Assembly (NCBI GenBank): GCA_041395385.1
Contig: JAWLAN010000009.1
Span: forward strand, 110,431-174,430
Length of the DNA: 64,000 nt
Direction of reading: 5' to 3'
From: Gammaproteobacteria bacterium
GTDB lineage: Bacteria > Pseudomonadota > Gammaproteobacteria > JAJPIJ01
Shown: in pieces, positions 1 through 64,000 of the stretch
Position numbering within the stretch: the first letter of the stretch is position 1
How the letters are laid out: every line of letters begins with the position of its first letter
Position numbers and translations under genes: made by a program
The notes under the pieces: model-generated
Database searches by the model: none
Seen by the model: only the letters and a program-made list of their open reading frames with translations
What the model was told of the DNA's origin: nothing

Positions 1-290
1 ACGATCTCGGCGACCTCGCTGCCGAACTCGCGCTTGATCTGGTCCTTGCCGATCGGCGTGTCCTCGATGACGTCGTGCAGCACGGCGGCGATGAGCGTCT
101 CGTGGTCCATGTGCATGTCGGCCAGGATGCTCGCCACCGCGATCGGGTGCTCGATGTAGGGCTCGCCGCTGGCGCGCCGCTGACCGTCGTGCGCGTCAGC
201 GCCGAACTGATAGGCCCGCGTGAGCGCGTCGATCTGATCCGCGTTCAGGTAGCCGCTGGCACGGCTGCGCAGGTCTTCTATCGCGAGCAT
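1..290 (-). CDS. spoT: bifunctional (p)ppGpp synthetase/hydrolase SpoT/RelA, N-terminal HD domain (partial; continues beyond window start)
   Basis: Reverse translation from ATG at 290 gives MLAIEDLRSRASGYLNADQIDALTRAYQFGADAHDGQRRASGEPYIEHPIAVASILADMHMDHETLIAAVLHDVIEDT, the HD-domain signature. Sits directly downstream of rpoZ, as in the conserved gmk-rpoZ-spoT order. Confidence 0.8.
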   Translation of the reverse strand, partial: MLAIEDLRSRASGYLNADQIDALTRAYQFGADAHDGQRRASGEPYIEHPIAVASILADMHMDHETLIAAVLHDVIEDTPIGKDQIKREFGSEVAEI

Positions 291-384
291 GGCGGCTGCC
301 CTCAGGCGGCGCGCCGCAGACGAAAACGCCCGCGCGAGGCGGGCGTTGACGCCGGAAAGACGACGCGTGCCTTACTGCGGCACA

Positions 385-675
385 TTACTCGTCCAGACCG
401 CCGCGCAGCGGGGGCTGCTCCTCGACGACCTCGGCGAACGGGTCGATGATCTCCTCGGTGCCCGCCTCCTTGGCGGCGATGGCGTCGTGGATCTCGTGCG
501 ACATCAGCCCGTCGGCGACCTCGCGCAGGGCGAGCACGGTGGGCTTGTCGTTCTGGGCATCGACCAGCGGGCGGGAGCCCATGGCGATCTGCCGCGCGCG
601 CTTGGCGGCGAGCAGGACGAGGTCGAAACGGTTGGCGACGTTGGGCAGACAGTCTTCTACGGTGATGCGGGCCAT
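385..675 (-). CDS. rpoZ: DNA-directed RNA polymerase subunit omega
   Basis: Internal Met of track ORF 385..906: [30 protein letters not shown]..., the canonical RpoZ N-terminus. Start set at the MARITV Met. Confidence 0.9.
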
Positions 676-751
676 GCTGACTCCTGGTGCTTGGACCGCC
701 CCGGAGGAGCCCGGGGCGGCGAAATCGTGGATTAAGCTAATGAAAATCTTA

Positions 752-2267
<1,516 letters not shown>

Positions 2268-2387
2268 CGTTGCACTCCCCCCTGATGTGGCCGCAAATGT
2301 TAATGCGCGCTGCCGACGAGCGCCAGAACCGTCCCCGCGCGGGCGGGCATGTCCCGCGGGAAGAGGACGTGAAGATTGCAGGCGCCC

Positions 2388-2999
2388 CTATCGTCCGTTC
2401 TCGACCTGCGGGTAATGCGCCGCCTGCTGCCAGCGGTACTTGTCGGTGCTGACGGCCCCCCAGTACAGGCAGCCGCTGTACCGCCAGCCATCCAGCACCA
2501 GGCCCTCGTGGAAACTCTCGCCGCGGGCGGCGATGACGACGGTACTGTGCTCGCTCAGCACGTTGCCCTCGTTGGCGATCCCCCAGTACAGGGTGAAGGT
2601 GCGCAGCTCGAGCGCGCGCAGCGCGTCCAGGAGATCGCGGGTCCAATGGATGCACAGCCCGCGGCGCTTCTTGCCGGAGACCACGGCCAGGTTGTGCGAG
2701 GTCGCGCCGCCCGTGACCTCGTAGTCGCGCCGCTGCAGGAGCGAGGTCTGAAGCGCGGTGGCGGCCGCCCTCCGGGCCTCCGCCGGGTCGACGCGCGGAC
2801 CGAGTGCGAGCAGGCGCCCGGTGAGCATCTGCAGGCGCGTCTGCTGCACATTGGCGGAGGAGACGTCATCGACGCCGTTGAAGCTGCAGGGCGGGGGCGT
2901 GTCCGACATCGTGGTGGCGCAGCCGCACAGCGCCAGGGCGCCCAAGGTCGGTACGGCGCGCAGCAGCCGATGGAGGGAGATTCGCGGGTGCGGAGGCAC
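2388..2999 (-). CDS. hypothetical lipoprotein (signal peptide + lipobox LALCGC)
   Basis: 203 aa ORF with a positively charged N-region, a hydrophobic stretch and a Cys-containing lipobox. No confident family assignment. Confidence 0.5.
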   Translation of the reverse strand: MPPHPRISLHRLLRAVPTLGALALCGCATTMSDTPPPCSFNGVDDVSSANVQQTRLQMLTGRLLALGPRVDPAEARRAAATALQTSLLQRRDYEVTGGATSHNLAVVSGKKRRGLCIHWTRDLLDALRALELRTFTLYWGIANEGNVLSEHSTVVIAARGESFHEGLVLDGWRYSGCLYWGAVSTDKYRWQQAAHYPQVENGR

Positions 3000-3171
3000 G
3001 GTGCGGCCAGTCTATCCTCGGCGCGCCTGGAAGCCAAAGCAGCCGCGAAACCGGCGATGTCGAGCCGCAGCCCGCGGCCGATCAAGCACCTATGCGCAAG
3101 CATGCATGTCGCTATAATGAAATTTTGCCGGCTTCCGCACTGCGTGTCGGCCACAATCGAGGATCCCCCGT

Positions 3172-3894
3172 ATGCGCCCGAGCGGCCGAGCCCCCAACGA
3201 ACTGCGCAGTATCAACCTGACCCGAAATTTCACCCGACACGCCGAGGGCTCGGTGCTGGTCGAATACGGCGACACCAAGGTGGTGTGTACCGCCACGGTG
3301 GAGGAGAAGGTTCCACCGTGGATGCGCGGTCGCGGCAACGGCTGGGTGACGGCGGAGTACGGCATGCTGCCGCGCTCCACCGGCGAGCGCACCAGGCGGG
3401 AGGCCGCCCAGGGCAAGCAGGGCGGCCGCACGCTGGAGATCCAGCGCCTGATCGGACGCTCGCTGCGCGCGGTCGTCGACACCCAGGCCCTCGGCGAGCG
3501 CACCGTGATCGTCGATTGCGACGTGTTGCAGGCCGACGGCGGCACGCGCACGGCCTCGATCACGGGCAGCTTCGTCGCGCTGAAGGACGCCATCGCCAGA
3601 TTGCGCAAGAGCGGCAAGCTGGCGAGCGACCCCATCCACGGGATGGTCGCCTCGGTCTCCGTCGGCATCTATCGCGGCACGCCGGTGGTGGATCTGGACT
3701 ACGCCGAGGACGTGGAGGCCGAGACTGACATGAACGTGGTCATGAACGACGCCGGCAATTTCATCGAGGTCCAGGGCACGGCCGAGGGCCACGCCTTCCG
3801 CATGGACGAGCTCGTCGCCATGCTCGAGCTGGCCCGAGGCGGCATCGCCTCGATCATCGAGCTGCAGTGCGCCGCGCTCGCCAAGGCCATGTGA
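3172..3894 (+). CDS. rph: ribonuclease PH
   Basis: 240 aa, [41 protein letters not shown]..., the RNase PH signature. SD gagga upstream. Confidence 0.9.
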
Positions 3895-4508
3895 TGGCGG
3901 TGCAGTCCTCCCGGCTGGTGCTGGCGAGCGGCAACCGCGGCAAGGTCCGCGAGATCGAGGCGATGCTCGCCGGCATGGGGCTCACGGTCCTGCCGCAGTC
4001 GGACTTCGACGTGCCTGCCGCCGCGGAGATCGGCCTCAGCTTCGTCGAGAACGCGATCCTGAAGGCGCGCAATGCCGCCATGCACACCGGCCTGCCGGCG
4101 ATCGCGGATGACTCCGGCATCGAGGTGCGCGCGCTGAACGGCGCGCCCGGCGTGCACTCCGCGCTCTACGCCGGCGCGGGCGCGAGCGATCAGGAGAATC
4201 TCGAGAAGCTGCTTAAGGCCTGCGAGGCGGTGCCCGAGGGAGAGCGCGCCGCGCGATTCGTGTGCGTGATGGTCTACATGCGTCACGCCGGCGACGCCAC
4301 GCCGCTCATCGCGCAGGGGACGTGGCATGGGGGGCTGCTGCGCGCCGCGGTCGGCGAGAACGGCTTCGGGTACGACCCCGTCTTCTTCGTCCCGGAGCAC
4401 GGTTGCTCCTCGGCGCAGCTGCCGCCGGAGGTCAAGAACCGCCTCAGTCATCGCGGCCAGGCCCTGCGCGCGCTGGTCGCCCTGTTGCGCGCCGCGGAGG
4501 ACTGGTAA
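3894..4508 (+). CDS. rdgB: dITP/XTP pyrophosphatase (RdgB/HAM1 family)
   Basis: [25 protein letters not shown]...FGYDPVFF motifs. Start at the ATG overlapping the rph stop (ATGA at 3892-3896); the track ORF's upstream start was trimmed. Confidence 0.85.
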   Translation: MAVQSSRLVLASGNRGKVREIEAMLAGMGLTVLPQSDFDVPAAAEIGLSFVENAILKARNAAMHTGLPAIADDSGIEVRALNGAPGVHSALYAGAGASDQENLEKLLKACEAVPEGERAARFVCVMVYMRHAGDATPLIAQGTWHGGLLRAAVGENGFGYDPVFFVPEHGCSSAQLPPEVKNRLSHRGQALRALVALLRAAEDW

Positions 4509-4578
4509 AGGCATGTCGGCCCGGGCGATACCGCGAATCGCGCGTTCACTCGGCGGCGCGAGCGAGGCGGCCGCGGTG

Positions 4579-5778
4579 ATGACCACGCCGCCGCTGTCGC
4601 TGTACGTGCACTTGCCCTGGTGTGTGCGCAAGTGCCCCTATTGCGACTTCAACTCCTACGAGGCCGGCGGCAGTCTGCCGGAGGAGGAATACGTCGCCGC
4701 GCTGCTTCGCGATCTCGATGTCGAGGTCGAGTCCGCCCGCGGACGCGCGGTGCAGACCATTTTCATGGGCGGCGGCACGCCAAGCCTGTTCTCCGGCCGC
4801 GCCATCGCGACGTTGATGGACGGCATACGCGCGCGTGTCGATCTCGCCGCCGATGCGGAGGTGACGCTGGAGGCCAACCCGGGCACGGCCGAGGCCGCGC
4901 GCTTCGAGGAGTACCGCCGCGCGGGGGTCAACCGGCTGTCGATGGGCGTGCAGAGCCTGCGCGATCCCCAATTGCGCGCACTGGGCCGCATACACTCGGC
5001 GCAGGAGGCCGTGCGGGCATACGCGGCGGCCCGCTCGGCCGGCTTCGAGAACGTCAACCTCGACCTGATGTACGCCTTGCCCGGCGACGGCGTGGCCGGG
5101 GCGCTGGTGGACCTGCGCGAGGCCATCGCGCTCGCGCCCGAGCATCTGTCCTGGTACCAGCTCACGCTGGAGCCCGACACGGCCTTCCATCGCCGGCCGC
5201 CGCGCGGCCTGCCCGACGAGGCGGCGGTGTGCGCCATCGAGGAGGCGGGCAGGGAACTGCTCGCGCGGCATGGCTACGCGCGCTACGAGGTGTCCGGCTA
5301 CGCCACCCCGGGACGCCAGTGCCGGCACAACCTCAATTACTGGCAGTTCGGGGACTATCTCGGCATAGGCGCCGGGGCGCATGCGAAGCTGACCATGGCG
5401 CGGGAGGGCCGCATCGAGCGACGCGCGCGCCAGCGCAATCCGCGCGGCTACATGCGCCAGGCCGGCACGCCGGCGGCGTACGCCGTCGAGAACGTTGCCG
5501 CCCCGGAGCAGCGCGTCGTGGAGTACATGATGAACGCGCTGCGGCTCCGCGAAGGGTTCGAGCGCCAGGCGTTCGAGGCCCGCACCGGTGTGCCCTGGAG
5601 TCGCATTGAACCAGCGGTTGCCGCGGCCGTCGACGGTGGGCTGCTCGAGTGCGACGGGCGGCGCGCGCGGCCGACCGCCGCCGGGATGCGGTACCTTAAC
5701 GATCTCGTCGCGGCGTTCGACGCCACGGCACAGCTCGCGCCCGGAACCGCCGGCCGGGCAGGTCGCGTGGAGGATTGA
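4579..5778 (+). CDS. hemW: radical SAM heme chaperone HemW (coproporphyrinogen III oxidase-like)
   Basis: MTTPPLSLYVHLPWCVRKCPYCDFNS radical-SAM CxxxCxxC motif and HemW-like length. Start chosen at MTTPP (alternative ATG at 4513). The longer track ORF from 4327 overlaps rdgB in another frame. Confidence 0.8.
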   Translation: MTTPPLSLYVHLPWCVRKCPYCDFNSYEAGGSLPEEEYVAALLRDLDVEVESARGRAVQTIFMGGGTPSLFSGRAIATLMDGIRARVDLAADAEVTLEANPGTAEAARFEEYRRAGVNRLSMGVQSLRDPQLRALGRIHSAQEAVRAYAAARSAGFENVNLDLMYALPGDGVAGALVDLREAIALAPEHLSWYQLTLEPDTAFHRRPPRGLPDEAAVCAIEEAGRELLARHGYARYEVSGYATPGRQCRHNLNYWQFGDYLGIGAGAHAKLTMAREGRIERRARQRNPRGYMRQAGTPAAYAVENVAAPEQRVVEYMMNALRLREGFERQAFEARTGVPWSRIEPAVAAAVDGGLLECDGRRARPTAAGMRYLNDLVAAFDATAQLAPGTAGRAGRVED

Positions 5779-5782
5779 GCAG

Positions 5783-6766
5783 ATGCGTGCAATGGTCCTG
5801 AAGGAGATCGGCAGGGCGCTGGAGCCCATGGACATCGGTCTGCCGATCCCGCGCGCGGGCCAGGCACTGGTGCGGGTGCGGGTCTGTGGCGTCTGCCGCA
5901 CCGACCTGCACATCCGCGACGGCGATCTGCCGCGCAAGAAGATGCCGGTCATCCTCGGGCACGAGGTCGTCGGCGAGGTCGTCTCGCTCGGCGCCCAGGT
6001 CACGGGTCTGCAGGTCGGTCAGCGCGTCGGGATCCCCTGGCTGGGGCACACCTGCGGCAGCTGCGCCTACTGTCAGCGCGGGCAGGAGAATCTCTGCGAG
6101 CGGGCCACCTTCACCGGCTATCACGTCGACGGCGGATTCGCCGAGTATGCGGTGGCCGACGCGCGCTTCTGCCTGCCGCTGCCGGCGGCGTACGGCGATG
6201 CCGAAGCGGCGCCGCTGCTGTGCGCCGGCCTCATCGGATACCGGGCCTTGCGCATGGCCGGCGAGGCGCGGCGCCTGGGGATATACGGTTTCGGTGCCGC
6301 GGCGCACATTGTCGCGCAGGTGGCCCGCCACCAGGGGCGCGAGGTGTACGCGTTCACACGCCCCGGCGATCGCGCCGGACAGGACTTCGCGCGCGAGTGC
6401 GGCGCGCAGTGGGCCGGCGCTTCGGACCAGACGCCGCCCGTCGCGCTCGAGGCCGCCGTGCTGTTCGCCCCGGTCGGCGAGCTGGTGCCGGCGGCGTTGC
6501 GCGCGGTCGGCAAGGGCGGCACGGTCGTCTGCGCCGGCATACACATGAGCGACATACCGGCGTTTCCCTACTCGCTGCTCTGGGGCGAGCGCACGCTGCG
6601 CTCGGTGGCGAACCTCACGCGCCAGGACGGGATCGAGTTCCTGGAACTCGCGCCGCAGGTGCCGGTGCATACGGCGGTGGAGACCTTCCCCCTTGCGGAG
6701 GCCAATGCCGCCATCGACCGGCTGCGGGGCGGCGAGGTGCGGGGCGCGGCGGTGCTCGTCATCTAG
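5783..6766 (+). CDS. zinc-dependent alcohol dehydrogenase (MDR superfamily)
   Basis: MRAMVLKE...GHEVVGEV...GHTCGSCAYCQRGQENLC zinc-binding motifs. ggagga SD immediately upstream; start 5 nt after the hemW stop. Confidence 0.8.
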   Translation: MRAMVLKEIGRALEPMDIGLPIPRAGQALVRVRVCGVCRTDLHIRDGDLPRKKMPVILGHEVVGEVVSLGAQVTGLQVGQRVGIPWLGHTCGSCAYCQRGQENLCERATFTGYHVDGGFAEYAVADARFCLPLPAAYGDAEAAPLLCAGLIGYRALRMAGEARRLGIYGFGAAAHIVAQVARHQGREVYAFTRPGDRAGQDFARECGAQWAGASDQTPPVALEAAVLFAPVGELVPAALRAVGKGGTVVCAGIHMSDIPAFPYSLLWGERTLRSVANLTRQDGIEFLELAPQVPVHTAVETFPLAEANAAIDRLRGGEVRGAAVLVI

Positions 6767-6908
6767 GTCATGGAGGGCGCGGCTCGAGAATCGCGGGGGC
6801 CGGCTGCCGGCAGGGCGGATCCGGGAGTCGGCGCGTGGAAGAAAGAATGGCGGAGGGATTGTCTCCGCCACGCATGCAACGATCGGTTGAGGCAGTCGGC
6901 CGCTGCCC

Positions 6909-7454
6909 TCACTCCATCTCGGTGCCGATCTCGTAGACCTCCACGTTGGCCTCTTCGATCTTGCCGGTCTCCGCGCTGACGTCGACCTTGATCTCCGGAC
7001 CCATGGTGGTCTGGATGTCGAACTCGTAGGTGGCCTCGCCGTCCTGGCCGATCTCGAACTCCTCCGCCACGACCTTGCCGGGGTGTACCGCCAGCGCGAA
7101 CTTGCGTGCCTCCTCCTGGCTCACCTTCGCCAGCGACTTGAACAGCGGGTCATCGGCCGTCACCTCCCGCTCGATCTCGGTGATGAGACCCTCCTCGGCA
7201 TTGCACTCGACGTTGTAGGTGTGGCCGTCCTTGGCCTCGATGTCGAACTCGTAGGTCGGGTCGTCGCCCTCGATCTTCAGCTCGAGCTTGCGCGGATTGC
7301 CGGGGACGGTGTCGAGCGCCTGGTCGAGGCAGGTCTCCACGGACACCAGCTTCCAGTTGGCCACGTCGTCCAGATCGAGCGTGTCGCCGGCCTGGGCCGC
7401 GACGGCTGCCAACGCCGTGAGCAGGGTGGTGGTGAACAGGGGTAGCTTGCGCAT
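6909..7454 (-). CDS. PepSY domain-containing secreted protein
   Basis: Start at MRKLPLFTTTLLTALAAVAAQA (signal peptide), followed by two PepSY-like repeats (...TYEFDIEAKDGHTYNVE... and ...ATYEFDIQTTMGPEIKVDV...). Confidence 0.6.
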   Translation of the reverse strand: MRKLPLFTTTLLTALAAVAAQAGDTLDLDDVANWKLVSVETCLDQALDTVPGNPRKLELKIEGDDPTYEFDIEAKDGHTYNVECNAEEGLITEIEREVTADDPLFKSLAKVSQEEARKFALAVHPGKVVAEEFEIGQDGEATYEFDIQTTMGPEIKVDVSAETGKIEEANVEVYEIGTEME

Positions 7455-7691
7455 TACTGGCTCCTTGGATTGCAGTGAAGCGGACACTCGTCGGGGGGGG
7501 GATTCCCAACTAAAGGGAAAATATCCCGAGAAAACGTACACGTCATTCCCAAAGGATAGGCGCAAATTTTGTGCTATGCAACAGGACGGCAACCGGGCGT
7601 GGTTCGCGGGCGCACTGTCAATGACAGGGCGTGCAAGCCGGGGGTCCCGCGTTTCGCCGCGGGTCCGGGCCTCGGTCCAACGGGCCGGCGC

Positions 7692-8366
7692 TCAGCCGGG
7701 GATGACGCCGGTGCGGCGCGCCAGCGCGCGCAGGTCCTCGCGCGTGGAGAGCTTCAGCTTGGCCTTGATGGTGCCGCCGTAGTTGGCGACGGTCTTGTAG
7801 CTGAGGTTGAGCAGCCGCGCGATCTCCTTCAGCGGCACATCCGCGGCCAACATGCAGAACACCTCGTACTCCCTCGGCGAGAGCCCGCGCAGGTTGCTGC
7901 TCTTGCCCATGAGCTTTTGCAGCGCGATGCGCTGCGCCAGGGCCGGGTCGAGGTAGTTACTCCCGTCGGCGACCAGGTGCATCGCCTTGATGATCTCCTC
8001 GAGCGCCGCCGAGCGGCAGACGTAACCGCCGGCGCCGCCCTGCAGCGCCACCTCGGCCTCGATGAGGTCCTCCCTGGCCGAGACCGCCAGCACGCGTATC
8101 GCCGGGTGGGCTGCAACCACCTCGTGGATGAGCTGCGTCCCGTGCAGGCGGTCGTCCGTCAGGTCCACCAGCAACAGGTCCGGCTTCGCGGACGCCAGTA
8201 TGCGCAGCGCCTCCTCGGTGGATGCCGCAATCCAGTCGAAAGTGATCGACGGGTCAGCCTCCTCGACGGCCCGGTAGCCGGTCTGGGCGATCCGGTTGGC
8301 GGCGACGAGCAATACGTGACGCACCGCACCCGTGCGCGTTCCCGGGCCGGCTGCATCAATGCTCAT
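7692..8366 (-). CDS. LuxR/NarL-family response regulator with atypical receiver domain
   Basis: Start at MSIDAAG. Receiver fold with phospho-acceptor Asp (LLLVDLTDD) but AAN replacing the DD acidic pocket and R replacing the conserved Lys. C-terminal LuxR HTH (LSPREYEVFCMLAADVPLKEIARLLNLSYKTVANYGGTIKAKL). Confidence 0.75.
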   Translation of the reverse strand: MSIDAAGPGTRTGAVRHVLLVAANRIAQTGYRAVEEADPSITFDWIAASTEEALRILASAKPDLLLVDLTDDRLHGTQLIHEVVAAHPAIRVLAVSAREDLIEAEVALQGGAGGYVCRSAALEEIIKAMHLVADGSNYLDPALAQRIALQKLMGKSSNLRGLSPREYEVFCMLAADVPLKEIARLLNLSYKTVANYGGTIKAKLKLSTREDLRALARRTGVIPG

Positions 8367-8598
8367 GGCGAGTACTGGAATCGGACGGGCATCGGGTGGA
8401 TGGTGTGTGCGGGTCCTGGGGGATCCCGGGAAATTATCCCATCCTAGCAGGAAATCCGGGAGGAGGCAGCCCGGACCGGGAGCGGCAATCAGCGTGGCCT
8501 GCCGCGGGCGCGCCAGATGGCCATAAGAGGCCGGGCAGGCCGGTGGCAACGTGAATTCGGTTACCATGGCCGCCAAAAAAAGGCTTGGCGGGTAGCGC

Positions 8599-10680
8599 AT
8601 GCAGAAACCGGATACACCGACATCCATGGGCTGGGGCCAGCGGCTGGCATGGGCCGTGGTCGCGGTGCTCGGGGCCGGCGCCGCCGGCGTCATCGCCCTG
8701 CATCGCGGCGAAAGCATCAACAGCATCTGGTTCATCGTGGCCGCCGTGTGCATCTATGCGCTCGGCTTCCGCTTCTACAGCGCCTTCGTTGCCGCGCGCG
8801 TGCTCGCGCTCGACGCCACGCGCGCCACGCCGGCGGAGCGGCTCAACGACGGCCGCGACTACCTGCCCACCAACCGCTGGATAGTCTTCGGCCACCATTT
8901 CGCGGCGATCGCCGGCCCCGGGCCCCTGATCGGGCCCACGCTGGCCGCCCAGTTCGGCTACCTGCCCGGGACGATCTGGATCCTCATCGGCGCGGTGCTG
9001 GGCGGCTGCGTGCAGGATTTCGTGATTCTGTTCTGCTCGTTGCGCCGCAACGGCCGATCGCTGGGCCAGATGGCCCGTGACGAGCTCGGGACGCTCGGCG
9101 GCGCGGTGGCGCTGATCGGGGTCATGGCGATCATGATCATCCTCATCGCGGTGCTCGGGCTCGTGGTCGTCAACGCGATGAAGCACAGCCCCTGGGCGAC
9201 CTCGACGGTGGCCGCGACGATACCGATCGCCGTGCTCGTCGGGCTGTACATGCGCAACCTGCGGCCCGGCCGGGTCATCGAGGGGACGGCGCTGGGCGTG
9301 GCGCTGCTCGTCTTTTCGGTCGTCGCGGGCGGCTGGATCGATCACCACCCGGTGCTGCGCGACTGGTTCGACTACGACGGTCCACAGCTCGCGCTCATGA
9401 TCATCGCCTACGGTTTCGCTGCGGCGGTACTGCCGGTGTGGCTGCTGCTCGCGCCGCGGGATTACCTCTCGACCTTCATGAAGATCGGCACCATCGTCGC
9501 GCTGGCCATCGCCATCGTGATCCTGCGGCCGGAGGTGAAGATGCCGGCGATGACGCAGTTCATCGACGGCACCGGACCGATCTTCGGCGGCAAGCTGTTC
9601 CCCTTCGTCTTCATCACCATCGCCTGCGGCGCCATCTCCGGCTTCCACTCTCTCATCTCATCGGGCACCACTCCGAAGCTGCTGGGCAACGAACGCGACG
9701 CCCGCTTCATCGGCTACGGCGCGATGGCGATGGAATCCTTCGTCGCCATCATGGCGATGGTGGCAGCCACGGTGCTCGACCCCGGGGTGTATTTCGCCAT
9801 CAACAGCCCCGCGGGCGTCGTCGGCGCCGAGGCCGCCAAGGCGGTGCAGACGATCTCGGACTGGGGATTCCCGGTGACGGTCGAGCAGATGACCGCGCTG
9901 GCCAGGGAGATGGGCGAGTCGACGCTGTTCGCTCGCACCGGCGGCGCGCCGTCGCTCGCGGTCGGCATGGCGAGCATCTTCTCGCAGGCCTTCGGCAACA
10001 CGCTGCTCGCGGTGTGGTACCACTTCGCGATCATGTTCGAGGCCCTGTTCATCCTCACGACGCTGGACGCCGGCACGCGGGTCGCTCGCTTCATGCTGCA
10101 GGACATGCTCGGCAACGTCTTCCCCGCCCTGGCCCGCACGAGCTGGTACCCGAGCGTGCTCCTCTGCAGCGCGCTGGTCGTCGCGGGCTGGGGATATTTC
10201 CTGTACATCGGAACCATCGACCCCCTGGGCGGCATCAACAGCCTGTGGCCGCTGTTCGGCATCGCCAACCAGATGCTGGCGGCGATCGCGCTGTGCGTCT
10301 CGACCACGGTCATCGTGAAGTCCGGCAAGCTTCGCTACGCCTGGGTCACGGCGGTGCCGCTCGCGTGGCTGGTCGTCATCACGACCGCCGCCGCGTGGGA
10401 GAAGCTCTTCAGCCCGGAGCTGCGGATCGGATTTCTCGCGCACGCGAGCGATCTCTCCGAGAAGCTCGCCGCCGGCGTGTTGCCGTCGGAGAAGGCCGCA
10501 CAGGCCCCGCAGCTCATCTTCAACGATCGGCTGGACGCGGTGCTGACGGCCTTCTTCCTGGTGACCACCTGGGTGCTGGTCATCGAGACGATGCGGGTCT
10601 GCCACGCGGCGGCCACGGGGCGCCGCTGTCCCCCGTCCACCGAGACGCCCTACGTGCGCACGCAACTCGCGGAGGCCTGA
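8599..10680 (+). CDS. cstA: carbon starvation protein A (peptide/pyruvate transporter)
   Basis: 693 aa polytopic membrane protein with CstA family motifs (FGHHFAAIAGPGPLIGP, GFHSLISSGTTPK). Confidence 0.85.
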   Translation: MQKPDTPTSMGWGQRLAWAVVAVLGAGAAGVIALHRGESINSIWFIVAAVCIYALGFRFYSAFVAARVLALDATRATPAERLNDGRDYLPTNRWIVFGHHFAAIAGPGPLIGPTLAAQFGYLPGTIWILIGAVLGGCVQDFVILFCSLRRNGRSLGQMARDELGTLGGAVALIGVMAIMIILIAVLGLVVVNAMKHSPWATSTVAATIPIAVLVGLYMRNLRPGRVIEGTALGVALLVFSVVAGGWIDHHPVLRDWFDYDGPQLALMIIAYGFAAAVLPVWLLLAPRDYLSTFMKIGTIVALAIAIVILRPEVKMPAMTQFIDGTGPIFGGKLFPFVFITIACGAISGFHSLISSGTTPKLLGNERDARFIGYGAMAMESFVAIMAMVAATVLDPGVYFAINSPAGVVGAEAAKAVQTISDWGFPVTVEQMTALAREMGESTLFARTGGAPSLAVGMASIFSQAFGNTLLAVWYHFAIMFEALFILTTLDAGTRVARFMLQDMLGNVFPALARTSWYPSVLLCSALVVAGWGYFLYIGTIDPLGGINSLWPLFGIANQMLAAIALCVSTTVIVKSGKLRYAWVTAVPLAWLVVITTAAAWEKLFSPELRIGFLAHASDLSEKLAAGVLPSEKAAQAPQLIFNDRLDAVLTAFFLVTTWVLVIETMRVCHAAATGRRCPPSTETPYVRTQLAEA

Positions 10681-10685
10681 TCGGG

Positions 10686-10940
10686 ATGAAAACGCCTTGG
10701 TCGCACGTGCTCGAGCTGTGGCGGTGCGCCGCGCGCGGGCCTGCGCCGGCCGGGCGGTTGCGCACGGCCGCCTCGGCGGCGTGGCGGGCGTTGCGCGCGG
10801 CGACCGGTGACGATGGCTACGAGCGCTATCTCGCGCATCACCGTCTGCACCATGGCGCGGGCGACGTTCCGATGAGTCGTGCGGAGTATTTTCGCGCCGA
10901 GCAGCGGCGCAAATGGGATGGCATCAGGCGCTGCTGCTGA
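10686..10940 (+). CDS. YbdD/YjiX family small protein (DUF466), CstA partner
   Basis: 84 aa: MKTPWSHVLELWRCAAR...MSRAEYFRAEQRRKWDGIRRCC, the characteristic YbdD C-terminus. Starts 6 nt after the cstA stop. Hidden inside the longer spurious track ORF 9438..10940. Confidence 0.65.
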   Translation: MKTPWSHVLELWRCAARGPAPAGRLRTAASAAWRALRAATGDDGYERYLAHHRLHHGAGDVPMSRAEYFRAEQRRKWDGIRRCC

Positions 10941-10943
10941 GAG

Positions 10944-11576
10944 CTACAACAGGCTGCCGAGGTAGGCCCAGGCCTGGTCGCCCAGCACCGCCACGACCGC
11001 GAGCACGACGCTGAAGTAGATCACGGTGACCGCCAGCCAGAACAGCGCGCCGAACAGCATCAGGCCGTCCTGTTCGAGCTCCGCGACGCAGACGAACAGT
11101 ATCGCCAGCCCGGGCAGCGCGTTGTTGAAGGGCAGGCCGAAGAACGGGATCGCCATCAGCAGGCCCCCCGCCATCAGCACGAGGCCGGAATTGCGGCGGC
11201 CGGGCGCGCCGCTCACCAGTCGCGTGTAGCGCGGCCGCGTCACCTTCCTGCACCAGCCGAGGATCTTCAGGCACACCCGGGTGGCCACCTCCCAGGTCTG
11301 GGCGCCGACCTCGATGCGACGCACCCGCTGCGGCAGCACCGGTACCTTGTGCCCGCGCCACATCTGCCAGCCCATCGCCGCGAACACCAGGCCCCCGGCG
11401 GTGGCGAGCGGCCCGAGCGACACCGGCGTCAGAAACGGCAGTACGAGAATGATGGCGAAGAAGCAGAAGCTCGCCTCCTCGATGGAGTCCAGCACCTCCC
11501 CGAGCGTGAGCGGCCGGCCCTGCGCGCGCTCCCGGAAGCCCTCGAGGGTGGCTACCAGCGTTGCATAGTCGGACAT
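10944..11576 (-). CDS. exopolysaccharide synthesis ExoD family protein
   Basis: 210 aa membrane protein with ExoD family features (LGEVLDSIEEASFCFFAIILVLPFLTPVSLGPLA). Confidence 0.7.
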   Translation of the reverse strand: MSDYATLVATLEGFRERAQGRPLTLGEVLDSIEEASFCFFAIILVLPFLTPVSLGPLATAGGLVFAAMGWQMWRGHKVPVLPQRVRRIEVGAQTWEVATRVCLKILGWCRKVTRPRYTRLVSGAPGRRNSGLVLMAGGLLMAIPFFGLPFNNALPGLAILFVCVAELEQDGLMLFGALFWLAVTVIYFSVVLAVVAVLGDQAWAYLGSLL

Positions 11577-11577
11577 G

Positions 11578-12387
11578 TCAGGATCCCCGCGGCCAGTAAT
11601 ACCACAGGCAGAGCGCGCCGAAGAGTATGCGATACCAGGCGAAGACCGTGAAGTCGTGCCGCGACACGAACCGGATGAAGGTCTTCACGGCCAGGACCGC
11701 CGTGATGAAGGACGCGACGAAGCCGATCGCCAGCACGACGACGTATTCGGCGTTCAGCTCGCCCAGGTTCTTGGCCAGATCGAAGCCCGTCGCCGCGAAC
11801 ATGACCGGGATGGCGAGGAAGAAGGAGAACTCCGTCGCCGCCGTGCGCGACAGCCCGAACAGCAGGCCGCCGATGATGGTCGCCCCGGAGCGCGAGGTGC
11901 CGGGAATGAGGGACAGCACCTGCACGCAGCCGATCTTGAAGGCGTCCCACGGTCGCAGCTCGTCCACGGTCTGCACGCGCACCGGCAGGTGCATGCGCTC
12001 GACGATCAGGATGATGACGCCGCCGATGATGAGCGCAACGGCCACGGTCAGCGGGTTGAACAGCGTCGCCTTGATCGCCTCGTGCGCGATGAGCCCGACC
12101 ACCGCCGCCGGCAGGAAGGCGACCAGCAGGTTGAGTACGAAGCGCTGCGAGTCGCGGTCGCTGCGGACGCCGCGCATCACGGCGAGCAGCTTCCCCCGGT
12201 ACAGCCAGCAGATGGCCAGGATCGCCGCCAGCTGAATGACTATCTCGAAATTCGATGCCAGCGGCCCGTGAAAATCGATGAGGTCGGCTGTTATGATGAG
12301 ATGTCCGGTGCTGGAGATGGGCAGGAACTCCGTTATGCCCTCCACGGCACCCATGACCACGGCCTTGAGGTATTCCAACCAGTTCAT
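11578..12387 (-). CDS. uppP: undecaprenyl-diphosphate phosphatase
   Basis: 269 aa with BacA/UppP motifs ([14 protein letters not shown]; [10 protein letters not shown]). Confidence 0.9.
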
Positions 12388-12508
12388 TCGCGATGTCCTC
12401 GGGGCGCTTCAGTAGCTTGATCCTTTATTGCGCGCAAAGTGGCGCCGGGCCGCAGCCGGGTCGGCAGTATGCACTGTTTGTCTCGTTATCTTGGGGGGGA
12501 GCGTTTCG

Positions 12509-13519
12509 ATGTTGATGGCCGACTTCGGCGAGCTGCTGGTCATGCTCGTCATCATTGTAATTGCCGCGGAGGTGTTCACAAACGCACTGGAGCATTTGGG
12601 TGAACGCCTTGGCATTTCCGAGGGCGTCACCGGCTCGCTGTTCGCGGCCGTGGGCACGGCCATGCCCGAGAGCATGGTGCCGATACTGGCCTTCTTCGCC
12701 GGCGGCAGCAATCCGGAGATCAACGAGGAGATCGGCGTCGGCGCGATACTGGGCGCGCCGCTGATGCTCTCGACGCTCTCCCTGTTCCTGATGACGCTGT
12801 CGGTGCTGAATCGCCGCGGCCTGGCGGGCCACCTGCGGCCCGAGCGTACGGGGCTCACGCGCGACCTCAATTTCTTCCTGCTGGCCTTCCTCATCGCCGC
12901 CGGCGCCCTGTTCATCCCGCACGAAGGCAAGGCGGTGCAATCGCTGCTGGCGATGGTTATGCTGGTCATCTATTTCGTCTACGTCCTGATGACGGTGCGC
13001 GCCTCCGCAGATCTCGTGCGCAACGGCCACGCGACCGAGGCGCACAGGGAAATGTACCTCTGTCGCGTCGGCTTGCCCGACAACATGCTCGTCGTACTGC
13101 TGCAGATTGCGCTGGGTCTCGCCCTGCTGATACTCGGCGCCAAGGGGTTCATCCATGGCGTGGAGCAGGCCTCGATACACCTCGGCGTTTCCGCGCTGTT
13201 CCTGTCGCTGCTGATCGTGCCCATCGCCACCGAGCTCCCGGAGAAGGTGAACAGCATCCTGTGGATACGGCGGGGCAAGGACACGATGGCCTTCGGCAAC
13301 ATCACCGGAGCGATGGTCTTCCAGGGAACCGTGCTGCCGGCCATCGGCCTGCTGCTCACCCCCTGGGAGCCTCGCAAGGAGGTGCTCGTCGGGATCCTCG
13401 TGGCGCTCGCGGCCTCCGTGTGGCTGCGGTACTGCCTGGCGCAGGGGCAGCTGGTCGTCTGGCAGCTCATGCTGAACGGCATGCTGTATGTCGGCTACAT
13501 CGTCGCCATGGTGATCTGA
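12509..13519 (+). CDS. sodium/calcium exchanger (CaCA) family membrane protein
   Basis: Start at MLMADFGELL with ggggga SD. Two alpha-repeat regions (GSLFAAVGTAMPE; GNITGAMVFQGT). Confidence 0.7.
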   Translation: MLMADFGELLVMLVIIVIAAEVFTNALEHLGERLGISEGVTGSLFAAVGTAMPESMVPILAFFAGGSNPEINEEIGVGAILGAPLMLSTLSLFLMTLSVLNRRGLAGHLRPERTGLTRDLNFFLLAFLIAAGALFIPHEGKAVQSLLAMVMLVIYFVYVLMTVRASADLVRNGHATEAHREMYLCRVGLPDNMLVVLLQIALGLALLILGAKGFIHGVEQASIHLGVSALFLSLLIVPIATELPEKVNSILWIRRGKDTMAFGNITGAMVFQGTVLPAIGLLLTPWEPRKEVLVGILVALAASVWLRYCLAQGQLVVWQLMLNGMLYVGYIVAMVI

Positions 13520-13554
13520 GCGGCGGCGGGGGCGGGCAGGCGAACGGAGATCCG

Positions 13555-15330
13555 ATGGCCACTGCGAGGCGCGCGATGCGGCGAGGGGTCGTGACCTTGA
13601 TGGGCGCGGCGGCCTTGGCGGTGCTGATCCCGTCCGCACCCGCGGGCGCGATGAGCGCGGAGGACCTGCTGCAGGCCGAGAGGCGCGGCGCGGACTGGCC
13701 GATGTACGGCCGCACGTACGGCAGCACTCGCTACAGCCCGCTGGCGCAGGTCGACCGGCGCAACGTGCACGAGCTGCGGCCGGTGTGGACCCAGTCGCTG
13801 GGGACGCTCGACGGCCTGGAATCCACGCCGCTGGTGGCCGGCGGCGTGATGTACGTCAGCAGCGCATGGGCACACGTGTACGCCTACGACGCCCGCAACG
13901 GCAGACGGCTGTGGCACTACGCGCCGCAGTATCCGCAGGGGTTCGGCAATTCGATCTGCTGCGGCCCGGTGCATCGCGGCGTGGCCCTGCGCGAGGATCT
14001 GGTTTACGTCGCGACGCTGGACGCGCAGCTGGTGGCGCTGGATCGGCGCACGGGCGCGGTGCGCTGGCGCCGTCCGATCGGCGAGTGGCAGCAGGGCGTG
14101 GTGACCAACAGCGCGCCGCTGGTCGTGGGCGATCGCGTCGTCGTCGGCATCTCCGGCGGCGAATTCGGCGTGCGCGGATACATCAAGGCCTTCGACGCCG
14201 ACTACGGCTACGAGTTGTGGACGACCTATACCATCCCGGCGCCCGGCGAACCCGGACACGAGACCTGGGAGAACGAGGCGTGGAGGACCGGCGGCGGCCC
14301 CACCTGGCAGACCGGGTCCTACGACGCGGGCCTGGGACTGCTGTACTGGGGCGCAGGCAACCCCGCGCCGTGGCTCGGCGATCTGCGCCCGGGCGACAAC
14401 AAGTGGACCAACTCGCTGCTCGCCATCGACCCGGGCGATGGCGTGATCCGCTGGGGATTCCAGTACACCCCGCACGACAGCTGGGACTACGACGGCAACA
14501 ATGCCATCGTGCTGGCGGATTTCCGTCTGGACGGCGCGCCGGTGAAGGCGGCGCTGCAGGCCAATCGCAATGGATACTTCTACGCAGTCGATCGCGTCAG
14601 CGGCAAATTCCTGTATGCCGAGCCGATGATCGAAGGCATCAACTGGGCGCACGGCATCGATCCGGTGACCGGCCGCCCCGAGGTCAACGAAGCGATGCGC
14701 CCGCATTTCGGCGGCGAGGAGGTCAAGGTCATCGTCCCGAGCATGTCCGGCGGCGCGAACTGGTTCCCGATGGCCTACAACCCGCAGACGCACGTCGCCT
14801 TCATCCCCGTCAATCACTGGGGAGTGGGGATGCGCCCGTTCGAGGCCGACGAGGTGATCCATGAGCCCGGCAAGAGCTTCGTCGGCGCGGAGTCCTGGAC
14901 CTACCGCATCGGCGAGAACATCGGTCACCTGAAGGCCTTCGACGTCGCTCGGCGCAGGTGGCTGTGGGACTTCGCGAGTCCGCAGCCCCTGCACGCCGGC
15001 GTGCTGGCGACCGCGGGCGGGCTGGTGTTCACCGGCGATCAGCTCGGCTTCTTCATGGCGCTGGACCAGGGCTCCGGTGCGGTGCTGTGGCGCTACCAGA
15101 CCGGCTCGGGCATCAACGCCTCGCCCGTTACCTACAGCGTCGATGGCAAGCAGTACGTGGCCGTGCTGTCCGGATACGGCGGCAATCTCACGCATTTCTT
15201 CCGCGGCCCGCGCGGCGGCACCCTGCATGTCTTCCGCCTGAGCAATCTCACCACGGAGGAGGCGGGCGCCGGGGAGTGGGGGCCGGAGGAAAACCCGCAC
15301 GTGGTGCAACCCTATCCCGAATCGCCGTAG
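13555..15330 (+). CDS. PQQ-dependent alcohol/methanol dehydrogenase family protein (periplasmic quinoprotein)
   Basis: Signal peptide MATARRAMRRGVVTLMGAAALAVLIPSAPAGA, beta-propeller W-repeats and the vicinal Cys pair (NSICCGPV) typical of PQQ-ADHs. ggaga SD. Confidence 0.8.
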   Translation: MATARRAMRRGVVTLMGAAALAVLIPSAPAGAMSAEDLLQAERRGADWPMYGRTYGSTRYSPLAQVDRRNVHELRPVWTQSLGTLDGLESTPLVAGGVMYVSSAWAHVYAYDARNGRRLWHYAPQYPQGFGNSICCGPVHRGVALREDLVYVATLDAQLVALDRRTGAVRWRRPIGEWQQGVVTNSAPLVVGDRVVVGISGGEFGVRGYIKAFDADYGYELWTTYTIPAPGEPGHETWENEAWRTGGGPTWQTGSYDAGLGLLYWGAGNPAPWLGDLRPGDNKWTNSLLAIDPGDGVIRWGFQYTPHDSWDYDGNNAIVLADFRLDGAPVKAALQANRNGYFYAVDRVSGKFLYAEPMIEGINWAHGIDPVTGRPEVNEAMRPHFGGEEVKVIVPSMSGGANWFPMAYNPQTHVAFIPVNHWGVGMRPFEADEVIHEPGKSFVGAESWTYRIGENIGHLKAFDVARRRWLWDFASPQPLHAGVLATAGGLVFTGDQLGFFMALDQGSGAVLWRYQTGSGINASPVTYSVDGKQYVAVLSGYGGNLTHFFRGPRGGTLHVFRLSNLTTEEAGAGEWGPEENPHVVQPYPESP

Positions 15331-15412
15331 CGGCCTGCCGGGCCCGGCGGGCGCGGACGGGGCCGGCGAGACGGCGCGCTATAATCGCGCCCTGGCAACA
15401 CGGTGCGCGAGC

Positions 15413-16069
15413 ATGGCTGAGAGGGGTTCCCGGCGGGACTGTTGTGGCGTCGCATGGCAGGGCAACCCCGTGCTCGTGCGGCTGTTGGGGCTGTGCCCGC
15501 TGCTCGCGGTTTCCGACCGCTTCGTCACCGGCCTGGCCATCGGCATCCTCTTCGCGCTGACCGTGCTGTGGACCCAGTGGCTGGTCGCCGCGCTGCGCGG
15601 CCTGGTCCCGGTGGCCGTGCGCCTGCCGTGCCAGGCCGTCGTCGCGGCCTGCGGGGTGACCGTGCTGCATACGGCAGTGCAGGCCGGCCTGCCGGCGCTG
15701 TCCGCGGCATTGGGTGTGTACCTGCCCGTGCTGGCCGGCTGCTGCCTCGTCCTGGTGCGTGCCGAGGAGTCCGCGTGGCGGCGGCCGGTTACGGCGGCGG
15801 TCCGCGACGCGGGAGCGCATGCCGTTGCCGTGCTCGTGTTCATGGTGGTGTTCTCCGCTGTCCGGGAAATGCTGGGCCACGGCACGCTGCTGCGGGACCT
15901 CACCTTGATCGTGCCGGACACCGACTGGAGCGGTCTGCGCGTATTGCCCCAGGGGTGGCGGCTGCCAATCGCGGCGATGCCGGCGGGGGCGTTGCTGCTG
16001 CTCGGCGCCGCGCTTGCGCTTCGCAACCACACCGCCGCAGGGCGCGACGGCCCGGCCGTGCGCCCATGA
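15413..16069 (+). CDS. rnfE: Rnf/Rsx electron transport complex subunit E
   Basis: NPVLVRLLGLCPLLAVSDRFVTGLAIG matches the RnfE/RsxE signature. Stop overlaps the nth start (ATGA). Confidence 0.75.
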   Translation: MAERGSRRDCCGVAWQGNPVLVRLLGLCPLLAVSDRFVTGLAIGILFALTVLWTQWLVAALRGLVPVAVRLPCQAVVAACGVTVLHTAVQAGLPALSAALGVYLPVLAGCCLVLVRAEESAWRRPVTAAVRDAGAHAVAVLVFMVVFSAVREMLGHGTLLRDLTLIVPDTDWSGLRVLPQGWRLPIAAMPAGALLLLGAALALRNHTAAGRDGPAVRP

Positions 16070-16719
16070 ATGCGGCCAAGCGCGCGGCCATCTTCGAGAG
16101 ATTGCGCTCGGCGAATCCCGCGCCGCGCACCGAGCTCGCCTATTCGACCCCCTTTGAGCTGCTCCTCGCCGTGATCCTCTCGGCACAGGCCACCGACGTG
16201 AGCGTCAACAAGGCCACCTCCAGGCTATTCAAGGTCGCCAACACGCCCGCTGCCATGCTCGCGCTCGGCGTGGAGGCGCTGAAGGAGCACATCAAGGCCA
16301 TAGGGCTTTACAACGCGAAGGCTGCGAACATCATCCGGACCTGCGAGATACTGCTGCGCGCTCACGGCGGCGAGGTACCGTCCGACCGCGAGGCCCTGGA
16401 GAAGCTGCCGGGTGTGGGGCGCAAGACGGCCAACGTCATCCTCAACACCGCGTTCGGCCAGCCGACCATCGCCGTGGACACGCACATCTTCCGGGTCGCC
16501 AACCGCACCGGGATCGCGCCGGGTCGCAATGTGCTGGAGGTGGAACGGCGGCTGCTCAGGCTCGTTCCCGCGGCCTACCGCCAGGATGCGCATCACTGGC
16601 TCATCCTGCATGGCCGCTACGTCTGCACGGCGCGCCGGCCGCGTTGCGCCAGCTGCCTTATCGGCGACCTCTGCGAATGGCCGGCGCGCATGAGACAGAC
16701 GGCCGGGGCGGAGGCCTGA
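16066..16719 (+). CDS. nth: endonuclease III
   Basis: HhH-GPD motif (LPGVGRKTANVIL) and the C-terminal 4Fe-4S Cys cluster (CTARRPRCASCLIGDLC). Confidence 0.9.
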   Translation: MNAAKRAAIFERLRSANPAPRTELAYSTPFELLLAVILSAQATDVSVNKATSRLFKVANTPAAMLALGVEALKEHIKAIGLYNAKAANIIRTCEILLRAHGGEVPSDREALEKLPGVGRKTANVILNTAFGQPTIAVDTHIFRVANRTGIAPGRNVLEVERRLLRLVPAAYRQDAHHWLILHGRYVCTARRPRCASCLIGDLCEWPARMRQTAGAEA

Positions 16720-16722
16720 GCC

Positions 16723-17154
16723 ATGTTCGTGCACGACAGGGATGCTGCCCGGCGCATGTTCGTCGAGGCCTGGCGCAAGCGCCAGGCCGGGGAGGTGCTG
16801 GAACCGATCGAGGCCCTGATCGCCGATGTCGTCGCCCTGCACCCGGAGTACCAGGGGCTGCTGACCTCCGGGGAGGCGTCGGTCGCGCAGGAGTACACCC
16901 CCGAGCACGGCGTGGCCAACCCCTTCCTGCACATGGGCATGCATATTGCGTTGCGCGAGCAGGTGAGCACCGACCGGCCCGCCGGCATCGCCGGCCTCTA
17001 CCGGCGGGCGGTCGAGCGGCGCGGCGACCCGCATGCCGTGGAGCATGACATGATGGAATGCCTGGGCGAGGCCCTGTGGCGGGCGCAGCGCGACAACGCG
17101 GTGCCCGACGAAGCCGCCTACATGGAGTGCCTGAACCGACGATTGTCGCGATGA
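16723..17154 (+). CDS. DUF1841 family protein
   Basis: 143 aa with the DUF1841 pattern (MFVHDRDAARRMFVEAWRKRQAGEVLEPIEALIADVVALHPEY...). Confidence 0.7.
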   Translation: MFVHDRDAARRMFVEAWRKRQAGEVLEPIEALIADVVALHPEYQGLLTSGEASVAQEYTPEHGVANPFLHMGMHIALREQVSTDRPAGIAGLYRRAVERRGDPHAVEHDMMECLGEALWRAQRDNAVPDEAAYMECLNRRLSR

Positions 17155-18434
17155 ATCTCCCCGTCGATCCCGACCGGACCGTGCCGCGCCAGGAGCGTGC
17201 CATCGAGCGGCAGGTGCGCGTGCTGGCCGAGGCCATACAGGAGTTCGCCACGTCGCTGAACCTGCAGGAGACGCTGCGCAGCGCCATCGCGACCTTCATC
17301 GAACAGATGAACGCCGATGCCGGTTCGATCTTCCTGCTCGAGAGCGACAATACCGAGCTGGTCTGCCAACAGTGCGCCGGTCCGGTGGACATCACCGGGC
17401 TGCGCATTCCCGCGGGCGAGGGCATTGTCGGGCGCACGGTGGCGGAGCGCCGCACGCAGATCGTCCGCAACGCGCAGGACGAATCGCAGTTCAACCCCGC
17501 CATAGACGCCGGCACCGGCTTTCTCACCCGCTCGATACTCTGCGCGCCGCTGGTCGTGCGCGGGCAGAGCATCGGCGCGCTGGAGCTCATCAACAAACGC
17601 ACCGCCGACGGCCAGTTCGAGGAGGAGGACAGGCACCTGGCGACCGCGCTCGCCTCGGCGGCGGCGCTCGCCATCCACAACGCCCGGATGGTTGCAAGGC
17701 TGGTCGACCAGGAGCGCGTGCGCAAGGAGCTGGAGCTGGTGCGCGAGGTGCAGGTAAACCTGCTGCCCAGCCCGACGCACCTGGAGCAGCTTCCGGTCGT
17801 CGCCATCAACATACCGGCGCGGGAGGTCTCGGGCGACTTCTACGACTATTTCGCGCTGGGGAGCTCTCGGGTCTACTTCAACATCGCCGACGTGTCCGGC
17901 AAGGGCATGAACACCGCGCTGTGGATGGCGAAGACGACCGGCCTGCTGCACTGCCTGGCCAAGACCACCGACGATCTCGGCCGTCTGCTCAGCCGCGTCA
18001 ACCAGGAGCTCTGCGAGACCTCCTCGCACGGGATGTTCGTCACCGTGGTCACCGGCTTCATCGACCTGCAGCGCGACGAGATCGTGCTGGCCAACGCCGG
18101 CCATCTGCCGGCGATGTATCGCGGTTCCGACGGCGTGTTCCGCGAGCTGCCCGCGGACGGGCCGCCGCTCGGCGTGGTGCCCGAGGCCGAGTTTCGCTGT
18201 ACCCGCTTCCCGCTCGCCGGCGGCAGCCTGTACATTTACACGGACGGCGTGACCGAATCGCCGGACGACCGCGGTCAGATCCTCGGCGCTGCCGGGCTCC
18301 GGGAGCTCATCGATTCGGTGGCTTCGTTGGCTCCGCGTGCCCGCCTCGAGGGGATGGTGGCGACCCTGCGCCGCAGGGGCCATCGCCAGCGCGACGACAT
18401 TACGCTGATGCTGATTGAACGGGACCTTCGATGA
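17151..18434 (+). CDS. GAF domain-containing PP2C (SpoIIE/RsbU-like) serine phosphatase
   Basis: Start at MNLPVDP, overlapping the DUF1841 stop (ATGA). N-terminal GAF domain; C-terminal PPM motifs (REVSGDFYDY; ADVSGKGMNTA; TDGVTES). Confidence 0.75.
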   Translation: MNLPVDPDRTVPRQERAIERQVRVLAEAIQEFATSLNLQETLRSAIATFIEQMNADAGSIFLLESDNTELVCQQCAGPVDITGLRIPAGEGIVGRTVAERRTQIVRNAQDESQFNPAIDAGTGFLTRSILCAPLVVRGQSIGALELINKRTADGQFEEEDRHLATALASAAALAIHNARMVARLVDQERVRKELELVREVQVNLLPSPTHLEQLPVVAINIPAREVSGDFYDYFALGSSRVYFNIADVSGKGMNTALWMAKTTGLLHCLAKTTDDLGRLLSRVNQELCETSSHGMFVTVVTGFIDLQRDEIVLANAGHLPAMYRGSDGVFRELPADGPPLGVVPEAEFRCTRFPLAGGSLYIYTDGVTESPDDRGQILGAAGLRELIDSVASLAPRARLEGMVATLRRRGHRQRDDITLMLIERDLR

Positions 18435-18847
18435 CCGGACAGCGCCTCCTGAAGGTCAAGTTCCCGGCCGACCCGCGCATACTGCGCAAGGTGCGCGAGC
18501 ACGTGCGCGAGGCCTGCGAGCGCGGCGGCTGCTGCGAGCAGGTCGTCAGCCAGATCGTGCTCGCCGTCAACGAGGCCTGCAGCAACATCATTCGCCACGC
18601 CTACAAGGGCAGCGGCGCAGGTGAAATCATCCTCGAAATCTTCAATAATGGCCGGGAACTGGAGTTTCATCTGCGGGACTTCGCCGAGCCCGTGGATCTC
18701 ACCTCGATAGGTCCGCGCGATCCGCGCGAGATTAAGCCCGGTGGTCTTGGAACGCTGTTTATCCGTGAGATCATGGATGAGTGCGCTTATGGTCACGTGC
18801 AGGGCAAGGCCGGGAATTTCCTGCACATGAAGAAGCGCATCGCCTGA
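18431..18847 (+). CDS. RsbW/SpoIIAB-like anti-sigma factor serine kinase (HATPase_c)
   Basis: 138 aa with N-box (VLAVNEACSNIIRHAY) and G-box (GGLGTLFIREIMDE). Start overlaps the phosphatase stop. Confidence 0.7.
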   Translation: MTGQRLLKVKFPADPRILRKVREHVREACERGGCCEQVVSQIVLAVNEACSNIIRHAYKGSGAGEIILEIFNNGRELEFHLRDFAEPVDLTSIGPRDPREIKPGGLGTLFIREIMDECAYGHVQGKAGNFLHMKKRIA

Positions 18848-18896
18848 TGGCGGCAGGCAGGTCATTTCCGGCTGAGTGCGGCGGGAGAGCGTTGAG

Positions 18897-19229
18897 ATGA
18901 GCTATGCGGTGCGCGATGACAGTGGCTATGCGGTCGTTGAGCTGACCGGCGACGTGGACTTGTCCGCCTCGCCGGAGGCGCGCTCCGCCATACTCGGCTG
19001 CCTGGCGCAGGCGCGAAACGTCCTGGTGGATCTGTCTCGCGTCACCTACATAGACAGCTCCGGCGTGGCGAGCCTGGTCGAGGGCTACCAGACGGCGAAG
19101 AAGAAAAAGCTGCGGTTCGGCCTGATCGGCGTGAGCGAGGCCGCGCTGAGCGTGCTGAAGCTGGCGCGTCTGGACAAGGTCTTTCCCATCCATGCGACGA
19201 TCAACGAACGCATCCGGGCGGATGGCTGA
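18897..19229 (+). CDS. STAS domain anti-sigma-factor antagonist (RsbV/SpoIIAA-like)
   Basis: MSYAVRDDSGYAVVELTGDVDLSAS...VTYIDSSGVASLVEG carries the phosphorylatable DSSG motif. gggagag SD 8 nt upstream of the ATG at 18897. Confidence 0.7.
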   Translation: MSYAVRDDSGYAVVELTGDVDLSASPEARSAILGCLAQARNVLVDLSRVTYIDSSGVASLVEGYQTAKKKKLRFGLIGVSEAALSVLKLARLDKVFPIHATINERIRADG

Positions 19230-20034
19230 CGCGGCCGGGCAATCCTCGGCGGTCCCCATCGAGCACCTCGGACGGGCCGCGGTCGCCGCCGTCGAGGAGT
19301 TCGGCTACTACTTCCTGCTCTGGCTCGAGAGCCTGTACTGGCTGCTGTTCGGCTGGATGAAGAAGCAGCCGGTTCGAATCTCGGCGATGGCCGCGCAGAT
19401 GGTGACCATCGGCATCGCCGCCACGCCCATCGTCACCATCCTCGCGTTCACCATCGGCGTGATGCTCGCCATCCAGGGCATCGCGACGCTGGAGACCTTC
19501 GGCGCCGAGGAGCAGGTCGTGATGGGCATCGCGCTGTCGGTCACGCGCGAGTTCGCCGCACTGATCACCGCGATCGTGGTCGCCGGCCGCTCCGGTTCGG
19601 CGCTCGCCGCGCGCATCGGCACCATGCAGGTCTCCCAGGAGATCGATGCGCTGCGGGTCATGAGCATCAACCCGGTCCGCTACCTCGCCGCTCCGGTGCT
19701 CGCGGCCATGATGGTGATGGTGCCGGCGCTGACCCTCATCGCCGACTTCGCCGCCCTGCTCGGCGGGGCGGTGTTCACCAATCTCGAGCTGGGCCTGTCT
19801 TACTCCGCCTACCTCGACCGCACGCTGAGCTCGCTGGTTTTCGATGACGTGCGGCAGGGGCTGATAAAGAGCCTGGTCTTCGCCACGATCATCACGGTGA
19901 TCGGGGTGAGCAACGGCTTCCAGGTCACCGGCGGTGCCGAGGGGGTCGGGCGCGCCACCACGCGCGCGGTGGTGTTGTCGATCTCCTATATCGTGGTGGC
20001 GGACATGTTGTTCACCTACTTCCTGAACCGCTGA
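19222..20034 (+). CDS. MlaE-family ABC transporter permease
   Basis: About 270 aa permease with the MlaE/YrbE topology. Start ATG overlaps the STAS stop by 8 nt. Confidence 0.75.
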   Translation: MADAAGQSSAVPIEHLGRAAVAAVEEFGYYFLLWLESLYWLLFGWMKKQPVRISAMAAQMVTIGIAATPIVTILAFTIGVMLAIQGIATLETFGAEEQVVMGIALSVTREFAALITAIVVAGRSGSALAARIGTMQVSQEIDALRVMSINPVRYLAAPVLAAMMVMVPALTLIADFAALLGGAVFTNLELGLSYSAYLDRTLSSLVFDDVRQGLIKSLVFATIITVIGVSNGFQVTGGAEGVGRATTRAVVLSISYIVVADMLFTYFLNR

Positions 20035-20040
20035 GTCGCC

Positions 20041-20841
20041 GTGACCCGGACCGAGACCCAGCCCGTCATCGAGGTCAGCGCGCTGACCGCCCATTACGGT
20101 TCGCGCAAGATCCTCGAGGGCATCGACTTCCACGTCGAGCCCGGGGAGATCCGCATCATCATGGGGGGCAGCGGCTCGGGCAAGAGCACGCTGCTGCGCC
20201 ATCTGCTCGGGCTCAACCTGCCCACCAGCGGCAGGGTCCGACTCCTCGGCGTCGACGTCGCCGGCGCCTCCGCCACGGAGCTGCACGAGCTGCGCAGGAA
20301 TATCGGCGTGGCCTTCCAGGGCGGGGCACTGTTCAGCTCGATGACCGTCGGCGAGAACATCAAGCTGCCGCTGCGGGAGCACGCGCGCCTCGACGAGACC
20401 ACCATGGACATCATGGTGCGCCTGAAGCTCGAGGTGGTGAACCTCGCCGGCTTCGAGCACCTGATGCCCGCGCAGCTCTCCGGCGGCATGATCAAGCGCG
20501 CCGCCGTGGCCAGGGCGGTCATCATGGACCCGAAATTGCTGTTCTTCGACGAACCCTCCGCCGGCCTGGATCCGGTCGTCTCGGCGGAGCTCGACGAGAT
20601 GATCCTGCGGCTGCGCGAGGCGATGAACATGAGCATCGTCGTGGTGACCCACGAGCTGGAGAGCGCCTTCAAGATCGCCGATCGCATCACCGTGCTCGAC
20701 CACGGCCGCATCCTCATGACCGGCACCGTCGCGGAGGTCCAGAGCTGCCCGCATCCGCGGGTCCAGGACCTGCTCAACCGCAGACCGCGCCGCTCGGAGG
20801 TCAACGCGGAGGACTACCTGCGGCGACTGACCGGCGGCTGA
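20041..20841 (+). CDS. ABC transporter ATP-binding protein (MlaF-like)
   Basis: Walker A GGSGSGKST, signature LSGGMIKR, Walker B LLFFDEPSAGLD. GTG start 6 nt after the permease stop. Confidence 0.8.
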   Translation: MTRTETQPVIEVSALTAHYGSRKILEGIDFHVEPGEIRIIMGGSGSGKSTLLRHLLGLNLPTSGRVRLLGVDVAGASATELHELRRNIGVAFQGGALFSSMTVGENIKLPLREHARLDETTMDIMVRLKLEVVNLAGFEHLMPAQLSGGMIKRAAVARAVIMDPKLLFFDEPSAGLDPVVSAELDEMILRLREAMNMSIVVVTHELESAFKIADRITVLDHGRILMTGTVAEVQSCPHPRVQDLLNRRPRRSEVNAEDYLRRLTGG

Positions 20842-20920
20842 CGCGCGAAATCACATGAGACGCGGTGGCCGTGGCGTGCGCGCCGCGGACGATCGCGACA
20901 GAGGGGGTTGGGGGAAAGGC

Positions 20921-21946
20921 ATGCGGCGCGACAACATCAATTACCTGGCGGTGGGCGTGTTCGTCCTGGCCGTCGGCGTGGCGTTCCTGTGGGTGCTATA
21001 CCGGCTCACCGGCAGCACCGGACCGACGGATCGCTACTACGCCATATTCGACAGCGTCGGCGGCATCAAGTACGGGACCGTGACCTACTACAAGGGCTAT
21101 CCCGTCGGCCAGGTCGAGTCGGTGCAGCCCGTGGTCACCGACAGCAGGGTCAATTATCGCGTCGAGTTCAGCGTCACCAAGGACTGGAAGATGCCGGTCG
21201 GGAGCGCCGCGGCCATCATGCTGCCGGGCCCCCTGGCGCCGGCGGTGATCGACATCCACGAGGGCAAAGGACCGGGCTGGATGAAGCCCGGCGATGAGCT
21301 CGACGGTGTGGAGCAGGCGGACATGTTCTCCGCGCTCAACGAGGCGGCGGCGGAATTCAAGAAGCTCACCAGCGAGGGACAGCCGCTGCTGCAGAGTCTC
21401 AACGACCGGATCACCGCGCTGAGCATCGAGTACGAGTCGCTGTCGAAGGAGCAGCTGCGGCCGCTGCTCGCCAGCCTGCGCCAGCGGGTGGACGATCCGG
21501 AGCTGTTCGACGAGCTCAAGAAGGTGGTCAAGAAGCTCGACGCCAGCGCCGAGGCGCTGCTGCAGACCGTCAACGCCGAGAACCGTCAGCATATCTCCTC
21601 CATCCTGACCAACGCCGACAAGGGTTCGGCGCAGCTGACCGAGCTGATGGGCCGCATAGAGGAGTCCCGCAAGCAGATGCACGAGCTGTTTCTCGCCATG
21701 GACGCGCTGGTCAGGGAGAACAGGGAGGGTATCAACCGGACCGTGGGCGACGCCTCGGTCACGATGCGGGAATTGCGCGGCAGCATCGAGGTGGTGGCAG
21801 ACAACATCGATGCGATCGTGCATTATCTGGAAGGCAGCGGCCGCAACATGCAGGAGTTCAGCCGCGAGGTGCGCGAGAACCCGAGCGTGCTCTTCCGCGG
21901 CGAGTCGACGCAGGACCCGCTGCCGGCCGGGAATAACAACAATTGA
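20921..21946 (+). CDS. MlaD/MCE domain protein
   Basis: N-terminal TM helix (NYLAVGVFVLAVGVAFLWVLY), then an MCE domain and a long coiled-coil tail. gggggaaagg SD. Confidence 0.7.
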   Translation: MRRDNINYLAVGVFVLAVGVAFLWVLYRLTGSTGPTDRYYAIFDSVGGIKYGTVTYYKGYPVGQVESVQPVVTDSRVNYRVEFSVTKDWKMPVGSAAAIMLPGPLAPAVIDIHEGKGPGWMKPGDELDGVEQADMFSALNEAAAEFKKLTSEGQPLLQSLNDRITALSIEYESLSKEQLRPLLASLRQRVDDPELFDELKKVVKKLDASAEALLQTVNAENRQHISSILTNADKGSAQLTELMGRIEESRKQMHELFLAMDALVRENREGINRTVGDASVTMRELRGSIEVVADNIDAIVHYLEGSGRNMQEFSREVRENPSVLFRGESTQDPLPAGNNNN

Positions 21947-21954
21947 GGAACTGG

Positions 21955-22587
21955 ATGATCGCTTCCGCACGGGCCATCTTGCCCATGCTGCTGGTGGCCG
22001 GAATGCTCGGCGGCTGCGGGCGCGGCGCGCCGATCCCCACCGACACGTACTATCGCCTGGCGGCGCCGCATATCGACGCCGAAGCCGGAGCGCCGCTCGC
22101 CGACGGCGGCATACTCGTGGAGGCATTCGAGGCCGATGCCCTTTACCGGGAGCGGCCGCTGCTTTTCAGCGAGGACGCGGCCAACCTGACGCTGAAGCAG
22201 TACCATCATCACCATTGGCAGGAATCCCCGCCGCGGCTGCTACGCGAGCAGCTCGTCCTGTACCTGCGCGCCGCCCACGCCGCGCCGTGGGTTGCCGGCC
22301 GCGCCGATCAGGCGCCGGCGATGGTCGTACGCGGACGCATCCGGCGCTTCGAGCACATCATCGGCGCGGATGCGGTGACCGCGCGTGTCGCCCTGGAGCT
22401 GCAACTGCGGGGGCAGGACGGAGAGATGCTGATGCTGCGCGACTATCAGCGTGACGAGCCGGCCGCGGGCAAGGACGTGGCCAGCGTGGTGGCGGCGACG
22501 GACGCCGCCCTGAACTCGGTGTTCGAGCAGTTTCTCGCCGACGCGCGCGCCGCCGTGCGCGCGCCCGCGACCGGCCGGTTGCCGTGA
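21955..22587 (+). CDS. ABC-type transport auxiliary lipoprotein (PqiC/DUF330-like)
   Basis: Lipobox LGGCG followed by the TDTYYRL motif typical of PqiC-family lipoproteins of Mce systems. gaggaa SD; 8 nt after the mlaD-like stop. Confidence 0.6.
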   Translation: MIASARAILPMLLVAGMLGGCGRGAPIPTDTYYRLAAPHIDAEAGAPLADGGILVEAFEADALYRERPLLFSEDAANLTLKQYHHHHWQESPPRLLREQLVLYLRAAHAAPWVAGRADQAPAMVVRGRIRRFEHIIGADAVTARVALELQLRGQDGEMLMLRDYQRDEPAAGKDVASVVAATDAALNSVFEQFLADARAAVRAPATGRLP

Positions 22588-24836
22588 AGGAATTCCTCGC
22601 CAAGTTCAGGCGGCACCGCGTGCGCATCATCGCGAGCCTCGCCACGCTCGCCATATTCCTGCTGCACGCGCGCGACGAGGAGGGCGGCCGCTTCCGCTGG
22701 GGCCTGATCGACAAGCTGGAGCACGTCGCCTACGACGCCCGCCTCGCTCTCAGCATGCCGCGCACGGTGGACCCGCGCATCGTCATCATCGACATCGACG
22801 AGAAGAGCCTCGCCGTGGAGGGGCGGTGGCCATGGCCGCGACAGCGGATCGCGGCGATGCTCGAGCAGCTGTTCGAGAAATACCGGGCGCGGCTGGTCGC
22901 CTTCGACGTGGTCTTCGCGGAGCCGGACCAGAGCTCCGGACTGCACGTGCTGGAGGGCCTCGCCGAAGGGGAGCTCAAGACCGTGCCGGAGTTCGGACAG
23001 ACCCTTGCCCGCCTGCGGCCGTCGCTGGACGGCGATGCCGTGCTTGCCGAGACGATGAAGAAGTACCCGGTGGTGCTCGGCTACTTCTTCAACGAGGCCA
23101 ATCCGGCGCGCTCCGGCGCCCTGCCGCCGCCGACCTTCGTGAAGGGCAGCTTCCCCGGCAAGCGCGTCGACTTCCTGAAGGCGGTGGGCTACGGCGGCAA
23201 TCTCGAACAACTGGTGAAGGTTGCCGCGGGAGCCGGGCACTTCAACCCCTCGCTCGACGTCGACGGGGTGGTCCGGCGGGTGCCGATGGTGTTCTCCTTC
23301 GAGGATGCGCAGTACGAGGCGCTCTCGCTCGCGGTCGCGCGGCAGTATCTCGCGGTGAAGGAGGTGCGGGCGGAGTTCGAGCCGGTGCCCGCGATGGCGC
23401 GGCGCAATTATTCGGGGCTGGAGTGGTTGCAGGTCGGCAAGGGGCGCATACCGGTCGACGAGTATGTGCAGGCGCTGGTGCCCTACCGTGGCGCGCAGGG
23501 CAGCTTTCCGTACGTCTCGGCCACCGACGTCATCACCGGCAAGGCCGATCCCGGCGTGCTGAAGGAGGGCGTGATCGTGCTGGTCGGAACGACCGCCGCG
23601 GGTCTGCTGGACATGCGGACCACGCCGGTGCAGCGCGCCTATCCCGGCGTGGAGATCCACGCGAACCTGGTCGCCGGCATACTCGACGGGAAGCTCATGC
23701 AGCGACCCGCCTACGTGCGCGGGCTGGAGTTCATCCTGCTGCTGCTGTTCGGAATCGTGTTCGCCCTGGCGCTGCCGGCGCTCAGCCCCCTGGCGGCCAC
23801 GCTCACGGCCGCCGGCATGCTGGCCGCCTACGTCGGCCTGAACCTGGTGTTCTGGCAGGTCGGCAAGATGGTCGTGCCGGTCGCCACCGGCATCTTCACC
23901 ATGCTGGCCATGTTCCTGTTGAACATGTCGTACGGCTACTTCATCGAGACGCGCGGCAAGCGCCAGCTGACGAGCCTCTTCGGACAGTACGTGCCGCCGG
24001 AGCTCGTCGACGAAATGGCCCGCGATCCGGAGAAATATTCGCTGGAGGCGGAATCCCGCGAGATGACGGTGCTGTTCTCCGACGTCCGCGGCTTCACCTC
24101 GATCTCCGAGGGGCTCGAGCCGAGGCAGCTCTCGGAGCTCATGAACCAGCTGCTCACGCCCATGACGCAGGTGATCCATCTGCAGCGCGGCACGATCGAC
24201 AAGTACATGGGCGACGCGATCATGGCCTTCTGGGGGGCCCCCGTGCCCGACCCCAACCACGCCGCCAACGCCGTCACCGCGGCGCTGCAGATGATGGCCA
24301 AGCTCGGGGAGATCAACGCCTCGTTCCGGCAGCGGCGCTGGCCGGAGATCCACATCGGCGTGGGCATCAACACCGGGACGATGAACGTCGGCAACATGGG
24401 CTCGGAGTTCCGCATGGCGTACACCGTGCTCGGCGACGCGGTGAACCTGGGGTCGCGCCTGGAAGGCCTGACCAAGGGCTACGGCGTGGGCATCATCGTC
24501 AGCGAGAGCACCGCAAAGGGTGCGCCGCAGTTCGCCTATCGCGAGCTGGACGTGGTGCGGGTGAAGGGCAAGGACAGGCCGGTGGCCATCTACGAGCCGC
24601 TGGGACCCCTCAGCAGCATGGACGCGCGCATGCGCGATGAGATCAAGCTGTATCGCCAGGCGCTGAAATACTACCGCGCGCAGGAATGGGACATGGCCGA
24701 GCTGCAGTTTCTCAACCTGGCGAAGTCCTCCTCCTCGCCGCAGCTGTACTCGATGTACGCGGAGCGGGTGGCGCACTTCCGTCGCGAGCCGCCGCCGGCC
24801 AACTGGGACGGCGTCTTCACCCACACCAGCAAGTAG
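22584..24836 (+). CDS. CHASE2 sensor domain-containing class III adenylate/guanylate cyclase
   Basis: N-terminal CHASE2 (RWPWPRQRIAAML...), TM helices, C-terminal CYCc (MTVLFSDVRGFTSISEGL...GDAIMAFWGAP). GTG start overlaps the lipoprotein stop (GTGA). Confidence 0.8.
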   Translation: MKEFLAKFRRHRVRIIASLATLAIFLLHARDEEGGRFRWGLIDKLEHVAYDARLALSMPRTVDPRIVIIDIDEKSLAVEGRWPWPRQRIAAMLEQLFEKYRARLVAFDVVFAEPDQSSGLHVLEGLAEGELKTVPEFGQTLARLRPSLDGDAVLAETMKKYPVVLGYFFNEANPARSGALPPPTFVKGSFPGKRVDFLKAVGYGGNLEQLVKVAAGAGHFNPSLDVDGVVRRVPMVFSFEDAQYEALSLAVARQYLAVKEVRAEFEPVPAMARRNYSGLEWLQVGKGRIPVDEYVQALVPYRGAQGSFPYVSATDVITGKADPGVLKEGVIVLVGTTAAGLLDMRTTPVQRAYPGVEIHANLVAGILDGKLMQRPAYVRGLEFILLLLFGIVFALALPALSPLAATLTAAGMLAAYVGLNLVFWQVGKMVVPVATGIFTMLAMFLLNMSYGYFIETRGKRQLTSLFGQYVPPELVDEMARDPEKYSLEAESREMTVLFSDVRGFTSISEGLEPRQLSELMNQLLTPMTQVIHLQRGTIDKYMGDAIMAFWGAPVPDPNHAANAVTAALQMMAKLGEINASFRQRRWPEIHIGVGINTGTMNVGNMGSEFRMAYTVLGDAVNLGSRLEGLTKGYGVGIIVSESTAKGAPQFAYRELDVVRVKGKDRPVAIYEPLGPLSSMDARMRDEIKLYRQALKYYRAQEWDMAELQFLNLAKSSSSPQLYSMYAERVAHFRREPPPANWDGVFTHTSK

Positions 24837-24884
24837 CGGGGCATGGTGGCCGCCTTACGGCGGTTCGCAGGCCGTACAAACGAA

Positions 24885-24912
24885 AAGGCCCGATGCGTGC
24901 GCGCCGGGCCTT
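24885..24912. terminator. bidirectional rho-independent terminator between convergent cyclase and FHA genes
   Basis: aaggcccg...cgggcctt 8-bp stem. A-tract on one side and T-rich run (ttttcgtttgt on the minus strand) on the other. Confidence 0.55.
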
Positions 24913-24945
24913 CTGTCGTGATCGTCGCGGGCGAGGGGGCGCCGT

Positions 24946-25683
24946 TCAGCGCGTCAGGGTGAACTCCATCTTGATGCCGGCCAGCTCCACGATGTCGCCG
25001 TTGCCCAGGCCGTAGGCCTGCGGACCGATCGGATTGCCGTTGACGATGGGGTAGTTGGTGCCGCCGCCGTCGCTCTCGATGTGGGTCAGGAAATAGCCCT
25101 GAGGCCGGCGGGAGATGACGGCAACCTGCACCCCCGGCTTGCCGAGCGTGATGAGCGCCTTGGTGAGTTCGAGTTCCCGGCCGGCGATGGGGCCGTTCAG
25201 CACGCGCAGCTTGCCGAGCGGCATGCCGGAGCTCGCGACCGCGGGCGCCACGCTCTCGCTCAGGTTGGGCGGGCGTTGCGGGTGCGCCGGCGCGACCCCG
25301 GCGGCAGCGGCGGCCTGCACGCTGGCCGCGGCGGCGCTGGCCGTGCCCGGGCGGATGATCATGGTCTTCTCGAAGTCCTCGTCATGCGCCGTGGCATGCT
25401 CGTTGACGTACTTCAGCTCGTGCTTGCCGATGGCGATTACGTCGCCGTCGCGCAGCGCGTGCTTCTTGATCAGCTTGCCGTTGACGTAGGTCCCGTTGGT
25501 GCTGCCCAGGTCTTCCAGGAAGGAGTCGTCGAGGATGGTGATGATGAGGGCGTGCTTGCCGCTGACAGCGAGATTGTCGATCTGGATGTCGTTGTCAGGC
25601 TTACGGCCTATCGTCGTCCGTTCCTTGGTGAGCGTGAATTCGCGCTGGACGGCACCGTTCAAACTGAGGATCAATTTAGCCAT
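24946..25683 (-). CDS. FHA domain-containing protein (two FHA domains, Ala-rich linker)
   Basis: N-terminal FHA (TIGRKPDNDIQIDNLAVSGKHA...GSTNGTYVNG) and a second C-terminal FHA-like domain. Confidence 0.75.
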   Translation of the reverse strand: MAKLILSLNGAVQREFTLTKERTTIGRKPDNDIQIDNLAVSGKHALIITILDDSFLEDLGSTNGTYVNGKLIKKHALRDGDVIAIGKHELKYVNEHATAHDEDFEKTMIIRPGTASAAAASVQAAAAAGVAPAHPQRPPNLSESVAPAVASSGMPLGKLRVLNGPIAGRELELTKALITLGKPGVQVAVISRRPQGYFLTHIESDGGGTNYPIVNGNPIGPQAYGLGNGDIVELAGIKMEFTLTR

Positions 25684-25697
25684 AGGCCCCTATCCCG

Positions 25698-26531
25698 TTA
25701 TCGCCCTTTCTTTATCCGACCCAAGACATTGTTATACCAGCTCGTTTTGGCCGGAAAGGCACTCAAGACACGTGCCAAGATCACGGACACGTTGTCCTTC
25801 CCCCCGTTCGCATTGGCGATGCGAACCAGTTCGCTACCCGCTTTTTCAAGATTAGCACTAAATTTTCTGAGGGTTAAGCGAATATCTTCATCAGACATCA
25901 TATCATTTAACCCATCCGAGCAAAGCAGGTAGACGTCCCCCGGCAGGGCCGGCTCCTCCTTGATGTCCACCTCGACGTTCTCCTCCACGCCCAGGGCGCG
26001 CGTAACGAGGTTCTTCGGGGTGTTGGCCAGCGCCTCTTCCTTTGTCAAAAATCCCCTTGTAACAAGCTCTTGCACCAGGGAATGGTCGCTCGTGACCTGC
26101 TCGAACAGCTCTCCGCGCAGGCGATAAAGCCGGGAATCGCCGACGTGTGCAACGCAAAAACGGTTGTCGTAGAAGAGCACCGCCAGGGCCGTGGTCCCCA
26201 TCCCGTTGCACTGCGATTCGGTATTGGCGGTCTTGTAGATGTGGAGGTTGGCGTCGCGGATGGCCTTGCGCAGCAGGCTCGCGCCGTGGCTCAGCCCGGT
26301 CTCGGCGTCCGGTGCGTAGGCCGGCCGTATGGCCAGGCCCTGCTTGACCTGGTTCACCGTGACGCTCACGGCAATGGCGCTGGCGACCTCGCCGGCCTTG
26401 TAGCCGCCCATGCCGTCGGCCACCATCGCGAAGCCCAGGGCGGTGTCGGTGGCGGTGCTGTCCTCGTTGCGCGTGCGCTTCTGGCCGGGATCCGAGAAAT
26501 TCGCCATCTGCAGCACGCTTGCCAAGCTCAT
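25698..26531 (-). CDS. PP2C-family Ser/Thr protein phosphatase (Stp-like)
   Basis: PPM motifs (RTRNEDS; MVADGMGG; CSDGL). ggggagag SD upstream of the ATG at 26531, 13 nt after the kinase stop. Confidence 0.8.
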   Translation of the reverse strand: MSLASVLQMANFSDPGQKRTRNEDSTATDTALGFAMVADGMGGYKAGEVASAIAVSVTVNQVKQGLAIRPAYAPDAETGLSHGASLLRKAIRDANLHIYKTANTESQCNGMGTTALAVLFYDNRFCVAHVGDSRLYRLRGELFEQVTSDHSLVQELVTRGFLTKEEALANTPKNLVTRALGVEENVEVDIKEEPALPGDVYLLCSDGLNDMMSDEDIRLTLRKFSANLEKAGSELVRIANANGGKDNVSVILARVLSAFPAKTSWYNNVLGRIKKGR

Positions 26532-26544
26532 CTTCTCTCCCCGG

Positions 26545-29091
26545 TCACGAGCTCTTCCTCTGCGCGCAGGCCTGCAGATCGCGCGCGAACTCCCCGCCGG
26601 TCTGATAGCGCTTGGCCAGGTCTTTCTCGAGGGCCTTGTTGATGACGGTCTGCAGGCACGGCTTGGTACGGGCCAGCTCCGGGCGCGCCTCCAGGATGTC
26701 GGTGTGCGGCTCGTTGGCGATCTTGTACATCAGCGTGGCCATGGAGTCGCCGCGGAACGGCAGGCGGCCGCAGAGCAGCTGGTAGAACGTCACCCCGAGC
26801 GAGAACAGGTCGGAGCGGCCGTCGATCTTGCGGCCGGCGAGCTGCTCCGGGGACATGTAGGAGGGGGTGCCGAGCACCATGCCGGTCTTGGTCTTGCTCG
26901 AATCGGTGATGCGCGCGATGCCGAAGTCCGTCAGCTTGATGGCCTTGGCCTGCGGGTCGTACATGATGTTCGCCGGCTTGATGTCGCGGTGCACGACGTG
27001 CTGCCCGTGCGCATAATCCAGTGCCAGCGCCGACTTGTAGATGATGCCCATCACCAGCGGCACCGGCAGCAGCGCGTCCTCCTTGGTGTAGCGGGTGAGG
27101 TCGTGGCCGGTGAGAAACTCCATGGCGATGTAGGCCAGATCGTGCTCCTCGCCGGCATCGTAGATGGTGACGATGTTCGGGTGCTGCAGGCGGCCCGCGG
27201 TCTCGGCCTCGCGGAAGAATCGCTGCTTCACCTCGTCGAGCTCGTCGGCGTCGAACTCCTGGGAGAGCGCCAGGGTCTTGATGGCCACCACGCGGTTGAT
27301 CTTCGGGTCGCGCCCCAGGTAGACGATGCCCATGGCGCCCTTGCCGAGCTCCTTCTCGACCTGGTAGCGGCCGAGCATCGGCTTCTGCAGCGAGCCGTCC
27401 TCCAGCAGCAGCGTTCCGCCCGGGTGCGGGTTGGCGCCGCCCAGGAGGATGGTGTCCTCCATCTGCTTGGAGCGCGTCATGCGCGTCTCCAGATCGCGGA
27501 ACTTCGGATCGTGGCCCGACATGTACTGGTAGACGGAGTAGGCCTTGGCGAACTGCCGCTTGCGCTCGAAGTCCAGCGCCAGGTTGTAAAGCGGGTCCAT
27601 CATCGAGTCCTCGAGCGGGCACTTGCGGAACTTCTCGAACGCCATGTCGTACTGGCCCTGCTGCTGGAACGCCAGACCGAGCATGCGATTGCTCTCCGCG
27701 GATTCGGTGTCGGCCTTGAGCTTGCCGCGCTCGGTCACCAGGAAGCGCTTGGTGGTCAGCAGCAGGTGCCCGCATACCAGCAGCAGCGCCGCGAGCATCG
27801 TCTGCAGCCAGTTCCCGGACTTCATCGAGAAGAAGCTCAGGGCCAGCAACGCGAGCAGCGCTCCGGCGGTGGCGATCGCGGCGTGACCGGCCTTCAGGCG
27901 CGGCAGCAGATAGGCGAGATACGCGCCGACCAGCAGGAACAGCAGGATCTCCACCCAGATGGCCCAGGCCGGGACCACGAAGAAATTCTCGTTGAGGATG
28001 CTCGCCACGGAGTGCGCGAGGATCAGCACCGGCGGCATCTCCGCCACCGGCGTGTGGAAGGAGTCGCCGACGCCGAATGCGCTGGCGCCGATCAGCACCG
28101 TCTTGCCGGCGTACTTCGAAGCGGGGATCTTGCCGGAGTAGACGTCGTAGAAGGAATCCACCTGGAAGGCCGGCTCGCCGGAGGGCTTGTTCTTGTAGAA
28201 GAACGTGTTCATCCGCGAGATCTGGTCCGTGCGGATCGCGAGCTTGCCCAGGTGCACCGACTCGCCCTTCACCAGCCTGATGTCGCCGCTGCCCAGGTTG
28301 AGCGTGCGGGCCGCGATCGCCAGCGCCATGGACGGGTAGTAACGGTTGTAATAGTTCACCGCCAGCAGATCGGTGCGGATGCCGCCGTCGGCGTCCTGCC
28401 ATTGATTGACGTGGCCGATGGCGCTGGCGCGCGAGCCCAGGCCTTCGATGGGGGTGAAGATCTGGCGGGCCGGGAAGGCGTCGAATCCCTCCACGGCACC
28501 GGAGGAGACATTGGCGTCGTCGATGGCGTTCTGCTCCATGAACGCCGGCGTCGGATTGTCCGGGTTGCCCAGGGGCTCGCCCAGCTCGAAGAGGTTGGCC
28601 ATCACCACGTTGCCGGCCTTCTCGATGGCCGTGGCCAGGTTCTGATCGTAGTCCAGCTCGGTCTTTGCCGCGGCGAGCTCGGTGCCGAGCTCGACTACGG
28701 CCGCGTCGCCGCTGCCCTCCAGCCCGCGTTGCTTGTAGAGATCCAGCAGCCTGTTGATGCGCTCCAGGCCCGGGTCGGCCTGCGGTTCGGTGTACAGCAC
28801 GGTGCTGGCGATGACCTTGGCGCCCGCGGCCGCCAGCATCTCGACCATCTCCGCATGGACCTTGCGGGCCCACGGCCAGCGGCCGATGTTGCTGATGCTG
28901 CTGTCGTCGATGGCGACCACGGCGATCTGGGTGCCGGGGTCGCGCGTGGAGGTGCGCGCCCCGAAGTCGTACGCGGCGCGCTCGATCGTTTCCACCCACG
29001 CCGGACGGTTGCCCATGAGGAACAGGGCAAGAAAGAGCAGCGTGAGGGCCACCCCGGCAAACCAGTCGGTAGTCCAGAACTTCTTGCGCAT
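26545..29091 (-). CDS. CHASE2 sensor domain-containing Ser/Thr protein kinase (Hanks-type) with TPR-like linker
   Basis: N-terminal CHASE2 (GRWPWARKVHAEMV), TM region, C-terminal kinase (GKGAMGIVYLG...VAIK...HRDIKPANIMY...DFGIA...SPE). Confidence 0.85.
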   Translation of the reverse strand: MRKKFWTTDWFAGVALTLLFLALFLMGNRPAWVETIERAAYDFGARTSTRDPGTQIAVVAIDDSSISNIGRWPWARKVHAEMVEMLAAAGAKVIASTVLYTEPQADPGLERINRLLDLYKQRGLEGSGDAAVVELGTELAAAKTELDYDQNLATAIEKAGNVVMANLFELGEPLGNPDNPTPAFMEQNAIDDANVSSGAVEGFDAFPARQIFTPIEGLGSRASAIGHVNQWQDADGGIRTDLLAVNYYNRYYPSMALAIAARTLNLGSGDIRLVKGESVHLGKLAIRTDQISRMNTFFYKNKPSGEPAFQVDSFYDVYSGKIPASKYAGKTVLIGASAFGVGDSFHTPVAEMPPVLILAHSVASILNENFFVVPAWAIWVEILLFLLVGAYLAYLLPRLKAGHAAIATAGALLALLALSFFSMKSGNWLQTMLAALLLVCGHLLLTTKRFLVTERGKLKADTESAESNRMLGLAFQQQGQYDMAFEKFRKCPLEDSMMDPLYNLALDFERKRQFAKAYSVYQYMSGHDPKFRDLETRMTRSKQMEDTILLGGANPHPGGTLLLEDGSLQKPMLGRYQVEKELGKGAMGIVYLGRDPKINRVVAIKTLALSQEFDADELDEVKQRFFREAETAGRLQHPNIVTIYDAGEEHDLAYIAMEFLTGHDLTRYTKEDALLPVPLVMGIIYKSALALDYAHGQHVVHRDIKPANIMYDPQAKAIKLTDFGIARITDSSKTKTGMVLGTPSYMSPEQLAGRKIDGRSDLFSLGVTFYQLLCGRLPFRGDSMATLMYKIANEPHTDILEARPELARTKPCLQTVINKALEKDLAKRYQTGGEFARDLQACAQRKSS

Positions 29092-29240
29092 GGTGGATTT
29101 CGCCGGATGACGGTCTTTATTGTTCTACGGCCTAGTCTAGCCGAAAGTGCCTTCGGCACTAAGCGCAGCATGGCGTCAGGACTGGGCGGGCGCGCCCGGA
29201 AGTGTGCCCCGTCGCACTGTTTCCCCGCGGTCGCGGCGTG

Positions 29241-29708
29241 TCAGCCGCCCTGCCCGCACCACTTGTCGGCTTCCTTCTGCGCCGCGGCCTCGGCCTCGGC
29301 GCGCTCCTCCTTGGTCAGGACCCGGTGGTCCTTGCCCTCGCCGTCTTCGTAGAGGTAGCTGGCATTCCGGTACTTCTCCAGCAGGTCCCTGGCCTTCAGG
29401 CAGTTCTCCCGGCGCATCGCCTTCTCCTCGGCGATCCGCGCCTGGGCCTCGGCGTCCTCCGCGCGTTCCTGCTCGAACTGCCTCAGCAGCCGCCGGGTCT
29501 TTTCATCGCGGGCGGCGGCATCTCCATCCGGGGACGGCTCCGCGGCCCGGACCTCGATCTTCTCCGCCGCCGCCGCGTCCGGCCGGTCGCCGTAATGGAC
29601 CTTCCCGTTCGCATCGACCCACTTGTACACGTCGCGCGCGGCCGCCTGCGGCCCCAGCAGCAGGATCGCCATCACCGCGGCAAAGGTCATGCGCAGCGTC
29701 ATCTTCAT
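29241..29708 (-). CDS. DUF4124 domain-containing secreted protein
   Basis: Signal peptide, then DVYKWVDANGKVHYGDRP (DUF4124), then a charged coiled region. Confidence 0.6.
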   Translation of the reverse strand: MKMTLRMTFAAVMAILLLGPQAAARDVYKWVDANGKVHYGDRPDAAAAEKIEVRAAEPSPDGDAAARDEKTRRLLRQFEQERAEDAEAQARIAEEKAMRRENCLKARDLLEKYRNASYLYEDGEGKDHRVLTKEERAEAEAAAQKEADKWCGQGG

Positions 29709-29900
29709 TTCCTTGAGGCTGTCGTCCCTCGCGCCGCCGCCCGCGGCGGTGCGCGTCCTTGGTTTTCGGAATTGTAGGCCAAAAGTTTAGTCGCAGCGGC
29801 GCCCCGGGGCGGTGGAAACGCGGCGCAAGCGGACGCATCAGGAACGAAAAAGCGGCCATCAGGCCGCTTTCTCAGGGTACGGCGGTCGCCGTGGGGATTC

Positions 29901-30224
29901 TCAGCGCTCCAGCTTGTCGAGCTTGCTCTTCACGTCCTTCCACTCTTCGGCCTCCGGCAGGGGGTCCTTGACCTCGTTGATCACCGGCCAGGCCTTGGAG
30001 AGCTCGGCGTTCAGGGCCAGGAAATGATTCTGGTCCGAGGGCAGGTCGTCCTCCGAGCAGATGGCGTTGACCGGGCATTCCGGTTCGCAAAGCGTGCAGT
30101 CGATGCACTCGTCGGGGTCGATGACGAGCATGTTGGGACCTTCGTGGAAGCAGTCCACGGGGCACACCTCCACGCAATCGGTGTACTTGCACTTGATGCA
30201 GGCCTCGGTGACGACAAATGCCAT
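29901..30224 (-). CDS. fdxA: ferredoxin (7Fe Azotobacter-type FdxA)
   Basis: [26 protein letters not shown]...[12 protein letters not shown], the [3Fe-4S][4Fe-4S] Cys pattern. Confidence 0.85.
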
Positions 30225-30340
30225 GACTTCTCTCGCTGGTGGGATCTGGTGAACCTACCCGGATTATATCGGTGTGGCGGCCATTTGCGAATCGCCCGGT
30301 CGCATTCCGAAACACGACCTGATTCGCATCGAGCCGCCTC

Positions 30341-32176
30341 TCAGTAGGCCTCCGGCACCCCGCGTGCGGGAGCCGGCGCGGGCTGCGCGCCGGCGCCGCC
30401 GGCATTCTGCTCGTCCTCCTCCTGCTGCTGCAGCTCCCACATCTGGGCGTAGGTCCCCCCGCGGGCGAGCAGCTCGCGGTGGGTGCCACGCTCGATGATC
30501 CGGCCGGCCTCCATGACGAGGATCTGCCCGGCGTCGACGATGGTGGAGAGGCGATGGGCGATGACCAGCGTCGTGCGGTTCTCGGCAATCTCGCGCAGCT
30601 CGGCCTGGATGAGCTTCTCGGTGCGGGAATCCAGCGCCGAGGTGGCCTCGTCGAAGATGAGAATGGCTGGCCGCTTGAGCAGGGTTCGGGCGATGGCCAC
30701 CCTCTGTTTCTCGCCGCCGGAGAGCTTCAGTCCCCTCTCGCCGACCATGGTGTCGTAGCCATCCGGCAGGGTCATCACGAAATCGTGGATATGCGCCGAT
30801 CTCGCCGCCGCGATCACCTCATCATCGCCCGCCTCCGGGTCGCCGTAGGCGATGTTGTACCAGAGCGTGTCGTTGAAGAGCACCGTGTCCTGCGGCACGA
30901 TGCCGATCGCCCGCCGCAGCGATGCCTGCGTGACCGTGCGGATGTCCTGCCCGTCGATGCTGATGCGGCCGCCGCTGACGTCGTAGAACCGGAACAGCAG
31001 GCGCGCGAGCGTGGATTTTCCCGCTCCGCTCGCGCCGACCACGGCCACCTTGTGGCCGGCCGGGACCTCGAAGCTGACGTCGTGCAGGATCTGCCGCTTC
31101 GCCTCGTAGGAGAAATCGACGTGTTCGAAGCGTATCGACGCGCCGGCGAGCGCCAGCGGCGGCGCGCCGGGCTCGTCGTCGACCTCGCGGTGCACCTCGA
31201 GCAGGCCGAAGAGCTTCTCCATGTCGGTGACGGCCTGCTTGATCTCCCGGTACATTACCCCCAGGAAATTCAGCGGCATGTAGAGCTGGATGAGCAGGAC
31301 GTTGACCAGCACGAGATCGCCGATGCTCATGGTCCCGGCGACCACCCCGCGGGCGGCGAGCGCCATCAGCGTGGTCACCGCGCTGGCGATGATGAAGGCC
31401 TGGGTGGAATTGAGCAGCCCGAGGGAGGTGCGGCTCTTCACCGAGGCCTCCTCCCAGCGCTGCAGACTCTCGTCGTAGCGGCGGGTCTCGAAGGCTTCGT
31501 TGCCGAAGTACTTCACCGTCTCGTAATTCAGCAGGCTGTCGATGGCGCGGGTGCTCGCCTTGGAGTCCAGCTCGTTCATGGCGCGGCGGAAGTGCGTGCG
31601 CCACTCGGTTATCACCACCGTGAAAAAGATGTAGCTCGCCAGCGCGAGCAGCGTGATGAGCGCGAACCAGACGCTGAAATTGCGCAGCAGCACGATGCCG
31701 ATGAGCGTGATCTCCACGAACGTGGGGATGATGCTGAAGATGGCGTAGCTCAGCAGCGTGTCGATGCCCTTGGTGCCGCGCTCCACGTCGCGGGTCATGC
31801 CGCCGGTCTGGCGCTCCAGGTGGAAGCGCAGCGACAGCGCGTGCAGGTGGCGGAAGGTCTTCAGCGCGACGTTGCGTATGCTCCGCTGCGCGACGCGCGC
31901 AAACAGGATGTCGCGCAGCTCGCTGAACAGCGTGCTAGACAGCCGCAGCAGCCCGTATCCGGCCACCAGCGAGACCGGCACCGCCAGCAGGGCCTGGCGC
32001 GGGTCCAGGCTGTCGACGATGGCCTTGAGCGTGAGCGGCAGGCCCACGTTGGCGACCTTGGCGATGACCAGACAGCCGAGGGCCAGCAGCAGCCGGGCGC
32101 GGTACTCCCAGACGTAGGGGAGCAGCGATCTCAGCGCCGTCCAGCTGCCGGTCGGGGCGGACCCGGATGTCTTCAC
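30341..32176 (-). CDS. ABC transporter ATP-binding/permease protein (ABCB-type)
   Basis: 611 aa with six N-terminal TM helices and an NBD with Walker A GASGAGKST, signature LSGGEKQR and Walker B ILIFDEATSALD. Confidence 0.8.
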   Translation of the reverse strand: MKTSGSAPTGSWTALRSLLPYVWEYRARLLLALGCLVIAKVANVGLPLTLKAIVDSLDPRQALLAVPVSLVAGYGLLRLSSTLFSELRDILFARVAQRSIRNVALKTFRHLHALSLRFHLERQTGGMTRDVERGTKGIDTLLSYAIFSIIPTFVEITLIGIVLLRNFSVWFALITLLALASYIFFTVVITEWRTHFRRAMNELDSKASTRAIDSLLNYETVKYFGNEAFETRRYDESLQRWEEASVKSRTSLGLLNSTQAFIIASAVTTLMALAARGVVAGTMSIGDLVLVNVLLIQLYMPLNFLGVMYREIKQAVTDMEKLFGLLEVHREVDDEPGAPPLALAGASIRFEHVDFSYEAKRQILHDVSFEVPAGHKVAVVGASGAGKSTLARLLFRFYDVSGGRISIDGQDIRTVTQASLRRAIGIVPQDTVLFNDTLWYNIAYGDPEAGDDEVIAAARSAHIHDFVMTLPDGYDTMVGERGLKLSGGEKQRVAIARTLLKRPAILIFDEATSALDSRTEKLIQAELREIAENRTTLVIAHRLSTIVDAGQILVMEAGRIIERGTHRELLARGGTYAQMWELQQQEEDEQNAGGAGAQPAPAPARGVPEAY

Positions 32177-32194
32177 GGTGGCTCCATCCTGCCT

Positions 32195-32686
32195 CTATTC
32201 GTCAGTCCAGTGACGAAAAGTGGCAGCCTGGCCGACGCGCCTGCCGTCGCGATCGCGCAGATCCCAGATCGTCACGTCGCGGATGCGAAAGCGCCGGCCG
32301 GTGGCGCTGACGCGCACGCCGGAGTAGCCGGTGACGTAGCCCTGCCGGCCGACCTCCTCGAGCACGCGCTGGCGCTCCTGGTGGCAAGCGGCCTCGGCGG
32401 TGTCGCGGGAAGGCGTGCGTACGAAGCGCTCCCACGGCAGCTCCCACAGGGCCAGTGCGGCGCGATTGCCGTAGTTGAGGATGGGCTCGGCGGCGGTGTC
32501 GTGCGAGGCGACCACGAACGGGGCCACGAACAGCCGCTCGGCCTCCTCGAGGGGGTCGCCGCTGCGGGCGATGAGCTCGCCGCCCGTGAGGCGGGCGTGA
32601 CTGTCGAGCAGAACCTGGGTCCAGGGGATGATGACGGTTGGATCGGGCAGATCGATGCGGCCGGAGACGGACATACAGACCGCCAT
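32195..32686 (-). CDS. MEKHLA domain-containing protein
   Basis: 163 aa with the MEKHLA pattern (...FVVASHDTAAEPILNYGNRAALALWELPWERFVRTPSR...SGRRFRIRDVTIWDL...). Confidence 0.7.
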   Translation of the reverse strand: MAVCMSVSGRIDLPDPTVIIPWTQVLLDSHARLTGGELIARSGDPLEEAERLFVAPFVVASHDTAAEPILNYGNRAALALWELPWERFVRTPSRDTAEAACHQERQRVLEEVGRQGYVTGYSGVRVSATGRRFRIRDVTIWDLRDRDGRRVGQAATFRHWTDE

Positions 32687-32819
32687 TGTACCGCCTCCCA
32701 GCCTCCCCGACGGTTCCTCGCCGCTGCCTGGCCCGGCCCGTGCCAGCGGCCGCGGAGGCCGTGCGCACGGTGCCGGAACCGGGGCGTGCCCTCAGGGGCT
32801 GGCCCCGGCGCCGTCGGAT

Positions 32820-33026
32820 CTACTTGAATTCCACCCTGGCGTGCGGCTGGCTGTCGTGATGGGCGCGATCGTGCGCATCGCAGTCGGCCTGGGCCTCGTC
32901 ACCGTTCGTGCGCCACTGCCCGATCCATGCGCCGCTGCCGTCGGCATGCACGGCATAGCACTCGCCGCGGAAGGAGGAAAATCGCATCGTCTGGTCCATC
33001 GGATCATCGGTTTGATCGGTGCTCAT
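32820..33026 (-). CDS. hypothetical small acidic protein (68 aa)
   Basis: ORF preceded by a strong aggaga SD about 6 nt upstream of the ATG. Lies in a 447-bp gap between the MEKHLA gene and mutS. No family assignment. Confidence 0.4.
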   Translation of the reverse strand: MSTDQTDDPMDQTMRFSSFRGECYAVHADGSGAWIGQWRTNGDEAQADCDAHDRAHHDSQPHARVEFK

Positions 33027-33133
33027 GACGGGTCTCCTGTGCTCTGGCTCGACCGTGCGCGTGGAACGGTGGCAAGTGCCGCCTTCTCGCCCGCCCGTGC
33101 CCGGTAGCGGCCCGGTGCGGCGCGATCTTTAGT

Positions 33134-35794
33134 CTAGTCCTCGAGCAGCCCGCGCAGGCGGTAGAGCAGATCGAGCGCCTCGCGTGGGGTGAGCGCGTCG
33201 GGATCGGCGGCGCGCAGCGCCTCGGCCACCCGGGCATGCGGCTGGAACAGCGACATCTGCGGCGTGGAGGCGGGCGCGCCAACGGCGCGCGGCGAGGACT
33301 CGAGGCTCTCCAGGTATTGCCGGGCCCGCTCGATCACCGCGCGCGGGACGCCGGCCAGCAGGGCCACGTGCAGGCCGTAACTGCGGTCGGCGGGTCCTTC
33401 CTTCACCCGGCGCAGAAATACGATCTGATCATGGTGCTCCACCGCGTCGAGGTGCACATTGGCCACGGCCGCGCTCTGCCCGGCGAGCGCGGTGAGCTCG
33501 AAGTAGTGGGTGGCGAACAGCGTCCAGGCGCGGATGTCGTTCGCCAGCGCCTGGGCCGTGGCCCACGCCAGCGCCAGCCCGTCGAAGGTGCTGGTGCCGC
33601 GGCCGATCTCGTCCATCAGCACCAGGCTTTCCGCGGTCGCGTAGTGCAGGATGTTGGCCGTCTCCGTCATCTCCACCATGAAGGTCGATCGTCCGGAGGC
33701 GAGATCGTCGGCCGCGCCGATGCGCGTGAAGATGCGATCGACGGGTCCTATCCGTGCGCTCTGCGCCGGCACGAAGCTGCCCGCGTGGGCGAGCAGCACG
33801 ATGAGCGCGACCTGGCGCATGTAGGTGGACTTGCCGCCCATGTTCGGGCCGGTAATGACCAGCATCCGGCGCGTCTCGTTCAGATCGAGATCGTTGGGGA
33901 TGAACGGCTCGCCGCCGCGTTGTTCGACGACCGGGTGCCGGCCCGCGACGATCGCGAGCCCCGGCCTGGCGTCGAGCTCCGGGCAGGCGAGATTCAACGC
34001 CTCGGCGCGCTCGGCGTAGCAGGCGAGGGTGTCGAGCGCGGCGATCGCCGCGGCACTGTCCTGCAACGGCCGCAGGTGGCCCTGCAGCTGCTCGAGCAGC
34101 GCCTCGTACAGATGCCGCTCGCGCGCCAGCGCGCGCTCGCCGGCGCTCAGCACCTTGTCCTCGTGCGCCTTCAGCTCCGGGGTGATGTAGCGTTCGGCGG
34201 CCTTCAGCGTCTGCCGGCGCTGGTAGCGCTCCGGAACCCGCCCGGCGTGGGCGCGGCTCACCTCGATGTAGAAGCCGTGCACCCTGTTGTAGCCGACCCG
34301 GAGGTTGGCGATGCCGCTGGCGGCGCGCTCGCGCCGCTCGAGCTCGGCCAGGAACTGCCCGGCGTCGCCGCAGAGCGCGCGCAGCTCGTCGAGCTCGGCG
34401 TCATGGCCGGCGGCGATGACGCCGCCGTCGCGCAGCCACAGCGGCGGGGACTCCACGATGGCGCGGGCGAGCAGCTGGTGCAGCCCCGGGAACTCGCCGA
34501 TGTCCTCGTGGATCGCGGTGAGCGCCGGCGCGTCGGCCGCGGCGATGCAGGCACGCAGCGCGGGCAGCGCCGCGAGCGCCTCGCGCAGCTGCGCCAGGTC
34601 CCGCGGCCGCGCCGACTTCAGCGCCACGCGCGCGAGGATGCGCTCGACGTCGCCGAACCGGCGCAGGCACTCGCGCACGCGCGGATGCCAGCCCTCCTCG
34701 AGCAGCGCCTGCACCGCCTGGTGCCGGGCGCGCACGCCGGACGGATCGCGCAGCGGGCGCGTGAGCCAGCGGCGCAGCGTGCGTCCGCCCATGGGCGTGA
34801 CCGTGCTGTCCACGACGGCCACCAGCGTGTTCTGCGGGTTGCCGGCGAGGCTCGCGTCGATCTCGAGGTTCCTGCGGCTGGCGGCGTCGAGCACGATCGT
34901 TTCGCCTGAGTGCTCCACCCGCGGCGGCTTCAGGTGCGGCAACGCCGACTGCTGGGTATCGGCGGCGTACTGCAGGGCCGCGCCGGCGGCCGCGATCGCC
35001 GCGGGCATCGCGTCGCAGCCGAAGCCGGCGAGGTCGCTCACGCCGAACTGCCGCATCAGCGCCCGCCGCGCCGTGTCCGTGTCGAAACACCATGGCGGCC
35101 GCGGCTTCACGCCGCGGCGCGCGATGAGCAGCGGCTGCAGCGGGGAGCCCTCGGCGAGCAGGATCTCGCTCGGCTGCAGGCGCTCGAGCTCGTCGGCGAG
35201 CGCGGACTCGCCATCGAGCTCGCCGAGTATGAACCGCCCGCCGCCGAGATCGATGGCGGCCACGCCGATGCGCCTGCCGGCGCCGTGCAGCGCGGCCAGC
35301 CAGTTGTCGCGCCTGCCCTCGAGCAGCGCCTCGTCGGTCGCGGTGCCGGGCGTGACGATGCGGGTGATCCGGCGCTCCACCGGTCCCTTGCTCGTGGCCG
35401 GGTCGCCCACCTGCTCGCAGATGACGACCGATTCGCCGAGCCGCACCAGCCGCGCGAGGTACTGATCGACCGCGTGCGCCGGCACCCCCGCCATCGGGAT
35501 GGGCTCGCCGGCGGACTGCCCGCGCGCGGTCAGCGCGATGCCGAGCAGGGCCGCGGCGCGCCGGGCGTCCTCGAAGAACAGCTCGTAGAAATCCCCCATG
35601 CGGTAGAACAGCAGCGTCTCCGGATGCTGCGCCTTGAAACCGAGGTACTGCCGCATGACCGGCGTGTGCTCGGCATGGGGCTCCGGCGCCGGGGCCGCGC
35701 CCCCGGGCGGGCGGCGGGCGGACCCTCCGCGGGGACTGCCCCGGGCGGCCGGTTCACCGGAGGGAGGCTTGAATTGGGCGGCCATCGCCCGCAA
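33134..35794 (-). CDS. mutS: DNA mismatch repair protein MutS
   Basis: [35 protein letters not shown], Walker [10 protein letters not shown] and C-terminal domains. Preceded by a roughly 40-aa Ala/Pro/Gly-rich N-terminal extension (start choice 35794 or 35785). Confidence 0.9.
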
Positions 35795-35837
35795 CTATAC
35801 GGCACCCGACCAAGCAGAAAATAGGGAGTGGTTTGGC

Positions 35838-37715
35838 ATGTCCGTCGACGTCAACAAGCAGACCCTGGGCTTCCAGGCCGAGATCCGGCAGCTGCTCGAT
35901 CTCATGGTGCATTCGCTTTACAGCAATCCCGATATCTTCCTGCGCGAGCTCATCTCCAATGCCTCGGACGCCTCCGAGAAGCTGCGCTTCGAGGCCCTGG
36001 GCAACGAGGCCCTTTACGAGGGTGACACCGATCTCGGCATCACCGTGGAGTACAGCGAGCAGCAGGGCACGATCACCGTGCGCGACAACGGCATCGGCAT
36101 GTCGCGCGAGGAGATCGTCACCAACCTCGGTTCGATCGCGAAGTCCGGCACCCGCGAGTTCTTCCAGCAGCTCACCGGCGACAAGCAGTCCGACACCCAG
36201 CTCATCGGCCAGTTCGGCGTCGGCTTCTATTCCGCCTTCATCGTCGCCGACAAGGTGACGGTGACCACCCGTCGCGCGGGGCTGCCGGCGGAGGAGGGCG
36301 TGCGCTGGGAGTCCGACGGCCAGGGCGAGTACACGGTGCAGGGCGTGCAGCGCAAGAAGCGTGGCACCGAGGTCGTCCTGCACCTGCGCGAGGAGCACAA
36401 GGAGTACCTCAGCGGCTGGAAGCTGCGGCAGATCATCCACAAGTACTCCGACCACATCACGCTGCCGATCCAGATGCCCAGGGAGGGCGAGAAGGAGACC
36501 GGCTACGAGCGGGTCAACTCGGCCACCGCGCTGTGGGTCCGCAACAAGAAAGACATCACGGAGGAGGAGTACAACGAGTTCTACAAGCACATCGCGCACG
36601 ACTTCGAGCCCCCGATGGCGCGCGTGCACACCCGGACCGAGGGCAAGCTCGAGTACACCACGCTGTTCTTCCTGCCCGCGCGCGCGCCGTTCGATCTCTG
36701 GGATCGCGAGGCCAGGCACGGCGGCATCAAGCTCTACGTGCGGCGCGTGTTCATCATGGACGACGCCGAGCAGCTCCTGCCGCGCTACCTGCGCTTCGTG
36801 CGCGGCATCGTCGACACCGCCGACCTGCCGTTGAACGTCTCGCGCGAGATCCTGCAGAAGAACAAGGTCATCGACACCATGCGCGCGGCCTCGGTGAAGA
36901 AGATCCTGGGCCTGATCGAAGGGCTCGGCGCCGAGGATTACGAGAAGTTCTGGAAGACCTTCGGCCGGGTGTTGAAGGAAGGCATCGTCGATGACACCGA
37001 CAATCGCGCGCAGATCGCCAGGCTGCTGCGTTATCCCAGCACGCACGAGGACAGCGAGGAGAAGCCGACCTCGCTCGCCGGCTACGTCTCCCGCATGACG
37101 GCCGACCACGAGGCCATCTACTTCCTCACCGCGGACAGCTTCTCCACGGCCCGCAACAGCCCGCACCTGGAGATCTTCCGCAAGAAGGGCATCGAGGTGC
37201 TGCTGCTGTGCGATCCGATCGACGAGTGGGTCGCGAGCTATCTCACGGAGTTCGAGGGCAAGCCGCTGAAGTCGGTGGCCAAGGGCGCGCTCGACCTCGG
37301 CAAGCTCGCCGACAAGGAGGAAGAGCGCAAGGAGACGCGCGAGGTCAAGGACCTGCTCGGCCGGCTGCGCAAGGCGCTGGAGACGCAGGTGTCCGACGTG
37401 CGCGCCTCCAGGCGCCTGACGAGCTCACCGGCATGCCTGGTCGCCGAGGATCACGGCATGAGCGCGAACCTCGAGCGCATCCTGAAGCAGGTCGGGCAGA
37501 AGGTGGAGAGCAGCAAGCCCATCCTGGAGATCAATGCCGAACACGCGCTGGTGCGGCGCCTGGCCGACGAGCACGACGAGCAGCGCTTCAGCGACTGGGC
37601 CCGGATCCTGTTCGACCAGGCCTTGCTCGCGGAGGGTGGAAAGCTGGAGGACCCGGCGAGTTTCGTGCGGCGGATGAACGAGATGTTCATCGCCATTGCA
37701 GCGGCGAGGACCTGA
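35838..37715 (+). CDS. htpG: molecular chaperone HtpG (Hsp90)
   Basis: Start [45 protein letters not shown] (GHKL ATPase N-terminus). agggag SD. Confidence 0.9.
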
Positions 37716-37794
37716 GGTAACGGGGCCGCCTGGCCGCGCCGAGTCTGGCGGGATCAGGCTTCCGCCGGCCTGCGGCGCGTCACCTTCAACGGCG

Positions 37795-37821
37795 GCGCGC
37801 CATGCTCGGTGCATGGCGCGC
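37795..37821. terminator. perfect 11-bp stem-loop downstream of htpG (terminator-like, bidirectional)
   Basis: gcgcgccatgc-tcggt-gcatggcgcgc, followed by gtcttt. Confidence 0.4.
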
Positions 37822-38511
37822 GCCCAGGATGTCTTTAACGCTTTGCTTCGGTTGCCTTTTTCGTGGGCGTGCCCTTGGCCACGAGCTTCAGGACGGGAGC
37901 CGTCGCAGGTTTGACGTTGGTCGCCGGGATCGTGGCGGACATTGCGTAGAGCCCGCGGAATTGCGTGGCGATCCGCGGTGTGGACTGGTGCTGCATGATG
38001 CCTCCGGAACTTTAAATAACTTTAAAAAACTTCTGTAACGCTATGTTTTCCAAGTTTAGCCAAGCTCCTGTTCTATGGCAAGCTCGGCTTCTACGTATAT
38101 TTTCGGACAGGACCGATGCGAAAGTCGCACCATGGTGCGACGCGTTTTGGCCGGAACGCGACAATCCGCGATGTATTTCCCATCGAGCCTCCCGCGCGCA
38201 GAGGATCTGTCGGGCGGGATCGTCGCGCCGCATGGCCCGTGCGACTTGGGGCTCCCGCATGACGGTGCCGTCCACACCCCCGAGCGAAAGTCGGCCGTGC
38301 CGGTCCCCCGCGCCGCAGCTCGATTTTTGGAGGATAGGCCCTCGCCGGGCCATCCGCGGTGATCCCGATCAGCGTCCCGGCGTCGTTACATGCCGGTGAG
38401 CACGCGCGGCCGGTACGCCGCCCATGTCAGCAGGGGATCGATGAACGCCGGGAGTGCATCCCGCGTACGCGACGCGATGCGCACGGGGTTCTCGGGCATA
38501 ATGCCGGCCCG

Positions 38512-39432
38512 ATGAAACAGGCCTCCCGCAAGCAGCCGCCCTCGACGGCCCGCGAGCTCATCCATTACGGCGAGCGAAAATTCAAGCGCAGCAGGATCTT
38601 CTACGGGCACGGCACGCGCGAGGCGCTGGACGAATCCGTCTACCTGGTGTTGCGCGGGCTGGGGCTGCCGTTCGGGTGCCCGGACGAGGATCTCGACCGG
38701 CCGTTGGCAAAGGAGCAGATCGACCGCGTGCGCGCGTTGTTGCAGCAGCGGATCGACAGCCGCAAGCCGGCGGCCTACCTGCTCAACGAGGCGTACTTCT
38801 GCGGGCTCAGCTTCTACGTCGACGAGCGCGTGCTCATCCCGCGCTCGCCGATCGCGGAGCTGATCGAACAGGGGTTCGGGCCGTGGGTGGAGGAGGCGCG
38901 GGTGCGATCGGTCCTCGACCTGTGCACCGGCAGCGGCTGCATCGCGATCGGATGCGCGCTCGCCTTTCCCGAGGCGACCGTCGTCGGCGCGGACATCTCG
39001 CCGGATGCGCTCGCCGTGGCCGCCATCAATGTCGAACGTCACGCGCTTGGCGGGCGCGTGCGGCTGGTGCAGTCCGATCTCTTCTCGGCGCTGGCCGGCG
39101 AGCGTTTCGATCTGATCGTCAGCAACCCGCCCTACGTGCCGGCCGGCGAGATCGCCGAGTTGCCGGCGGAGTACGCCTTCGAACCGCCGCTGGCGCTGGC
39201 CGCGGGCGACGACGGACTTGCGATCGTCACACGCATGCTCGAGGAGGCGGCCGATCATTTGAGCGCGCAGGGGGTGCTGGTCGTCGAGGTCGGTGATCGC
39301 GAGCAGGCGCTGGCGGAGAAATACCCCGAGGTTCCCTTCACCTGGCTGGAGTTCGAGCGCGGCAGCGGCTACGACGGGGTCTTTCTGCTCGACGCGGCCG
39401 TGTTGCGACAGCACTTCCCGTCCCGCGGCTAA
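38512..39432 (+). CDS. prmB: 50S ribosomal protein L3 N5-glutamine methyltransferase
   Basis: Start at MKQASRKQPP within track ORF 38359..39432. SAM motif (VLDLCTGSGCIAIG) and the catalytic NPPY motif (IVSNPPYV). Confidence 0.85.
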   Translation: MKQASRKQPPSTARELIHYGERKFKRSRIFYGHGTREALDESVYLVLRGLGLPFGCPDEDLDRPLAKEQIDRVRALLQQRIDSRKPAAYLLNEAYFCGLSFYVDERVLIPRSPIAELIEQGFGPWVEEARVRSVLDLCTGSGCIAIGCALAFPEATVVGADISPDALAVAAINVERHALGGRVRLVQSDLFSALAGERFDLIVSNPPYVPAGEIAELPAEYAFEPPLALAAGDDGLAIVTRMLEEAADHLSAQGVLVVEVGDREQALAEKYPEVPFTWLEFERGSGYDGVFLLDAAVLRQHFPSRG

Positions 39433-39460
39433 TAGTCGTTTTGCGGTCCGGCGAAGGCGG

Positions 39461-39765
39461 CCAGCCGGGGCTTGCCTGGCTACCGCTCGCGGTACTTCCG
39501 TGTACCGCTCGCTACCGCGGCGTCGTGCTCGCTGTCCCTGCTGCGCGCGCCGCCGAGGCGCGCCAGGCAAGCCCCGGCTGACCGCCCGAACGTTCGGCAA
39601 ACCCTGATGGCGGCCTCGTGCCGGCTAGAGGGCGACATGCATTTGCGATCACGGCGCGTCGGTGTTCTCCGCCGTGGGCGGCACAACGCCCGGCAGACCG
39701 CCCGAACGCTCGTGAAATCTCCAAAATGGAAGTACCGCGAGCGGTAGCCAAGCAAGCCCCGGCAG
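39461..39765. repeat. REP-like mosaic of inverted and direct repeats (intergenic)
   Basis: Inverted repeats 39478-39499 vs 39728-39749 (22/22) and 39462-39480 vs 39562-39580 (19/19). Direct repeats taccgctcgc (x2) and accgcccgaacg(t/c)tcg (x2). Shares the 15-mer ccgcgagcggtagcc with 61805-61819. Confidence 0.7.
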
Positions 39766-39831
39766 AGCGCTATTGCCCACGCCCCGCTTCCGTCATGTGA
39801 AGAAAACAGTTGTCGACAGCTGGGCGGCGCG

Positions 39832-40593
39832 TCAGTGCGGGGCGAGGCCGCGCGGCTTATATAACCGCACGGCATTGTTGTACAGCGCGTTCTCGGCGAC
39901 GGCCGCGTCGAGCGCGTCGCGCAGGCGCCTGATGTCAGCGGGCTCGAAGGGGCGCGGTGCGCGCGTGGACGGCAGGTCGGTGCCGAACAGCAGCGCGTGC
40001 GGGTTGATGCTGGCAATCTCGCGCACCACCGGCACCGGGTCGAAGTCCAGCCGCCCGAAGCCGGAGGCCTTCACCTGCACGCCGCGCTCAACCAGCTTGT
40101 AGATGCAGCTCAGTCCCGCGCGCGACAGGCCGAGATGGTCAATGATCACCCGTGGCAGTCCGAGCAGCGTGCGCAGCAGATCGGGCAGTTCGCCGCCGTC
40201 GATGTACAGCTCCACGTGCCAGCCGGCCAGCGCGTGCACCCGGCGCGCGAGCGTGGGCAACTGCGAGATGTCCGCGGACCCGCCGCGGCGGATGTTGAAG
40301 CGTATCGCCCGCACTCCGGCCGCGTTCAAACGCAGGATCTCCTCGTCGCCCACTTCGGGCGGCAGCTGCGTGACGCCGACGAAGTTGGGGCCCAGCGCAT
40401 CGAGGGCGGCCAGCAGGTAGCTCTGGTCGAATCCCTGGAACGAGGCGGAGACGACCGCCCCGCCGACGATGCCGAGCGGGCGCGTGCCCTCGCGGTAATC
40501 CCCGGAGGTGTAGGCGTCGGGCAGGTAGCCCTGGTTCACGACCAGCGGGAAGGCCGGGTCGATGATGTGCAGGTGGCTGTCGAAGATCATCAT
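39832..40593 (-). CDS. amidohydrolase-2 family metal-dependent hydrolase (TIM barrel)
   Basis: Start MMIFDSHLHI (metal-binding HxH) and a conserved Asp/His pattern of the amidohydrolase-2 family. Confidence 0.65.
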   Translation of the reverse strand: MMIFDSHLHIIDPAFPLVVNQGYLPDAYTSGDYREGTRPLGIVGGAVVSASFQGFDQSYLLAALDALGPNFVGVTQLPPEVGDEEILRLNAAGVRAIRFNIRRGGSADISQLPTLARRVHALAGWHVELYIDGGELPDLLRTLLGLPRVIIDHLGLSRAGLSCIYKLVERGVQVKASGFGRLDFDPVPVVREIASINPHALLFGTDLPSTRAPRPFEPADIRRLRDALDAAVAENALYNNAVRLYKPRGLAPH

Positions 40594-40712
40594 GTTTCTG
40601 CCCCCCGCCTCCACCATGCCTGACCTATGGCCCGTGTCGCGTCGCCCGCGGTCGTCGAGGACCGCTGGTCACCATCCCGAAGGATAACCCGAATCACCGG
40701 CGAGCCGCCCGC

Positions 40713-41861
40713 TCAGGCACTGGCGAGATACTCCGCGGCGCGCGCGAGGCTGTCCAGGCTGTGCGCGGAGCCGATGTAATCGAGCATCTCCCGCAACGCC
40801 GGCGGAAACTCCCCCGCCGCACTGATGCCCTCTCGCCCCAATAGCGGATTCAGCCACAGTATGCGGTGCGCGCGCTGCCGCAATGCCCGCACGGCCTCGA
40901 TCAGATCCTCCGGGGCATCGCTGTCCAGGCCGTCGCTCAGGACCACGACGACGGTGCGCCGGTCCACGTAACGGCCGGCGTACTGCCGGTTGAAGTGGGT
41001 CAGCGACTCGGCGATGCGCGTGCCGCCCAGCCACAGCTCGTTGCGGCCCTCCAGCCGCTTGCGCAGGGCGTCGGCATTCACCTCGCGGTACAGGCCGGTG
41101 ACGCGGAACAGCCGGGTGTGGAACACGAAGGCCTCCGCATCCGGAAAGACGCGCAGCAGCCCGCGGCCGAAGCGCGTGAGCAGCGGGCTGTAGCTCGCCA
41201 TGGAGTGCGAGACGTCCTGCAGCCAGATGAGCCGCGGCGGCTCGCGACGCCGCTCCATGAAACGCAGGTGCACCGGCAGCCCGCCGGTGGCGAGATTGCG
41301 GCGCATGGTCCGGCGCATGTGGATGTGCGTGCCGCGCGCCACCTCGCGCCGCCGGCGCGTCAGGCGCCGGCGTATGCGCAGCGCCAGCCGCTCGGCCAGC
41401 ACCTCGATCTCGCGCTGGTCGCGGCGATCGGTGAGAAAGCGGAAGTCGCTGCGCGAGAGGGTGTTCTGGCGGCTCGCCCCGGCGCCGATCTGATGGATCT
41501 CCGCCGAATAGACGTTGTCCGGATCCATGGCGTGCGCCAGGCCGGTCAGGCCGCCGCGCTGTTCCCGGCGGCGGGCGAGCAGGCGCGGGTCGATCGTCTC
41601 CGCCGCGCTCAGCTCGTTGGGCAGGGGCGCGCGCGCCGGGTACCAGTAGTTCTCGAACAGGGCATCGAAGCGATGCCACTGCGCGCTGTCGTGGCAGCTG
41701 AGCGCGCGCAGTCCGGTGCGCAGGAACTCGGCGTCGAGCGGTTCGCTCAGCCCCGCGGTGCGCAGCGCGTCCAGCGTCTCCTGCACGCCGATGCCGTAGC
41801 CCTCGCGCCGGAGCGCGCGCACGAAGCCGGCGATCCGCTCGGCGGGCGCGTCCGGACGCAT
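40713..41861 (-). CDS. VWA domain-containing protein (CoxE-like)
   Basis: 382 aa with a C-terminal von Willebrand A domain (VVVVLSDGLDSD). Immediately downstream of the MoxR ATPase (1-nt gap). Confidence 0.65.
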   Translation of the reverse strand: MRPDAPAERIAGFVRALRREGYGIGVQETLDALRTAGLSEPLDAEFLRTGLRALSCHDSAQWHRFDALFENYWYPARAPLPNELSAAETIDPRLLARRREQRGGLTGLAHAMDPDNVYSAEIHQIGAGASRQNTLSRSDFRFLTDRRDQREIEVLAERLALRIRRRLTRRRREVARGTHIHMRRTMRRNLATGGLPVHLRFMERRREPPRLIWLQDVSHSMASYSPLLTRFGRGLLRVFPDAEAFVFHTRLFRVTGLYREVNADALRKRLEGRNELWLGGTRIAESLTHFNRQYAGRYVDRRTVVVVLSDGLDSDAPEDLIEAVRALRQRAHRILWLNPLLGREGISAAGEFPPALREMLDYIGSAHSLDSLARAAEYLASA

Positions 41862-41862
41862 C

Positions 41863-42753
41863 TCAGCCGGCGGCCTTGAAGAGCAGGCCGCGCAGGGTGG
41901 CGCCGTCCAGCCGCTGGCGATCCTCCTGCGTCTTCATCAGGCATCCCAGCGTGTCGATGATGCGCTCGGCGTTCTCGGGCAGCGAGGGGATCTCCAGCGC
42001 CATCAGCGCCGCCGCCCAGTCGAGCGTCTCGGCCACGCCGGGGCGCTTGCGCAGGTCGAGCGCGCGCACGCCGTGCACGAACTTCACGACCTGGCGCGCG
42101 AGTTGCGCGTTGATCCCGGGCAGCCGGTTCTCGACGATGCGCAGCTCCTTCTCCACGCCCGGGTAGTCGAGGAAGTAGTACAGGCAGCGCCGTCGCAGCG
42201 CGTCGCTCAGCTCGCGGGTGCCGTTGGAGGTCAGCATCACGTGCGGGATCGAGCGTGCGCGGATGGTCCCGAGCTCCGGGATGCTCACCTGCCAGTCCGA
42301 GAGCAGCTCCAGCAGATAGGCCTCGAACTGCTCGTCGGCGCGATCGATCTCGTCGATGAGCAGCACCGGCGGCCTATCCTGCGTGATCGCCTTCAGCAGC
42401 GGGCGCGGCAGCAGAAAGCGCTCGCTGAAGATCTCCGCCTCGGTCTGCGCGAGGGGACGATCGGAGTGCTCCTGCAGCTTCATCGCCAGCAGTTGATGGG
42501 CATAGTTCCATTCATAGACGGCCTGGCCCACGTCCAGACCCTCGTAGCACTGCAGGCGGATCACCTGCGTGTCGTGCGCGGCCGCATAGGCCTGCGCCAG
42601 CGCCGTCTTGCCCACGCCGGCGTCGCCCTCGAGCAGCAGCGGGCGCTCGAGGCTTTCCATGAGCAGCAGCGTGGTGGCGAGCGGCCGGTCGGCGATGTAG
42701 CCGGCGCGGGCGAGGCGATCGCTCAGCGCAAGGATGTCCAGGTTCGTGGTCAT
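41863..42753 (-). CDS. MoxR-family AAA+ ATPase (CoxD-like)
   Basis: Walker A LLEGDAGVGKT, Walker B LLIDEIDRADE, sensor motifs; 296 aa. Confidence 0.8.
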   Translation of the reverse strand: MTTNLDILALSDRLARAGYIADRPLATTLLLMESLERPLLLEGDAGVGKTALAQAYAAAHDTQVIRLQCYEGLDVGQAVYEWNYAHQLLAMKLQEHSDRPLAQTEAEIFSERFLLPRPLLKAITQDRPPVLLIDEIDRADEQFEAYLLELLSDWQVSIPELGTIRARSIPHVMLTSNGTRELSDALRRRCLYYFLDYPGVEKELRIVENRLPGINAQLARQVVKFVHGVRALDLRKRPGVAETLDWAAALMALEIPSLPENAERIIDTLGCLMKTQEDRQRLDGATLRGLLFKAAG

Positions 42754-42754
42754 C

Positions 42755-43831
42755 TCAGCGGGCCTCGGCGCCGGCGGCGCGTTCGATGCGCGCGTGCAGC
42801 GCCTTGGTGCGATGGAAGGCGGCGATCGATTCGTGCACGAAGGTGAGCTTGCTGGTTATCTTCTCGGTGAGCACGAACGGATAGGCGTCGTGCTGGCCGA
42901 CGCTGCGGTTCATCTCGTTGAGCATGACGGTGAGCGAGGACCAGTCGGCGAGGCAGACCTGGAAGTCGTCCTCGCCGAGGGTCAGGTGCGTGAGCCCGAA
43001 GACGCCCGCGGTCTCCATGGCGTCGGCGATGTGCAGGTAATGCGCCCAGGTCTCGGCCCAGTCCTCCCAGGGGTGGGCGCGGGCGTAGGCGCTGATGTAG
43101 TCGCCGTGCCAGCGGCCCTTGTCGGCCTGTGCGTAATGCGCCTTCAGGGCGGCGGCGTAGTCGGCGCGCTCGTCGCCGAAGACGATGCGGAAGTTCTGCA
43201 GCCGGTTGGTCTCCTGCACCATCGGGCGCCAGTAGTAGTGACCGCTCTCGTGGCGGAAATGCCCGAGCAGCGTGCGGTAAGCCTCCACCATCTCGATGCG
43301 CGCGGACTCGCGCGCGGCCGGGTCGGCCTCCATCATGTTCACGGTGATGAGCCCGTTCAGGTGGCCGGTGCCGACGTATTCCTCATCGGCCCTGGGGTTG
43401 TAGCGCTTGTCGTCGCGGAAGGCGAAGGCCAGCCCCGATTCCGGATTCTGCAGCTTGCTGACGATGGGCAGCCGCAGCTCCAGCAGCGTGTACAGCATGC
43501 GGCGCTTGGCCGCCTCCATGTTCGTCCACCACAGCTGATAGCGCGGCTCCTCCAGGCTCGGCACCTCCTGGTTCAGGTTGCAGGCCAGGCAGTACTGCCC
43601 CGGGTCCTGCGCCGGCACCAGCCAGTTGCAGACGCTGTGGACGCGATAGTTGCGGCACAGGTGATAACCGCGCCGCGGGTCGCCGGCATCGCGGTAGGTG
43701 CGCCCCTCCTGCGGCTCGAGCGCGACCATGGCGCTGCGCGCCGGGTCGAAGCCCAGCTTGCGCTTGCAGCCCAGGCACTCGGTGTTCTCGAAGAACACCC
43801 GCCAGCCGCAGGTGCAGTAGTACGCCTTCAT
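42755..43831 (-). CDS. putative zinc-ribbon / HExxH zinc metallopeptidase family protein
   Basis: Start MKAYYCTCGWRVFFENTECLGCKRKLGF (zinc ribbon), then HESGHYYW (HExxH). Stop is 1 nt before the MoxR start. Confidence 0.55.
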   Translation of the reverse strand: MKAYYCTCGWRVFFENTECLGCKRKLGFDPARSAMVALEPQEGRTYRDAGDPRRGYHLCRNYRVHSVCNWLVPAQDPGQYCLACNLNQEVPSLEEPRYQLWWTNMEAAKRRMLYTLLELRLPIVSKLQNPESGLAFAFRDDKRYNPRADEEYVGTGHLNGLITVNMMEADPAARESARIEMVEAYRTLLGHFRHESGHYYWRPMVQETNRLQNFRIVFGDERADYAAALKAHYAQADKGRWHGDYISAYARAHPWEDWAETWAHYLHIADAMETAGVFGLTHLTLGEDDFQVCLADWSSLTVMLNEMNRSVGQHDAYPFVLTEKITSKLTFVHESIAAFHRTKALHARIERAAGAEAR

Positions 43832-44133
43832 TCGGGGTCGAGTCTCGCTTTTCGCCTTGGCAACCCCACGGCCGCCGAGGGGACGGCGCCGGGTCCGACG
43901 CACGATAACACAGCCGGGCGGCCCCGCCGTTTCGCCCCGGCTGGTCGATGCAGGTCGCTACAGGTTGCACCGCACCATGGGGCGCGGACCGGCCGGTTCC
44001 GGCCACGGCGACTCCGCCGGCCCGGGCCCTCGCCCATCGGCGGCGTGGCGGCGGCCCCGCGCCCCGACACGCACCGGTCACATTCCGGACCTATCGTCTG
44101 CGGCCATTCGCAACACTGCTCGCAAGGGTGGCC

Positions 44134-45336
44134 ATGCCCGTCAGACAGAAAGCCTCGTTCGCCGACCGGCTCGATCAGCGCATCTTCAACGCGATCTACG
44201 CCCGCAGCCTCGTCTACAACACCTGCTGGGAGGACCCGGCCGTGGACCGCCGGGCGCTGGCGCTCACGCCCGAGGACACCATGCTGGTCATCACCAGCGC
44301 CGGCTGCAACGTGCTCGATTACGCGCTGACGGGCGTTAAGCGGATCCACGCCGTGGACGCCAATCCGCGCCAGACGGCGCTGCTCGAGCTGAAGCTCGCC
44401 GGCATCCGGCGCCTGGATTTCGAGGACTTCTTCCAGCTCTTCGGACGCGGCCACCATCCGCGCGCCGAGGCGCTCTACCACTTCGCGCTGCGCCGCGAGC
44501 TGAGCGGCTTCGCGCGCGCGTGGTGGGATCGGCGCATCGTCTGGTTCGCGCGCCGCGACAACAGCTTCTACTACCACGGCCTCGCCGGGGTGGTGGCGCG
44601 CGGCTTCCGGCGCTTCCTCAAGCTGCGGCCGCGGCTGGCCGCCGAGGTGCACGCGCTGTTCGAGGCCGACACCGTGCAGGCGCAGCGGCGCATCTACGAC
44701 GAGCGCATCGAGCCGGAGATGTGGGGGCCGCTGATGAACTGGCTGCTGTCGCGCCAGCTCACCATGAGCCTGCTCGGCGTTCCGTACCCGCAGCGCAGGC
44801 TGGTGCAGGCCCAGCACGAGCGGGGCGTGGCGGGCTTCATCCGCGAGAGCATCGAATACGTGATGCGCGAGCTGCCGCTGCGCGAGAACTATTTCTGGCG
44901 CGTGTACATACACGGCCGGTACACGCGCGAGTGCTGCCCGGAGTACCTGAAGCCGAGGAACTTCACGGCGCTGAAGGAGGGCATGGCCGAGTGCGTCAAT
45001 CCGAACACGTGCACAGTGACGGAGTTCCTGCACCTGAACCGTGATCGACTCAGCAAGCTCGTGCTGCTGGACCACATGGACTGGATGAGCACCTATTACC
45101 CGGAGGCGCTGGCGGAGGAATGGCACGCCATCCTGGCGCGCGCAGCCCCCGGCGCGCGCGTCATCTTCCGCAGCGCGCACGTCGATCCCGGCTACCTCGA
45201 CGGCGTCAGGGTCGGCAGCCACCGGCGACCGCTGCGCGAGGTGCTGTCGCTCGAGGAGGCCGAGGCCCGCACCCTCACCGCCCGCGATCGCGTGCACACC
45301 TACGCCGGCTTTTTCATCGGCGACATCCGCCCGTGA
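44134..45336 (+). CDS. btaA: BtaA-like S-adenosylmethionine:diacylglycerol 3-amino-3-carboxypropyltransferase (DUF3419)
   Basis: MPVRQKASFADRLDQRIFNAIYARSLVYNTCWEDPAVDRRAL... matches the BtaA/DUF3419 family. About 400 aa. Confidence 0.7.
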   Translation: MPVRQKASFADRLDQRIFNAIYARSLVYNTCWEDPAVDRRALALTPEDTMLVITSAGCNVLDYALTGVKRIHAVDANPRQTALLELKLAGIRRLDFEDFFQLFGRGHHPRAEALYHFALRRELSGFARAWWDRRIVWFARRDNSFYYHGLAGVVARGFRRFLKLRPRLAAEVHALFEADTVQAQRRIYDERIEPEMWGPLMNWLLSRQLTMSLLGVPYPQRRLVQAQHERGVAGFIRESIEYVMRELPLRENYFWRVYIHGRYTRECCPEYLKPRNFTALKEGMAECVNPNTCTVTEFLHLNRDRLSKLVLLDHMDWMSTYYPEALAEEWHAILARAAPGARVIFRSAHVDPGYLDGVRVGSHRRPLREVLSLEEAEARTLTARDRVHTYAGFFIGDIRP

Positions 45337-46037
45337 ATCACTCGCCGGGCGCCGAGACGCGGACCCTGCTCGCCATGCTGCGCGGGCAGCCGCGCGCGGG
45401 CTCTCATGCCGAACGGCTGCAGGCCTTCTACGCGCCGCAGGCCGCGCACTACGACCGCTTCCGCGAACGGCTGCTGCAGGGACGCGACGGGCTCCTGCAG
45501 CGGCTGCCGCTCGCGCCCGGCGCCACGCTGATCGACCTGGGCGGCGGCACCGGCCGCAACATCGAGTTCCTGGCCGCGCGCGTGCCGGCGCTGGCCCGTG
45601 TCGAACTGGTCGACCTCTGCCCGGCGCTGCTGGCGCAGGCGCGGCAGCGCTGCGGGCGCTGGCCCAACGTGCACCTCGTCGAGGCCGACGTCACGCACTA
45701 CCGGCCGGCGCAGGCGGCCGACGTGGTGCTCATGTCGTACGCGCTGACGATGGTCCCGGATTGGCGCCCGGCACTGCACAATGCGGTTGCGATGTTGCGG
45801 CCGGGCGGCACGCTGGGGGTCGTCGACTTCTGCCTCAGCGAGTCGCAGCCGCGCTGGCTCGGCGCCTTCTGGCGGCGCTGGTTCGCGCACGACGGCGTGC
45901 GCGTCTCGCGCGAGCACGCCGCGGTCCTGCGCGCCCTGTTGCCCGCGCACGAGTACGCCGAGCATCGCGCGCCGGTGCCGTACCTGCCGCTGCTGCAGGT
46001 GCCTTACTACCACTTTCTCGGCGCGAAGCCTCGCTGA
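45333..46037 (+). CDS. btaB: BtaB-like SAM-dependent N-methyltransferase
   Basis: Class I SAM-MTase motif (LIDLGGGTGRN). GTG start overlaps the btaA stop (GTGA); alternative ATG at 45375. Confidence 0.65.
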   Translation: MNHSPGAETRTLLAMLRGQPRAGSHAERLQAFYAPQAAHYDRFRERLLQGRDGLLQRLPLAPGATLIDLGGGTGRNIEFLAARVPALARVELVDLCPALLAQARQRCGRWPNVHLVEADVTHYRPAQAADVVLMSYALTMVPDWRPALHNAVAMLRPGGTLGVVDFCLSESQPRWLGAFWRRWFAHDGVRVSREHAAVLRALLPAHEYAEHRAPVPYLPLLQVPYYHFLGAKPR

Positions 46038-46168
46038 CCGGCGGCGGGTATCGGCCACCGCCACGGTGGTCGACCGTGCGCGCGCCGGCGGCGGCGGGAC
46101 GCCAGAGGCCGCGGCCGGCCGCAGTGCGGATCGGGTATCCTAGCGGTCCAGCTCGCGACCGATTGCGC

Positions 46169-47575
46169 ATGCCCATACCGGAATCCGCCACTCCGCAGGA
46201 GCGCGCTACGCTGATCATGGTTTGGCTCAGCGCCTTCAGCACGCCGCTCATGCTCTCGGCGGTCAACGTCGCTCTGCCCTCCATCGCCCGCGCCGTGCAC
46301 CTGAACGCCGTCGTCCTGAGCTGGGTGCCCCTCGTCTACCTGCTCGCGAGCGCGATGTTCGTGCTGGTGTTCGGCAAGCTCGCCGACCTGCACGGCCGCA
46401 AGCGCGTCTTTCTCATCGGCAGCGCCGGGGTGATGGTGAGCTCGGTACTCGCCGCGCTCGCCGCCGACGGCGCGCAGCTGCTCGCGTTCCGGTTTCTCCA
46501 GGGCGTGTTCACCGCCGCGCTCTACGCCACGCAGATCGCCATCGTCTCGGCCGCCTTCCCGCCGTCCCGGCGCGGGCACGCGATCGGGCTGACGATCTCC
46601 AGCGTCTATGTCGGCCTGACCGCCGGTCCGGCCATCGGCGGCTATCTGCTGGAGGTCTTCGACTGGCGCGCCTGTCTGCTGGTGCAGGTGCCGTTTTCGA
46701 TCGCGATCCTGTGGCTCGGCCTCGCGCGCGTGGGCGCCGAGTCGGGCGGCGAGGGACACGGCAGCTTCGATTTCGCCGGCGCCGCCCTCTACATGCTCAC
46801 CCTCGCGGCCGTGATCGGCGGCAGCTCGCTCCTGCCGGCTACCGTTGGGTGGGCGCTGAGCGCGGTCGGCATCGTCGCGCTGGTACTGTTCGTCGTCGTC
46901 GAGCGGCGGCACGTGCATCCGATCTTCGATCTGAAGCTCTTCTTCACCAACCGCGTGTTCGGCATGTCGTGCCTGGCCGCGTTCCTCATGTACACGGCCA
47001 CCTTCGCCAACGTCGTGCTGGTCGGTCTGTATCTGCAGTACCTGCACGCGCTGCCACCGGGCAAGGCCGGGCTGGTGATGATGGCGCAGCCGCTGACGAT
47101 GGCGCTGTTCGCGCCGGTCGCGGGCCGCCTCTCGGATCGCTTCGAGCCGCGCTGGCTCGCTTCCGCCGGCATGGTGGTGACGTCGGCCGGGCTGCTGGCG
47201 CTGGGGGCGCTGCGGCCCGACAGCAGCATCCCGCACGTGGCCGGCGCCCTGGTCGCCACCGGCATCGGCTTCGGCCTGTTCTCGGCGCCGAACACGCACG
47301 CCATCATGAGCGCGGTGGACAAGCGCTACTACGGCACCGCCAACAGCAAGGTGGCGACGATGCGGCTGCTCGGCCAGATGTGCAGCATGGGCATCATCGC
47401 CGTGGTGTTCGCGCTCTTGCTCGGGCCGGTGACTATCGCGCCGGAGATCTACGATCGGCTGCAGGCGGCGCTGAGCGCGTGCTATTTCACCGCGGCGGCG
47501 CTCTGCATCCCGGCAATCTTCCTGTCGCTGGGGCGGGGCACCGTGCATGCCGGCGAGTCCCGCCATTCCGCGTGA
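46169..47575 (+). CDS. MFS transporter (DHA2/EmrB-like, 14 TM)
   Basis: MPIPESATPQERATLIMVWLSAF..., an MFS signature (GKLADLHGRKRVFLIG) and about 468 aa. Confidence 0.75.
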   Translation: MPIPESATPQERATLIMVWLSAFSTPLMLSAVNVALPSIARAVHLNAVVLSWVPLVYLLASAMFVLVFGKLADLHGRKRVFLIGSAGVMVSSVLAALAADGAQLLAFRFLQGVFTAALYATQIAIVSAAFPPSRRGHAIGLTISSVYVGLTAGPAIGGYLLEVFDWRACLLVQVPFSIAILWLGLARVGAESGGEGHGSFDFAGAALYMLTLAAVIGGSSLLPATVGWALSAVGIVALVLFVVVERRHVHPIFDLKLFFTNRVFGMSCLAAFLMYTATFANVVLVGLYLQYLHALPPGKAGLVMMAQPLTMALFAPVAGRLSDRFEPRWLASAGMVVTSAGLLALGALRPDSSIPHVAGALVATGIGFGLFSAPNTHAIMSAVDKRYYGTANSKVATMRLLGQMCSMGIIAVVFALLLGPVTIAPEIYDRLQAALSACYFTAAALCIPAIFLSLGRGTVHAGESRHSA

Positions 47576-47597
47576 CTCGCTGCGGTAGACTGGGCCG

Positions 47598-48845
47598 ATG
47601 GAATTCACCGCCTCGCATTACCTGTCCCTCGCGGTCGCCCTGGGCATAGGGCTGCTCATCGGCGCCGAGCGCGAGCGGCGCAAAGGCAAAGGGCCCTCGC
47701 GCGGCCCGGCGGGCATACGCACGTTCGCGATCACCGCTCTGCTCGGCGCACTCAGCCTGCAGCTCGGCGGCGAGATCATGCTCGCGGTCGCGACCGCCGG
47801 CGTCATGGTGCTGACGGCGCTCGCCTACTTCCGCAGCAGCGCGGAGGACCCGGGTCTGACGACGGAGATCGCCCTCGTGATCACGGTGCTGCTGGGCGGC
47901 TGGGCCGTGCGGGAGCCGGTGGTCGCGGCAGGCGCGGGCGTGGTCGTTGCCATCCTGCTGTCGGCGCGTGAGGAGATCCACCGCTTCGTGCGCGACGTCC
48001 TCACCGAGGGCGAGATGCGCGATGCGCTCATACTGCTGGCGGCGACGCTCGTCATCCTTCCGCTGGTGCCCGATCGCTATCTGGGACCGTACGATGCGCT
48101 CAACCCGCGCACCATCTGGGTCATCATGATCCTGATCATGACCATCAGCGCTGCCGGGCACGTCGCGGTGCGCGCCTTCGGCCCGCGCTATGGTCTGCCG
48201 ATGGCGGGGTTCTTCGGAGGCTTCGTGTCCAGCGCCGCGACCATCGGTGCGATGGGCGGGCGCGCATTGAAGCAGCCCGAAACGATGCGGCCGGCCGTTG
48301 CGGGCGCGGTGCTGTCGACCGTCGCGACGGTGCTGCAGATGGCCGCCGTGCTGGCGGCCACCAACCCGGCCAGCTTGCGGTTGATGACGACGGCGCTCGT
48401 CCTCGCCGGTATCGCGGCGCTGGGTTATGGCGCGTTGTTCACGATCCGCGCGATGTCGCCGGTGACGAAGCAGGACGCCCCTCCCGGGCGCGCGTTCAAT
48501 CTCGGGACGGCCGCGGTCTTCGCGCTGATGTTTTCGGTGGTGCTCATTGCGGCGGCGGCGCTGAGGGAACACATGGGGCAGACCGGCGTCGTCGTCGCGG
48601 CAGCCGCTGCCGGCTTCGTCGACACCCACTCGGCGGCCGCATCGATCGCCTCCCTGGTGGCCGCCGGCAAACTGGCGGCGGCCGATGCCGTGCTGCCGAT
48701 CCTCGCGGCATTCACGACCAATACCCTCACCAAGATGGGTTTCGCGCTAGTCAGCGGCGGCATGCGCTTCGCCATGCAGATTGTCCCCGGTCTCATCCTC
48801 GTCAATGCGGCCGCGTGGCTGGGCAGCGGTTTGGTCGAGTTCTGA
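47598..48845 (+). CDS. MgtC/SapB family + DUF4010 membrane protein
   Basis: 415 aa polytopic membrane protein with the N-terminal MgtC-like region (LAVALGIGLLIGAERERRK). Confidence 0.65.
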   Translation: MEFTASHYLSLAVALGIGLLIGAERERRKGKGPSRGPAGIRTFAITALLGALSLQLGGEIMLAVATAGVMVLTALAYFRSSAEDPGLTTEIALVITVLLGGWAVREPVVAAGAGVVVAILLSAREEIHRFVRDVLTEGEMRDALILLAATLVILPLVPDRYLGPYDALNPRTIWVIMILIMTISAAGHVAVRAFGPRYGLPMAGFFGGFVSSAATIGAMGGRALKQPETMRPAVAGAVLSTVATVLQMAAVLAATNPASLRLMTTALVLAGIAALGYGALFTIRAMSPVTKQDAPPGRAFNLGTAAVFALMFSVVLIAAAALREHMGQTGVVVAAAAAGFVDTHSAAASIASLVAAGKLAAADAVLPILAAFTTNTLTKMGFALVSGGMRFAMQIVPGLILVNAAAWLGSGLVEF

Positions 48846-49097
48846 TCCGCCGCCGCTCGGCCGTCGCTACGCGATCGCGAGATAGAGCGCGATGCCGAGC
48901 GCGCTGGAGGCTCAGTGCGAGTGCGGCTGCATCGCCGCCGTGCCGGTGGAGGAGGACAGCAGCGCCAGGACCGACCCGAATCGCGCCACGACGAAACCGG
49001 GCGCCATGACCGTGAGCCCGGAGCGCACCCAGGCGGGCAGCGTGCGCTCGGCGGCAAAGAAGACGCGCGGGTAAGTGGTCGTCATCACTTCAGGCCG

Positions 49098-49574
49098 TCA
49101 CGCGGGTGCCGGCCGCGCCTCGCGGCCCGGCGCATCGTCCGCGGCCAGCGCCTTGTACATGAATGTCGAGGACGCGGGGCACAGGCCGGAGAACTGCGCC
49201 GTTCCCGCGATGGCCGCCGGAGCGGAGGCACGAGTCGCGACCTCGTAGCCCAGCCGGGCAAAGAAGCCGGCGGCCGTGGTGGTCAGCAGGTACGCGCCGC
49301 GGACACCATGTTGCGCGGCCCAGCGCTCGACATGATCGACCAGCCGTCTGCCGAGTCCGATCCCGCGTGCGCCGTCGGCGACGGCCAGCGATCGGAGCAA
49401 CGCCACCGACCCATACCGCTCTATTCCGATCACGCCTGCCAGCGAGCCGTCACAACGGGCTGCGAAGAAAACCGCCGTCGAGCCGCCGCGCAGATCTGAG
49501 ACGGGCAGGCCGCTGTCCGCGAGCACGGCCTCGACCTCGGTGGAACAGGGGATCGGCCCGATGTCGTTGCTCAT
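49098..49574 (-). CDS. GNAT family N-acetyltransferase (ArsN2/ArgA-like)
   Basis: Start at MSNDIG within track ORF 49098..49724. Acetyl-CoA binding motif (RGIGLGRRLVDHVERWAAQHG). Confidence 0.65.
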   Translation of the reverse strand: MSNDIGPIPCSTEVEAVLADSGLPVSDLRGGSTAVFFAARCDGSLAGVIGIERYGSVALLRSLAVADGARGIGLGRRLVDHVERWAAQHGVRGAYLLTTTAAGFFARLGYEVATRASAPAAIAGTAQFSGLCPASSTFMYKALAADDAPGREARPAPA

Positions 49575-49587
49575 GTTCCACGGACGA

Positions 49588-50031
49588 TCACGCCAGGCCG
49601 CCGAAGCGGACGCCGACGCCGACCACCAGGAAGGCCACCGCGATGATCGTGACCGCGACGATGTGCATGGCGAGCACGGGCAGCGTGCGGGCATCGAGGC
49701 GCGGGATGACGCGCAGCCGCGCATTGAGGGCGAGCAGCACGGTCGCGGCCAGCAGGCCGAGCTTGGTCAGTATCAGCCAGCCCTGCGCGACGTTCGGCGC
49801 GAACCACGCGGATACGTCTGGCACCCAGTGGTGCGCGAGCCACAGGCCGGTCAGGACCTGGATGAGGAGCGCCGGCATGCCGACGCGCTCGTAGGCACCC
49901 TCGAAGTTCAACACCAGCGAGGGATCGCGCGTCCGCAGCGCGCGCGGCAGGATGGACAGTGCCAGCACGAGGTGCCCGCCGACCCATACCGCGGCGCCGA
50001 GCAGATGCAGAACGATAATGGTTCGGTACAT
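49588..50031 (-). CDS. CopD-family-like small membrane protein (4 TM)
   Basis: 147 aa hydrophobic ORF, MYRTIIVLHLLGAAVWVGGHLVLALSILP.... Confidence 0.5.
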   Translation of the reverse strand: MYRTIIVLHLLGAAVWVGGHLVLALSILPRALRTRDPSLVLNFEGAYERVGMPALLIQVLTGLWLAHHWVPDVSAWFAPNVAQGWLILTKLGLLAATVLLALNARLRVIPRLDARTLPVLAMHIVAVTIIAVAFLVVGVGVRFGGLA

Positions 50032-50146
50032 CGTCAGACCCGCTCCCGCCCGTTGCGATGGCGAGAGTCTGCCACGAACGCTGCCTGCCGTCTCCCCGTC
50101 GCGGGCGATCCTGCCGCCGCGCGCCTTTCACATACCTGCAGGGGCG

Positions 50147-50950
50147 TTAGCCGGCCGTCGCCGTGATCATCAGTACCGGCATGAGAAACTCGACCGAGCC
50201 GCCGGCAACGAGGAACGGCTGGAATTCGCGTTCGGCCTCCTGCGTCAGGCGCGCGAACTGCTCGTCATCGAGTATGCCGCCCAGGGTCCACACGCAGGCA
50301 CGCTCGGTGGAGATCATGGAGGCGATCGAGGCGAAACGGACCGTGCCGTCGTGCCGCGTCACCATCGCCCCGGCGATGCCCGCCTGCTCGCACAGCGCCA
50401 GCAGGCGTTGGGTGTTGCCGAGCACGAAGGGCGCGTGGAAGGCGTCGGCGACGCGCTGGCCGAACAGCCGCAGCAGCAGCGCCGAGAGCGCCGCATAGCC
50501 GGGCGAGCGCTCCACGGCATCGCACACGGCCACGGCCACCCGGCCGCGCGGCCGCAGCACGCGCATCATCTCGCGCAGCGCCGCGACGCGGTCCTCGAAG
50601 AACATGAGTCCGAACTGGCTCACCACCGCGTCGAAGCTTTCCTCCGGGAAGGGCAGCGACTCGGCACGGCCCTCGCGCCACTCGACGCGATCGCTCTTGG
50701 GCCGCGCCACCGCGAGCATCTCGGCATTCGCATCCAGGCCCACCACGGACCCGCGCGGACCGGCGCGCTCCGCCGCGGCGCAGGCCAGCACGCCGGTGCC
50801 GCAGGCGACGTCGAGCACGCGCTGGCCGGGCTCGATGCGTGCCGCCTCGGCGACCCGGTCGCCCCACTGGTGGAACAGCGCCGGGACGAAGAGCTCTTCG
50901 TAGACCTCGGCCGGGGAGCGCGAGGACAGCCTGGGTTGGCTCTCTTTCAT
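50147..50950 (-). CDS. class I SAM-dependent methyltransferase (UbiE/COQ5-like)
   Basis: Motif I VLDVACGTGVLA and post-I acidic residue. Confidence 0.7.
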   Translation of the reverse strand: MKESQPRLSSRSPAEVYEELFVPALFHQWGDRVAEAARIEPGQRVLDVACGTGVLACAAAERAGPRGSVVGLDANAEMLAVARPKSDRVEWREGRAESLPFPEESFDAVVSQFGLMFFEDRVAALREMMRVLRPRGRVAVAVCDAVERSPGYAALSALLLRLFGQRVADAFHAPFVLGNTQRLLALCEQAGIAGAMVTRHDGTVRFASIASMISTERACVWTLGGILDDEQFARLTQEAEREFQPFLVAGGSVEFLMPVLMITATAG

Positions 50951-51112
50951 GCGATCCCTCCTTTCGGGCGTCCACCGCGGGACGGCCGCGCGCGCAGGGG
51001 CGCGGCGTGCCGCGGGCTGTGCGCCTGTGGAGGTTAAAGCACAGATCCGCCGTCGCGGCCAGGTGGCGGGCGAGTGGCGAGCGCGCCGCCGCGGACTCCC
51101 GTGCGCCGAGGC

Positions 51113-51733
51113 CTACGCCACGGACTTGCGCAGATGGCAGTACACGAACCGCTGCACGGCGCCCGTGGGCGTGACGTGCTCTTCCCTTTCGCAACGATGC
51201 AGCGAGAAGGCCTCGCCGAACTCGGCGTGCAGCTCCTCGGGGCTGTAGCGCACGACCGGCAGACCGCTGCACTTCGTCGGGCCATCCTCGGCAAAGGTGG
51301 CGATGATCACGTGTCCGCCCGGCCTCACGGCGTGCAGGATCGCGCTGATGTAGGTCATGCGATCCTCGGACACCGTGAGGAAGTGAAACACCGCCCGGTC
51401 GTGCCACACGTCGATGCAACGGCGGGGGAGGTTGATCGCCGTGATGTCGGCCTCGATCCAGCGGACCTCCAGCGCGCGCTCGCCGAGCCTGGCCTTGGCG
51501 GCCGCGATCGCCGCGCCGGAGATGTCGAGCACGGTGACATCCGTGTACCCCTCCGCCAGCAGATCCTCGGCGAGCGTGGAGGCCCCGCCGCCCACGTCGA
51601 TGATCGATGCGTTCCTGCCTACGCCGGTGGCGCGGATCAGGCTCAGCGAACGATCCGCGTGCGCCTGGTACCAGCTCACCGCGTTCGCGGCCCGGCTGGC
51701 GTAGACCTGCTCCCAATGCTCTTTCGGTCGCAT
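51113..51733 (-). CDS. class I SAM-dependent methyltransferase
   Basis: Start MRPKEHWEQVY. Motif I IIDVGGGASTLAEDL. Confidence 0.7.
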   Translation of the reverse strand: MRPKEHWEQVYASRAANAVSWYQAHADRSLSLIRATGVGRNASIIDVGGGASTLAEDLLAEGYTDVTVLDISGAAIAAAKARLGERALEVRWIEADITAINLPRRCIDVWHDRAVFHFLTVSEDRMTYISAILHAVRPGGHVIIATFAEDGPTKCSGLPVVRYSPEELHAEFGEAFSLHRCEREEHVTPTGAVQRFVYCHLRKSVA

Positions 51734-51754
51734 GATGGCGCCTCGCACGGGCCA

Positions 51755-52216
51755 TCATACGCCGGCGATCCCACGGGCGTGAACGGCGCGCGCGGCCAGC
51801 AGCGCCACGGTCATCGCCAGCACCCAGATGGTGAAGGCCGCGAGCGGGTGATTGCCCACCGCGACCAGGCTCATGAGGAACGGCAGGAGGAACAACTCGC
51901 CCGCGTGGCGCGCGTCGCCCGTGCCGTGCAGGTAGGCGGTCGAGGCCGCCGCCACAATCAACGGCAGGACGAGACCGGCGAGGAAGAGCGCCAGCCGATC
52001 GGTGAAGCCGATGAACAGGACCCAGCAGTTGACGAGCATGGTCACCGGCACGATGACCACCGAGGCGGCCACCAGGGCGAGCGGCGCCCATTCCCTCCCG
52101 CGTCCCGTGACGACCACCAGGTAGACGATGAACGCCGCCAGCAGCACGATCGGCAGCGCATTGCCCAGCCAGAATTTCCTCGCGACCGTGGCGCGTGCGT
52201 CCATGCCGCCCATCAT
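51755..52216 (-). CDS. hypothetical membrane protein (4 TM)
   Basis: Hydrophobic ORF MMGGMDARATVARKFWLGNALPIVLLAAFIV... inside longer track ORF 51755..52435. Start uncertain. Confidence 0.4.
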   Translation of the reverse strand: MMGGMDARATVARKFWLGNALPIVLLAAFIVYLVVVTGRGREWAPLALVAASVVIVPVTMLVNCWVLFIGFTDRLALFLAGLVLPLIVAAASTAYLHGTGDARHAGELFLLPFLMSLVAVGNHPLAAFTIWVLAMTVALLAARAVHARGIAGV

Positions 52217-52307
52217 CCGGCGGCGGCCCCGTGCGAGGCAAGCGGGGCCGGGCCCGCGCCGTGCAGGCGTTCCTCCTGGTAAGTCTGTGCGGTCGGGTGA
52301 TTGCCCC

Positions 52308-52961
52308 TCAGTCGCGATCCGGCGCGCCGAGCGGGAAGTAATGGCGATACGGCCGCGCCTCGTCCACGGCGCGCGCGAAGGACGGCCGCGCCAGCAGCCG
52401 CTGCCGGTAGGCGCGGACGTTCGCGTGCGCCTCACCGATGGGGTGCACCCAGTCGGCGTAGAAGAGCGACGGCGCGGCGGCGCAGTCCGCGAGGCTGAAA
52501 TCGCCGCCCGCCGCCCACGCGCGCCCGTTCATGGTCTTCTCCAGCCAGCCGTAGGCGGTGTCGAGCATCGTGTGCGCGTCGGCCACGCCCGCCGGATCGC
52601 GGCTGTCCTCGGGGCGCAGCCTGTCGAAGACGATCTTCTGCATCGGCGTCATCACGTAGTTGTCGAAGAAGCGGTCCATGAACCGCACCTCGAGCGCCGC
52701 GCGCGGGTCCCCGGGGACGAGGCGCACGGGGCCGGGGTGATGCAGCCCCAGGTACTCGATGATGATGGTCGCCTCCGGCAGGGTGCGGTCGCCGTCCACC
52801 AGCACCGGCATCTTCTTGATGGGCCACAGCGCCGCGTGCTCGGCCGCGATCTGCGCATCGCCCACCGCGAGCAGGCGGTATTCGAACGGCGTGCCGTTCT
52901 CGTAGAACGCGATCAGCACCTTCTGGCAGTAGGAGGAAAAGGGGTGGGCGTAGAGCTTCAT
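52308..52961 (-). CDS. glutathione S-transferase
   Basis: MKLYAHPFSSYCQKVLIAFYENG (thioredoxin-like N-domain) and a C-terminal GST domain; 217 aa. Confidence 0.8.
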   Translation of the reverse strand: MKLYAHPFSSYCQKVLIAFYENGTPFEYRLLAVGDAQIAAEHAALWPIKKMPVLVDGDRTLPEATIIIEYLGLHHPGPVRLVPGDPRAALEVRFMDRFFDNYVMTPMQKIVFDRLRPEDSRDPAGVADAHTMLDTAYGWLEKTMNGRAWAAGGDFSLADCAAAPSLFYADWVHPIGEAHANVRAYRQRLLARPSFARAVDEARPYRHYFPLGAPDRD

Positions 52962-53018
52962 CGGTGTCTCCCGTGGTGGGGTGCTTGGTGTGTTCTTGTC
53001 AGGCGCGCCGCAGCGGTC

Positions 53019-53058
53019 TGCGGCCGTCCTCGATCTCTACGACGAACGAGGACGGCCG
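53019..53058. promoter_or_regulatory. perfect 13-bp inverted repeat (stem-loop) between GST gene start and DinB gene end
   Basis: gcggccgtcctcg-N14-cgaggacggccgc, with no adjacent U-tract. Confidence 0.35.
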
Positions 53059-53150
53059 CGATCGACATCGACGGGCCGCGCGGCGGGCGCCATGCGGCCG
53101 GCGCGGGCGCAGCCGCCCGTGTTTTCAGGCGGTTGCGCCCGCGAGCCGCT

Positions 53151-53663
53151 TCAGGTTTCGTTGCGCGCCCGCACCTGCGGCAGCCAGATGAGGTCCGTGA
53201 CCCCGTAGTCCTTGCCGCACTGGCTCAGCAGGGCCGTGACCTGACCGCGGTGGTGCGTCTGGTGGTTGAAGAACTGCGCCACGGCCACCCACATCTCGTA
53301 CGTGCGCGGCGCGGGATTGACGATGGTGGTGAACCGAAGCTGCCCGGCGAGCGCCTCGTCGGTGAGCGAGGTCGCCCAGCCGACGATGTCCCCGTCGGTG
53401 CGCTCGCGCTCGCGGCGCAGCTCATCGAAGTCGGCGTACAGCTCCTCATCGAGGCCCCTGGGCCTGAACTGAGTGCCCTGGAAGCGCGACAGCCACACCC
53501 GGTCGCCCACCAGCAGGTGATTGAGCGTGCCGTGGATGGACTTGAAGAACACGCCGCGGTCCTGGCGGCGCTCCGCGTCGCTGAGCTCGGCGCACACGGC
53601 GTACAGCCGCTGGTTCATCCACTGGTTGTAGGTTGCCAGGTCCCGCGCCAGGTTGGCGTGCAT
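53151..53663 (-). CDS. DinB/YfiT-family damage-inducible protein
   Basis: Start MHANLARDLATYNQWMNQRL; His triad of the DinB_2 fold. gaggga SD. Start 3 nt after the yciI-like stop. Confidence 0.75.
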   Translation of the reverse strand: MHANLARDLATYNQWMNQRLYAVCAELSDAERRQDRGVFFKSIHGTLNHLLVGDRVWLSRFQGTQFRPRGLDEELYADFDELRRERERTDGDIVGWATSLTDEALAGQLRFTTIVNPAPRTYEMWVAVAQFFNHQTHHRGQVTALLSQCGKDYGVTDLIWLPQVRARNET

Positions 53664-53665
53664 GA

Positions 53666-54055
53666 CTAGTCCCTCGGCGTCTCGTTGGTCACGTTGTAGG
53701 CGCTGGCGCGCTCCAGCTCGACGGGCCGCACCTCGTAATAAAGGCCGCAGGCGAGGCACGGATTCTCCGCCGCGATGCGCGCCGCCTCATCGAGGCTGTC
53801 GGCGAGGATGAACCAGTAGCCGCCGATCACCTCCTTGGACTCGCTGTAGGGGCCGTCGGTTACCACCTCGCGCCGGACGATCCTGCCCTCGGTCGCGAGC
53901 CGCTGCCCGGGCTTCATCCTACCCTCGGCCACGAGCCGATCCTTCCAGACGTAGAACGCGTCGATCGCGGCCTGGATCTCCTCCGGCGAGCGGTCCCTGT
54001 CCCACTGCCCGCGGGAGACGACGAGGTATTCCGACATGGCGGCATTCCTGTTCAT
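53666..54055 (-). CDS. YciI family protein
   Basis: 129 aa with the YciI/DGPF pattern (MSEYLVVSRGQWDRDRSPEEIQAAIDAFYVWKDRL...GGYWFILADSLDEA). Probable true start MSEYLVV at 54037. Confidence 0.7.
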   Translation of the reverse strand: MNRNAAMSEYLVVSRGQWDRDRSPEEIQAAIDAFYVWKDRLVAEGRMKPGQRLATEGRIVRREVVTDGPYSESKEVIGGYWFILADSLDEAARIAAENPCLACGLYYEVRPVELERASAYNVTNETPRD

Positions 54056-54165
54056 GGCGTGCTCCTGGCGCGTCGAGCAGACGCGCCCGTCATGTGCCCC
54101 TCATTTGTCTGTCGCGCTCCGGCGCGCGGCGCGGCCGGTGCAAGGGATCCGTAGCGTTCGCGGGA

Positions 54166-54858
54166 CTATTCTCCCGCGCGTATGAAGCGCAGCGGGTGCG
54201 GCTGGCCCGCCGCGTAGATGTAGAGAAAGGAATCCCTGATCTCGACGCGTTCGGCTTCCTGCAGCGCGCCCAGGTAGTCGCGCTCCTGGCGCATGACCTC
54301 CTCGCCGCAGGACATGCGCGTCGTCGCCAGCGGGCCGAAGGCGATGCGATGCCCCGCGACCGTCGCCCCGCCGCGGAACTGGTTGCAGGAGCCGTTGCCG
54401 ACGACCTGCCCCTGCTCGAGAAACTCCAGGGTGGCCTGCACGTCGTCGATCACGGCGCCACCGGCGAGCTCCTCCAGGCGCCAGGACGTCGACCACAATG
54501 CGGGGACGCCGGCCGCCTCGCCGCTCCGCTGCCTCACTCGCAGTAGTTCGATCATCGGCCCGACCATGCCGATCGACATCATGTCGTCGCGGCGACGCGC
54601 ATCGGCCTCGACCGCCATGCCCTCCTGCCGGAAGGCCTCGGGCAGGTTGGTGGGGTGGTATTGCGTGCCCTCCGCGTCGCGGATCACGAACAGGCCGCCC
54701 TCCACGTCGAGATGATGGACCGTCCCGGCGATACGCTCGACCGATCCGGGTTCCGGAGACGGTGTCTCGAGCTCCACCCAGCGCTCGCCGCCCATGCCGG
54801 CGCATGACGTGACGATGCTCATTGCGGCTGAAACCAGAACGATCCTCCAGGTCACCAT
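54166..54858 (-). CDS. META (HslJ-like) domain-containing lipoprotein
   Basis: Signal/lipobox (IVTSC) and a C-terminal META domain (WRLEELAGG...NQFRGGATVAGHRIAFGPLATTRMSC). Confidence 0.6.
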   Translation of the reverse strand: MVTWRIVLVSAAMSIVTSCAGMGGERWVELETPSPEPGSVERIAGTVHHLDVEGGLFVIRDAEGTQYHPTNLPEAFRQEGMAVEADARRRDDMMSIGMVGPMIELLRVRQRSGEAAGVPALWSTSWRLEELAGGAVIDDVQATLEFLEQGQVVGNGSCNQFRGGATVAGHRIAFGPLATTRMSCGEEVMRQERDYLGALQEAERVEIRDSFLYIYAAGQPHPLRFIRAGE

Positions 54859-54873
54859 CCGCCCCTCCGAAGG

Positions 54874-55332
54874 TCAGGCCTCTCCGCGCCCGTGCCGGGC
54901 GGCGAGTATGGCAAGCGTAGCGGGATCGGGCTTGCCCGCAAAGTACTTGTTCAACGCCTCGGCGAACACCTTTTCCGAGTCGGCGACCTCGGCGAAGAGG
55001 GTGCAGCAGGACCGGAACTTGGCCGCGTCGACCGAGCCGAAGATCTCCACGGCGCCGAGGCCATCGTGCGCGTTCACCGCCGCCACGCACTCGCGCAGGC
55101 GGGCGCCGAGGACCGGATGCCCGAGATACGCGCGCGCCTCGGCGGGCGAGCCGATGGCGTAGCGCCTGGACATCGCGCTGGTGCCCAGCCCCTCGATCTG
55201 CGGCAGGACGTACCAGATCCAGTGCGTGCGCTTCCGGCCCGCGCGCAGCTCGGCGAGGGCTTGCGGGTAGCTCGTCTCCTGAGCCGTTACGAAGCGATCA
55301 AGGTCGTAGGGATCCGATCGTGTCGTCGGCAT
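54874..55332 (-). CDS. DUF1810 family protein
   Basis: 152 aa with the DUF1810 pattern (PYDLDRFVTAQETSYPQALAELRAGRKRTHWIWYVLPQ). Confidence 0.65.
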   Translation of the reverse strand: MPTTRSDPYDLDRFVTAQETSYPQALAELRAGRKRTHWIWYVLPQIEGLGTSAMSRRYAIGSPAEARAYLGHPVLGARLRECVAAVNAHDGLGAVEIFGSVDAAKFRSCCTLFAEVADSEKVFAEALNKYFAGKPDPATLAILAARHGRGEA

Positions 55333-55460
55333 GTAACCGTTACGGCGGTTCGTGACGGAGAGTGAGATCCGATATCAGCAGGCGGCTCCTGCCGGAGACC
55401 TAACGACTGAGGTGTGCGGCGCGAGCCGCGTAGCGGCGAGGCGTCCGCACGGGCGATGTG

Positions 55461-55700
55461 TTACGCGACGTTCTGAAGCCTGTTGGCATAGTCGCGGCCC
55501 GATGTGGCGGGAGGCAATGGTTTCCCATCGGCCCGGTAAAGCTCAATCGCCTCTTCGACAATCTGGCACAGCTCGTCAAAGACCGCCTTCTCGTCTTGCC
55601 CATGACACCCGGCATAGATCAGCCCCGGGGCGCTCCCGACATAACATTGGTCCTCCTCGGACCACTCGACGATCTTTACGTACCTCGCACTGTCTTTCAT
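55461..55700 (-). CDS. hicB: HicB-family antitoxin (UPF0150/HicB N-terminal domain)
   Basis: 79 aa, MKDSARYVKIVEWSEEDQCYVGSAPGLIYAGCHGQDEKAVFDELCQIVEEAIELY, matching the HicB N-domain fold. ATG overlaps the upstream hicA remnant stop (ATGA). Confidence 0.6.
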   Translation of the reverse strand: MKDSARYVKIVEWSEEDQCYVGSAPGLIYAGCHGQDEKAVFDELCQIVEEAIELYRADGKPLPPATSGRDYANRLQNVA

Positions 55701-55892
55701 TTCTTCGATTCCTCAATCGCCAGATGCACGGCTCGGACTTGGTAATGCCGGGCATCCTCGCCCAGACTTCCTGAAATTGTAACCGGTTCCGCGACCTTCG
55801 GATGCACGAAGTTCCTGTGACTCCCTTTTCCTCCCCGGTCCACTTAGCCGGCGCGCTTCAGTTCAGCGATCAAACTCTGATCTTGCGCGCAT
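55697..55892 (-). pseudogene. hicA: hicA toxin gene remnant (frameshift + in-frame stop)
   Basis: Three-frame reconstruction: MRARSEFD (frame 1) / IAELKRAG* (frame 3, TAA where HicA has Trp) / VDRGGKGSHRNFVHPKVAEPVTISGSLGEDARHYQVRAVHLAIEESKK, which carries the HicA KGSHxxFxHP signature. Confidence 0.5.
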
Positions 55893-56104
55893 TTGTGCTC
55901 CCTGTCATTCAAATCGAATAACGTTGAGCATGACCGGCGCCCAAATAGCGGACGAAGGCCGCTGTTTAGGCGTCCGTGTCGATGCGCGTGTTAGAGCGCA
56001 CAAGCCTGTAAATTGACCGTAAATAGGTAGTGGCGACGGCGTTTGGGCCCGGGCCCTCACCGGCGCTGGTGCCTCCACGAAAAAGAATGCAGCAGCTTCT
56101 GATG

Positions 56105-57112
56105 TCAGATGCCCGAGGGCGGCATGGTGACGACGATCTTGCCCTTCGCGCGCCCCTGTTCCACATATGCCATCGCATCGAGCGTCTCGTCGAATGGGAA
56201 CGTGCGGTCGAGCACCGGACGCAGGGTGCCCGCATCATAGAGAGCGGCTAACGTCTTCAGTTGCGCGCCATCGGCCCGCATGAAGAAGAACGAGTAGCGC
56301 ACGCCTAGCTTCCTTGCCCGCGCCCGCACCTTGCGGCTCATCAGTGCCAACACAGGCCTCAGTAGTGGCCGGCCGACCTGCTCGGCGAACGCAGCGTCCG
56401 GTGGGCCGACGACGCTGATCGCCAGGCCACCAGGTTTGAGCACGGTCAGCGACTTCGCGAGGTTGTCGCCACCAAGGGAGTCGAGCACGACGTCGTAGCC
56501 GGAGAGCAACTCGGCGAAGTCTGCCTTGGTGTAGTCGATGACTTCGTTCGCGCCGAGGCCGCGCACCTTCTCCTCGTCGTTGCCGTGCGCAGTGGTGGCG
56601 ACGTATGCGCCCAGGTGCTTGGCGAGCTGGACGACTGTCGAGCCCAGTCCGCCCGCGCCAGCGTGAACGAGGACCTTCTGCCCCGGCTTGACCCGCGCGA
56701 GGTTGACCAGCGCCTGCCACGCGGCAAGCGCGACCAGCGGGACCGCCGCAGATTCTTCCATCGTGAGTGAGTTCGGCTTGAGGGCGATGTCCGCATAGTC
56801 GATGGCGATGTACTCCGCGAAGGCCCCGATACGCAGGTCGCGGGGTCGGGCGTAGATCTCGTCGCCGACTTTGTAGTCCCGCACCTCGGCGCCGACCCGC
56901 GTCACTACGCCCGCGACGTCGTGTCCGAGCACGAACGGCGTTTTGTACTTCAGGAGCAGCTTGAACTCGCCGTTGCGGACCATCTTGTCCAGCGGGTTGA
57001 TGCTGGCAGCACCCACCCGGACCAGAACGTCACGCGGCCCGATGGTGGGATCTGGCACTTGGGCAGCGCGGAGGCCGCTCTTGCCATAATTCTCGACGAC
57101 GAATGCCTTCAT
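56105..57112 (-). CDS. NADPH:quinone oxidoreductase / zinc-binding MDR family protein (Qor-like)
   Basis: 335 aa; GHDVAGVV and the NAD(P)-binding motif HAGAGGLGSTVVQLAK. Confidence 0.8.
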   Translation of the reverse strand: MKAFVVENYGKSGLRAAQVPDPTIGPRDVLVRVGAASINPLDKMVRNGEFKLLLKYKTPFVLGHDVAGVVTRVGAEVRDYKVGDEIYARPRDLRIGAFAEYIAIDYADIALKPNSLTMEESAAVPLVALAAWQALVNLARVKPGQKVLVHAGAGGLGSTVVQLAKHLGAYVATTAHGNDEEKVRGLGANEVIDYTKADFAELLSGYDVVLDSLGGDNLAKSLTVLKPGGLAISVVGPPDAAFAEQVGRPLLRPVLALMSRKVRARARKLGVRYSFFFMRADGAQLKTLAALYDAGTLRPVLDRTFPFDETLDAMAYVEQGRAKGKIVVTMPPSGI

Positions 57113-57201
57113 AACAGACCGCCTGTTGTGCGACGATTTCTGGGCTCTTGGTGGTGGTCGATGGTACGCTGCCGTTATCCCGTCATATGCGCTCTAACGT
57201 C

Positions 57202-57861
57202 CTAGCTAACCGGCGTGCCCAGCTGTTCGGGCACGTCCGGTTGAGCGCCTTGTTGGGCATTGAAGTTCATCGTTATGCGCGGCATTTTCACAGTGCTAAA
57301 GCATATCCGCGCATCGGCCTCTCGCCCCCACCACTCATCGATAGTGAATTGCATGGAGCCGCACGACAGCCAGTAGTGCCCATTGTTGATTCGTTGGCCG
57401 GCGTTGGCCTCTGAGAACACCACGGCCGCAAGCAGCGCAAAATTGATGGTGTCTGGAATGATCATTTCCTGCTGGCCGATGGTTATGGATCGGTGCTCGT
57501 TGCTCTGCCTCAGAACAACACCGAATCCTTTCGGAATATCGGTGCCATGAACGAGGTTGCACCGAAAGATTTCGTATACAACTTCCGAAAATAAAGATGG
57601 CCGATTCTTCAGCGCGATCCACGTGAACTTTGTTTCTTCCAAATTGATGCCAATTGCCAGCATGGGTTCGATAACCCACAGATAGCGATTGAAGGTATCA
57701 ACGAACCGGTCACGCACTCCTTTTTGTGGAAAGAGTAGCGCGCCAGTGCCGTCGAGTGCGGCGCACGCATGCATCAAGGCGGAGCCTAGCTTCCCATTTC
57801 CTGCATCATCGAGCGCGTAGGCGACTCGCTGCGCCATGTTCATCATAATGATGCCCAACAT
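57202..57861 (-). CDS. hypothetical protein in low-GC island (no recognisable family)
   Basis: ORF of 219-254 aa in the only roughly 50% GC segment of the window (about 57.2-58.0 kb). Start uncertain (Met at 57861/57846/57837; AT-rich promoter-like sequence at 57930-57990). Confidence 0.45.
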   Translation of the reverse strand: MLGIIMMNMAQRVAYALDDAGNGKLGSALMHACAALDGTGALLFPQKGVRDRFVDTFNRYLWVIEPMLAIGINLEETKFTWIALKNRPSLFSEVVYEIFRCNLVHGTDIPKGFGVVLRQSNEHRSITIGQQEMIIPDTINFALLAAVVFSEANAGQRINNGHYWLSCGSMQFTIDEWWGREADARICFSTVKMPRITMNFNAQQGAQPDVPEQLGTPVS

Positions 57862-58466
57862 TGAATTAGACAGTCGGCAGGAATAAATGAGATGGACAGA
57901 GTCCGTATAGTTCTTGTCATGGCGCGGTCTCGAAATCGTATATAACCGCCTATTTGTACAAGGCAACAGCCACGCAGATGCTTTTCAATTCCGACGGGAA
58001 ATGCAGCCGGTCCCGGCGTGAAGAGTCGAGCGACAGGAAGCTCAGGGCACACGACCACCGATCCTGCCGTCTTGGGCTTGCGCAATTGCACTGCGCAATG
58101 TCCGCTACAGGGGAATACGAACTGTCTCCTTCTGGCCGATTGGTCCGGCCCCTGCACACGGCCGTGCTGCGGTGTTGCGCCATGAGGCGGCGGGTGCCCG
58201 AGAGGGAAGCACTGAGAATGGAGGGCACAACCATCCGCATGACTCCTTGTCGGGGCGGCGCACGCGGCGCCGCGGTTGCTGCTAAAGCATAGCAGCCGGA
58301 TTTGGATTGGGGGAAGCGAATAGGGGGAATGGAAGTCGGGGTTGGCTTGGCGGCGCGGTGGAATCCCCTTGGCCCGCTCATTTAAAAGGTGGGAGCAACG
58401 CGATCTTCAAGGGGGAACCGGATGGGAGGCGGCGGAAGACGCGCGGCGAACTGGTAGAATGCCGCC

Positions 58467-59570
58467 ATGTCTGGGAATACCTTCGGAAAGTTGTTCACGG
58501 TGACCTCGGCCGGCGAGAGCCACGGGCCGTCCTACGTCGGCATCGTCGACGGCTGCCCGCCGGGCATGGCGCTGAGCGAGGAGGATCTGCAGCACGACCT
58601 CGACCGGCGCAAGCCGGGCACCTCGCGGCACACCACGCAGCGGCGCGAGGAGGACCGGGTGCGCATCCTCTCCGGGGTCTTCGAGGGCCACACCACCGGC
58701 ACGCCCATCGGGCTCCTCATCGAGAACCAGGACCAGCGCTCCAAGGACTACGGCAACATCCTTGATCGCTTCCGCCCCGGCCACGCCGACTACACCTACA
58801 ACCAGAAGTACGGCCTGCGCGACTATCGCGGCGGCGGGCGCGCCTCGGCGCGCGAGACCTGCAACCGCGTGGCGGCCGCGGGCCTCGCCCAGAAGTACCT
58901 GCGCGAGCGCTACGGCGTGCGCATCCGCGGCTATCTCGCCCAGCTCGGGCCGCTGGCCCTGGGATGCAACGATCTGGAGGCGGCGGATCACAACCCGTTC
59001 TTCTGCGCCGAGCCGGATCGGGTGCCGGAGCTCGAGGCCTACATGGACGCGCTGCGCAAGGAGGGCAACTCCATCGGCGCGCGCATCAACGTGATCGCCG
59101 CCGGCGCGCCGGCCGGGTGGGGCGAGCCCATCTTCGATCGCCTCGATGCGGACATCGCGCACGCGATGATGGGCATCAATGCCGTCAAGGGGGTCGAGAT
59201 CGGCGCCGGCTTCGCGAGCGTCGCGCAGAAGGGCACCGAGCACCGTGACGAGATGACGCCGCAGGGATTCCTCAGCAACCACGCCGGCGGCGTGCTGGGC
59301 GGGATCTCCACCGGCCAGGACATCCTGGTCAGCATCGCGCTGAAGCCCACCTCCAGCATCCGCCTGCCGGGCCACACCATCGACGTCGAGGGCAAGGCCA
59401 CCGAGGTCGCCACCCACGGCCGCCACGACCCGTGCGTCGGCATCCGCGCCACACCGATCGCCGAGGCAATGCTGGCGCTGGTGCTCATGGATCACGCCCT
59501 GCGCCACCGCGCGCAGAACTGCGACGTCACCCCCTCCACACCGGCGATCCCCGCCTCGCCCGAGCGATGA
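58467..59570 (+). CDS. aroC: chorismate synthase
   Basis: [33 protein letters not shown]... canonical AroC; 367 aa. Confidence 0.9.
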
Positions 59571-60751
59571 CACCGGCAGGGGGCGTGCCCTACGTCCGCC
59601 TGTCGGGGTTTTACTTCGTCTATTTCGCCGTCGTCGGCGCGCTGGTCCCGTACTTCAACCCCTACCTGCAGGCGAACGGCTACGACGCCGAGCAGATCGG
59701 CCAGGCCACCGCGCTGCTGCTGGTCGGGCGCATCGTCGCGCCGGGGATCTGGGGGTGGCTGGCCGATCGCACCGGCCAGCGCCTGCGCATGGTGCAGTCC
59801 ACCACGCTGATGGCGCTCATCGCCTTCGCCGGCGTCTTCTGGGCCGACAGCTTCGCGAAGATGGCGGTGGTGCTGTTGCTCTATGGCCTCTTCTGGAGCG
59901 CCTCGCTGCCGCAGTTCGAGGCGATCACGCTCAATCACCTGGGCGACCGGCTGCAGGACTACACCCGTATTCGCCTCTGGGGCTCCATCGGCTTCATCGT
60001 GACTGCGGGGCTGCTCGGCGCACTGCTGCAGCGCTGGGGCATCTCGCTGCTGCCGGCCATTCTCGTCGGGCTCATCGCGCTGGTGTATCTGGCGGGCGCG
60101 GCCATCCCGCCGGAGCCGCCGTCGCCGCATGTGCACGTGCAGAAGGCGTCGTTCATGGAGATTCTGCGCCGGCGGGGCGTGGCGGTGCTGTTCTTCTCCA
60201 CCTTGGTGATGCAACTCTCCTGCGGGCCGTACTACGCCTTCTACACGATCTTCCTCGAGGAGCGCGGCTACTCGCGCACGGTGGCGGGCCTGCTGTGGGC
60301 GCTCGGCGTCGCGGCCGAAGTGGTGCTGTTCACGGTCATGCACCGGCTGCTGCCGGCGTGGGGGCTGCGCCGGCTCATGCTCATCAGTCTCGCCGCCGGC
60401 GTCCTGCGCTGGCTGATGGTGGGCTACGGCGTGCAGTCCGCGCTCGTCATCGTGCTTGCGCAGCTCATGCACGCGGCGACCTTCGGCATGCATCACGCTG
60501 CCGCGGTGCAATACGTGCACCGATATTTCGTCGGCCGGCACCAGGGGCGCGGGCAGGCGCTGTACAGTTCAATCGCTTACGGCGTCGGCGGCGCGGTGGG
60601 CGCGCTCGTCACCGGTTATCTGTGGACGCACCTCGGGCCGGCGCGCACCTTCGCCGTCGCCGCCCTGGTGTGCGCGATCGGCCTGGTCGCCGCGTGGCGG
60701 TTCCTGGAGGACGACCCGGGCCATCACGCCGGGCGCGCCGCGGCCGCTTGA
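59567..60751 (+). CDS. MFS transporter (HcaT/PPP-family-like, 12 TM)
   Basis: Start [34 protein letters not shown] overlaps the aroC stop (ATGA). Confidence 0.7.
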
Positions 60752-60815
60752 CCTCTTCCGGGGTGCCGCCTAGGCTGGCTGCAACGATCCACGTTCAAAC
60801 CGTGCAGGCTCCGTC

Positions 60816-61577
60816 ATGACGTACTGTCTGGCCGTACAAGTGAAGAGCGGGCTCATCTTCGTCTCCGACTCGCGCACCAATGCCGGTGTCGATCAGGTCA
60901 GCATCTTCAGCAAGATGCACACCTTCGGCCGCGACGGCGATCGGCAACTGATATTGTTGTCGGCGGGCAATCTCGGCACCACGCAGGGTGTGGTCGCGCA
61001 GCTGCACCGCGACATACGCTCCAACGCCGACGAGAATCTCTTCACCATTGCCGATCTGAACGAGGCCGGCGACTACGTCGGCCGCCTCAATCGCGAGCAG
61101 CAGAGCAAGGTCACCGGCGGCGGCGCCACCTTCGAGGCGAGCTTCATCCTCGGCGGGCAGATCGGAGCCGAGCCGCCGGGCGTGCTGCGCATCTATCCGG
61201 AGGGCAACCACATCTGCGCCACCGACGAGACGCCCTACCTGCAGATCGGCGAGAGCAAGTACGGCAAGCCCATCCTCGATCGCATCGTCGCGCCGTCCAC
61301 CAGCCTAGAGCAGGCGGCGCTGTGCGCGCTGGTGTCGATGGACTCGACCATCCGCAGCAACGTCACGGTCGGCCCGCCGATCGAGGTGCTGGTCTACCGC
61401 CGCGACACGCTCACCGCCGGCGACTATCTGAAGCTCGACAACGACAGCGCCTACCTGCGCGATCTGAAGCGCAGCTGGGAGGAAGGCCTGCGGGATGCCT
61501 TCATGAAGCTGCCGCCCATCAACTGGGCGAGTGCCAAGGATCGCGCCGCGGACTCCCGCAACGTCGTCGCCCTCTAA
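60816..61577 (+). CDS. Anbu (ancestral beta-subunit) proteasome-like Ntn hydrolase
   Basis: MTYCLAVQVKSGLIFVSDSRTNAGVDQVSIF... with Thr2 nucleophile; 253 aa, typical Anbu. Confidence 0.8.
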   Translation: MTYCLAVQVKSGLIFVSDSRTNAGVDQVSIFSKMHTFGRDGDRQLILLSAGNLGTTQGVVAQLHRDIRSNADENLFTIADLNEAGDYVGRLNREQQSKVTGGGATFEASFILGGQIGAEPPGVLRIYPEGNHICATDETPYLQIGESKYGKPILDRIVAPSTSLEQAALCALVSMDSTIRSNVTVGPPIEVLVYRRDTLTAGDYLKLDNDSAYLRDLKRSWEEGLRDAFMKLPPINWASAKDRAADSRNVVAL

Positions 61578-61627
61578 AGCGGTCGCCGTGCCCGCGCAGG
61601 CGGTCATCGGCGGCAACTCACGAAAAT

Positions 61628-61840
61628 GGGTTCCCGCTTTCGCGGGAACGACGGGGAGAGGTTCCTTCCGCGCCGACCAAATATCAGAGCGGGAATGCCG
61701 ATCGCGGCTCATGCGCCGTTCCGATCGCGGGGCCGGCGCGCCTTGATGTCGAGCGTAGTCGGGAACGTAGCTCGACATCGCGGTAGCGCGCGGGACAGGA
61801 TGTCCCGCGAGCGGTAGCCGGCCCCGCGATCGGAATGGCG
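61628..61840. repeat. nested palindromic / REP-like element between convergent Anbu and alpha-E genes
   Basis: Hairpin gttcccgc-tttc-gcgggaac (61630-61649). Long IR 61716-61736 vs 61817-61838 (20/21). Inner palindromes gatgtcgagc...gctcgacatc and cgcgggacaggatgtcccgcg. 15-mer ccgcgagcggtagcc shared with 39735-39749. Confidence 0.65.
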
Positions 61841-61874
61841 CGGGCGGACTCGAATTACCGCCGTGCTGTTTGGC

Positions 61875-62831
61875 TCAGGGTTTCGGCGCGAAGGCGAACC
61901 AGTTCGCCGAGACCTCGTTGTGCACGCGTGCGAGCCAGCGCTGCATGGTGTCGATCTGCCTGCGCATCCCGTGGCTCATCAGCCGGGCGATGTCGCGCCG
62001 GCGGACGACGTCGCGCACCTTCTGCACCGTCTCCAGGGGCTGCTCGTGGCGGGGGAACTGCAGCAGGCAGGACTCGACCTCGTTCAGGCAGTGCATCACC
62101 GAGCGCGGGAAGTCCTTGTCGAGCACCAGGTACTTGACCACCTCCACCGCCTTCACGCGCGACTGCACGTGCTGGTGGTACATCTCGTAGGCGCTCATGC
62201 ACAGCAGTACGCTCATCCAGCGGATGTTGGTGAGCGGCGTGGCCAGCGCCCCGGCGACCTGCTGCTGGACGTCGGTGGCCTGCTGGCCGGCCACACCGAG
62301 ATCGATGACGCGCGTGGTCATGTCGGCGCGCTCGATGTTGCGGCCCAGGCGCGCGAAGTGATACGCGGCATCGTGGCTCATGGTGCCGGAGAGCAGGCCG
62401 TTCAGGAGCTGGCAGCGCTCCACCACGTCGCGCAGGAATCCGCTGCGGTGGTTGCGGGCCACCGCCTTGCCGGCATGCTCCTTCACCTGCCAGTAGGTGT
62501 CGTTGATGAGCTCCCAGGCCTCCGTCGGGATGACCTCGCGCGTGGTGCGCGCGTTCTCGCGGGCGTTCTGCACCGATTGCAGGATGGAGGAGGGGTTGTG
62601 CTCGTCGGGCAGCATGAAGCGCACGACGTGCCGCTCCTCGGCGACGCCATAGCGATCGACGTAGCTCGCGTGCACCCCCAGGACCTCCACCATCACCTCC
62701 CACAGCGCCGTGGCCTCGCGCGGCGCGCCGAGGATCATCTCGGTCACCGCGTTGACCATGCGTGCGGTGTTCTCGGCGCGCTCCATGTAGCGGCCGGTCC
62801 AGTACATCCTCTCTGCCACGCGCGAGAGCAT
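61875..62831 (-). CDS. alpha-E domain protein (DUF403)
   Basis: Start MLSRVAERMYWTGRYMERAENTARMV, the canonical alpha-E N-terminus; 318 aa. ATG 2 nt after the upstream ATP-grasp stop. Confidence 0.75.
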   Translation of the reverse strand: MLSRVAERMYWTGRYMERAENTARMVNAVTEMILGAPREATALWEVMVEVLGVHASYVDRYGVAEERHVVRFMLPDEHNPSSILQSVQNARENARTTREVIPTEAWELINDTYWQVKEHAGKAVARNHRSGFLRDVVERCQLLNGLLSGTMSHDAAYHFARLGRNIERADMTTRVIDLGVAGQQATDVQQQVAGALATPLTNIRWMSVLLCMSAYEMYHQHVQSRVKAVEVVKYLVLDKDFPRSVMHCLNEVESCLLQFPRHEQPLETVQKVRDVVRRRDIARLMSHGMRRQIDTMQRWLARVHNEVSANWFAFAPKP

Positions 62832-62833
62832 GA

Positions 62834-64000
62834 TCAGGCCTTCCTCCTGTCCTCGGGCGTGGCGACGATCCAGGTGTCCTTGCTGCCGCCGCCCTGCGAG
62901 GAGTTCACCACGTAGGAGCCCTTCACCAGCGCCACGCGCGTCAGCCCGCCCGCGGTCACGTAGGTGTCCTTGGCCTGCAGGATGAAGGGGCGCAGGTCGA
63001 CGTGACGCGGCTCGATGCGATTGCCGCACAGCGTCGGCACGGTCGACAGCGTGATGAGCGGCTGTGCGACGTAGTTGCGCGGGTCGGCCTGGATGCGGCG
63101 CTTGAATTCCGCGATCTCGCGCCGGCTCGCCTGCGGGCCGATCAGCATGCCGTAGCCGCCGGACTCGTTCGCCGGCTTGATCACCAGCTTGTCGACGTTC
63201 GCGAGCACGTGCTCGCGCTGCTTCTCGTCCATGCAGAGATAGGTCGGTACGTTCGGCAGGATGGGGTCCTCGTCGAGATAGTAGCGGATCATCTCCGGCA
63301 CGTAGGCGTACACCGCCTTGTCGTCGGCCACGCCGCAGCCCGGCGCGTTGACCAGCGCCACGTTGCCGTGGTGCCAGGCGCGCATCAGCCCGCGCACGCC
63401 GAGCATGGAGTCCGGGTTGAAGGTCTGCGGGTCGAGGAACAGGTCGTCGATGCGGCGGTAGATCACGTCCACGCGCGAGAGACCGGAGATGGTGCGCATG
63501 TACACGCAGTCGTCGTCGCTGACCACCAGGTCGGAGCCCTCGACCAGCTCCACGCCCATCTCGCGGGCGAGGAAGGCGTGCTCGAAGTACGCCGAGTTGT
63601 AGATCCCCGGGGTGAGCACCACGATCTCCGGCTTGTCCTGCTGCCGCGGGCTGAGCGACACCATCATCTCGAACAGCCGCTCGGTGTAGTCGTCCACGGG
63701 CAGGATCTCCTGGTCCGCGAACAGCTCCGGCAGCACGCGCTTGGTGAGCATGCGGTTCTCGATCATGTAGGACACGCCCGAGGGCACGCGCAGGTTGTCC
63801 TCCAGGACGTAGAGGGTGCCGTCCTTGTCGCGCACCAGATCGGTGCCGCAGATGTGGGCCCAGGCACCATATCGAGGCTGCATGCCCACGCACTGGGGGC
63901 GGAAATTCTTCGACTTGGCGAGCACCGCCTCCGGCACCACGCCGGCGCGCAGGATGCGCTGGGCGTTGTAGACGTCGTGGATGAAGCAGTTCAGCGCCGT
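62834..64000 (-). CDS. circularly permuted ATP-grasp type 2 protein (partial; N-terminus beyond window end)
   Basis: C-terminal about 390 aa of a CP-ATPgrasp_2 protein. The frame stays open to the window edge (...[29 protein letters not shown]...). Confidence 0.75.

Follow-up and report, generated by a model that had tools for sequence, protein, structure and literature searches.

A conserved partner-switching module upstream of an Mpc-like lipid ABC transporter as a candidate phosphorylation switch

We analyzed a 64,000-nucleotide stretch of gammaproteobacterial DNA (contig JAWLAN010000009.1; referred to here as the window). It contains a tightly packed, one-directional string of genes encoding a DUF1841 protein, a GAF-PP2C phosphatase, an RsbW-like kinase, a STAS protein, MlaE, MlaF, a long MlaD, a PqiC-like lipoprotein, and a CHASE2 class III cyclase (Table 1). 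The genes, domain calls, and junctions of the original prediction were all confirmed by Pfam matches and by reading the junctions from the sequence. ATGA overlaps join the DUF1841 and PP2C genes (positions 17151 to 17154) and the PP2C and kinase genes (18431 to 18434), the STAS stop and the mlaE start share 8 nt (ATGGCTGA, 19222 to 19229), and a GTGA links the lipoprotein and cyclase genes (22584 to 22587). Only 6 nt separate mlaE from the GTG start of mlaF (20041), and 8 nt lie between the MlaD gene and the lipoprotein start (ATG 21955). The packing agrees with the proposal that positions 16723 to 24836 form a tight co-directional unit, but DUF1841 is not its first gene: rnfE and nth sit upstream with gaps of 2 to 3 nt, and these two genes are also the upstream neighbors in the gamma clade.

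Table 1. Features of the locus (positions in the window)
Feature	Position	Strand	Evidence
rnfE	15413-16069	+	Pfam Rnf-Nqr, E 2e-33
Endonuclease III (nth)	16072-16719	+	HhH-GPD and EndIII_4Fe-2S
DUF1841 protein	16723-17154	+	Pfam PF08897, E 3e-55
GAF + SpoIIE/PP2C sensor phosphatase	17151-18434	+	Pfam, E 1e-17 (GAF, N-terminal) and 3e-41 (SpoIIE/PP2C)
RsbW/SpoIIAB-like GHKL Ser kinase	18431-18847	+	Pfam HATPase_c_2, E 8e-26
STAS protein	ORF 18876-19229, likely coding 18897-19229	+	Pfam STAS, E 6e-17
MlaE/MpcE-like ABC permease	19222-20034	+	Pfam MlaE, E 1e-68
MlaF-like ABC ATPase	20041-20841	+	PDB matches: A. baumannii MlaF 7d06 (2e-58), E. coli MlaF (1e-48)
Long single-MCE protein (MpcD-like)	20855-21946	+	Pfam MlaD, then a helical C-terminal part of roughly 200 aa
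PqiC/MpcA-like outer-membrane lipoprotein (ABC_trans_aux)	21955-22587	+	Pfam PF03886, E 7e-11
CHASE2 + class III nucleotidyl cyclase (Guanylate_cyc)	22584-24836	+	Pfam CHASE2, E 6e-60; Guanylate_cyc, E 1e-22
GC-rich hairpin then UUCUGUCGU	24885-24919	+	Read from sequence; between convergent genes
FHA protein	24946-25683	-	Pfam; convergent cluster
PP2C	25698-26531	-	Pfam; convergent cluster
CHASE2-Ser/Thr kinase	26545-29091	-	Pfam; convergent cluster
DUF4124	29241-29708	-	Pfam; convergent cluster

Operons ordinarily contain gene overlaps of this kind. The 8-nt STAS/mlaE overlap is kept in 12 loci, but the evidence exceeding chance is the gene order, kept across about 70 species-level genomes, and not the overlaps. 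A scan of the STAS-mlaE boundary found no promoter- or terminator-like site, so the terminator/promoter boundary that would have counted against the original prediction was not seen at these overlapping genes. The operon probably ends at the hairpin, which is statistically not distinctive (fold z-score, -0.65; no call there in the terminator scan). Beyond it lies a convergent FHA/PP2C/CHASE2-kinase/DUF4124 cluster (24946 to 29708) that also follows the module in related loci. Two starts deserve comment. The lipoprotein begins at ATG 21955, with the ribosome-binding site GAGGAA, a signal sequence, and the lipobox LGGC, and MlaD may begin at ATG 20921 instead of 20855, as suggested by a strong GGGGGAAAGG ribosome-binding site; this start would put a 79-nt gap behind mlaF.

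The transporter had been described as MlaEFD-like. MlaE, MlaF, and MlaD domains are indeed present, but the system is not classical Mla; it is of the Mpc (Mla-Pqi chimeric) type, which was published in 2025, and in place of MlaC and MlaA it has a PqiC-like lipoprotein and a long MCE protein. Mpc of Brucella abortus (MpcEFDA; Lannoy et al., EMBO J 2025, PMC12436622) likewise comprises a permease, ATPase, MCE protein, and PqiC-like lipoprotein in the same order, without MlaA or MlaC. Its MCE protein (roughly 330 aa, with a PqiB-like needle) resembles that of the window, which matches the NCBIfam Mce family over residues 34 to 314 and, weakly, the PqiB C-terminus. The permease scored 215.7 bits on the NCBIfam MlaE family (cut-off, 212.2). 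Identities to Sinorhizobium meliloti Mpc were modest (MlaE, 41%; MlaF, 42%; MCE, 23%). In Brucella and Sinorhizobium, the permease carries a fused STAS domain at its N-terminus, i.e., in the position of the separate, 8-nt-overlapping STAS gene of the window. That domain is MlaB-like (S. meliloti "RMDTAGA"), whereas the STAS protein of the window is RsbV-like and is preceded by a PP2C phosphatase and a Ser kinase; in Mpc, a kinase and phosphatase are neither adjacent nor mentioned.

The upstream genes resemble the RsbU-RsbV-RsbW and SpoIIE-SpoIIAA-SpoIIAB modules of Bacillus in combining a sensor-PP2C phosphatase, a GHKL Ser kinase, and a STAS protein with a D-S-x-G phosphorylation site opening helix alpha2. 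Input domains are modular here as they are there: GAF, HDOD (in place of GAF in five loci), or none. Both enzymes look active, judging from their catalytic motifs: GDFYD, DVSGKG, TDG, and DDIT of PP2C are conserved in 63 orthologues, and the N-box E/N/H, G1 Asp, and PGGLG of the kinase in 80 sequences. The top PDB match of the kinase was RsbW 6m36 (RsbV/RsbW complex; E 9e-9). Kinase and PP2C form one fused polypeptide in 31 loci, which fits an enzyme pair dedicated to a single substrate. The module differs from its Bacillus counterparts in that its conserved neighbor is an ABC transporter and not a sigma factor gene, and its proposed output is an ATPase subunit instead of transcription.

The STAS protein likely starts at ATG 18897 (110 aa), because orthologues have that length. 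It carries Y-I-D-S-S-G at residues 51 to 56, with Ser54 at the N-terminus of helix alpha2. Foldseek searches with its AF2 model (pLDDT, 90.8) gave TM-scores of 0.8 to 0.87 to RsbV/SpoIIAA and about 0.57 to MlaB. Identity to MlaB was 28 to 29% (Foldseek) or 37% over 49 aa, and the score on the NCBIfam mlaB_1 model was 26 bits (cut-off, 90). The protein is thus nearer to anti-sigma antagonists than to MlaB by both sequence and fold.

The system nevertheless shares several features with E. coli MlaFEDB (Thong 2016, PMC5016091; Kolich 2020, PMC7367683), in which an MlaE/MlaF core is likewise accompanied by an operon-encoded small cytoplasmic STAS protein, although MlaB is very divergent from the STAS protein of the window. 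Ser54 aligns with MlaB Thr52 and is the counterpart of SpoIIAA Ser58, and in both MlaB and the window, a Ser or Thr lies at the N-terminus of helix alpha2. According to a structural paper on Mla, Thr52 lies centrally in the MlaF-MlaB interface, the phosphomimetic T52E weakens MlaF binding, and phospho-regulation of MlaB is an open question without a known kinase. E. coli Mla differs in that neither a kinase nor a phosphatase is dedicated to it, and no phosphorylation of MlaB has been observed to date. The ATPase of the window has a conserved C-terminal extension (ending EDYLRRLTGG; E. coli, GDYHADLLPGS), and the tail alignment indicates that it retains the Tyr/Leu motif through which E. coli MlaF Tyr261 and Leu265 insert at the MlaF-MlaB interface. 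We read the STAS protein as a putative phosphorylation-gated equivalent of MlaB, with ATPase binding and phosphorylation both predicted.

Comparative genomics strongly backed a functional link between the module and Mla-type transporters. The search for the same gene order suggested with the original prediction covered 80 species-level genomes from the Alpha-, Beta-, and Gammaproteobacteria; in 69 of them, sensor-PP2C, kinase, and STAS come directly before MlaE and/or MlaF. Three look-ups anchored on the ATPase returned the same arrangement. The module heads two transporter architectures, i.e., the long-MCE plus PqiC-like type and canonical MlaF-E-D-A-C operons (11 loci). In these 11 loci, the switch STAS was the sole STAS ORF within 10 kb on either side and the top match of E. 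coli MlaB; it is thus the sole STAS/MlaB candidate. MlaF of the window was 58 to 67% identical to that of the canonical-type loci and 40% identical to that of E. coli. For MlaE, identity was 34 to 37% between the window and the canonical-type loci, whose permeases were 39 to 43% identical to E. coli MlaE. In neighbor-joining trees (without support values), switch-linked ATPases formed one clade that excluded E. coli MlaF and S. meliloti MpcF, and permeases separated by transporter type. In short, ATPase and STAS module segregate together, while the permease goes with transporter architecture.

Gene content, motifs, homology relationships, conserved synteny, and ATPase-STAS module co-segregation are directly established, and we favor, with moderate confidence, a reading in which the 110-aa STAS protein is the MlaB-equivalent, phospho-switched subunit of an Mpc-like trans-envelope lipid ABC transporter. 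Unphosphorylated STAS would bind the ATPase at its helical subdomain and C-terminal tail and support transporter assembly or activity. Phosphorylation of Ser54 in IDSSG by the RsbW-like kinase would release it and, in the direction of effect that we infer, shut the transporter down; the GAF-PP2C phosphatase would reverse the modification once its GAF domain binds ligand. The transporter would consist of the MlaE-like permease, the MlaF-like ATPase, the long MCE "needle" protein, and the PqiC-like outer-membrane lipoprotein. Cells with such an arrangement would be able to use phosphorylation to start and stop lipid trafficking in the envelope.

In RsbW/SpoIIAB systems, the kinase as the sequestered effector is the canonical logic. 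By that logic, and in keeping with the RsbV/RsbW complex as the kinase's top match, the kinase itself could bind and inhibit the ATPase or another transporter component, with unphosphorylated STAS as a kinase-sequestering decoy. This inverted scheme would account equally well for the synteny with MlaF. However, the kinase-phosphatase fusions are more easily squared with a pair of enzymes than with a sequestering factor, it is STAS and not the kinase that occupies the MlaB position of canonical operons and the fused-STAS position of Mpc, and the MlaB-contacting tail motif of MlaF is conserved; we consider the scheme unlikely.

Somewhat less probable still is an ordinary module that controls a sigma factor or other transcription regulator encoded elsewhere, with the transporter as co-transcribed cargo or regulon member. 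The RsbV/SpoIIAA-like sequence and fold of STAS are in its favor. So are nine loci from the same clade as the window, in which the switch survives with highly conserved STAS but no Mla genes adjacent. Against it, we found no sigma-70-family gene in the window, and in 83 loci none adjoined the module (three have one, each >6 kb away). Moreover, a module with its own ATPase lineage joins two different MCE transporter types and supplies the only MlaB candidate of the canonical operons.

In the nine Mla-less loci, STAS may have a further partner or act in trans; no relocated ATPase was apparent when we searched the 2.76-Mb contig of one of these genomes. The STAS gene is directly followed by the cyclase in L014 to L016, L021, L023, L036, and L066 and by the FHA cluster in L012 and L027. 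This placement, with the high STAS conservation there, would fit the cyclase and/or the FHA/PP2C/CHASE2-kinase cluster as this clade's main switch output and the transporter as a secondary or ancestral partner, but we consider this the least probable reading, as Mla linkage persists outside the clade without cyclase and FHA cluster, and four loci of the same clade (L013, L017, L093, and L094) keep Mla genes without the cyclase.

Switches in which STAS acts on a target other than a sigma factor include HsbR-HsbA of Pseudomonas aeruginosa and Rv1364c of Mycobacterium tuberculosis. Another, from a Gram-negative bacterium, is Vibrio fischeri SypE-SypA (PMC10120452). These often have a kinase fused to the PP2C, as in 31 loci here; the pair acts on a single STAS protein, which in its unphosphorylated form is the active effector, as we propose for the present module. 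Their targets differ, being biofilm, motility, or diguanylate-cyclase regulators; no ABC or MCE lipid transporter is known to be gated by any of them. Literature searches for a PP2C/kinase/STAS arrangement with an Mla transporter found no paper describing one, in agreement with the original statement that no characterized Mla/Mce system has a STAS partner under kinase/phosphatase control. The conserved switch-plus-transporter arrangement is apparently undescribed.

DUF1841 (which is nth-linked) and the CHASE2 cyclase lie outside the conserved core and occur with it in one gammaproteobacterial clade only. The cyclase is present in about 20 loci and absent from most, so cAMP control cannot be general. 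Its specificity residues (Lys in GTIDKYMGD and Thr in AYTVLGD) indicate that it is probably an adenylate cyclase. The phosphatase GAF resembles the cNMP-binding type: the motifs NK...F...D and TGFxTxSxL are present and conserved, and its top PDB matches were CyaB2 1ykd (2e-19) and PDE2A 1mc0 (3.5e-17). Since cNMP-binding GAFs are the nearest matches of the GAF and the cyclase carries these Lys/Thr residues, a clade-specific cAMP link between the two is plausible; the cyclase would respond to an envelope or periplasmic cue, and cAMP would probably be the GAF ligand in this clade. The known cNMP-binding GAFs that it matches best (Anabaena CyaB2, PDE2A, PDE5, and PDE10) are joined to a cyclase or phosphodiesterase, whereas the putative cNMP GAF of the window is joined to a PP2C phosphatase.

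Nine plus-strand genes lie head to tail between 16723 and 24836 of the window (approximately 68% G+C). All of the junctions from which the original prediction had read a translationally coupled string were present in the sequence, i.e., ATGA at 17151 and 18431, ATGGCTGA at 19222 to 19229 (8 nt shared by the STAS gene and mlaE in different frames), a 6-nt gap before the GTG at 20041, an 8-nt gap before the ATG at 21955, and GTGA at 22584. The placement of the start of the tight string at DUF1841 did not hold, because rnfE and nth precede it with gaps of 2 to 3 nt; the transcript of the rnf-nth operon may extend into the module. The rnfE-nth-DUF1841 neighborhood (15413 to 16723) was kept in the window's clade. 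Between the STAS gene and mlaE, where a break in transcription had been named as one of the observations that would refute the original prediction, the scan called no terminator/promoter boundary. The hairpin 3' of the cyclase did not exceed shuffled sequence in stability (z, -0.65), and the genes past it run convergent to the string. No Rfam families (at the gathering threshold) or tRNA genes were found in positions 1 to 64000 by the respective scans. Two starts are possible for the MlaD-like gene, 20855 and ATG 20921; the latter, which may be the actual one, has a strong GGGGGAAAGG ribosome-binding site, better than that of 20855, and fits the lengths of the orthologues (about 336 aa).

Coordinates of genes in the window and of variant genes at related loci in other genomes (L handles)
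Sequence	Feature	Coordinates	Strand	Basis or remark
Window	rnfE	15413-16069	+	Upstream of nth
Window	nth	16072-16719	+	Directly upstream of DUF1841
Window	DUF1841	16723-17154	+	Pfam, E 3e-55
Window	GAF + PP2C/SpoIIE phosphatase	17151-18434	+	Pfam, SpoIIE E 2.8e-41
Window	HATPase_c_2 kinase	18431-18847	+	Pfam, E 8.4e-26
Window	STAS	18876-19229 (ORF)	+	Pfam; likely start ATG 18897, 110 aa
Window	MlaE	19222-20034	+	Pfam
Window	ABC ATPase	20041-20841	+	Pfam
Window	MlaD	20855-21946	+	Pfam
Window	ABC_trans_aux lipoprotein	21955-22587	+	Pfam PF03886, E 7e-11; lipobox LGGC in sequence
Window	CHASE2 cyclase	22584-24836	+	Pfam
Window	FHA protein, PP2C, CHASE2-Ser/Thr kinase (848 aa), DUF4124	24946-29708	-	Convergent cluster facing the operon
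Window	Stand-alone MEKHLA-domain protein	32195-32686	-	Pfam, E 1e-51; between ABC exporter and mutS
L001	PP2C-kinase fusion	8267-9940		
L057	PP2C-kinase fusion	7865-9799		
L081	PP2C-kinase fusion	8257-10011		
28 more loci	PP2C-kinase fusion			
L019	HDOD in place of N-terminal GAF	7814-9508		
L025	HDOD in place of N-terminal GAF	7895-9577		
L030	HDOD in place of N-terminal GAF	1042-2754		
L024, L028	HDOD in place of N-terminal GAF			
L057	STAS, MlaE, DUF481 protein	10405-11988		Also L067, L078, L082

The best 120 relatives of the STAS protein were 68 to 99% identical to it and almost all 110 aa long. Three metagenomic contigs encoding a 72 to 73% identical STAS protein had the same gene order as the window (nth, DUF1841, GAF-PP2C, kinase, STAS, MlaE, MlaF, MlaD, lipoprotein, and CHASE2 cyclase), followed, as in the window, by the convergent FHA, PP2C, CHASE2-Ser/Thr kinase, and DUF4124 genes. 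A motif scan of GTDB based on the STAS alignment (one genome per species) yielded at least 581 relatives, among which conservation of YIDSSG is partly by construction, since this motif was written into the scan patterns. The best 80 were fetched, and their neighborhoods were compared by tblastn with the window proteins and by all-against-all ORF clustering. The core of the gene order for which the original prediction had proposed a search in related genomes does recur: MlaE and/or MlaF directly followed the sensor-PP2C, kinase, and STAS genes at 69 of these 80 species-level loci (best 80 of at least 581), and at 2 more the sequence ended straight after the STAS gene. Apart from these, the clustering revealed no gene family broadly conserved around the module (best 80 of at least 581 loci). 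The 80 loci include Gammaproteobacteria (Thiodiazotropha, Endoriftia, Lysobacterales, Rudaea, and Arenicellales), Betaproteobacteria (Propionivibrio), and Alphaproteobacteria (Rhodospirillales, Pelagibius, Dongia, Ferrovibrio, and Kiloniellaceae), with DUF1841, nth, the cyclase, and the FHA cluster restricted to the window's gammaproteobacterial clade. Look-ups anchored on the ATPase found the full switch upstream in all three cases, two of them without the cyclase or the FHA cluster.

All three members of the predicted RsbU/RsbW/RsbV-type set, including a STAS protein with DSSG, were present, and the two enzymes had conserved catalytic motifs. The PP2C motifs GDFYD, DVSGKG, TDG, and DDIT were kept across 63 orthologues, and the kinase N-box (E/N/H), G1 Asp, and PGGLG were kept in 80 sequences; the sole PDB match of the kinase was Bacillus subtilis RsbW (6m36; E 9e-9). 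The STAS protein carries Y-I-D-S-S-G, in which IDSSG spans residues 52 to 56 and Ser54 is the first serine. Its AlphaFold model is confident (pLDDT, 90.8) and folds in the manner of SpoIIAA, helix alpha2 beginning at Ser54. Foldseek matched this model to RsbV, SpoIIAA, and TM1442 at TM-scores of 0.8 to 0.87 and to MlaB chains at about 0.57, yet with 28 to 29% identity to the latter. Regarding family models, the protein passed NCBIfam ant_ant_sig (68 bits; cutoff, 53) and fell short of mlaB_1 (26.4 bits; cutoff, 90). Matches to the MlaB chains in PDB were weak (E 1e-3 to 4e-3), and the pairwise alignment with Escherichia coli MlaB gave 37% identity over 49 aa (E 6e-8).

Phosphatase and kinase formed one polypeptide (about 540 to 600 aa) at 31 of 83 loci, as assigned by Pfam on examples. 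A separate RsbW-STAS fusion of 250 aa (P0186, one of the STAS-containing homologues) was also observed. The sensor domain of the phosphatase was GAF at most loci and HDOD at five, and three phosphatases (L032, L046, and L058) had a short N-terminal part with no domain assignment. An interchangeable input domain is typical of partner-switching systems.

The window transporter is not a system of the classical Mla kind, as the operon lacks MlaA and MlaC and includes a long MCE protein and, as the last transporter gene, a PqiC-family lipoprotein. The MCE protein has 341 to 363 aa (versus 183 aa for E. coli MlaD), with a single MlaD domain at residues 58 to 136, a match to the NCBIfam Mce family over residues 34 to 314, a weak match to the C terminus of PqiB, and a predicted long helical C-terminal part. 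An MlaE-like permease, an MlaF-like ATPase, a long MCE protein, and a PqiC-like lipoprotein without MlaA or MlaC also make up the Mla-Pqi chimeric transporter (Mpc), an architecture named in 2025 in Brucella abortus, in which the permease MpcE begins with a STAS domain that is homologous to MlaB and for which kinases were not mentioned (Lannoy et al., EMBO J 2025, PMC12436622). While in Mpc the STAS domain is fused to the permease N terminus, in the window it is encoded by a separate, overlapping gene. In Sinorhizobium meliloti, the counterpart comprises a STAS-MlaE fusion of 379 aa, an ATPase, an MCE protein of 456 aa, and an auxiliary lipoprotein; neither a kinase nor a phosphatase lies near the locus. 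The window permease and ATPase were 41 to 42% identical to S. meliloti MpcE and MpcF, and the S. meliloti segment RMDTAGA aligned with YIDSSGV of the window. This fusion supports the view that a STAS module encoded ahead of the permease is a transporter subunit. The published Mpc fusion is the only solid fusion of STAS with a transporter permease. Another candidate (P0197; STAS plus MlaE, 281 aa) was discarded as a natural fusion because of garbled stretches typical of frameshifts.

At 11 of the 80 loci (best 80 of at least 581), the same switch lay ahead of a canonical Mla operon, in the order STAS, MlaF, MlaE, short 150-aa MlaD, MlaA, and MlaC (e.g., L063) or STAS, MlaE, MlaD, MlaA, and MlaC with a convergent MlaF (e.g., L081). 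Within 10 kb on either side, the STAS-family HMM detected only one STAS ORF at each of these 11 loci, the switch-linked one, which was also the best and sole significant match to E. coli MlaB. The MlaF and MlaE identities were 58 and 37% between the window and L063, 67 and 34% between the window and L081, and 40 and 31% between the window and E. coli; compared with E. coli, L063 had 43 and 39% and L081 had 37 and 43%. In neighbor-joining trees (built without support values), the switch-linked ATPases formed one clade with E. coli MlaF and S. meliloti MpcF outside it, the permeases divided by architecture, S. meliloti MpcE falling next to those of the long type, and the canonical type arose at least three times in the kinase and STAS tree. 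These identities and trees indicate that ATPase and STAS module travel together, the ATPase being paired with different permease/MCE sets.

The C-terminal tail of the ATPase (EDYLRRLTGG) aligned with that of E. coli MlaF (GDYHADLLPGS), and the Tyr and the Leu at position +4 from it were kept across orthologues. In E. coli, Tyr261, Leu265, and Leu266 of MlaF insert into the groove between MlaF and MlaB. STAS Ser54 aligned with Thr52 of MlaB, which is central in the MlaF-MlaB interface and whose T52E substitution weakens binding (PMC7367683). The authors of that structure regarded phosphorylation of the MlaB threonine as an open possibility, without evidence or a known kinase (PMC7367683). Judged from sequence, the ATPase tail and the Ser54 alignment fit an MlaB-like role for the STAS protein. 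The overall reading of the original prediction was supported and the underlying observation confirmed, and we consider it fairly probable that the STAS protein is a phosphorylation-gated MlaB equivalent whose target is the MlaF-type ATPase in an Mpc-like transporter.

A different arrangement was observed at four loci of Lysobacterales/Rhodanobacteraceae (L057, L067, L078, and L082), where STAS and MlaE were followed by a DUF481 outer-membrane-type protein (Pfam-checked in L057) instead of MlaF; ATPase, MCE, and lipoprotein matches were not found near these genes. The L067 STAS gene was normal (110 aa).

Three rival readings of the output were considered, each of them unlikely, the first being a clade-specific signaling output. 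Nine loci, all in the window's clade and scattered in the tree (lineages such as CBDEUC01 and CALSRS01), had the switch without adjacent Mla genes; their STAS genes abutted the cyclase (L014 to L016, L021, L023, L036, and L066) or the FHA cluster (L012 and L027), and their STAS sequences were no less conserved than those of the remaining loci. None of the best 120 homologues of the ATPase of L013 was located on the 2,756,965-bp contig of the Mla-less L015. These nine loci make it possible that the STAS protein has a second partner or acts in trans there. The four transporter genes looked cleanly absent from the Mla-less loci, and L036 and L066 also lacked the PP2C gene. In a second alternative, the kinase would itself be the effector. 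Partner-switching modules usually encode a kinase-held sigma factor (or other partner) alongside, and a distant sigma factor as the output is the third alternative. In the 64-kb window, tblastn with RpoE, FliA, RpoS, and FecI (of limited sensitivity for ECF factors) gave no match to a sigma-70-family gene. None lay next to the module either, the matches being at 3 of 83 loci, each more than 6 kb away, and there was no Sigma70 Pfam family on the three metagenomic contigs or at the three ATPase-anchored loci.

Regarding the input to the putative STAS-ATPase switch, the best PDB matches of the phosphatase GAF domain were all cyclic-nucleotide-binding GAFs, i.e., Anabaena CyaB2 (E 2e-19), PDE2A (3.5e-17), PDE5, and PDE10. 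The NK...F...D and TGFxTxSxL segments were conserved, with R instead of E as the last residue of the NKFDE-type motif. The cyclase has CHASE2 between transmembrane segments and a class III catalytic domain, in which GTIDKYMGD corresponds in the alignment to GTIDEFMGD in Cya2 and to GTIDKF in the adenylate variant of Cya2, and which has Thr in AYTVLGD. We take this Lys and Thr to be the adenylate-cyclase specificity pattern of class III. The GAF type and the cyclase residues together make it plausible that cAMP from the CHASE2 cyclase acts on the GAF-PP2C protein in the window. In the proposed chain, the periplasmic CHASE2 sensor would elicit cAMP, cAMP would activate the GAF-PP2C phosphatase, the STAS protein would be dephosphorylated, and it would then dock on the ABC ATPase to switch on a trans-envelope lipid conduit of the Mla-Pqi type. 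That this CHASE2-cAMP-PP2C-STAS-ATPase chain forms a closed envelope-lipid homeostat is a tentative idea that we regard as rather unlikely. If true, it would make the transporter the first of the ABC type with gating by a partner-switching phospho-relay plus a second messenger, and the locus a natural system answering whether MlaB-type STAS subunits are phospho-regulated. Cyclase genes were near the module at only about 20 loci, some of them upstream. The convergent FHA cluster, kept beside the module in the gammaproteobacterial clade, places two CHASE2 sensors tail to tail, one on the cyclase and one on a Hanks-type kinase.

We know of no post-translational regulation of Mla/MCE lipid transporters. 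Searches for a link between partner switching and Mla/Mce transporters returned no papers in the openly searchable literature, and two published overviews, on STAS proteins and on PPM phosphatases, name neither Mla nor ABC transporters. The claim that no system of this arrangement has been characterized agrees with these searches. The arrangement joins two known kinds of system, partner switching and an Mla/Mpc transporter. In this locus family, a dedicated kinase/phosphatase pair is tied at the gene level to the STAS-ATPase pair, and the family spans the classical Mla and the newly described Mpc architectures, which makes the question of phospho-regulation directly testable. An ABC transporter would, if the reading is true, join the short list of non-sigma outputs of partner switching. 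The locus family also suggests that second messengers and envelope sensors can tune outer-membrane lipid trafficking, which bears on envelope stress, antibiotic tolerance, and symbiont/pathogen physiology.

Among the other STAS-containing homologues, four large membrane proteins (P0137, P0195, P0209, and P0215; 830 to 844 aa) carried a C-terminal STAS domain 45 to 55% identical to the window's STAS protein; P0137 and P0195 had a weak Pfam match to TLC (ATP/ADP transporter family), and proteins of this type would be another transporter-STAS combination. In P0143 (259 aa), a STAS domain 61% identical to the window's was followed in frame by a C-terminal part of about 165 aa with no Pfam match, and this protein may have arisen from the operon by deletion or fusion.

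Follow-up and report, generated by a model that had tools for sequence, protein, structure and literature searches.

Gene content and layout of the locus

The window, by which we mean the whole 64,000-nucleotide stretch of DNA analysed here, contains a run of genes in which a serine phosphatase, a serine kinase and a STAS protein are followed by the components of an Mla-type lipid transporter and by a nucleotide cyclase (Table 1). Overlaps of 4 nt join the DUF1841 stop to the phosphatase start, the phosphatase stop to the kinase start and the lipoprotein stop to the cyclase start; the STAS, MlaE, MlaF and MlaD genes are co-oriented. No terminator-like site was detected between 15300 and 25100 and promoter-like matches were weak, which is compatible with one transcript. 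The starts of the phosphatase and lipoprotein genes were set after homologue gene calls.

Table 1. Coordinates of the genes and of the predicted phospho-acceptor codon at the locus
Feature	Position	Strand	Length (aa)	Basis or remark
DUF1841 protein	16723..17154	+		Pfam DUF1841 186 bits; upstream neighbour of phosphatase
GAF-PP2C (SpoIIE/RsbU-type) serine phosphatase	17151..18434	+	427	Pfam GAF 65 bits, SpoIIE 142 bits
RsbW/SpoIIAB-like GHKL serine kinase	18431..18847	+	138	Pfam HATPase_c_2 91 bits
STAS protein, RsbV/SpoIIAA type	18897..19229	+	110	ATG start
Ser54 codon, predicted phospho-acceptor, N-terminus of helix alpha2	19056..19058	+		Alignment, family invariance, AF2 model
MlaE-family permease, no fused STAS	19222..20034	+	270	Pfam MlaE 231 bits
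MlaF-like ABC ATPase, C-terminal extension ending EDYLRRLTGG	20041..20841	+	266	PDB matches
Long MlaD/MCE protein, MCE domain and long helical C-terminal region	20921..21946	+	341	Pfam MlaD
PqiC-like ABC_trans_aux lipoprotein, lipobox MLGGC	21955..22587	+	210	Pfam ABC_trans_aux 42.5 bits
CHASE2-sensor class III adenylate/guanylate cyclase	22584..24836	+	750	Pfam CHASE2 203 bits, Guanylate_cyc 81 bits

As the initial annotation stated, the STAS reading frame runs into an MlaE-like gene: the two overlap by 8 nt (ATGGCTGA), with the permease ATG at 19222 supported by homologues. The permease ATG at 19192 given in the list of open reading frames would make the overlap 38 nt. A longer GTG start for the STAS gene at 18876, from the same list, is not supported by the homologues, all of which are 110 aa long and begin M-x-Y. 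A Shine-Dalgarno-like GGGAGA lies 7 nt upstream of the adopted STAS ATG. The two genes occupy different reading frames, the STAS protein being separate, and the STAS stop likewise overlaps the MlaE start in 47 of the 58 loci that could be evaluated; the STAS gene is translationally coupled to the MlaE-type permease. A tblastn search found neither a second STAS nor a second Mla copy in the window.

The permease also scored above the cutoff of TIGR00056 (215.5 bits), and the best PDB matches of the ATPase were the MlaF proteins of A. baumannii, P. aeruginosa and E. coli. With the MCE family model TIGR00996 the long MlaD scored 68 bits, below cutoff; its orthologue in locus L091 gave a faint Helical_needle match, and its length is similar to that of Brucella MpcD (331 aa). 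The lipoprotein occupies the MpcA position of the mpcEFDA order. Neither MlaC nor MlaA is encoded at the locus, and the cassette agrees with Mpc-type transporters in gene set, gene order and the lack of MlaC and MlaA in the operon, differing in that its permease has no N-terminal STAS domain.

The STAS gene had been placed at the position of mlaB in mlaFEDCB. For that operon the equivalence fails, because in the E. coli order mlaF-E-D-C-B mlaB comes last, after mlaC, and is not adjacent to mlaE; for Mpc-type operons, in which STAS forms the N-terminal domain of the permease, it stands. Five plasmid-borne MlaE genes (from Ruegeria, Azoarcus, Klebsiella, Marinibacterium and Methylomagnum) are longer than the window gene and extended at the N-terminus, and a Pfam STAS_2 domain was scored in four of them. 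Four lie in intact MlaE-F-D-lipoprotein cassettes and the Methylomagnum gene in a truncated one; no kinase gene is annotated near any of the five. A concatenate of the window STAS and MlaE proteins aligns in one piece, end to end, with the fused plasmid genes. BLASTP returned no match between the window STAS and the fused STAS domain of Ruegeria, so that the case for collinearity is carried by the MlaE portion and the order of the domains, not by close similarity of the STAS sequences.

The STAS protein, its kinase and its phosphatase

Residues 50–63 of the STAS protein (TYIDSSGVASLVEG) contain the SpoIIAA-type DSSG serine motif reported in the initial annotation. In alignments against MlaB and the RsbV/SpoIIAA families, Ser54 falls on the phospho-serines S58 of SpoIIAA and S56 of RsbV, on the serine of TM1442 (YMDSAG) and on T52 of E. 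coli MlaB, and the protein is of RsbV/SpoIIAA type overall. Y51, I52, D53, S54, S55 and G56 are invariant in all 31 STAS family members (31/31), and YIDSSG is therefore no chance motif. The statement that canonical MlaB proteins lack the motif was inexact, in that E. coli MlaB has a hydroxyl residue, T52 (VDTGG), at the aligned position.

The view of the protein as an MlaB that retains this motif had to be abandoned. Pfam profiles gave 62 bits for STAS and 60 bits for STAS_2, and the anti-sigma antagonist model TIGR00377 was passed at 68.1 bits against a cutoff of 53.45, whereas the MlaB equivalog model mlaB_1 (NCBIfam NF033618) scored 26.4 bits, below its cutoff of 90, and covered residues 43–95 only. 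Identity to E. coli MlaB is 33% over 82 aa (E=2e-6). The AF2 model (pLDDT 89, pTM 0.82) has a full-length STAS fold with its C-terminal strand and helix, including a helix at 54–69 that begins at Ser54 and a C-terminal helix at 102–109; MlaB is a minimal STAS fold without the fifth strand and the last helix. In a fold search with this model the best PDB matches were TM1442, RsbV and SpoIIAA (TM 0.82–0.88), and MlaB structures ranked 46th or lower (TM 0.58–0.67). By profile score and predicted fold, the protein is an RsbV/SpoIIAA-type anti-sigma antagonist and no MlaB orthologue.

The cognate kinase that had been noted immediately upstream is indeed encoded there, alongside a PP2C phosphatase that had gone unmentioned. 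The RsbW-like kinase aligns to B. subtilis RsbW (6m36_A, E=9e-9) with its N-box AVNEACSNIIRHAY, G1 Asp and G2 GGLG kept, and scores 43–45 bits with the NCBIfam RsbW models, under their cutoffs. The phosphatase aligns to the PP2C domain of P. aeruginosa RssB (3es2/3eq2); SGDFYDYF, ADVSGKG, TDG and DDIT are kept and the metal-binding motifs are intact. Judged by sequence, the three proteins have the motifs that active enzymes and a phosphorylatable substrate would be expected to show. The GAF-PP2C protein is the input arm of the partner switch, and its GAF domain is nearest to the cNMP-binding GAFs of CyaB2 (1e-17), followed by those of PDE2A, PDE5 and PDE10. Phosphatase and kinase are fused in loci L001, L091, L066 and L045, and P0186 is a natural kinase-STAS fusion. 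Two further candidates were set aside: P0197, an apparent STAS-MlaE fusion, continues after FGLVSVS with what reads as a frameshifted STAS C-terminus and a garbled end and is a probable frameshift artefact, and P0143, which combines STAS with a fragment of the auxiliary lipoprotein, probably arose by deletion or is chimeric, and was not used.

The family assignment by HMM and fold would also be expected if this were an ordinary partner switch with its target encoded elsewhere, the kinase holding a sigma factor or some other regulator, with STAS acting as antagonist only and the transporter co-transcribed as part of a shared envelope-stress response. Fused PP2C-kinase and STAS systems of Gammaproteobacteria, CrsR/CrsA and HsbR/HsbA, act on sigma-related targets, and kinship to such systems points the same way. 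Pfam scans of flanking genes, on the other hand, revealed no sigma or anti-sigma gene in the surveyed region of the window or in the related loci examined. We regard an ordinary switch of this kind as the main rival explanation, of rather low probability.

Distribution of the module and exchange of its sensor

The seven-gene module (phosphatase, kinase, STAS, MlaE, MlaF, long MlaD and PqiC-like lipoprotein) is present in Alpha-, Beta- and Gammaproteobacteria in unrelated neighbourhoods, and occurs in at least several hundred species (at least 596 confirmed matches). Distant modules, with STAS identities of 42–45%, were found in L097 and in L091, the locus of Terasakiella sp. SH-1, an alphaproteobacterium that is in culture and fully sequenced; there the module lies at about 373.7–384.0 kb of CP038255.1. 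The complete genomes OZ257136.1 and CP070733.1 also bear the module. The DUF1841 gene lies upstream of the triad in many loci and belongs to the conserved gene string only in the sub-clade of the window; in L094 the STAS gene directly follows it.

Among the 80 closest relatives of the permease in metagenomes, counting as evaluable those loci with enough upstream DNA, STAS lies directly 5' of MlaE in 73/73, with the kinase present in 61/61 and the phosphatase in 49/49. Kinase and phosphatase likewise adjoin STAS in genomic loci wherever upstream sequence exists, and the cassette of this MlaE subfamily was never found without the triad. At the tail of MlaF the motif [DE]xY[LMI]x[RE]L[TA] occurs in all 58 triad-linked MlaF proteins (58/58), and the MlaF proteins of fused-STAS cassettes are without a Y[LM]xRLT tail. 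An ordinary switch would leave unexplained why this MlaE subfamily never lacks its STAS, as well as the conserved stop/start overlap, the match to the fused-STAS position and the MlaF tail motif.

The constant company of triad and cassette would also suit an arrangement in which the kinase is the effector, the RsbW-like protein binding and inhibiting MlaF or MlaE until dephosphorylated STAS pulls it off, as canonical partner-switch logic would have it. This is improbable in our view, since GHKL subunits are not known from any Mla or MCE system, it is STAS and not the kinase that is coupled to MlaE and stands in the position of the fused domain, and the kinase-phosphatase fusions of several loci fit a pure enzyme role.

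The cassette is missing beside the triad in 17 of the 81 genomic loci, at no fewer than seven independent positions in the tree, and a search for relaxed constraint in the STAS proteins of these loci found none, their conservation being no lower. One such locus is L044, on the 2.76-Mb contig CBDEUC010000003.1. Persistence of the triad with an unchanged STAS speaks for an ordinary switch, as does the ability of MlaFE systems to work without STAS. Survival of the triad at loci that have lost the cassette makes one or more additional outputs probable.

The sensor of the phosphatase is exchanged between clades, GAF in one and HDOD in its sister, and the kinase, STAS and Mla cassette stay constant; all seven non-GAF loci scanned are of HDOD type. 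This is a pattern of variable input and fixed output. The cyclase adjoins 33 of 48 GAF-type loci vs 0 of 12 non-GAF loci (Fisher p=1.2e-5, without phylogenetic correction), and is a candidate source of the ligand of the GAF-PP2C protein. Conversely, the cyclase could be the output of the switch, with STAS or the kinase modulating cNMP synthesis, by analogy with a STAS protein that binds a nucleotide cyclase, and with the Mla cassette as passenger. The cyclase follows STAS directly in 11 loci without the cassette, and in the window it is translationally coupled to the end of the operon, both of which would suit such an output. It is, however, missing from deep-branching and distant modules that retain triad and cassette, and its association with GAF-type loci fits a cyclase acting upstream of the phosphatase; we consider this reading very improbable.

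Proposed switching of the transporter and comparison with known systems

The reading we prefer, and to which we assign an even chance, is that STAS is a phospho-switchable, MlaB-like subunit and that the triad forms part of the operon of an Mpc-type MCE lipid ABC transporter. The conservation of triad and Mla/Mpc-type transporter as a unit suggests that transport is switched on and off through serine phosphorylation of the MlaB-like subunit; we infer the action of STAS on the transporter from gene context and by analogy. Unphosphorylated STAS would dock by its helical face onto the MlaF ATPase, as MlaB does in E. coli MlaFEDB, and would thereby stabilise or activate it. Phosphorylation by the kinase of Ser54, at the centre of the docking face, would release STAS and shut transport, and dephosphorylation by the PP2C protein would follow stimulation of the sensor domain of that protein. 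In the clade of the window this sensor would be the GAF domain, possibly bound by cAMP or cGMP from the co-operonic CHASE2 cyclase, and in the sister clade HDOD. T52 of E. coli MlaB lies in the middle of the contact with MlaF, and MlaF is bound less strongly by the phosphomimetic mutant T52E.

Several features were counted for an MlaB-like subunit in contact with MlaF, among them the constant presence of STAS beside this MlaE subfamily (73/73) and the 33% identity to E. coli MlaB. The STAS gene also sits exactly at the position of the fused STAS of Mpc-type permeases, and the MlaF tail motif resembles E. coli Y261/L265, where Y261, L265 and L266 dock at the MlaF-MlaB groove, a likeness that consists of a short motif judged by eye and was not so aligned by MAFFT. 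SypA, BtrV and RbaV, STAS proteins whose effect on a target that is non-sigma or unknown depends on the phosphorylation of their serine, provide precedent for STAS as the direct output. The MlaB-like reading is weakened by the RsbV-type fold, the 17 cassette-less triads among 81 loci, the blank BLASTP comparison, the tail motif judged by eye and the existence of MlaFE systems free of STAS: Veillonella MlaEFD lacks it and MlaB is sparsely distributed, and such systems do not universally need a STAS subunit. That the locus encodes a partner-switching phosphorelay which acts on an ABC lipid transporter directly and not through transcription, STAS toggling between kinase and MlaF by the state of Ser54, we hold tentatively, at slightly below an even chance.

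Phosphoregulation of MlaB was proposed by Kolich et al. (2020), who could not demonstrate it, and the authors of the MlaFB structure left open a control of MlaB by T52 phosphorylation, with no kinase known. The module supplies a STAS protein with its own kinase and phosphatase, wired into an Mla-type lipid transporter. In the literature on partner switching, RsbW, RsbU or SpoIIE together with MlaB, MlaE, MlaFEDB or MCE, we found no paper that describes this linkage. Since the module is present in a cultured, fully sequenced bacterium, Terasakiella sp. SH-1, and in several hundred species, the MlaB phosphoregulation hypothesis becomes directly testable. If the proposed switch is correct, it would be a natural example of the regulation envisaged by Kolich et al. 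(2020), the transporter would join the few non-sigma outputs known for partner switches, a cytoplasmic signal (cNMP through GAF, an HDOD-sensed signal elsewhere) would control trans-envelope lipid transport at the post-translational level, and second-messenger sensing would be tied to outer-membrane lipid homeostasis.

The triad has the composition of RsbU-RsbW-RsbV and SpoIIE-SpoIIAB-SpoIIAA of Bacillus, namely a PP2C phosphatase, a GHKL serine kinase and a single-domain STAS protein, and as in RsbV and SpoIIAA the STAS sequence has a phospho-acceptor-type serine within DS[ST]G at the predicted start of helix alpha2. Unlike those switches, the operon and its neighbourhood are without a sigma gene, the gene order is phosphatase-kinase-STAS, the sensor is GAF (HDOD in the sister clade) and the STAS gene overlaps an ABC permease gene.

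With E. coli MlaB the protein shares its nature as a small cytoplasmic STAS encoded together with MlaF, MlaE and MlaD, a hydroxyl side chain at the corresponding site of alpha2 (T52 there, S54 here) and a partner MlaF whose C-terminal extension ends in a Y...L motif. It differs from MlaB in failing the equivalog model and in its extra C-terminal helix, and its gene precedes mlaE instead of coming after mlaC; unlike any described MlaB, it has kinase and phosphatase genes of its own.

The cassette resembles the Mla-Pqi chimeric MpcEFDA of Brucella abortus in its order of STAS, MlaE, MlaF, long MlaD with helical needle and PqiC-like lipoprotein. Brucella MpcE carries an N-terminal STAS domain that is homologous to MlaB, fused to the permease and predicted to dock on the MlaF ATPase. 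In Mpc and the plasmid relatives the STAS is fused to the permease and reads LDT[GAV]G, and kinase and phosphatase genes are absent from the vicinity, whereas the STAS of the window is separate, of RsbV type, reads YIDSSG and has a dedicated kinase and phosphatase.

The non-canonical partner switches V. fischeri SypE/SypA, Bordetella BtrU/W/V and Rhodobacter RbaV/W, with a STAS protein as output, are like the present system proteobacterial, with phosphatase and kinase sometimes fused (here in L001, L091 and L066). Those systems lie at loci for biofilm formation, type III secretion and a gene-transfer agent and have other sensor domains; the triad of the window, unlike them, is linked to an MCE ABC transporter.

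STAS protein, its motif and its family

All homologues of the STAS protein are 110 aa long and begin M-x-Y, so the longer GTG start at 18876 given by the ORF lister is unsupported. Residues 50–63 read TYIDSSGVASLVEG, and Y51 to G56 are invariant in 31 family members sharing 67–86% identity with the query. The gene overlaps that of MlaE by 8 nt (ATGGCTGA) when the latter begins at ATG 19222, the start favoured by homologues, and a HATPase_c_2 protein (Pfam) of 138 aa is encoded immediately upstream. The ORF, motif, permease overlap and upstream kinase gene of the initial annotation are all present, and its sequence-level observation is therefore confirmed.

Family assignment placed the protein in the anti-sigma-factor antagonist superfamily, with an NCBIfam TIGR00377 match of 68 bits (cutoff 53) and only 26 bits for the MlaB equivalog model (cutoff 90). 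Its top sequence matches among solved structures were antagonists, led by TM1442 (7e-11) and a mycobacterial antagonist (3e-10), with RsbV at 2e-4, SpoIIAA at 2.5e-4 and MlaB structures at 0.01–0.03; a pairwise 82-residue alignment with Escherichia coli MlaB gave 33% identity (E=2e-6). The AF2 model (pLDDT 89, pTM 0.82) displays the full SpoIIAA-type topology with a C-terminal helix at 102–109, and Foldseek ranked TM1442, RsbV, SpoIIAA and RsfB at the top (TM 0.82–0.88) and MlaB chains from rank 46 down (TM 0.58–0.67). In an alignment whose reference sequences had been verified against PDB entries, Ser54 matched SpoIIAA S58, RsbV S56 and E. coli MlaB T52. The proposed SpoIIAA/RsbV-type phospho-serine position is thus upheld; the accompanying claim, absence of the motif from canonical MlaB, is only half right, because MlaB carries VDTGG, in which Thr occupies the aligned site.

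Features of the STAS locus and its flanks (nt positions in the window)
Feature	Position	Strand	Remarks
DUF1841 gene	16723-17154		4-nt overlap with phosphatase start
GAF-PP2C phosphatase	17151-18434	+	427 aa; upstream of kinase with 4-nt overlap
RsbW/SpoIIAB-like kinase	18431-18847	+	138 aa
STAS protein	18897-19229	+	110 aa; ATG start, GGGAGA preceding; Pfam STAS and STAS_2
MlaE	19222-20034	+	
CHASE2 class III adenylate/guanylate cyclase	22584-24836	+	4-nt overlap with lipoprotein gene
FHA-domain protein	24946-25683	-	cluster convergent with operon
PP2C phosphatase	25698-26531	-	cluster convergent with operon
CHASE2-sensor Hanks-type Ser/Thr kinase	26545-29091	-	cluster convergent with operon
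Fused ABC exporter (transmembrane and ATPase domains)	30341-32176	-	
MEKHLA-domain protein	32195-32686	-	directly 5' of fused ABC exporter
MutS	33134-35794		adjoins MEKHLA/ABC exporter pair
HtpG/Hsp90	35634-37715		adjoins MEKHLA/ABC exporter pair

Kinase, phosphatase and input side

The kinase aligns with Bacillus subtilis RsbW (E=9e-9), with N-box (AVNEACSNIIRHAY), G1 aspartate and G2 GGLG all conserved, and the PP2C part of the phosphatase, aligned with the Pseudomonas aeruginosa RssB structure, retains SGDFYDYF, ADVSGKG, TDG and DDIT. It is very likely that the adjacent kinase phosphorylates Ser54 and the adjacent PP2C dephosphorylates it, since the motifs are conserved, the components co-occur constantly and a natural kinase–STAS fusion exists.

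The nearest solved relatives of the phosphatase GAF domain are cyclic-nucleotide-binding (cAMP/cGMP) GAFs, namely those of CyaB2, PDE2A, PDE5 and PDE10. The CHASE2 cyclase adjoins 33 of 48 GAF-type loci versus none of 12 non-GAF loci, a difference (Fisher p 1.2e-5) that ignores phylogeny and so reflects few independent events. Together, this adjacency and the GAF similarity suggest that the cyclase feeds the GAF-PP2C phosphatase through a cyclic nucleotide. A deep-branching clade including Thiohalobacter, Thiogranum and Thiodiazotropha carries HDOD instead of GAF on the phosphatase; kinase, STAS and Mla cassette stay the same. The sensor swap is visible when the window gene is compared with the phosphatase genes of the related loci L054, L058, L061, L066, L082 and L085; in L066 and in another related locus, L045, phosphatase and kinase are also joined in one fusion.

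Genomic linkage of triad and Mla cassette

Downstream of STAS the gene order is MlaE, MlaF-like ATPase, MlaD/MCE protein (341 aa), ABC_trans_aux (PqiC-family) lipoprotein and CHASE2 cyclase, with no terminator-like site between 15300 and 25100. No second Mla copy or second STAS was found within the window, nor any sigma factor among the window genes scanned around the operon. The convergent FHA/PP2C/kinase cluster (24946-29091) adds a second signalling set based on CHASE2, with conserved synteny in related loci. The DUF1841 gene is kept 5' of the triad in the sub-clade of the window; on the short metagenomic contig L094 (151-934) a DUF1841 gene stands directly before a 50%-identical STAS, neither phosphatase nor kinase intervening.

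Scanning a single genome for each species recovered at least 596 genomes with a relative, of which the best 80 comprise Betaproteobacteria (Propionivibrio) and Gammaproteobacteria, the latter including Thiohalobacter, Sulfuriflexus, Thiogranum, Thiodiazotropha, Ectothiorhodospiraceae and many MAGs. In every locus with upstream sequence, the phosphatase, kinase and STAS genes neighbour one another on the same strand. The cassette lies directly 3' of STAS in 64 of 81 distinct loci; of 58 loci evaluable for the junction, 47 have the end of STAS overlapping the beginning of MlaE, with an 8-nt overlap in 32. Among the 17 loci where it is absent there, STAS is followed directly by the CHASE2 cyclase in 11 and by the convergent FHA/PP2C/kinase cluster in three others (from ORF sizes only); reduced STAS conservation was looked for in these 17 and none was seen. 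In a neighbour-joining tree of the concatenated triad every deep branch is Mla-linked and the cassette-less loci are scattered over at least seven distinct positions, a pattern indicating that the cassette was repeatedly lost from the locus as a secondary event.

STAS representatives at 42–45% identity retain the same module in unrelated neighbourhoods. The complete genome of Terasakiella sp. SH-1, a cultured alphaproteobacterium, encodes a GAF-PP2C-kinase fusion, STAS, MlaE, MlaF, MlaD and lipoprotein, flanked by genes for PPK2 and a tRNA methyltransferase; on a metagenomic contig (L097) the seven module genes are complete, with unrelated genes on either side, and a further locus (L096) includes kinase, STAS and MlaE genes. 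One STAS of 39% identity is an orphan.

Other arrangements of the STAS subfamily were also observed. In four proteins of 830–844 aa (P0137, P0195, P0209 and P0215) a 45–55%-identical STAS is appended C-terminally to a large membrane protein, another transporter-linked context; YIDSSA was confirmed in P0137, the one sequence fetched, and the membrane proteins of the two scanned, P0137 and P0195, matched TLC (ATP/ADP transporter) weakly. In P0143 (259 aa) STAS runs into sequence like the mid-part of an ABC_trans_aux lipoprotein, as though the MlaE, MlaF and MlaD genes had dropped out; either a true deletion or a chimeric assembly could account for this.

Reciprocally, metagenome contigs were searched with an MlaE alignment. 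Among the 80 closest relatives (57–83% identity), STAS lies upstream of MlaE in 73/73 loci with enough upstream DNA, the kinase is present in 61/61 and the phosphatase in 49/49. No member of this transporter subfamily was thus observed without the triad, and the triad sometimes occurs without the transporter, an asymmetry suggesting dependence of the cassette on the triad and at least one additional role for the triad. The main rival explanation, a conventional partner switch whose target is encoded elsewhere and whose cassette is merely co-transcribed, draws on the triad-alone loci and the RsbV-type fold; we consider it less likely than not, as the invariant presence of STAS beside MlaE and the conserved gene overlap both argue against it.

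Proposed role and relation to Mla and Mpc systems

From gene context, the chances seem about even that unphosphorylated STAS serves as an MlaB-like subunit of the adjacent transporter and would be released by phosphorylation. Such a release step is plausible in view of E. coli, where MlaB T52 is the centre of the MlaF–MlaB interface, the phosphomimetic T52E weakens binding and MlaF needs MlaB to stay on the complex (Kolich et al. 2020). STAS proteins acting as direct outputs have precedents in SypA, BtrV and RbaV.

The MlaF tail also speaks against a switch with a merely co-transcribed cassette. E. coli MlaF ends in a C-terminal extension of ~25 aa that finishes as a short helix, with Y261, L265 and L266 inserting into the MlaF/MlaB groove. 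Each of the 58 triad-linked MlaF proteins has at its end [DE]xY[LMI]x[RE]L[TA] (EDYLRRLTGG in the window), whose Y and +4 L match E. coli DY261HADL265L by eye; a MAFFT alignment did not pair the tails in this way, and Veillonella MlaF retains a short extension though it has no MlaB, so the likeness is suggestive only.

Full-text literature searches returned no description of a partner switch linked to Mla/MCE systems, and a review of STAS-only proteins makes no mention of ABC or Mla systems; the sole related statement found was a question left open by Kolich et al. (2020), which the triad–cassette module makes experimentally tractable. All components are of known kinds, and their combination appears undescribed.

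The initial annotation had assigned STAS the MlaB position of mlaFEDCB. The E. coli order is mlaF-E-D-C-B, so mlaB does not adjoin mlaE and the analogy fails for the canonical operon. The window cassette is instead collinear with Brucella abortus mpcEFDA, in which the MlaE permease MpcE carries an additional STAS domain, homologous to MlaB, at its N-terminus, MpcD (331 aa) has a needle-like extension and MpcA is PqiC-like. When an artificial STAS–MlaE concatenate was searched against plasmids (tblastn), residues 2–380 aligned in one piece with a single Ruegeria sp. B32 gene, and four-gene cassettes with an N-terminally extended, longer MlaE also occur on plasmids of Marinibacterium, Klebsiella variicola and Azoarcus; the Methylomagnum copy is truncated. 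Pfam scored STAS_2 in four of the five extended permeases, all but that of Klebsiella, and the aligned motifs are LDTGG, LDTAG, LDTVG or WDSSF. No kinase or phosphatase is annotated near these five cassettes, and the MlaF proteins of fused-STAS cassettes lack the triad-linked tail. Given this collinearity, the window STAS gene sits exactly where Mpc-type permeases have their MlaB-like domain, an analogy that further disfavours a target encoded elsewhere. Unlike that fused domain, the window STAS is a stand-alone, RsbV-type protein accompanied by a kinase and a phosphatase.

Follow-up and report, generated by a model that had tools for sequence, protein, structure and literature searches.

Why do two receptors with the same type of predicted extracytoplasmic sensor, CHASE2, and different outputs, a nucleotide cyclase in one and a Ser/Thr kinase in the other, lie side by side in a gammaproteobacterial genome? 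We analyzed the locus in a window of 64,000 nucleotides, which is the whole stretch of DNA studied. A sequence-only reading had described four open reading frames here, with CHASE2 plus Guanylate_cyc, CHASE2 plus Pkinase, PP2C and FHA domains, and Pfam domain annotation bore out all four. The reading frames are present at the coordinates given in Table 1, and their GC3 of 0.78 to 0.94 is of the coding type.

Table 1. Features of the locus, with positions counted from the first letter of the window
Feature	Position	Strand	Evidence or remark
GAF-SpoIIE phosphatase	17058-18434	+	SpoIIE 142 bits plus GAF (Pfam)
RsbW-like Ser kinase	18431-18847	+	HATPase_c_2 90.9 bits (Pfam)
STAS antagonist	18876-19229	+	STAS 61.8 bits (Pfam); overlaps mlaE by 38 nt
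MlaE permease	19192-20034	+	MlaE 231 bits (Pfam)
MlaF-like ABC ATPase	20041-20841	+	ABC_tran 104.6 bits (Pfam)
MlaD/MCE protein	20855-21946	+	MlaD 37.7 bits (Pfam)
ABC_trans_aux (PqiC/YmbA-like) lipoprotein, last MCE transporter gene	21943-22587	+	PF03886 42.5 bits
CHASE2 receptor adenylate cyclase, class IIIb	22584-24836	+	CHASE2 203.5 bits, Guanylate_cyc 81.2 bits (Pfam)
GC-rich hairpin	24886-24911		between convergent stop codons
Two-FHA adaptor protein	24946-25683	-	N-terminal FHA 87 bits (Pfam)
PP2C-type Ser/Thr phosphatase, Stp1/IreP family	25698-26531	-	PP2C_2/PP2C (Pfam)
CHASE2 receptor Ser/Thr kinase	26545-29091	-	CHASE2 175.9 bits, Pkinase 187 bits (Pfam)
Small secreted DUF4124 protein	29241-29708	-	DUF4124 55.3 bits (Pfam); GC3 0.92

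The cyclase and the operon that precedes it

The cyclase gene closes the plus-strand operon. The encoded protein consists of a CHASE2 sensor, a predicted TM bundle, the class IIIb catalytic domain and, at the C-terminus, a TPR-like tail. A crude Kyte-Doolittle analysis placed the TM region at residues 383-447, with an N-terminal segment just under the threshold used, and the N-terminus is conserved among the orthologues. The protein has the metal-binding Asp pair D500 and D544 as well as the transition-state N621 and R625, with a conservation of 95% or more over 51 orthologues, and these residues align to their counterparts in CyaB and CyaC. K541 and T614, also conserved in the 51 orthologues, fall opposite the Lys/Thr pair that specifies adenylate in P. 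aeruginosa CyaB (3r5g) and Spirulina CyaC (1wc1); in the guanylate cyclase Cya2 (2w01) the Lys is replaced by Glu. Since all the catalytic residues and the substrate-specifying Lys/Thr are intact, the protein was assigned as a class IIIb adenylate cyclase.

The cyclase had been placed directly downstream of an Mla-like or partner-switching operon. This was confirmed by Pfam annotation of the genes 5' of it, which encode GAF-SpoIIE, RsbW-like kinase, STAS, MlaE, MlaF, MlaD and ABC_trans_aux proteins, and by the GTG start of the cyclase gene, which overlaps the stop codon of the preceding lipoprotein gene by 4 nt (GTGA). Because of this overlap, the lipoprotein and cyclase genes were considered part of one operon. 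The parts of an RsbU/W/V-type switch are present, namely a PP2C (SpoIIE) phosphatase, a GHKL Ser kinase and a STAS protein with a phosphorylatable Ser. The interval 17058-24836 has no sigma factor gene, and the operon runs on into MlaEFD and the cyclase. The STAS protein has a DSSG phospho-Ser motif and scores 68.7 against the TIGR00377 cut-off of 53.45, while its match to the MlaB-type STAS subunit (NF033618, mlaB_1) is 26.3 bits against a cut-off of 90; by its profile matches, it is of the anti-sigma-antagonist type. The MlaD protein scores 46.8 against the cut-off of 135 for the MlaD equivalog (TIGR04430) and is thus MCE-type rather than a strict MlaD. With its SpoIIE-type PP2C, RsbW-like kinase, DSSG STAS protein and MlaE/F/D, the operon resembles RsbU/RsbW/RsbV partner switching as well as the MlaFEDB transporter, in which MlaB is the STAS subunit (PMC7367683). 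A sigma factor, MlaC and MlaA are absent from the operon, and its last gene is that of the adenylate cyclase.

A shared bidirectional terminator had been proposed at 24885-24912, between the convergent genes. On the minus strand the proposal is convincing: the hairpin has a folding energy of -28.8 kcal/mol (z -3.2, with 0 of 200 shuffles as stable), the U-rich tail UUUUCGUUUGU comes next, and the hairpin is likely the intrinsic terminator of the kinase-PP2C-FHA operon. On the plus strand, with z at -1.5 and a poor U-tract, it is a weaker candidate for the terminator of the cyclase transcript. A simple terminator scan did not list the hairpin at 24886-24911. The cyclase and the kinase are on different transcripts in the window, an observation that counts against their coupling.

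The kinase operon and its two-domain adaptor

The kinase gene is the first in the kinase-PP2C-FHA operon (29091-24946, minus strand). The PP2C gene starts 13 nt after the kinase gene, and because the two intergenic gaps are only 13 and 14 nt, the three genes were assigned to one operon. The kinase is predicted to have an N-terminal TM segment, a periplasmic CHASE2 domain, three TM segments, a TPR-like linker and a Hanks-type kinase domain, and the crude Kyte-Doolittle analysis, with TM regions at 9-27 and about 370-447, fits one N-terminal and three later segments. Its Pkinase match exceeds the cut-off of 31.7 bits, and this match and the motifs identify a Hanks-type Ser/Thr kinase: the VAIK Lys, HRD, DFG and activation-loop T734/T736 are each at least 95% conserved in 81 orthologues. 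At T547 in the linker (motif 'EDTILL'), Ser/Thr is found in 96% of the same orthologues. The TPR-like linker of the sequence-only reading is kept as a segment throughout the kinase family in the orthologue alignment; as a TPR, it gave only sub-threshold matches (TPR_2 20.5 bits, under the Pfam cut-off of 27). The phosphatase scores 249.9 bits against the cut-off of 230 for the Stp1/IreP equivalog (NCBIfam NF033484). The cyclase, the kinase and the PP2C phosphatase all look active, as judged from intact residues and profile matches. Upstream of the kinase by 149 nt, on the same strand, is the DUF4124 gene, whose product has a signal-peptide-like N-terminus. It is clade-specific, lies directly 5' of the kinase in 12 gamma-clade loci and may encode a periplasmic accessory.

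In the adaptor, the product of the third gene of the operon, an FHA domain (residues 1-100) is followed by the conserved 'FEKT107MII' motif and then by a disordered Ala/Pro linker, and the C-terminal part (150-245) has a degenerate FHA fold. The N-terminal FHA is well over the Pfam cut-off of 20.7 bits, and its phosphothreonine-binding residues G26-R27, S41, H44 and N63 are invariant in the orthologue alignment. T107 is 99% conserved in the context pTxxI, with Ile at pT+3. The C-terminal half reaches only 15.1 bits with Pfam FHA, below the same cut-off. However, hhalign aligned it to the N-terminal FHA profile with a probability of 94.6% (E 7e-8), and its AlphaFold (AF2) model, with a pLDDT of 86.9, matched the GarA/OdhI FHA in Foldseek (TM 0.75-0.78, probability 1.0). 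In the hhalign alignment, Gly-Lys takes the place of Gly-Arg and the Ser-x-x-His loop is deleted. The C-domain thus has an FHA fold, as modelled, but not the phosphothreonine-binding Arg and Ser-x-x-His loop. The earlier description of a dual-FHA protein holds for the second fold and not for a second Pfam FHA domain or phosphothreonine site.

For both FHA folds of the adaptor, GarA and OdhI of Actinobacteria gave the best matches, in sequence and in structure. Each of these small FHA proteins carries, outside its FHA domain, a conserved Thr motif that a Hanks kinase phosphorylates, and this switches it between targets. GarA has its phospho-motif (ETTS) at the N-terminus and acts on enzymes of the TCA cycle and of glutamate metabolism, whereas the adaptor has its motif after the FHA domain, a second FHA fold and signalling enzymes as partners.

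Conservation of the pairing across genomes

Both CHASE2 domains are over the PF05226 cut-off of 26.3 bits. They share 28% identity in the window, and the kinase and cyclase CHASE2 domains share 23-32% in every locus. The cyclase CHASE2 is closer to at least 1331 other 50%-identity clusters than to the kinase CHASE2, and the best 150 of these at least 1331 nearer clusters are all cyclases, with no kinases. Judged by sequence, the two domains are distant and are not recent duplicates, so the close paralogy that had been suggested for checking was not found. With only 23-32% identity, a shared ligand for both is not implied. CHASE2 is not known to have a ligand, and the coordinated envelope-signalling island suggested in the sequence-only reading is conjectural.

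Seen from the kinase side, relatives are encoded in at least 585 species-representative genomes. The synteny counts refer to the 80 best-scoring loci, mostly MAG contigs, under tblastn thresholds; in these the kinase is full length and 56-97% identical. PP2C comes after the kinase in 77 of 77 loci and the FHA adaptor is present in 68 of 72. Adjacency of the cyclase was scored on the 60 loci with at least 4.6 kb of flank, and an orthologous cyclase comes after FHA in 48 of them, in both Beta- and Gammaproteobacteria. The paired cyclases are about 50-67% identical (96% in locus L002), and the FHA-cyclase gaps are mostly 21-230 nt. The pairing is thus conserved in relatives, as had been asked, at a protein identity of about 50-60% and despite the distant CHASE2 domains. 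The sequence-only reading was to be refuted by distant domains together with an unconserved pairing, and only the first of the two holds.

The convergent layout is real in the window and is the minority form overall, since the cyclase is on the same strand as the kinase in 37 of the 48 paired loci and convergent in 11. When shorter contigs were counted, a same-strand cyclase right after FHA was found in 42 of 54 loci. In most Betaproteobacteria the same-strand layout makes a four-gene cluster, kinase-PP2C-FHA-cyclase, whereas in the gammaproteobacterial clade of the window the cyclase is inverted and joined to the GAF-SpoIIE/RsbW/STAS(/MlaEFD) operon; the adjacency outlasted this inversion. 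The partner-switching set precedes the cyclase in gamma-clade loci, sometimes without Mla genes, and the ABC_trans_aux gene keeps its position in this clade. Mla genes accompany 10 of the 12 convergent-type loci and none of the 42 with a same-strand cyclase; they are confined to a sub-clade and can be absent even there (L047, L083, L085 and L092). The flanks of the module vary by lineage (sucCD/Usp/TerC-like, ribH-nusB, cpoB-queEC, mutS-DUF4124), so shared ancestry of the whole region does not explain the conserved module. The synteny, the changing flanks and the occurrence of both orientations support an adjacency that is functional rather than accidental.

The neighbours that recur around the module are a class-II cAMP phosphodiesterase, a GAF+MshEN+T2SSE ATPase, a GAF+HD-GYP protein and a cNMP_binding+Rhodanese protein. 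The same-strand four-gene cluster is often followed by the phosphodiesterase, a cNMP-binding protein, the GAF-T2SS ATPase and GAF-HD-GYP. These cyclic-nucleotide companions, recurring across lineages, point to a cAMP-centred module with a Thr-phosphorylation regulator, and not to two parallel paralogous sensors. The link is asymmetric: 80% of the kinase triads have the cyclase, while 18 of 44 cyclase relatives (41%) have the triad, and many close cyclase relatives occur without it. This fits the triad as an add-on regulator of a cyclase-centred module. In Moraxellaceae, only kinase-PP2C is kept. The Methylophilaceae keep kinase-PP2C-FHA and the second FHA fold and have GAF-HD-GYP instead of an adjacent cyclase, which shows that the partner of the adaptor need not be a cyclase.

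Probable coupling of threonine phosphorylation to cAMP signalling

It is highly probable that the Thr-phosphorylation module (kinase, PP2C and FHA adaptor) and the CHASE2 adenylate cyclase are functionally coupled. In the mechanism that we propose, information would flow from the kinase to the cyclase. The kinase would sense a periplasmic or membrane cue via CHASE2 and autophosphorylate at activation-loop T734/T736, and probably also at linker T547 ('DTxxL'). The canonical N-terminal FHA of the adaptor would dock on phosphothreonine, and the adaptor would itself be phosphorylated at T107, perhaps as an intramolecular switch of the GarA/OdhI or DgcB kind. By way of its second, degenerate FHA fold, the adaptor may modulate the neighbouring cyclase, in activity or in assembly, as well as the GAF-HD-GYP enzyme of some lineages, and PP2C would reset the system. 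The cyclase would integrate its own CHASE2 input and produce cAMP, which in most lineages would be broken down by the class-II phosphodiesterase next to the module and sensed by the neighbouring cNMP-binding and GAF proteins, the GAF domains being putative cAMP binders. In the clade of the window, the cyclase appears to have been captured by the partner-switch operon, which would tie its expression to the partner switch and the MCE lipid transporter, and cAMP is perhaps read by the GAF phosphatase. The specific adaptor-mediated route from kinase to cyclase is tentative, and we rate it as somewhat less than an even prospect. As a compromise of coupling and route, the best overall explanation, that the triad adjusts a receptor cyclase of the CHASE2 type together with its network of cAMP signalling, stands at about an even chance.

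It could be argued that the two receptors are parallel sensors without cross-talk, which respond to the same or a related periplasmic cue with separate outputs (cAMP, and phospho-Thr targets elsewhere) and are linked only by co-regulation or co-inheritance. Each protein has complete sensor and output domains and could act alone, the transcripts differ in the window, and many cyclase relatives do without the triad. In addition, no Ser/Thr of the cyclase is specific to triad-linked cyclases, and the sole positions that set these apart from the unlinked ones are E686 and N711 of the C-terminal tail; direct phosphorylation at a dedicated cyclase site is therefore unsupported. On the other hand, the low CHASE2 identity in every locus does not imply a shared ligand, and the triad rarely occurs without a cyclic-nucleotide enzyme alongside (the cyclase in 48 of 60 loci, GAF-HD-GYP in 10 of the 12 remaining), which an independent kinase pathway would not need. 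We consider parallel sensing unlikely, although it carries appreciable weight. It is also conceivable, and rather improbable, that the triad acts downstream of or beside cAMP on GAF-HD-GYP (c-di-GMP or another nucleotide) or the GAF-T2SSE ATPase, with the cyclase as one more input. GAF-HD-GYP lies within 10 kb in 42 of the 80 kinase loci, directly after FHA in Methylophilaceae and divergent from the kinase in several gammaproteobacterial loci. However, tblastn found no HD-GYP or T2SSE homologue in the 64-kb window and only locus L006 has one nearby among the 12 convergent loci, yet the triad and the cyclase persist.

Since the CHASE2 domains are distant paralogues and signalling genes are plentiful in such genomes, the adjacency of two unrelated signalling genes might have been coincidental; the 48 of 60 loci paired across two proteobacterial classes, with different flanks and both orientations, in effect refute this and leave it a very slight chance. 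A role in anti-phage defence, as a Pycsar-like cyclase and/or a PD-T4-6-like kinase, is hardly credible. The PADLOC profiles PycC (109 bits) and PD-T4-6 (289.7 bits) do match, but the matches are limited to the generic catalytic domains of cyclase and kinase, there is no effector gene, and the cyclase has the purine/adenylate-specifying Lys/Thr. Housekeeping genes (mutS, sucCD, ribH-nusB) surround the module, and entire orders have retained it, which is not the pattern of mobile defence islands. Membership in Pycsar or PD-T4-6 was rejected on the same grounds.

Coupling of the triad to the cyclase has parallels in known systems. The Chlamydia 'adenylate cyclase-like protein' FHA (3gqs) and the FHA of Bdellovibrio DgcB are among the structural matches of the adaptor FHA and provide a precedent for FHA/phosphothreonine control of nucleotide cyclases. 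Synechocystis Cya1 is a further FHA-cyclase-like protein. DgcB (FHA-GGDEF) has its second-messenger cyclase under the control of a canonical FHA that reads phosphopeptides, and the ligand of this FHA, the phosphorylated tail of the same protein (PMC6733907), resembles the proposed T107 switch. DgcB and the cyanobacterial and chlamydial proteins combine FHA and cyclase in one polypeptide. In the module, by contrast, the cyclase is a CHASE2 receptor of class III, and FHA belongs to another protein, a two-domain adaptor that has a kinase and a phosphatase encoded with it. The Thr phosphorylation pathway of T6SS (PpkA, PppA, Fha1/TagH; PMC3953482, PMC5995506) has the same co-encoded parts, a membrane Hanks kinase with a periplasmic sensor, PP2C and an FHA adaptor, and shares the logic of post-translational gating of a membrane machine by phosphothreonine-FHA docking. 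The module differs in its CHASE2 sensor, in the second degenerate FHA fold of the adaptor and in its conserved partners, an adenylate cyclase and cyclic-nucleotide enzymes. No T6SS genes were found among the recurring annotated neighbours in 160 loci. The adaptor scored 43.5 bits against the TagH/Fha1 cut-off of 120.25 (TIGR03354) and was rejected as a member. The CHASE2 receptor adenylate cyclases CyaD1, CyaD2 and CyaK of Sinorhizobium meliloti, which produce cAMP on an extracytoplasmic signal relayed by the envelope protein NsrA (PMC13001267), have the same CHASE2 plus class III cyclase architecture as the window cyclase. No kinase, PP2C or FHA partner is described for them, while the window clade has the secreted DUF4124 protein 5' of the kinase.

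A more elaborate reading, which we regard as a long shot, is that the triad is a phosphothreonine gate, that cAMP would be made only when two different CHASE2 inputs coincide, that GAF-SpoIIE would read it, and that the partner switch would phospho-regulate the MCE/Mla-type transporter. If true, the locus would provide the natural example of an Mla-like ABC transporter phosphoregulated through STAS, a question that Kolich et al. 2020 (PMC7367683) left open. No description of a kinase-FHA-cyclase link was found in the literature searched, and the conserved pairing suggests an apparently undescribed link between Thr phosphorylation and cAMP signalling.

Gene order around the two CHASE2 receptors

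Real genes in the window were picked by ORF listing combined with third-position GC, and the Pfam and NCBIfam assignments (table) bore out the domain make-up claimed in the sequence-only reading, a CHASE2 cyclase facing a CHASE2 kinase, a PP2C phosphatase and an FHA protein. TM topology was judged from a crude hydropathy scan only, and a TPR-like segment of the kinase, lying between its membrane region and its catalytic domain, stayed below the profile threshold. An exact-sequence look-up of the kinase found no record, and in databases the FHA protein goes by a generic name ("FHA domain-containing protein").

Features of the window and their coordinates
Feature	Position	Strand	Source
Partner-switching set with Mla/MCE genes	17058-22587	+	
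CHASE2 + class III cyclase, 750 aa	22584-24836	+	Pfam/NCBIfam
Codon of cyclase E686	about 24639-24641	+	
Codon of cyclase N711	about 24714-24716	+	
Intergenic hairpin	24886-24911		folding
FHA protein, 245 aa	24946-25683	-	Pfam/NCBIfam
PP2C, above NCBIfam Stp1/IreP equivalog cut-off	25698-26531	-	Pfam/NCBIfam
CHASE2 + Pkinase protein, 848 aa	26545-29091	-	Pfam/NCBIfam
DUF4124 protein	29241-29708	-	
ABC exporter and MEKHLA-domain protein	30341-32686	-	
Low-GC stretch	56001-58000		

On the minus strand, the genes run in the order kinase, PP2C and FHA (hereafter the triad), with spacings of 13 and 14 nt. The plus-strand order is GAF-SpoIIE phosphatase, RsbW-like kinase, STAS, MlaE, MlaF, MlaD/MCE, lipoprotein and cyclase. 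The GTG start of the cyclase gene overlaps by 4 nt the stop codon of the gene for the ABC_trans_aux lipoprotein, which makes the cyclase the last gene of a predicted plus-strand operon. The closest relative among species-representative genomes, an uncultured gammaproteobacterial MAG (locus L002), shares 94-99% protein identity over the region.

The convergent stop codons are separated by 109 nt, with a hairpin inside. On the minus strand, its folding energy was -28.8 kcal/mol, far below that of shuffled sequences (z -3.2), and the hairpin was followed by UUUUCGUUUGU; the evidence on the plus strand was weak (z -1.5). The proposal of a shared bidirectional terminator thus stood for the minus strand, with the plus-strand half left doubtful. 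A simple promoter and terminator scan did not list the hairpin, which was revealed by folding, and did not find a promoter for the kinase operon. The Rfam scan of the whole 64-kb window returned no RNA family at the gathering score. The GC content of the window is about 68%; in the low-GC stretch it falls to 0.593 (about 0.68 in the rest), and this DNA may be of foreign origin or non-coding.

Conservation of the triad and its cyclic-nucleotide partners

The scan with the kinase, using one genome per species, gave at least 585 relatives. We examined the 80 best of these loci, in which the kinase was 56-60% identical over its full length, except for two near-identical ones. All synteny counts refer to the best-scoring 80 loci per scan, many of them on MAG or metagenome contigs, and depend on tblastn identity and coverage thresholds. 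Among these loci, PP2C followed the kinase in 77 of the 77 with enough flank, FHA followed PP2C in 68 of 72, and an orthologous cyclase came directly after FHA in 48 of the 60 with at least 4.6 kb of flank. This cyclase was 50-67% identical to that of the window (96% in L002). The suggested pairing of the two receptors is therefore conserved in relatives, in both Beta- and Gammaproteobacteria.

The cyclase lies on the kinase strand in 37 of the 48 loci, usually 21-230 nt past FHA, forming a four-gene cluster that was found in Burkholderiales, Nitrosomonadales, Rhodocyclaceae, Gallionellaceae and some Gammaproteobacteria. In the remaining 11 loci, which represent the window's clade, the cyclase is convergent. 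The flanks vary by lineage (sucCD/Usp/TerC-like, ribH-nusB, cpoB-queE-queC and, in the window's clade, mutS-DUF4124), and what is kept is the module itself, not a frozen chromosomal region.

Companion genes were found by all-against-all ORF clustering across the loci, followed by Pfam. In the same-strand form, the four genes are followed by genes for a class-II cAMP phosphodiesterase (25 of the 47 loci with flanks of about 10 kb), a GAF+MshEN+T2SSE ATPase (26 of 47) and a GAF+HD-GYP protein (36 of 47; 42 of the 80 loci overall), and often for a cNMP_binding+Rhodanese protein (16 of 47). Extended betaproteobacterial islands (e.g., L075 10001-22511, L097 1670-14215 and L115 1767-13668) carry on one strand the kinase, PP2C, FHA, CHASE2 cyclase, class-II cAMP phosphodiesterase, cNMP-binding/rhodanese protein, GAF-MshEN-T2SSE ATPase and GAF-HD-GYP, in that order. 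A GAF-gated secretion- or pilus-type ATPase beside a cAMP module is unusual. When the 64-kb window was searched by tblastn with the betaproteobacterial companions, no homologue of PDE-II, GAF-T2SSE, GAF-HD-GYP or cNMP-rhodanese was found; the sole match, a weak one, paired the GAF domain of the T2SSE ATPase with that of the window's SpoIIE phosphatase (28% identity, E 2e-10).

The reciprocal scan of metagenome contigs with the cyclase returned 80 loci, which were annotated. FHA adjoins the cyclase in only 18 of 44 relatives (38-62% identity, at least 1 kb on both sides). The cyclases unlinked to a triad reach 57% identity, and several form their own cyclase/PDE-II/cNMP-rhodanese clusters. Since the triad is nearly always beside a cyclic-nucleotide enzyme and the cyclase is often without the triad, the association is asymmetric, in keeping with a cAMP module that is centred on the cyclase and has the triad as an accessory regulator.

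In the window's clade, the cyclase is inverted and partner-switching genes precede it on its strand. Of the 12 convergent loci in the first set, 10 have STAS (the contigs of the other two were cut short); none of the 42 same-strand loci does. In most loci, STAS is separated from the cyclase by Mla/MCE genes; these are absent in four, where (SpoIIE-)RsbW-STAS directly abuts the cyclase (L047 5165-9691, L083 5138-8247, L085 2114-5209 and L092 88-4844). Since the partner switch joins the cyclase even without Mla genes, its persistent tie seems to be with the cyclase rather than with the lipid transporter, which would be a sub-clade insert.

The partner-switching set of the window, composed of a GAF-SpoIIE phosphatase, an RsbW-like kinase and a STAS protein with a DSSG phospho-serine motif, is without a sigma factor and is joined to MlaE/MlaF/MlaD and a PqiC-like lipoprotein, with a 38-nt overlap between the STAS gene and mlaE. 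The set is a natural candidate for a system that controls an Mla/MCE-type ABC transporter by phosphorylation, via its STAS partner. Phospho-regulation of an Mla-type transporter through its STAS subunit has been left as an open question (PMC7367683), and in the literature searched, mostly outside subscription journals, none was found that combines partner switching with Mla.

The gene 149 nt upstream of the kinase encodes a small secreted protein with a DUF4124 domain, whose C-terminal half is charged and coiled-coil-like; the gene is kept in that position in 12 loci of the window's clade. The protein could serve the CHASE2 sensor as a periplasmic accessory; since mutS is likewise syntenic in this clade, the conservation may reflect inheritance of the whole region. 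The stretch from mutS to the DUF4124 gene also encodes a fused ABC exporter (611 aa) and, as a stand-alone protein, a MEKHLA domain (163 aa, 174.9 bits); among the fetched loci, the genes for both are common to the near-identical L002 only and absent from the wider clade.

Sensor, catalytic and adaptor domains

CHASE2 is among the commonest bacterial extracytoplasmic sensor domains and has essentially no known ligands. The CHASE2 domains of the cyclase and the kinase were 28% identical, and their cross-matches were 23-32% in every related locus. An exhaustive HMMER search with the cyclase CHASE2 region gave 1331 clusters (50% identity level) at E <= 1e-30. Among the best 150 of the 1331 cluster representatives, to which the kinase CHASE2 is about 27% identical, a cyclase domain was present in 115 of the 117 full-length ones and a kinase domain in none. 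Since the identity is 28% and the best 150 representatives are never kinases, a recent duplication of CHASE2 is ruled out; asked whether they are close paralogues, the two domains came out distant. A sequence search of solved structures found none that covers a CHASE2 domain.

In an alignment of 51 orthologous cyclases, the metal-binding D500 and D544, the Asn/Arg pair N621 and R625, and the specificity residues K541 and T614 were conserved. Opposite K541 and T614, the class IIIb adenylate cyclases CyaB (3r5g) and CyaC (1wc1) carry Lys and Thr in the alignment; in the guanylate cyclase Cya2, the residue aligned to K541 is Glu. The conserved catalytic residues and the match to CyaB/CyaC identify the enzyme as a predicted subclass IIIb adenylate cyclase.

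The kinase VAIK, HRD and DFG motifs and two activation-loop threonines are kept in 81 orthologues, and the linker threonine T547 ('EDTILL') in 96% of sequences. In the N-terminal FHA domain of the adaptor, Gly-Arg, Ser-x-x-His and Asn are invariant. Fifteen residues past this domain, T107 in 'FEKTMII' is 99% conserved. FHA domains prefer pTxxI/L sites, and T107, with Ile at +3, resembles such a site in sequence.

The C-terminal 96 residues of the adaptor fall below the Pfam FHA cut-off and match the profile of the N-terminal FHA domain (hhalign, 94.6%). The full-length AF2 model was poor (pLDDT 59.6) and its Foldseek matches were not assignable to one domain; therefore, the C-terminal domain was remodelled alone. 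This model (pLDDT 86.9) superposes on the FHA domains of GarA/OdhI with TM 0.75-0.78, so that the "dual FHA" description holds at the fold level. Since it has Gly-Lys instead of Gly-Arg and is without the Ser-x-x-His loop, the second domain is probably not a canonical phosphothreonine reader.

Proposed coupling of the triad and the cAMP module

Of the readings considered, the best supported has the kinase, PP2C and FHA adaptor working together as a threonine-phosphorylation switch on the cAMP module. We infer a route in which the kinase would autophosphorylate, the FHA adaptor would then dock and be phosphorylated at T107, and its second FHA fold would contact the cyclase or HD-GYP.

The two CHASE2 receptors may be parallel sensors without cross-talk; the conserved synteny supports functional coupling of the triad and the cAMP module. 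When triad-linked and unlinked cyclases were compared, no phospho-acceptor Ser/Thr specific to the linked ones was found. The only positions specific to the linked cyclases were E686 and N711 in the TPR-like C-terminal tail, which are 92% conserved in these versus 23-31% in the unlinked relatives. This speaks against a dedicated phosphosite in the cyclase and mildly for regulation by way of an adaptor; the two residues could mark an interaction surface.

The real target of the triad may also be HD-GYP or another GAF protein. GAF-HD-GYP is present in 10 of the 12 loci without an adjacent cyclase, and in six Methylophilaceae loci (L010, L045, L046, L054, L056 and L078, about 13400-15900) it directly follows FHA, replacing the cyclase. 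Three Moraxellaceae loci (L035, L059 and L064) have kinase-PP2C only, which in the one checked, L035, adjoins cpoB-queE-queC.

The proposed threonine-phosphorylation switch is analogous to PpkA/PppA/Fha1, the kinase/phosphatase/FHA set of type VI secretion (PMC3953482), to the GarA/OdhI switches, and to FHA-regulated cyclases such as DgcB (PMC6733907). The T6SS phosphorylation pathway itself was rejected, since the FHA protein fails the TagH model and the recurring annotated neighbours include no T6SS gene. Pycsar or PD-T4-6 anti-phage defence was also rejected, with only generic catalytic-domain matches, no effector and a housekeeping context. The module differs from the S. meliloti CyaD/CyaK system as described (PMC13001267). 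Every single part is a standard member of its family, and no description of the kinase/PP2C/FHA/CHASE2-cyclase cluster was found in the literature searched in full text, mostly outside subscription journals.

Hundreds of Beta- and Gammaproteobacteria retain a pair of CHASE2 receptors in one module, with a full kinase/phosphatase/FHA set and genes for cAMP turnover and reading. The module is a testable way into the role of proteobacterial Hanks-type kinases outside type VI secretion and into the post-translational regulation of class III receptor cyclases. In the window, a partner switch and an MCE lipid transporter are linked to the module, and this variant bears on possible STAS phospho-regulation of Mla-type transporters.
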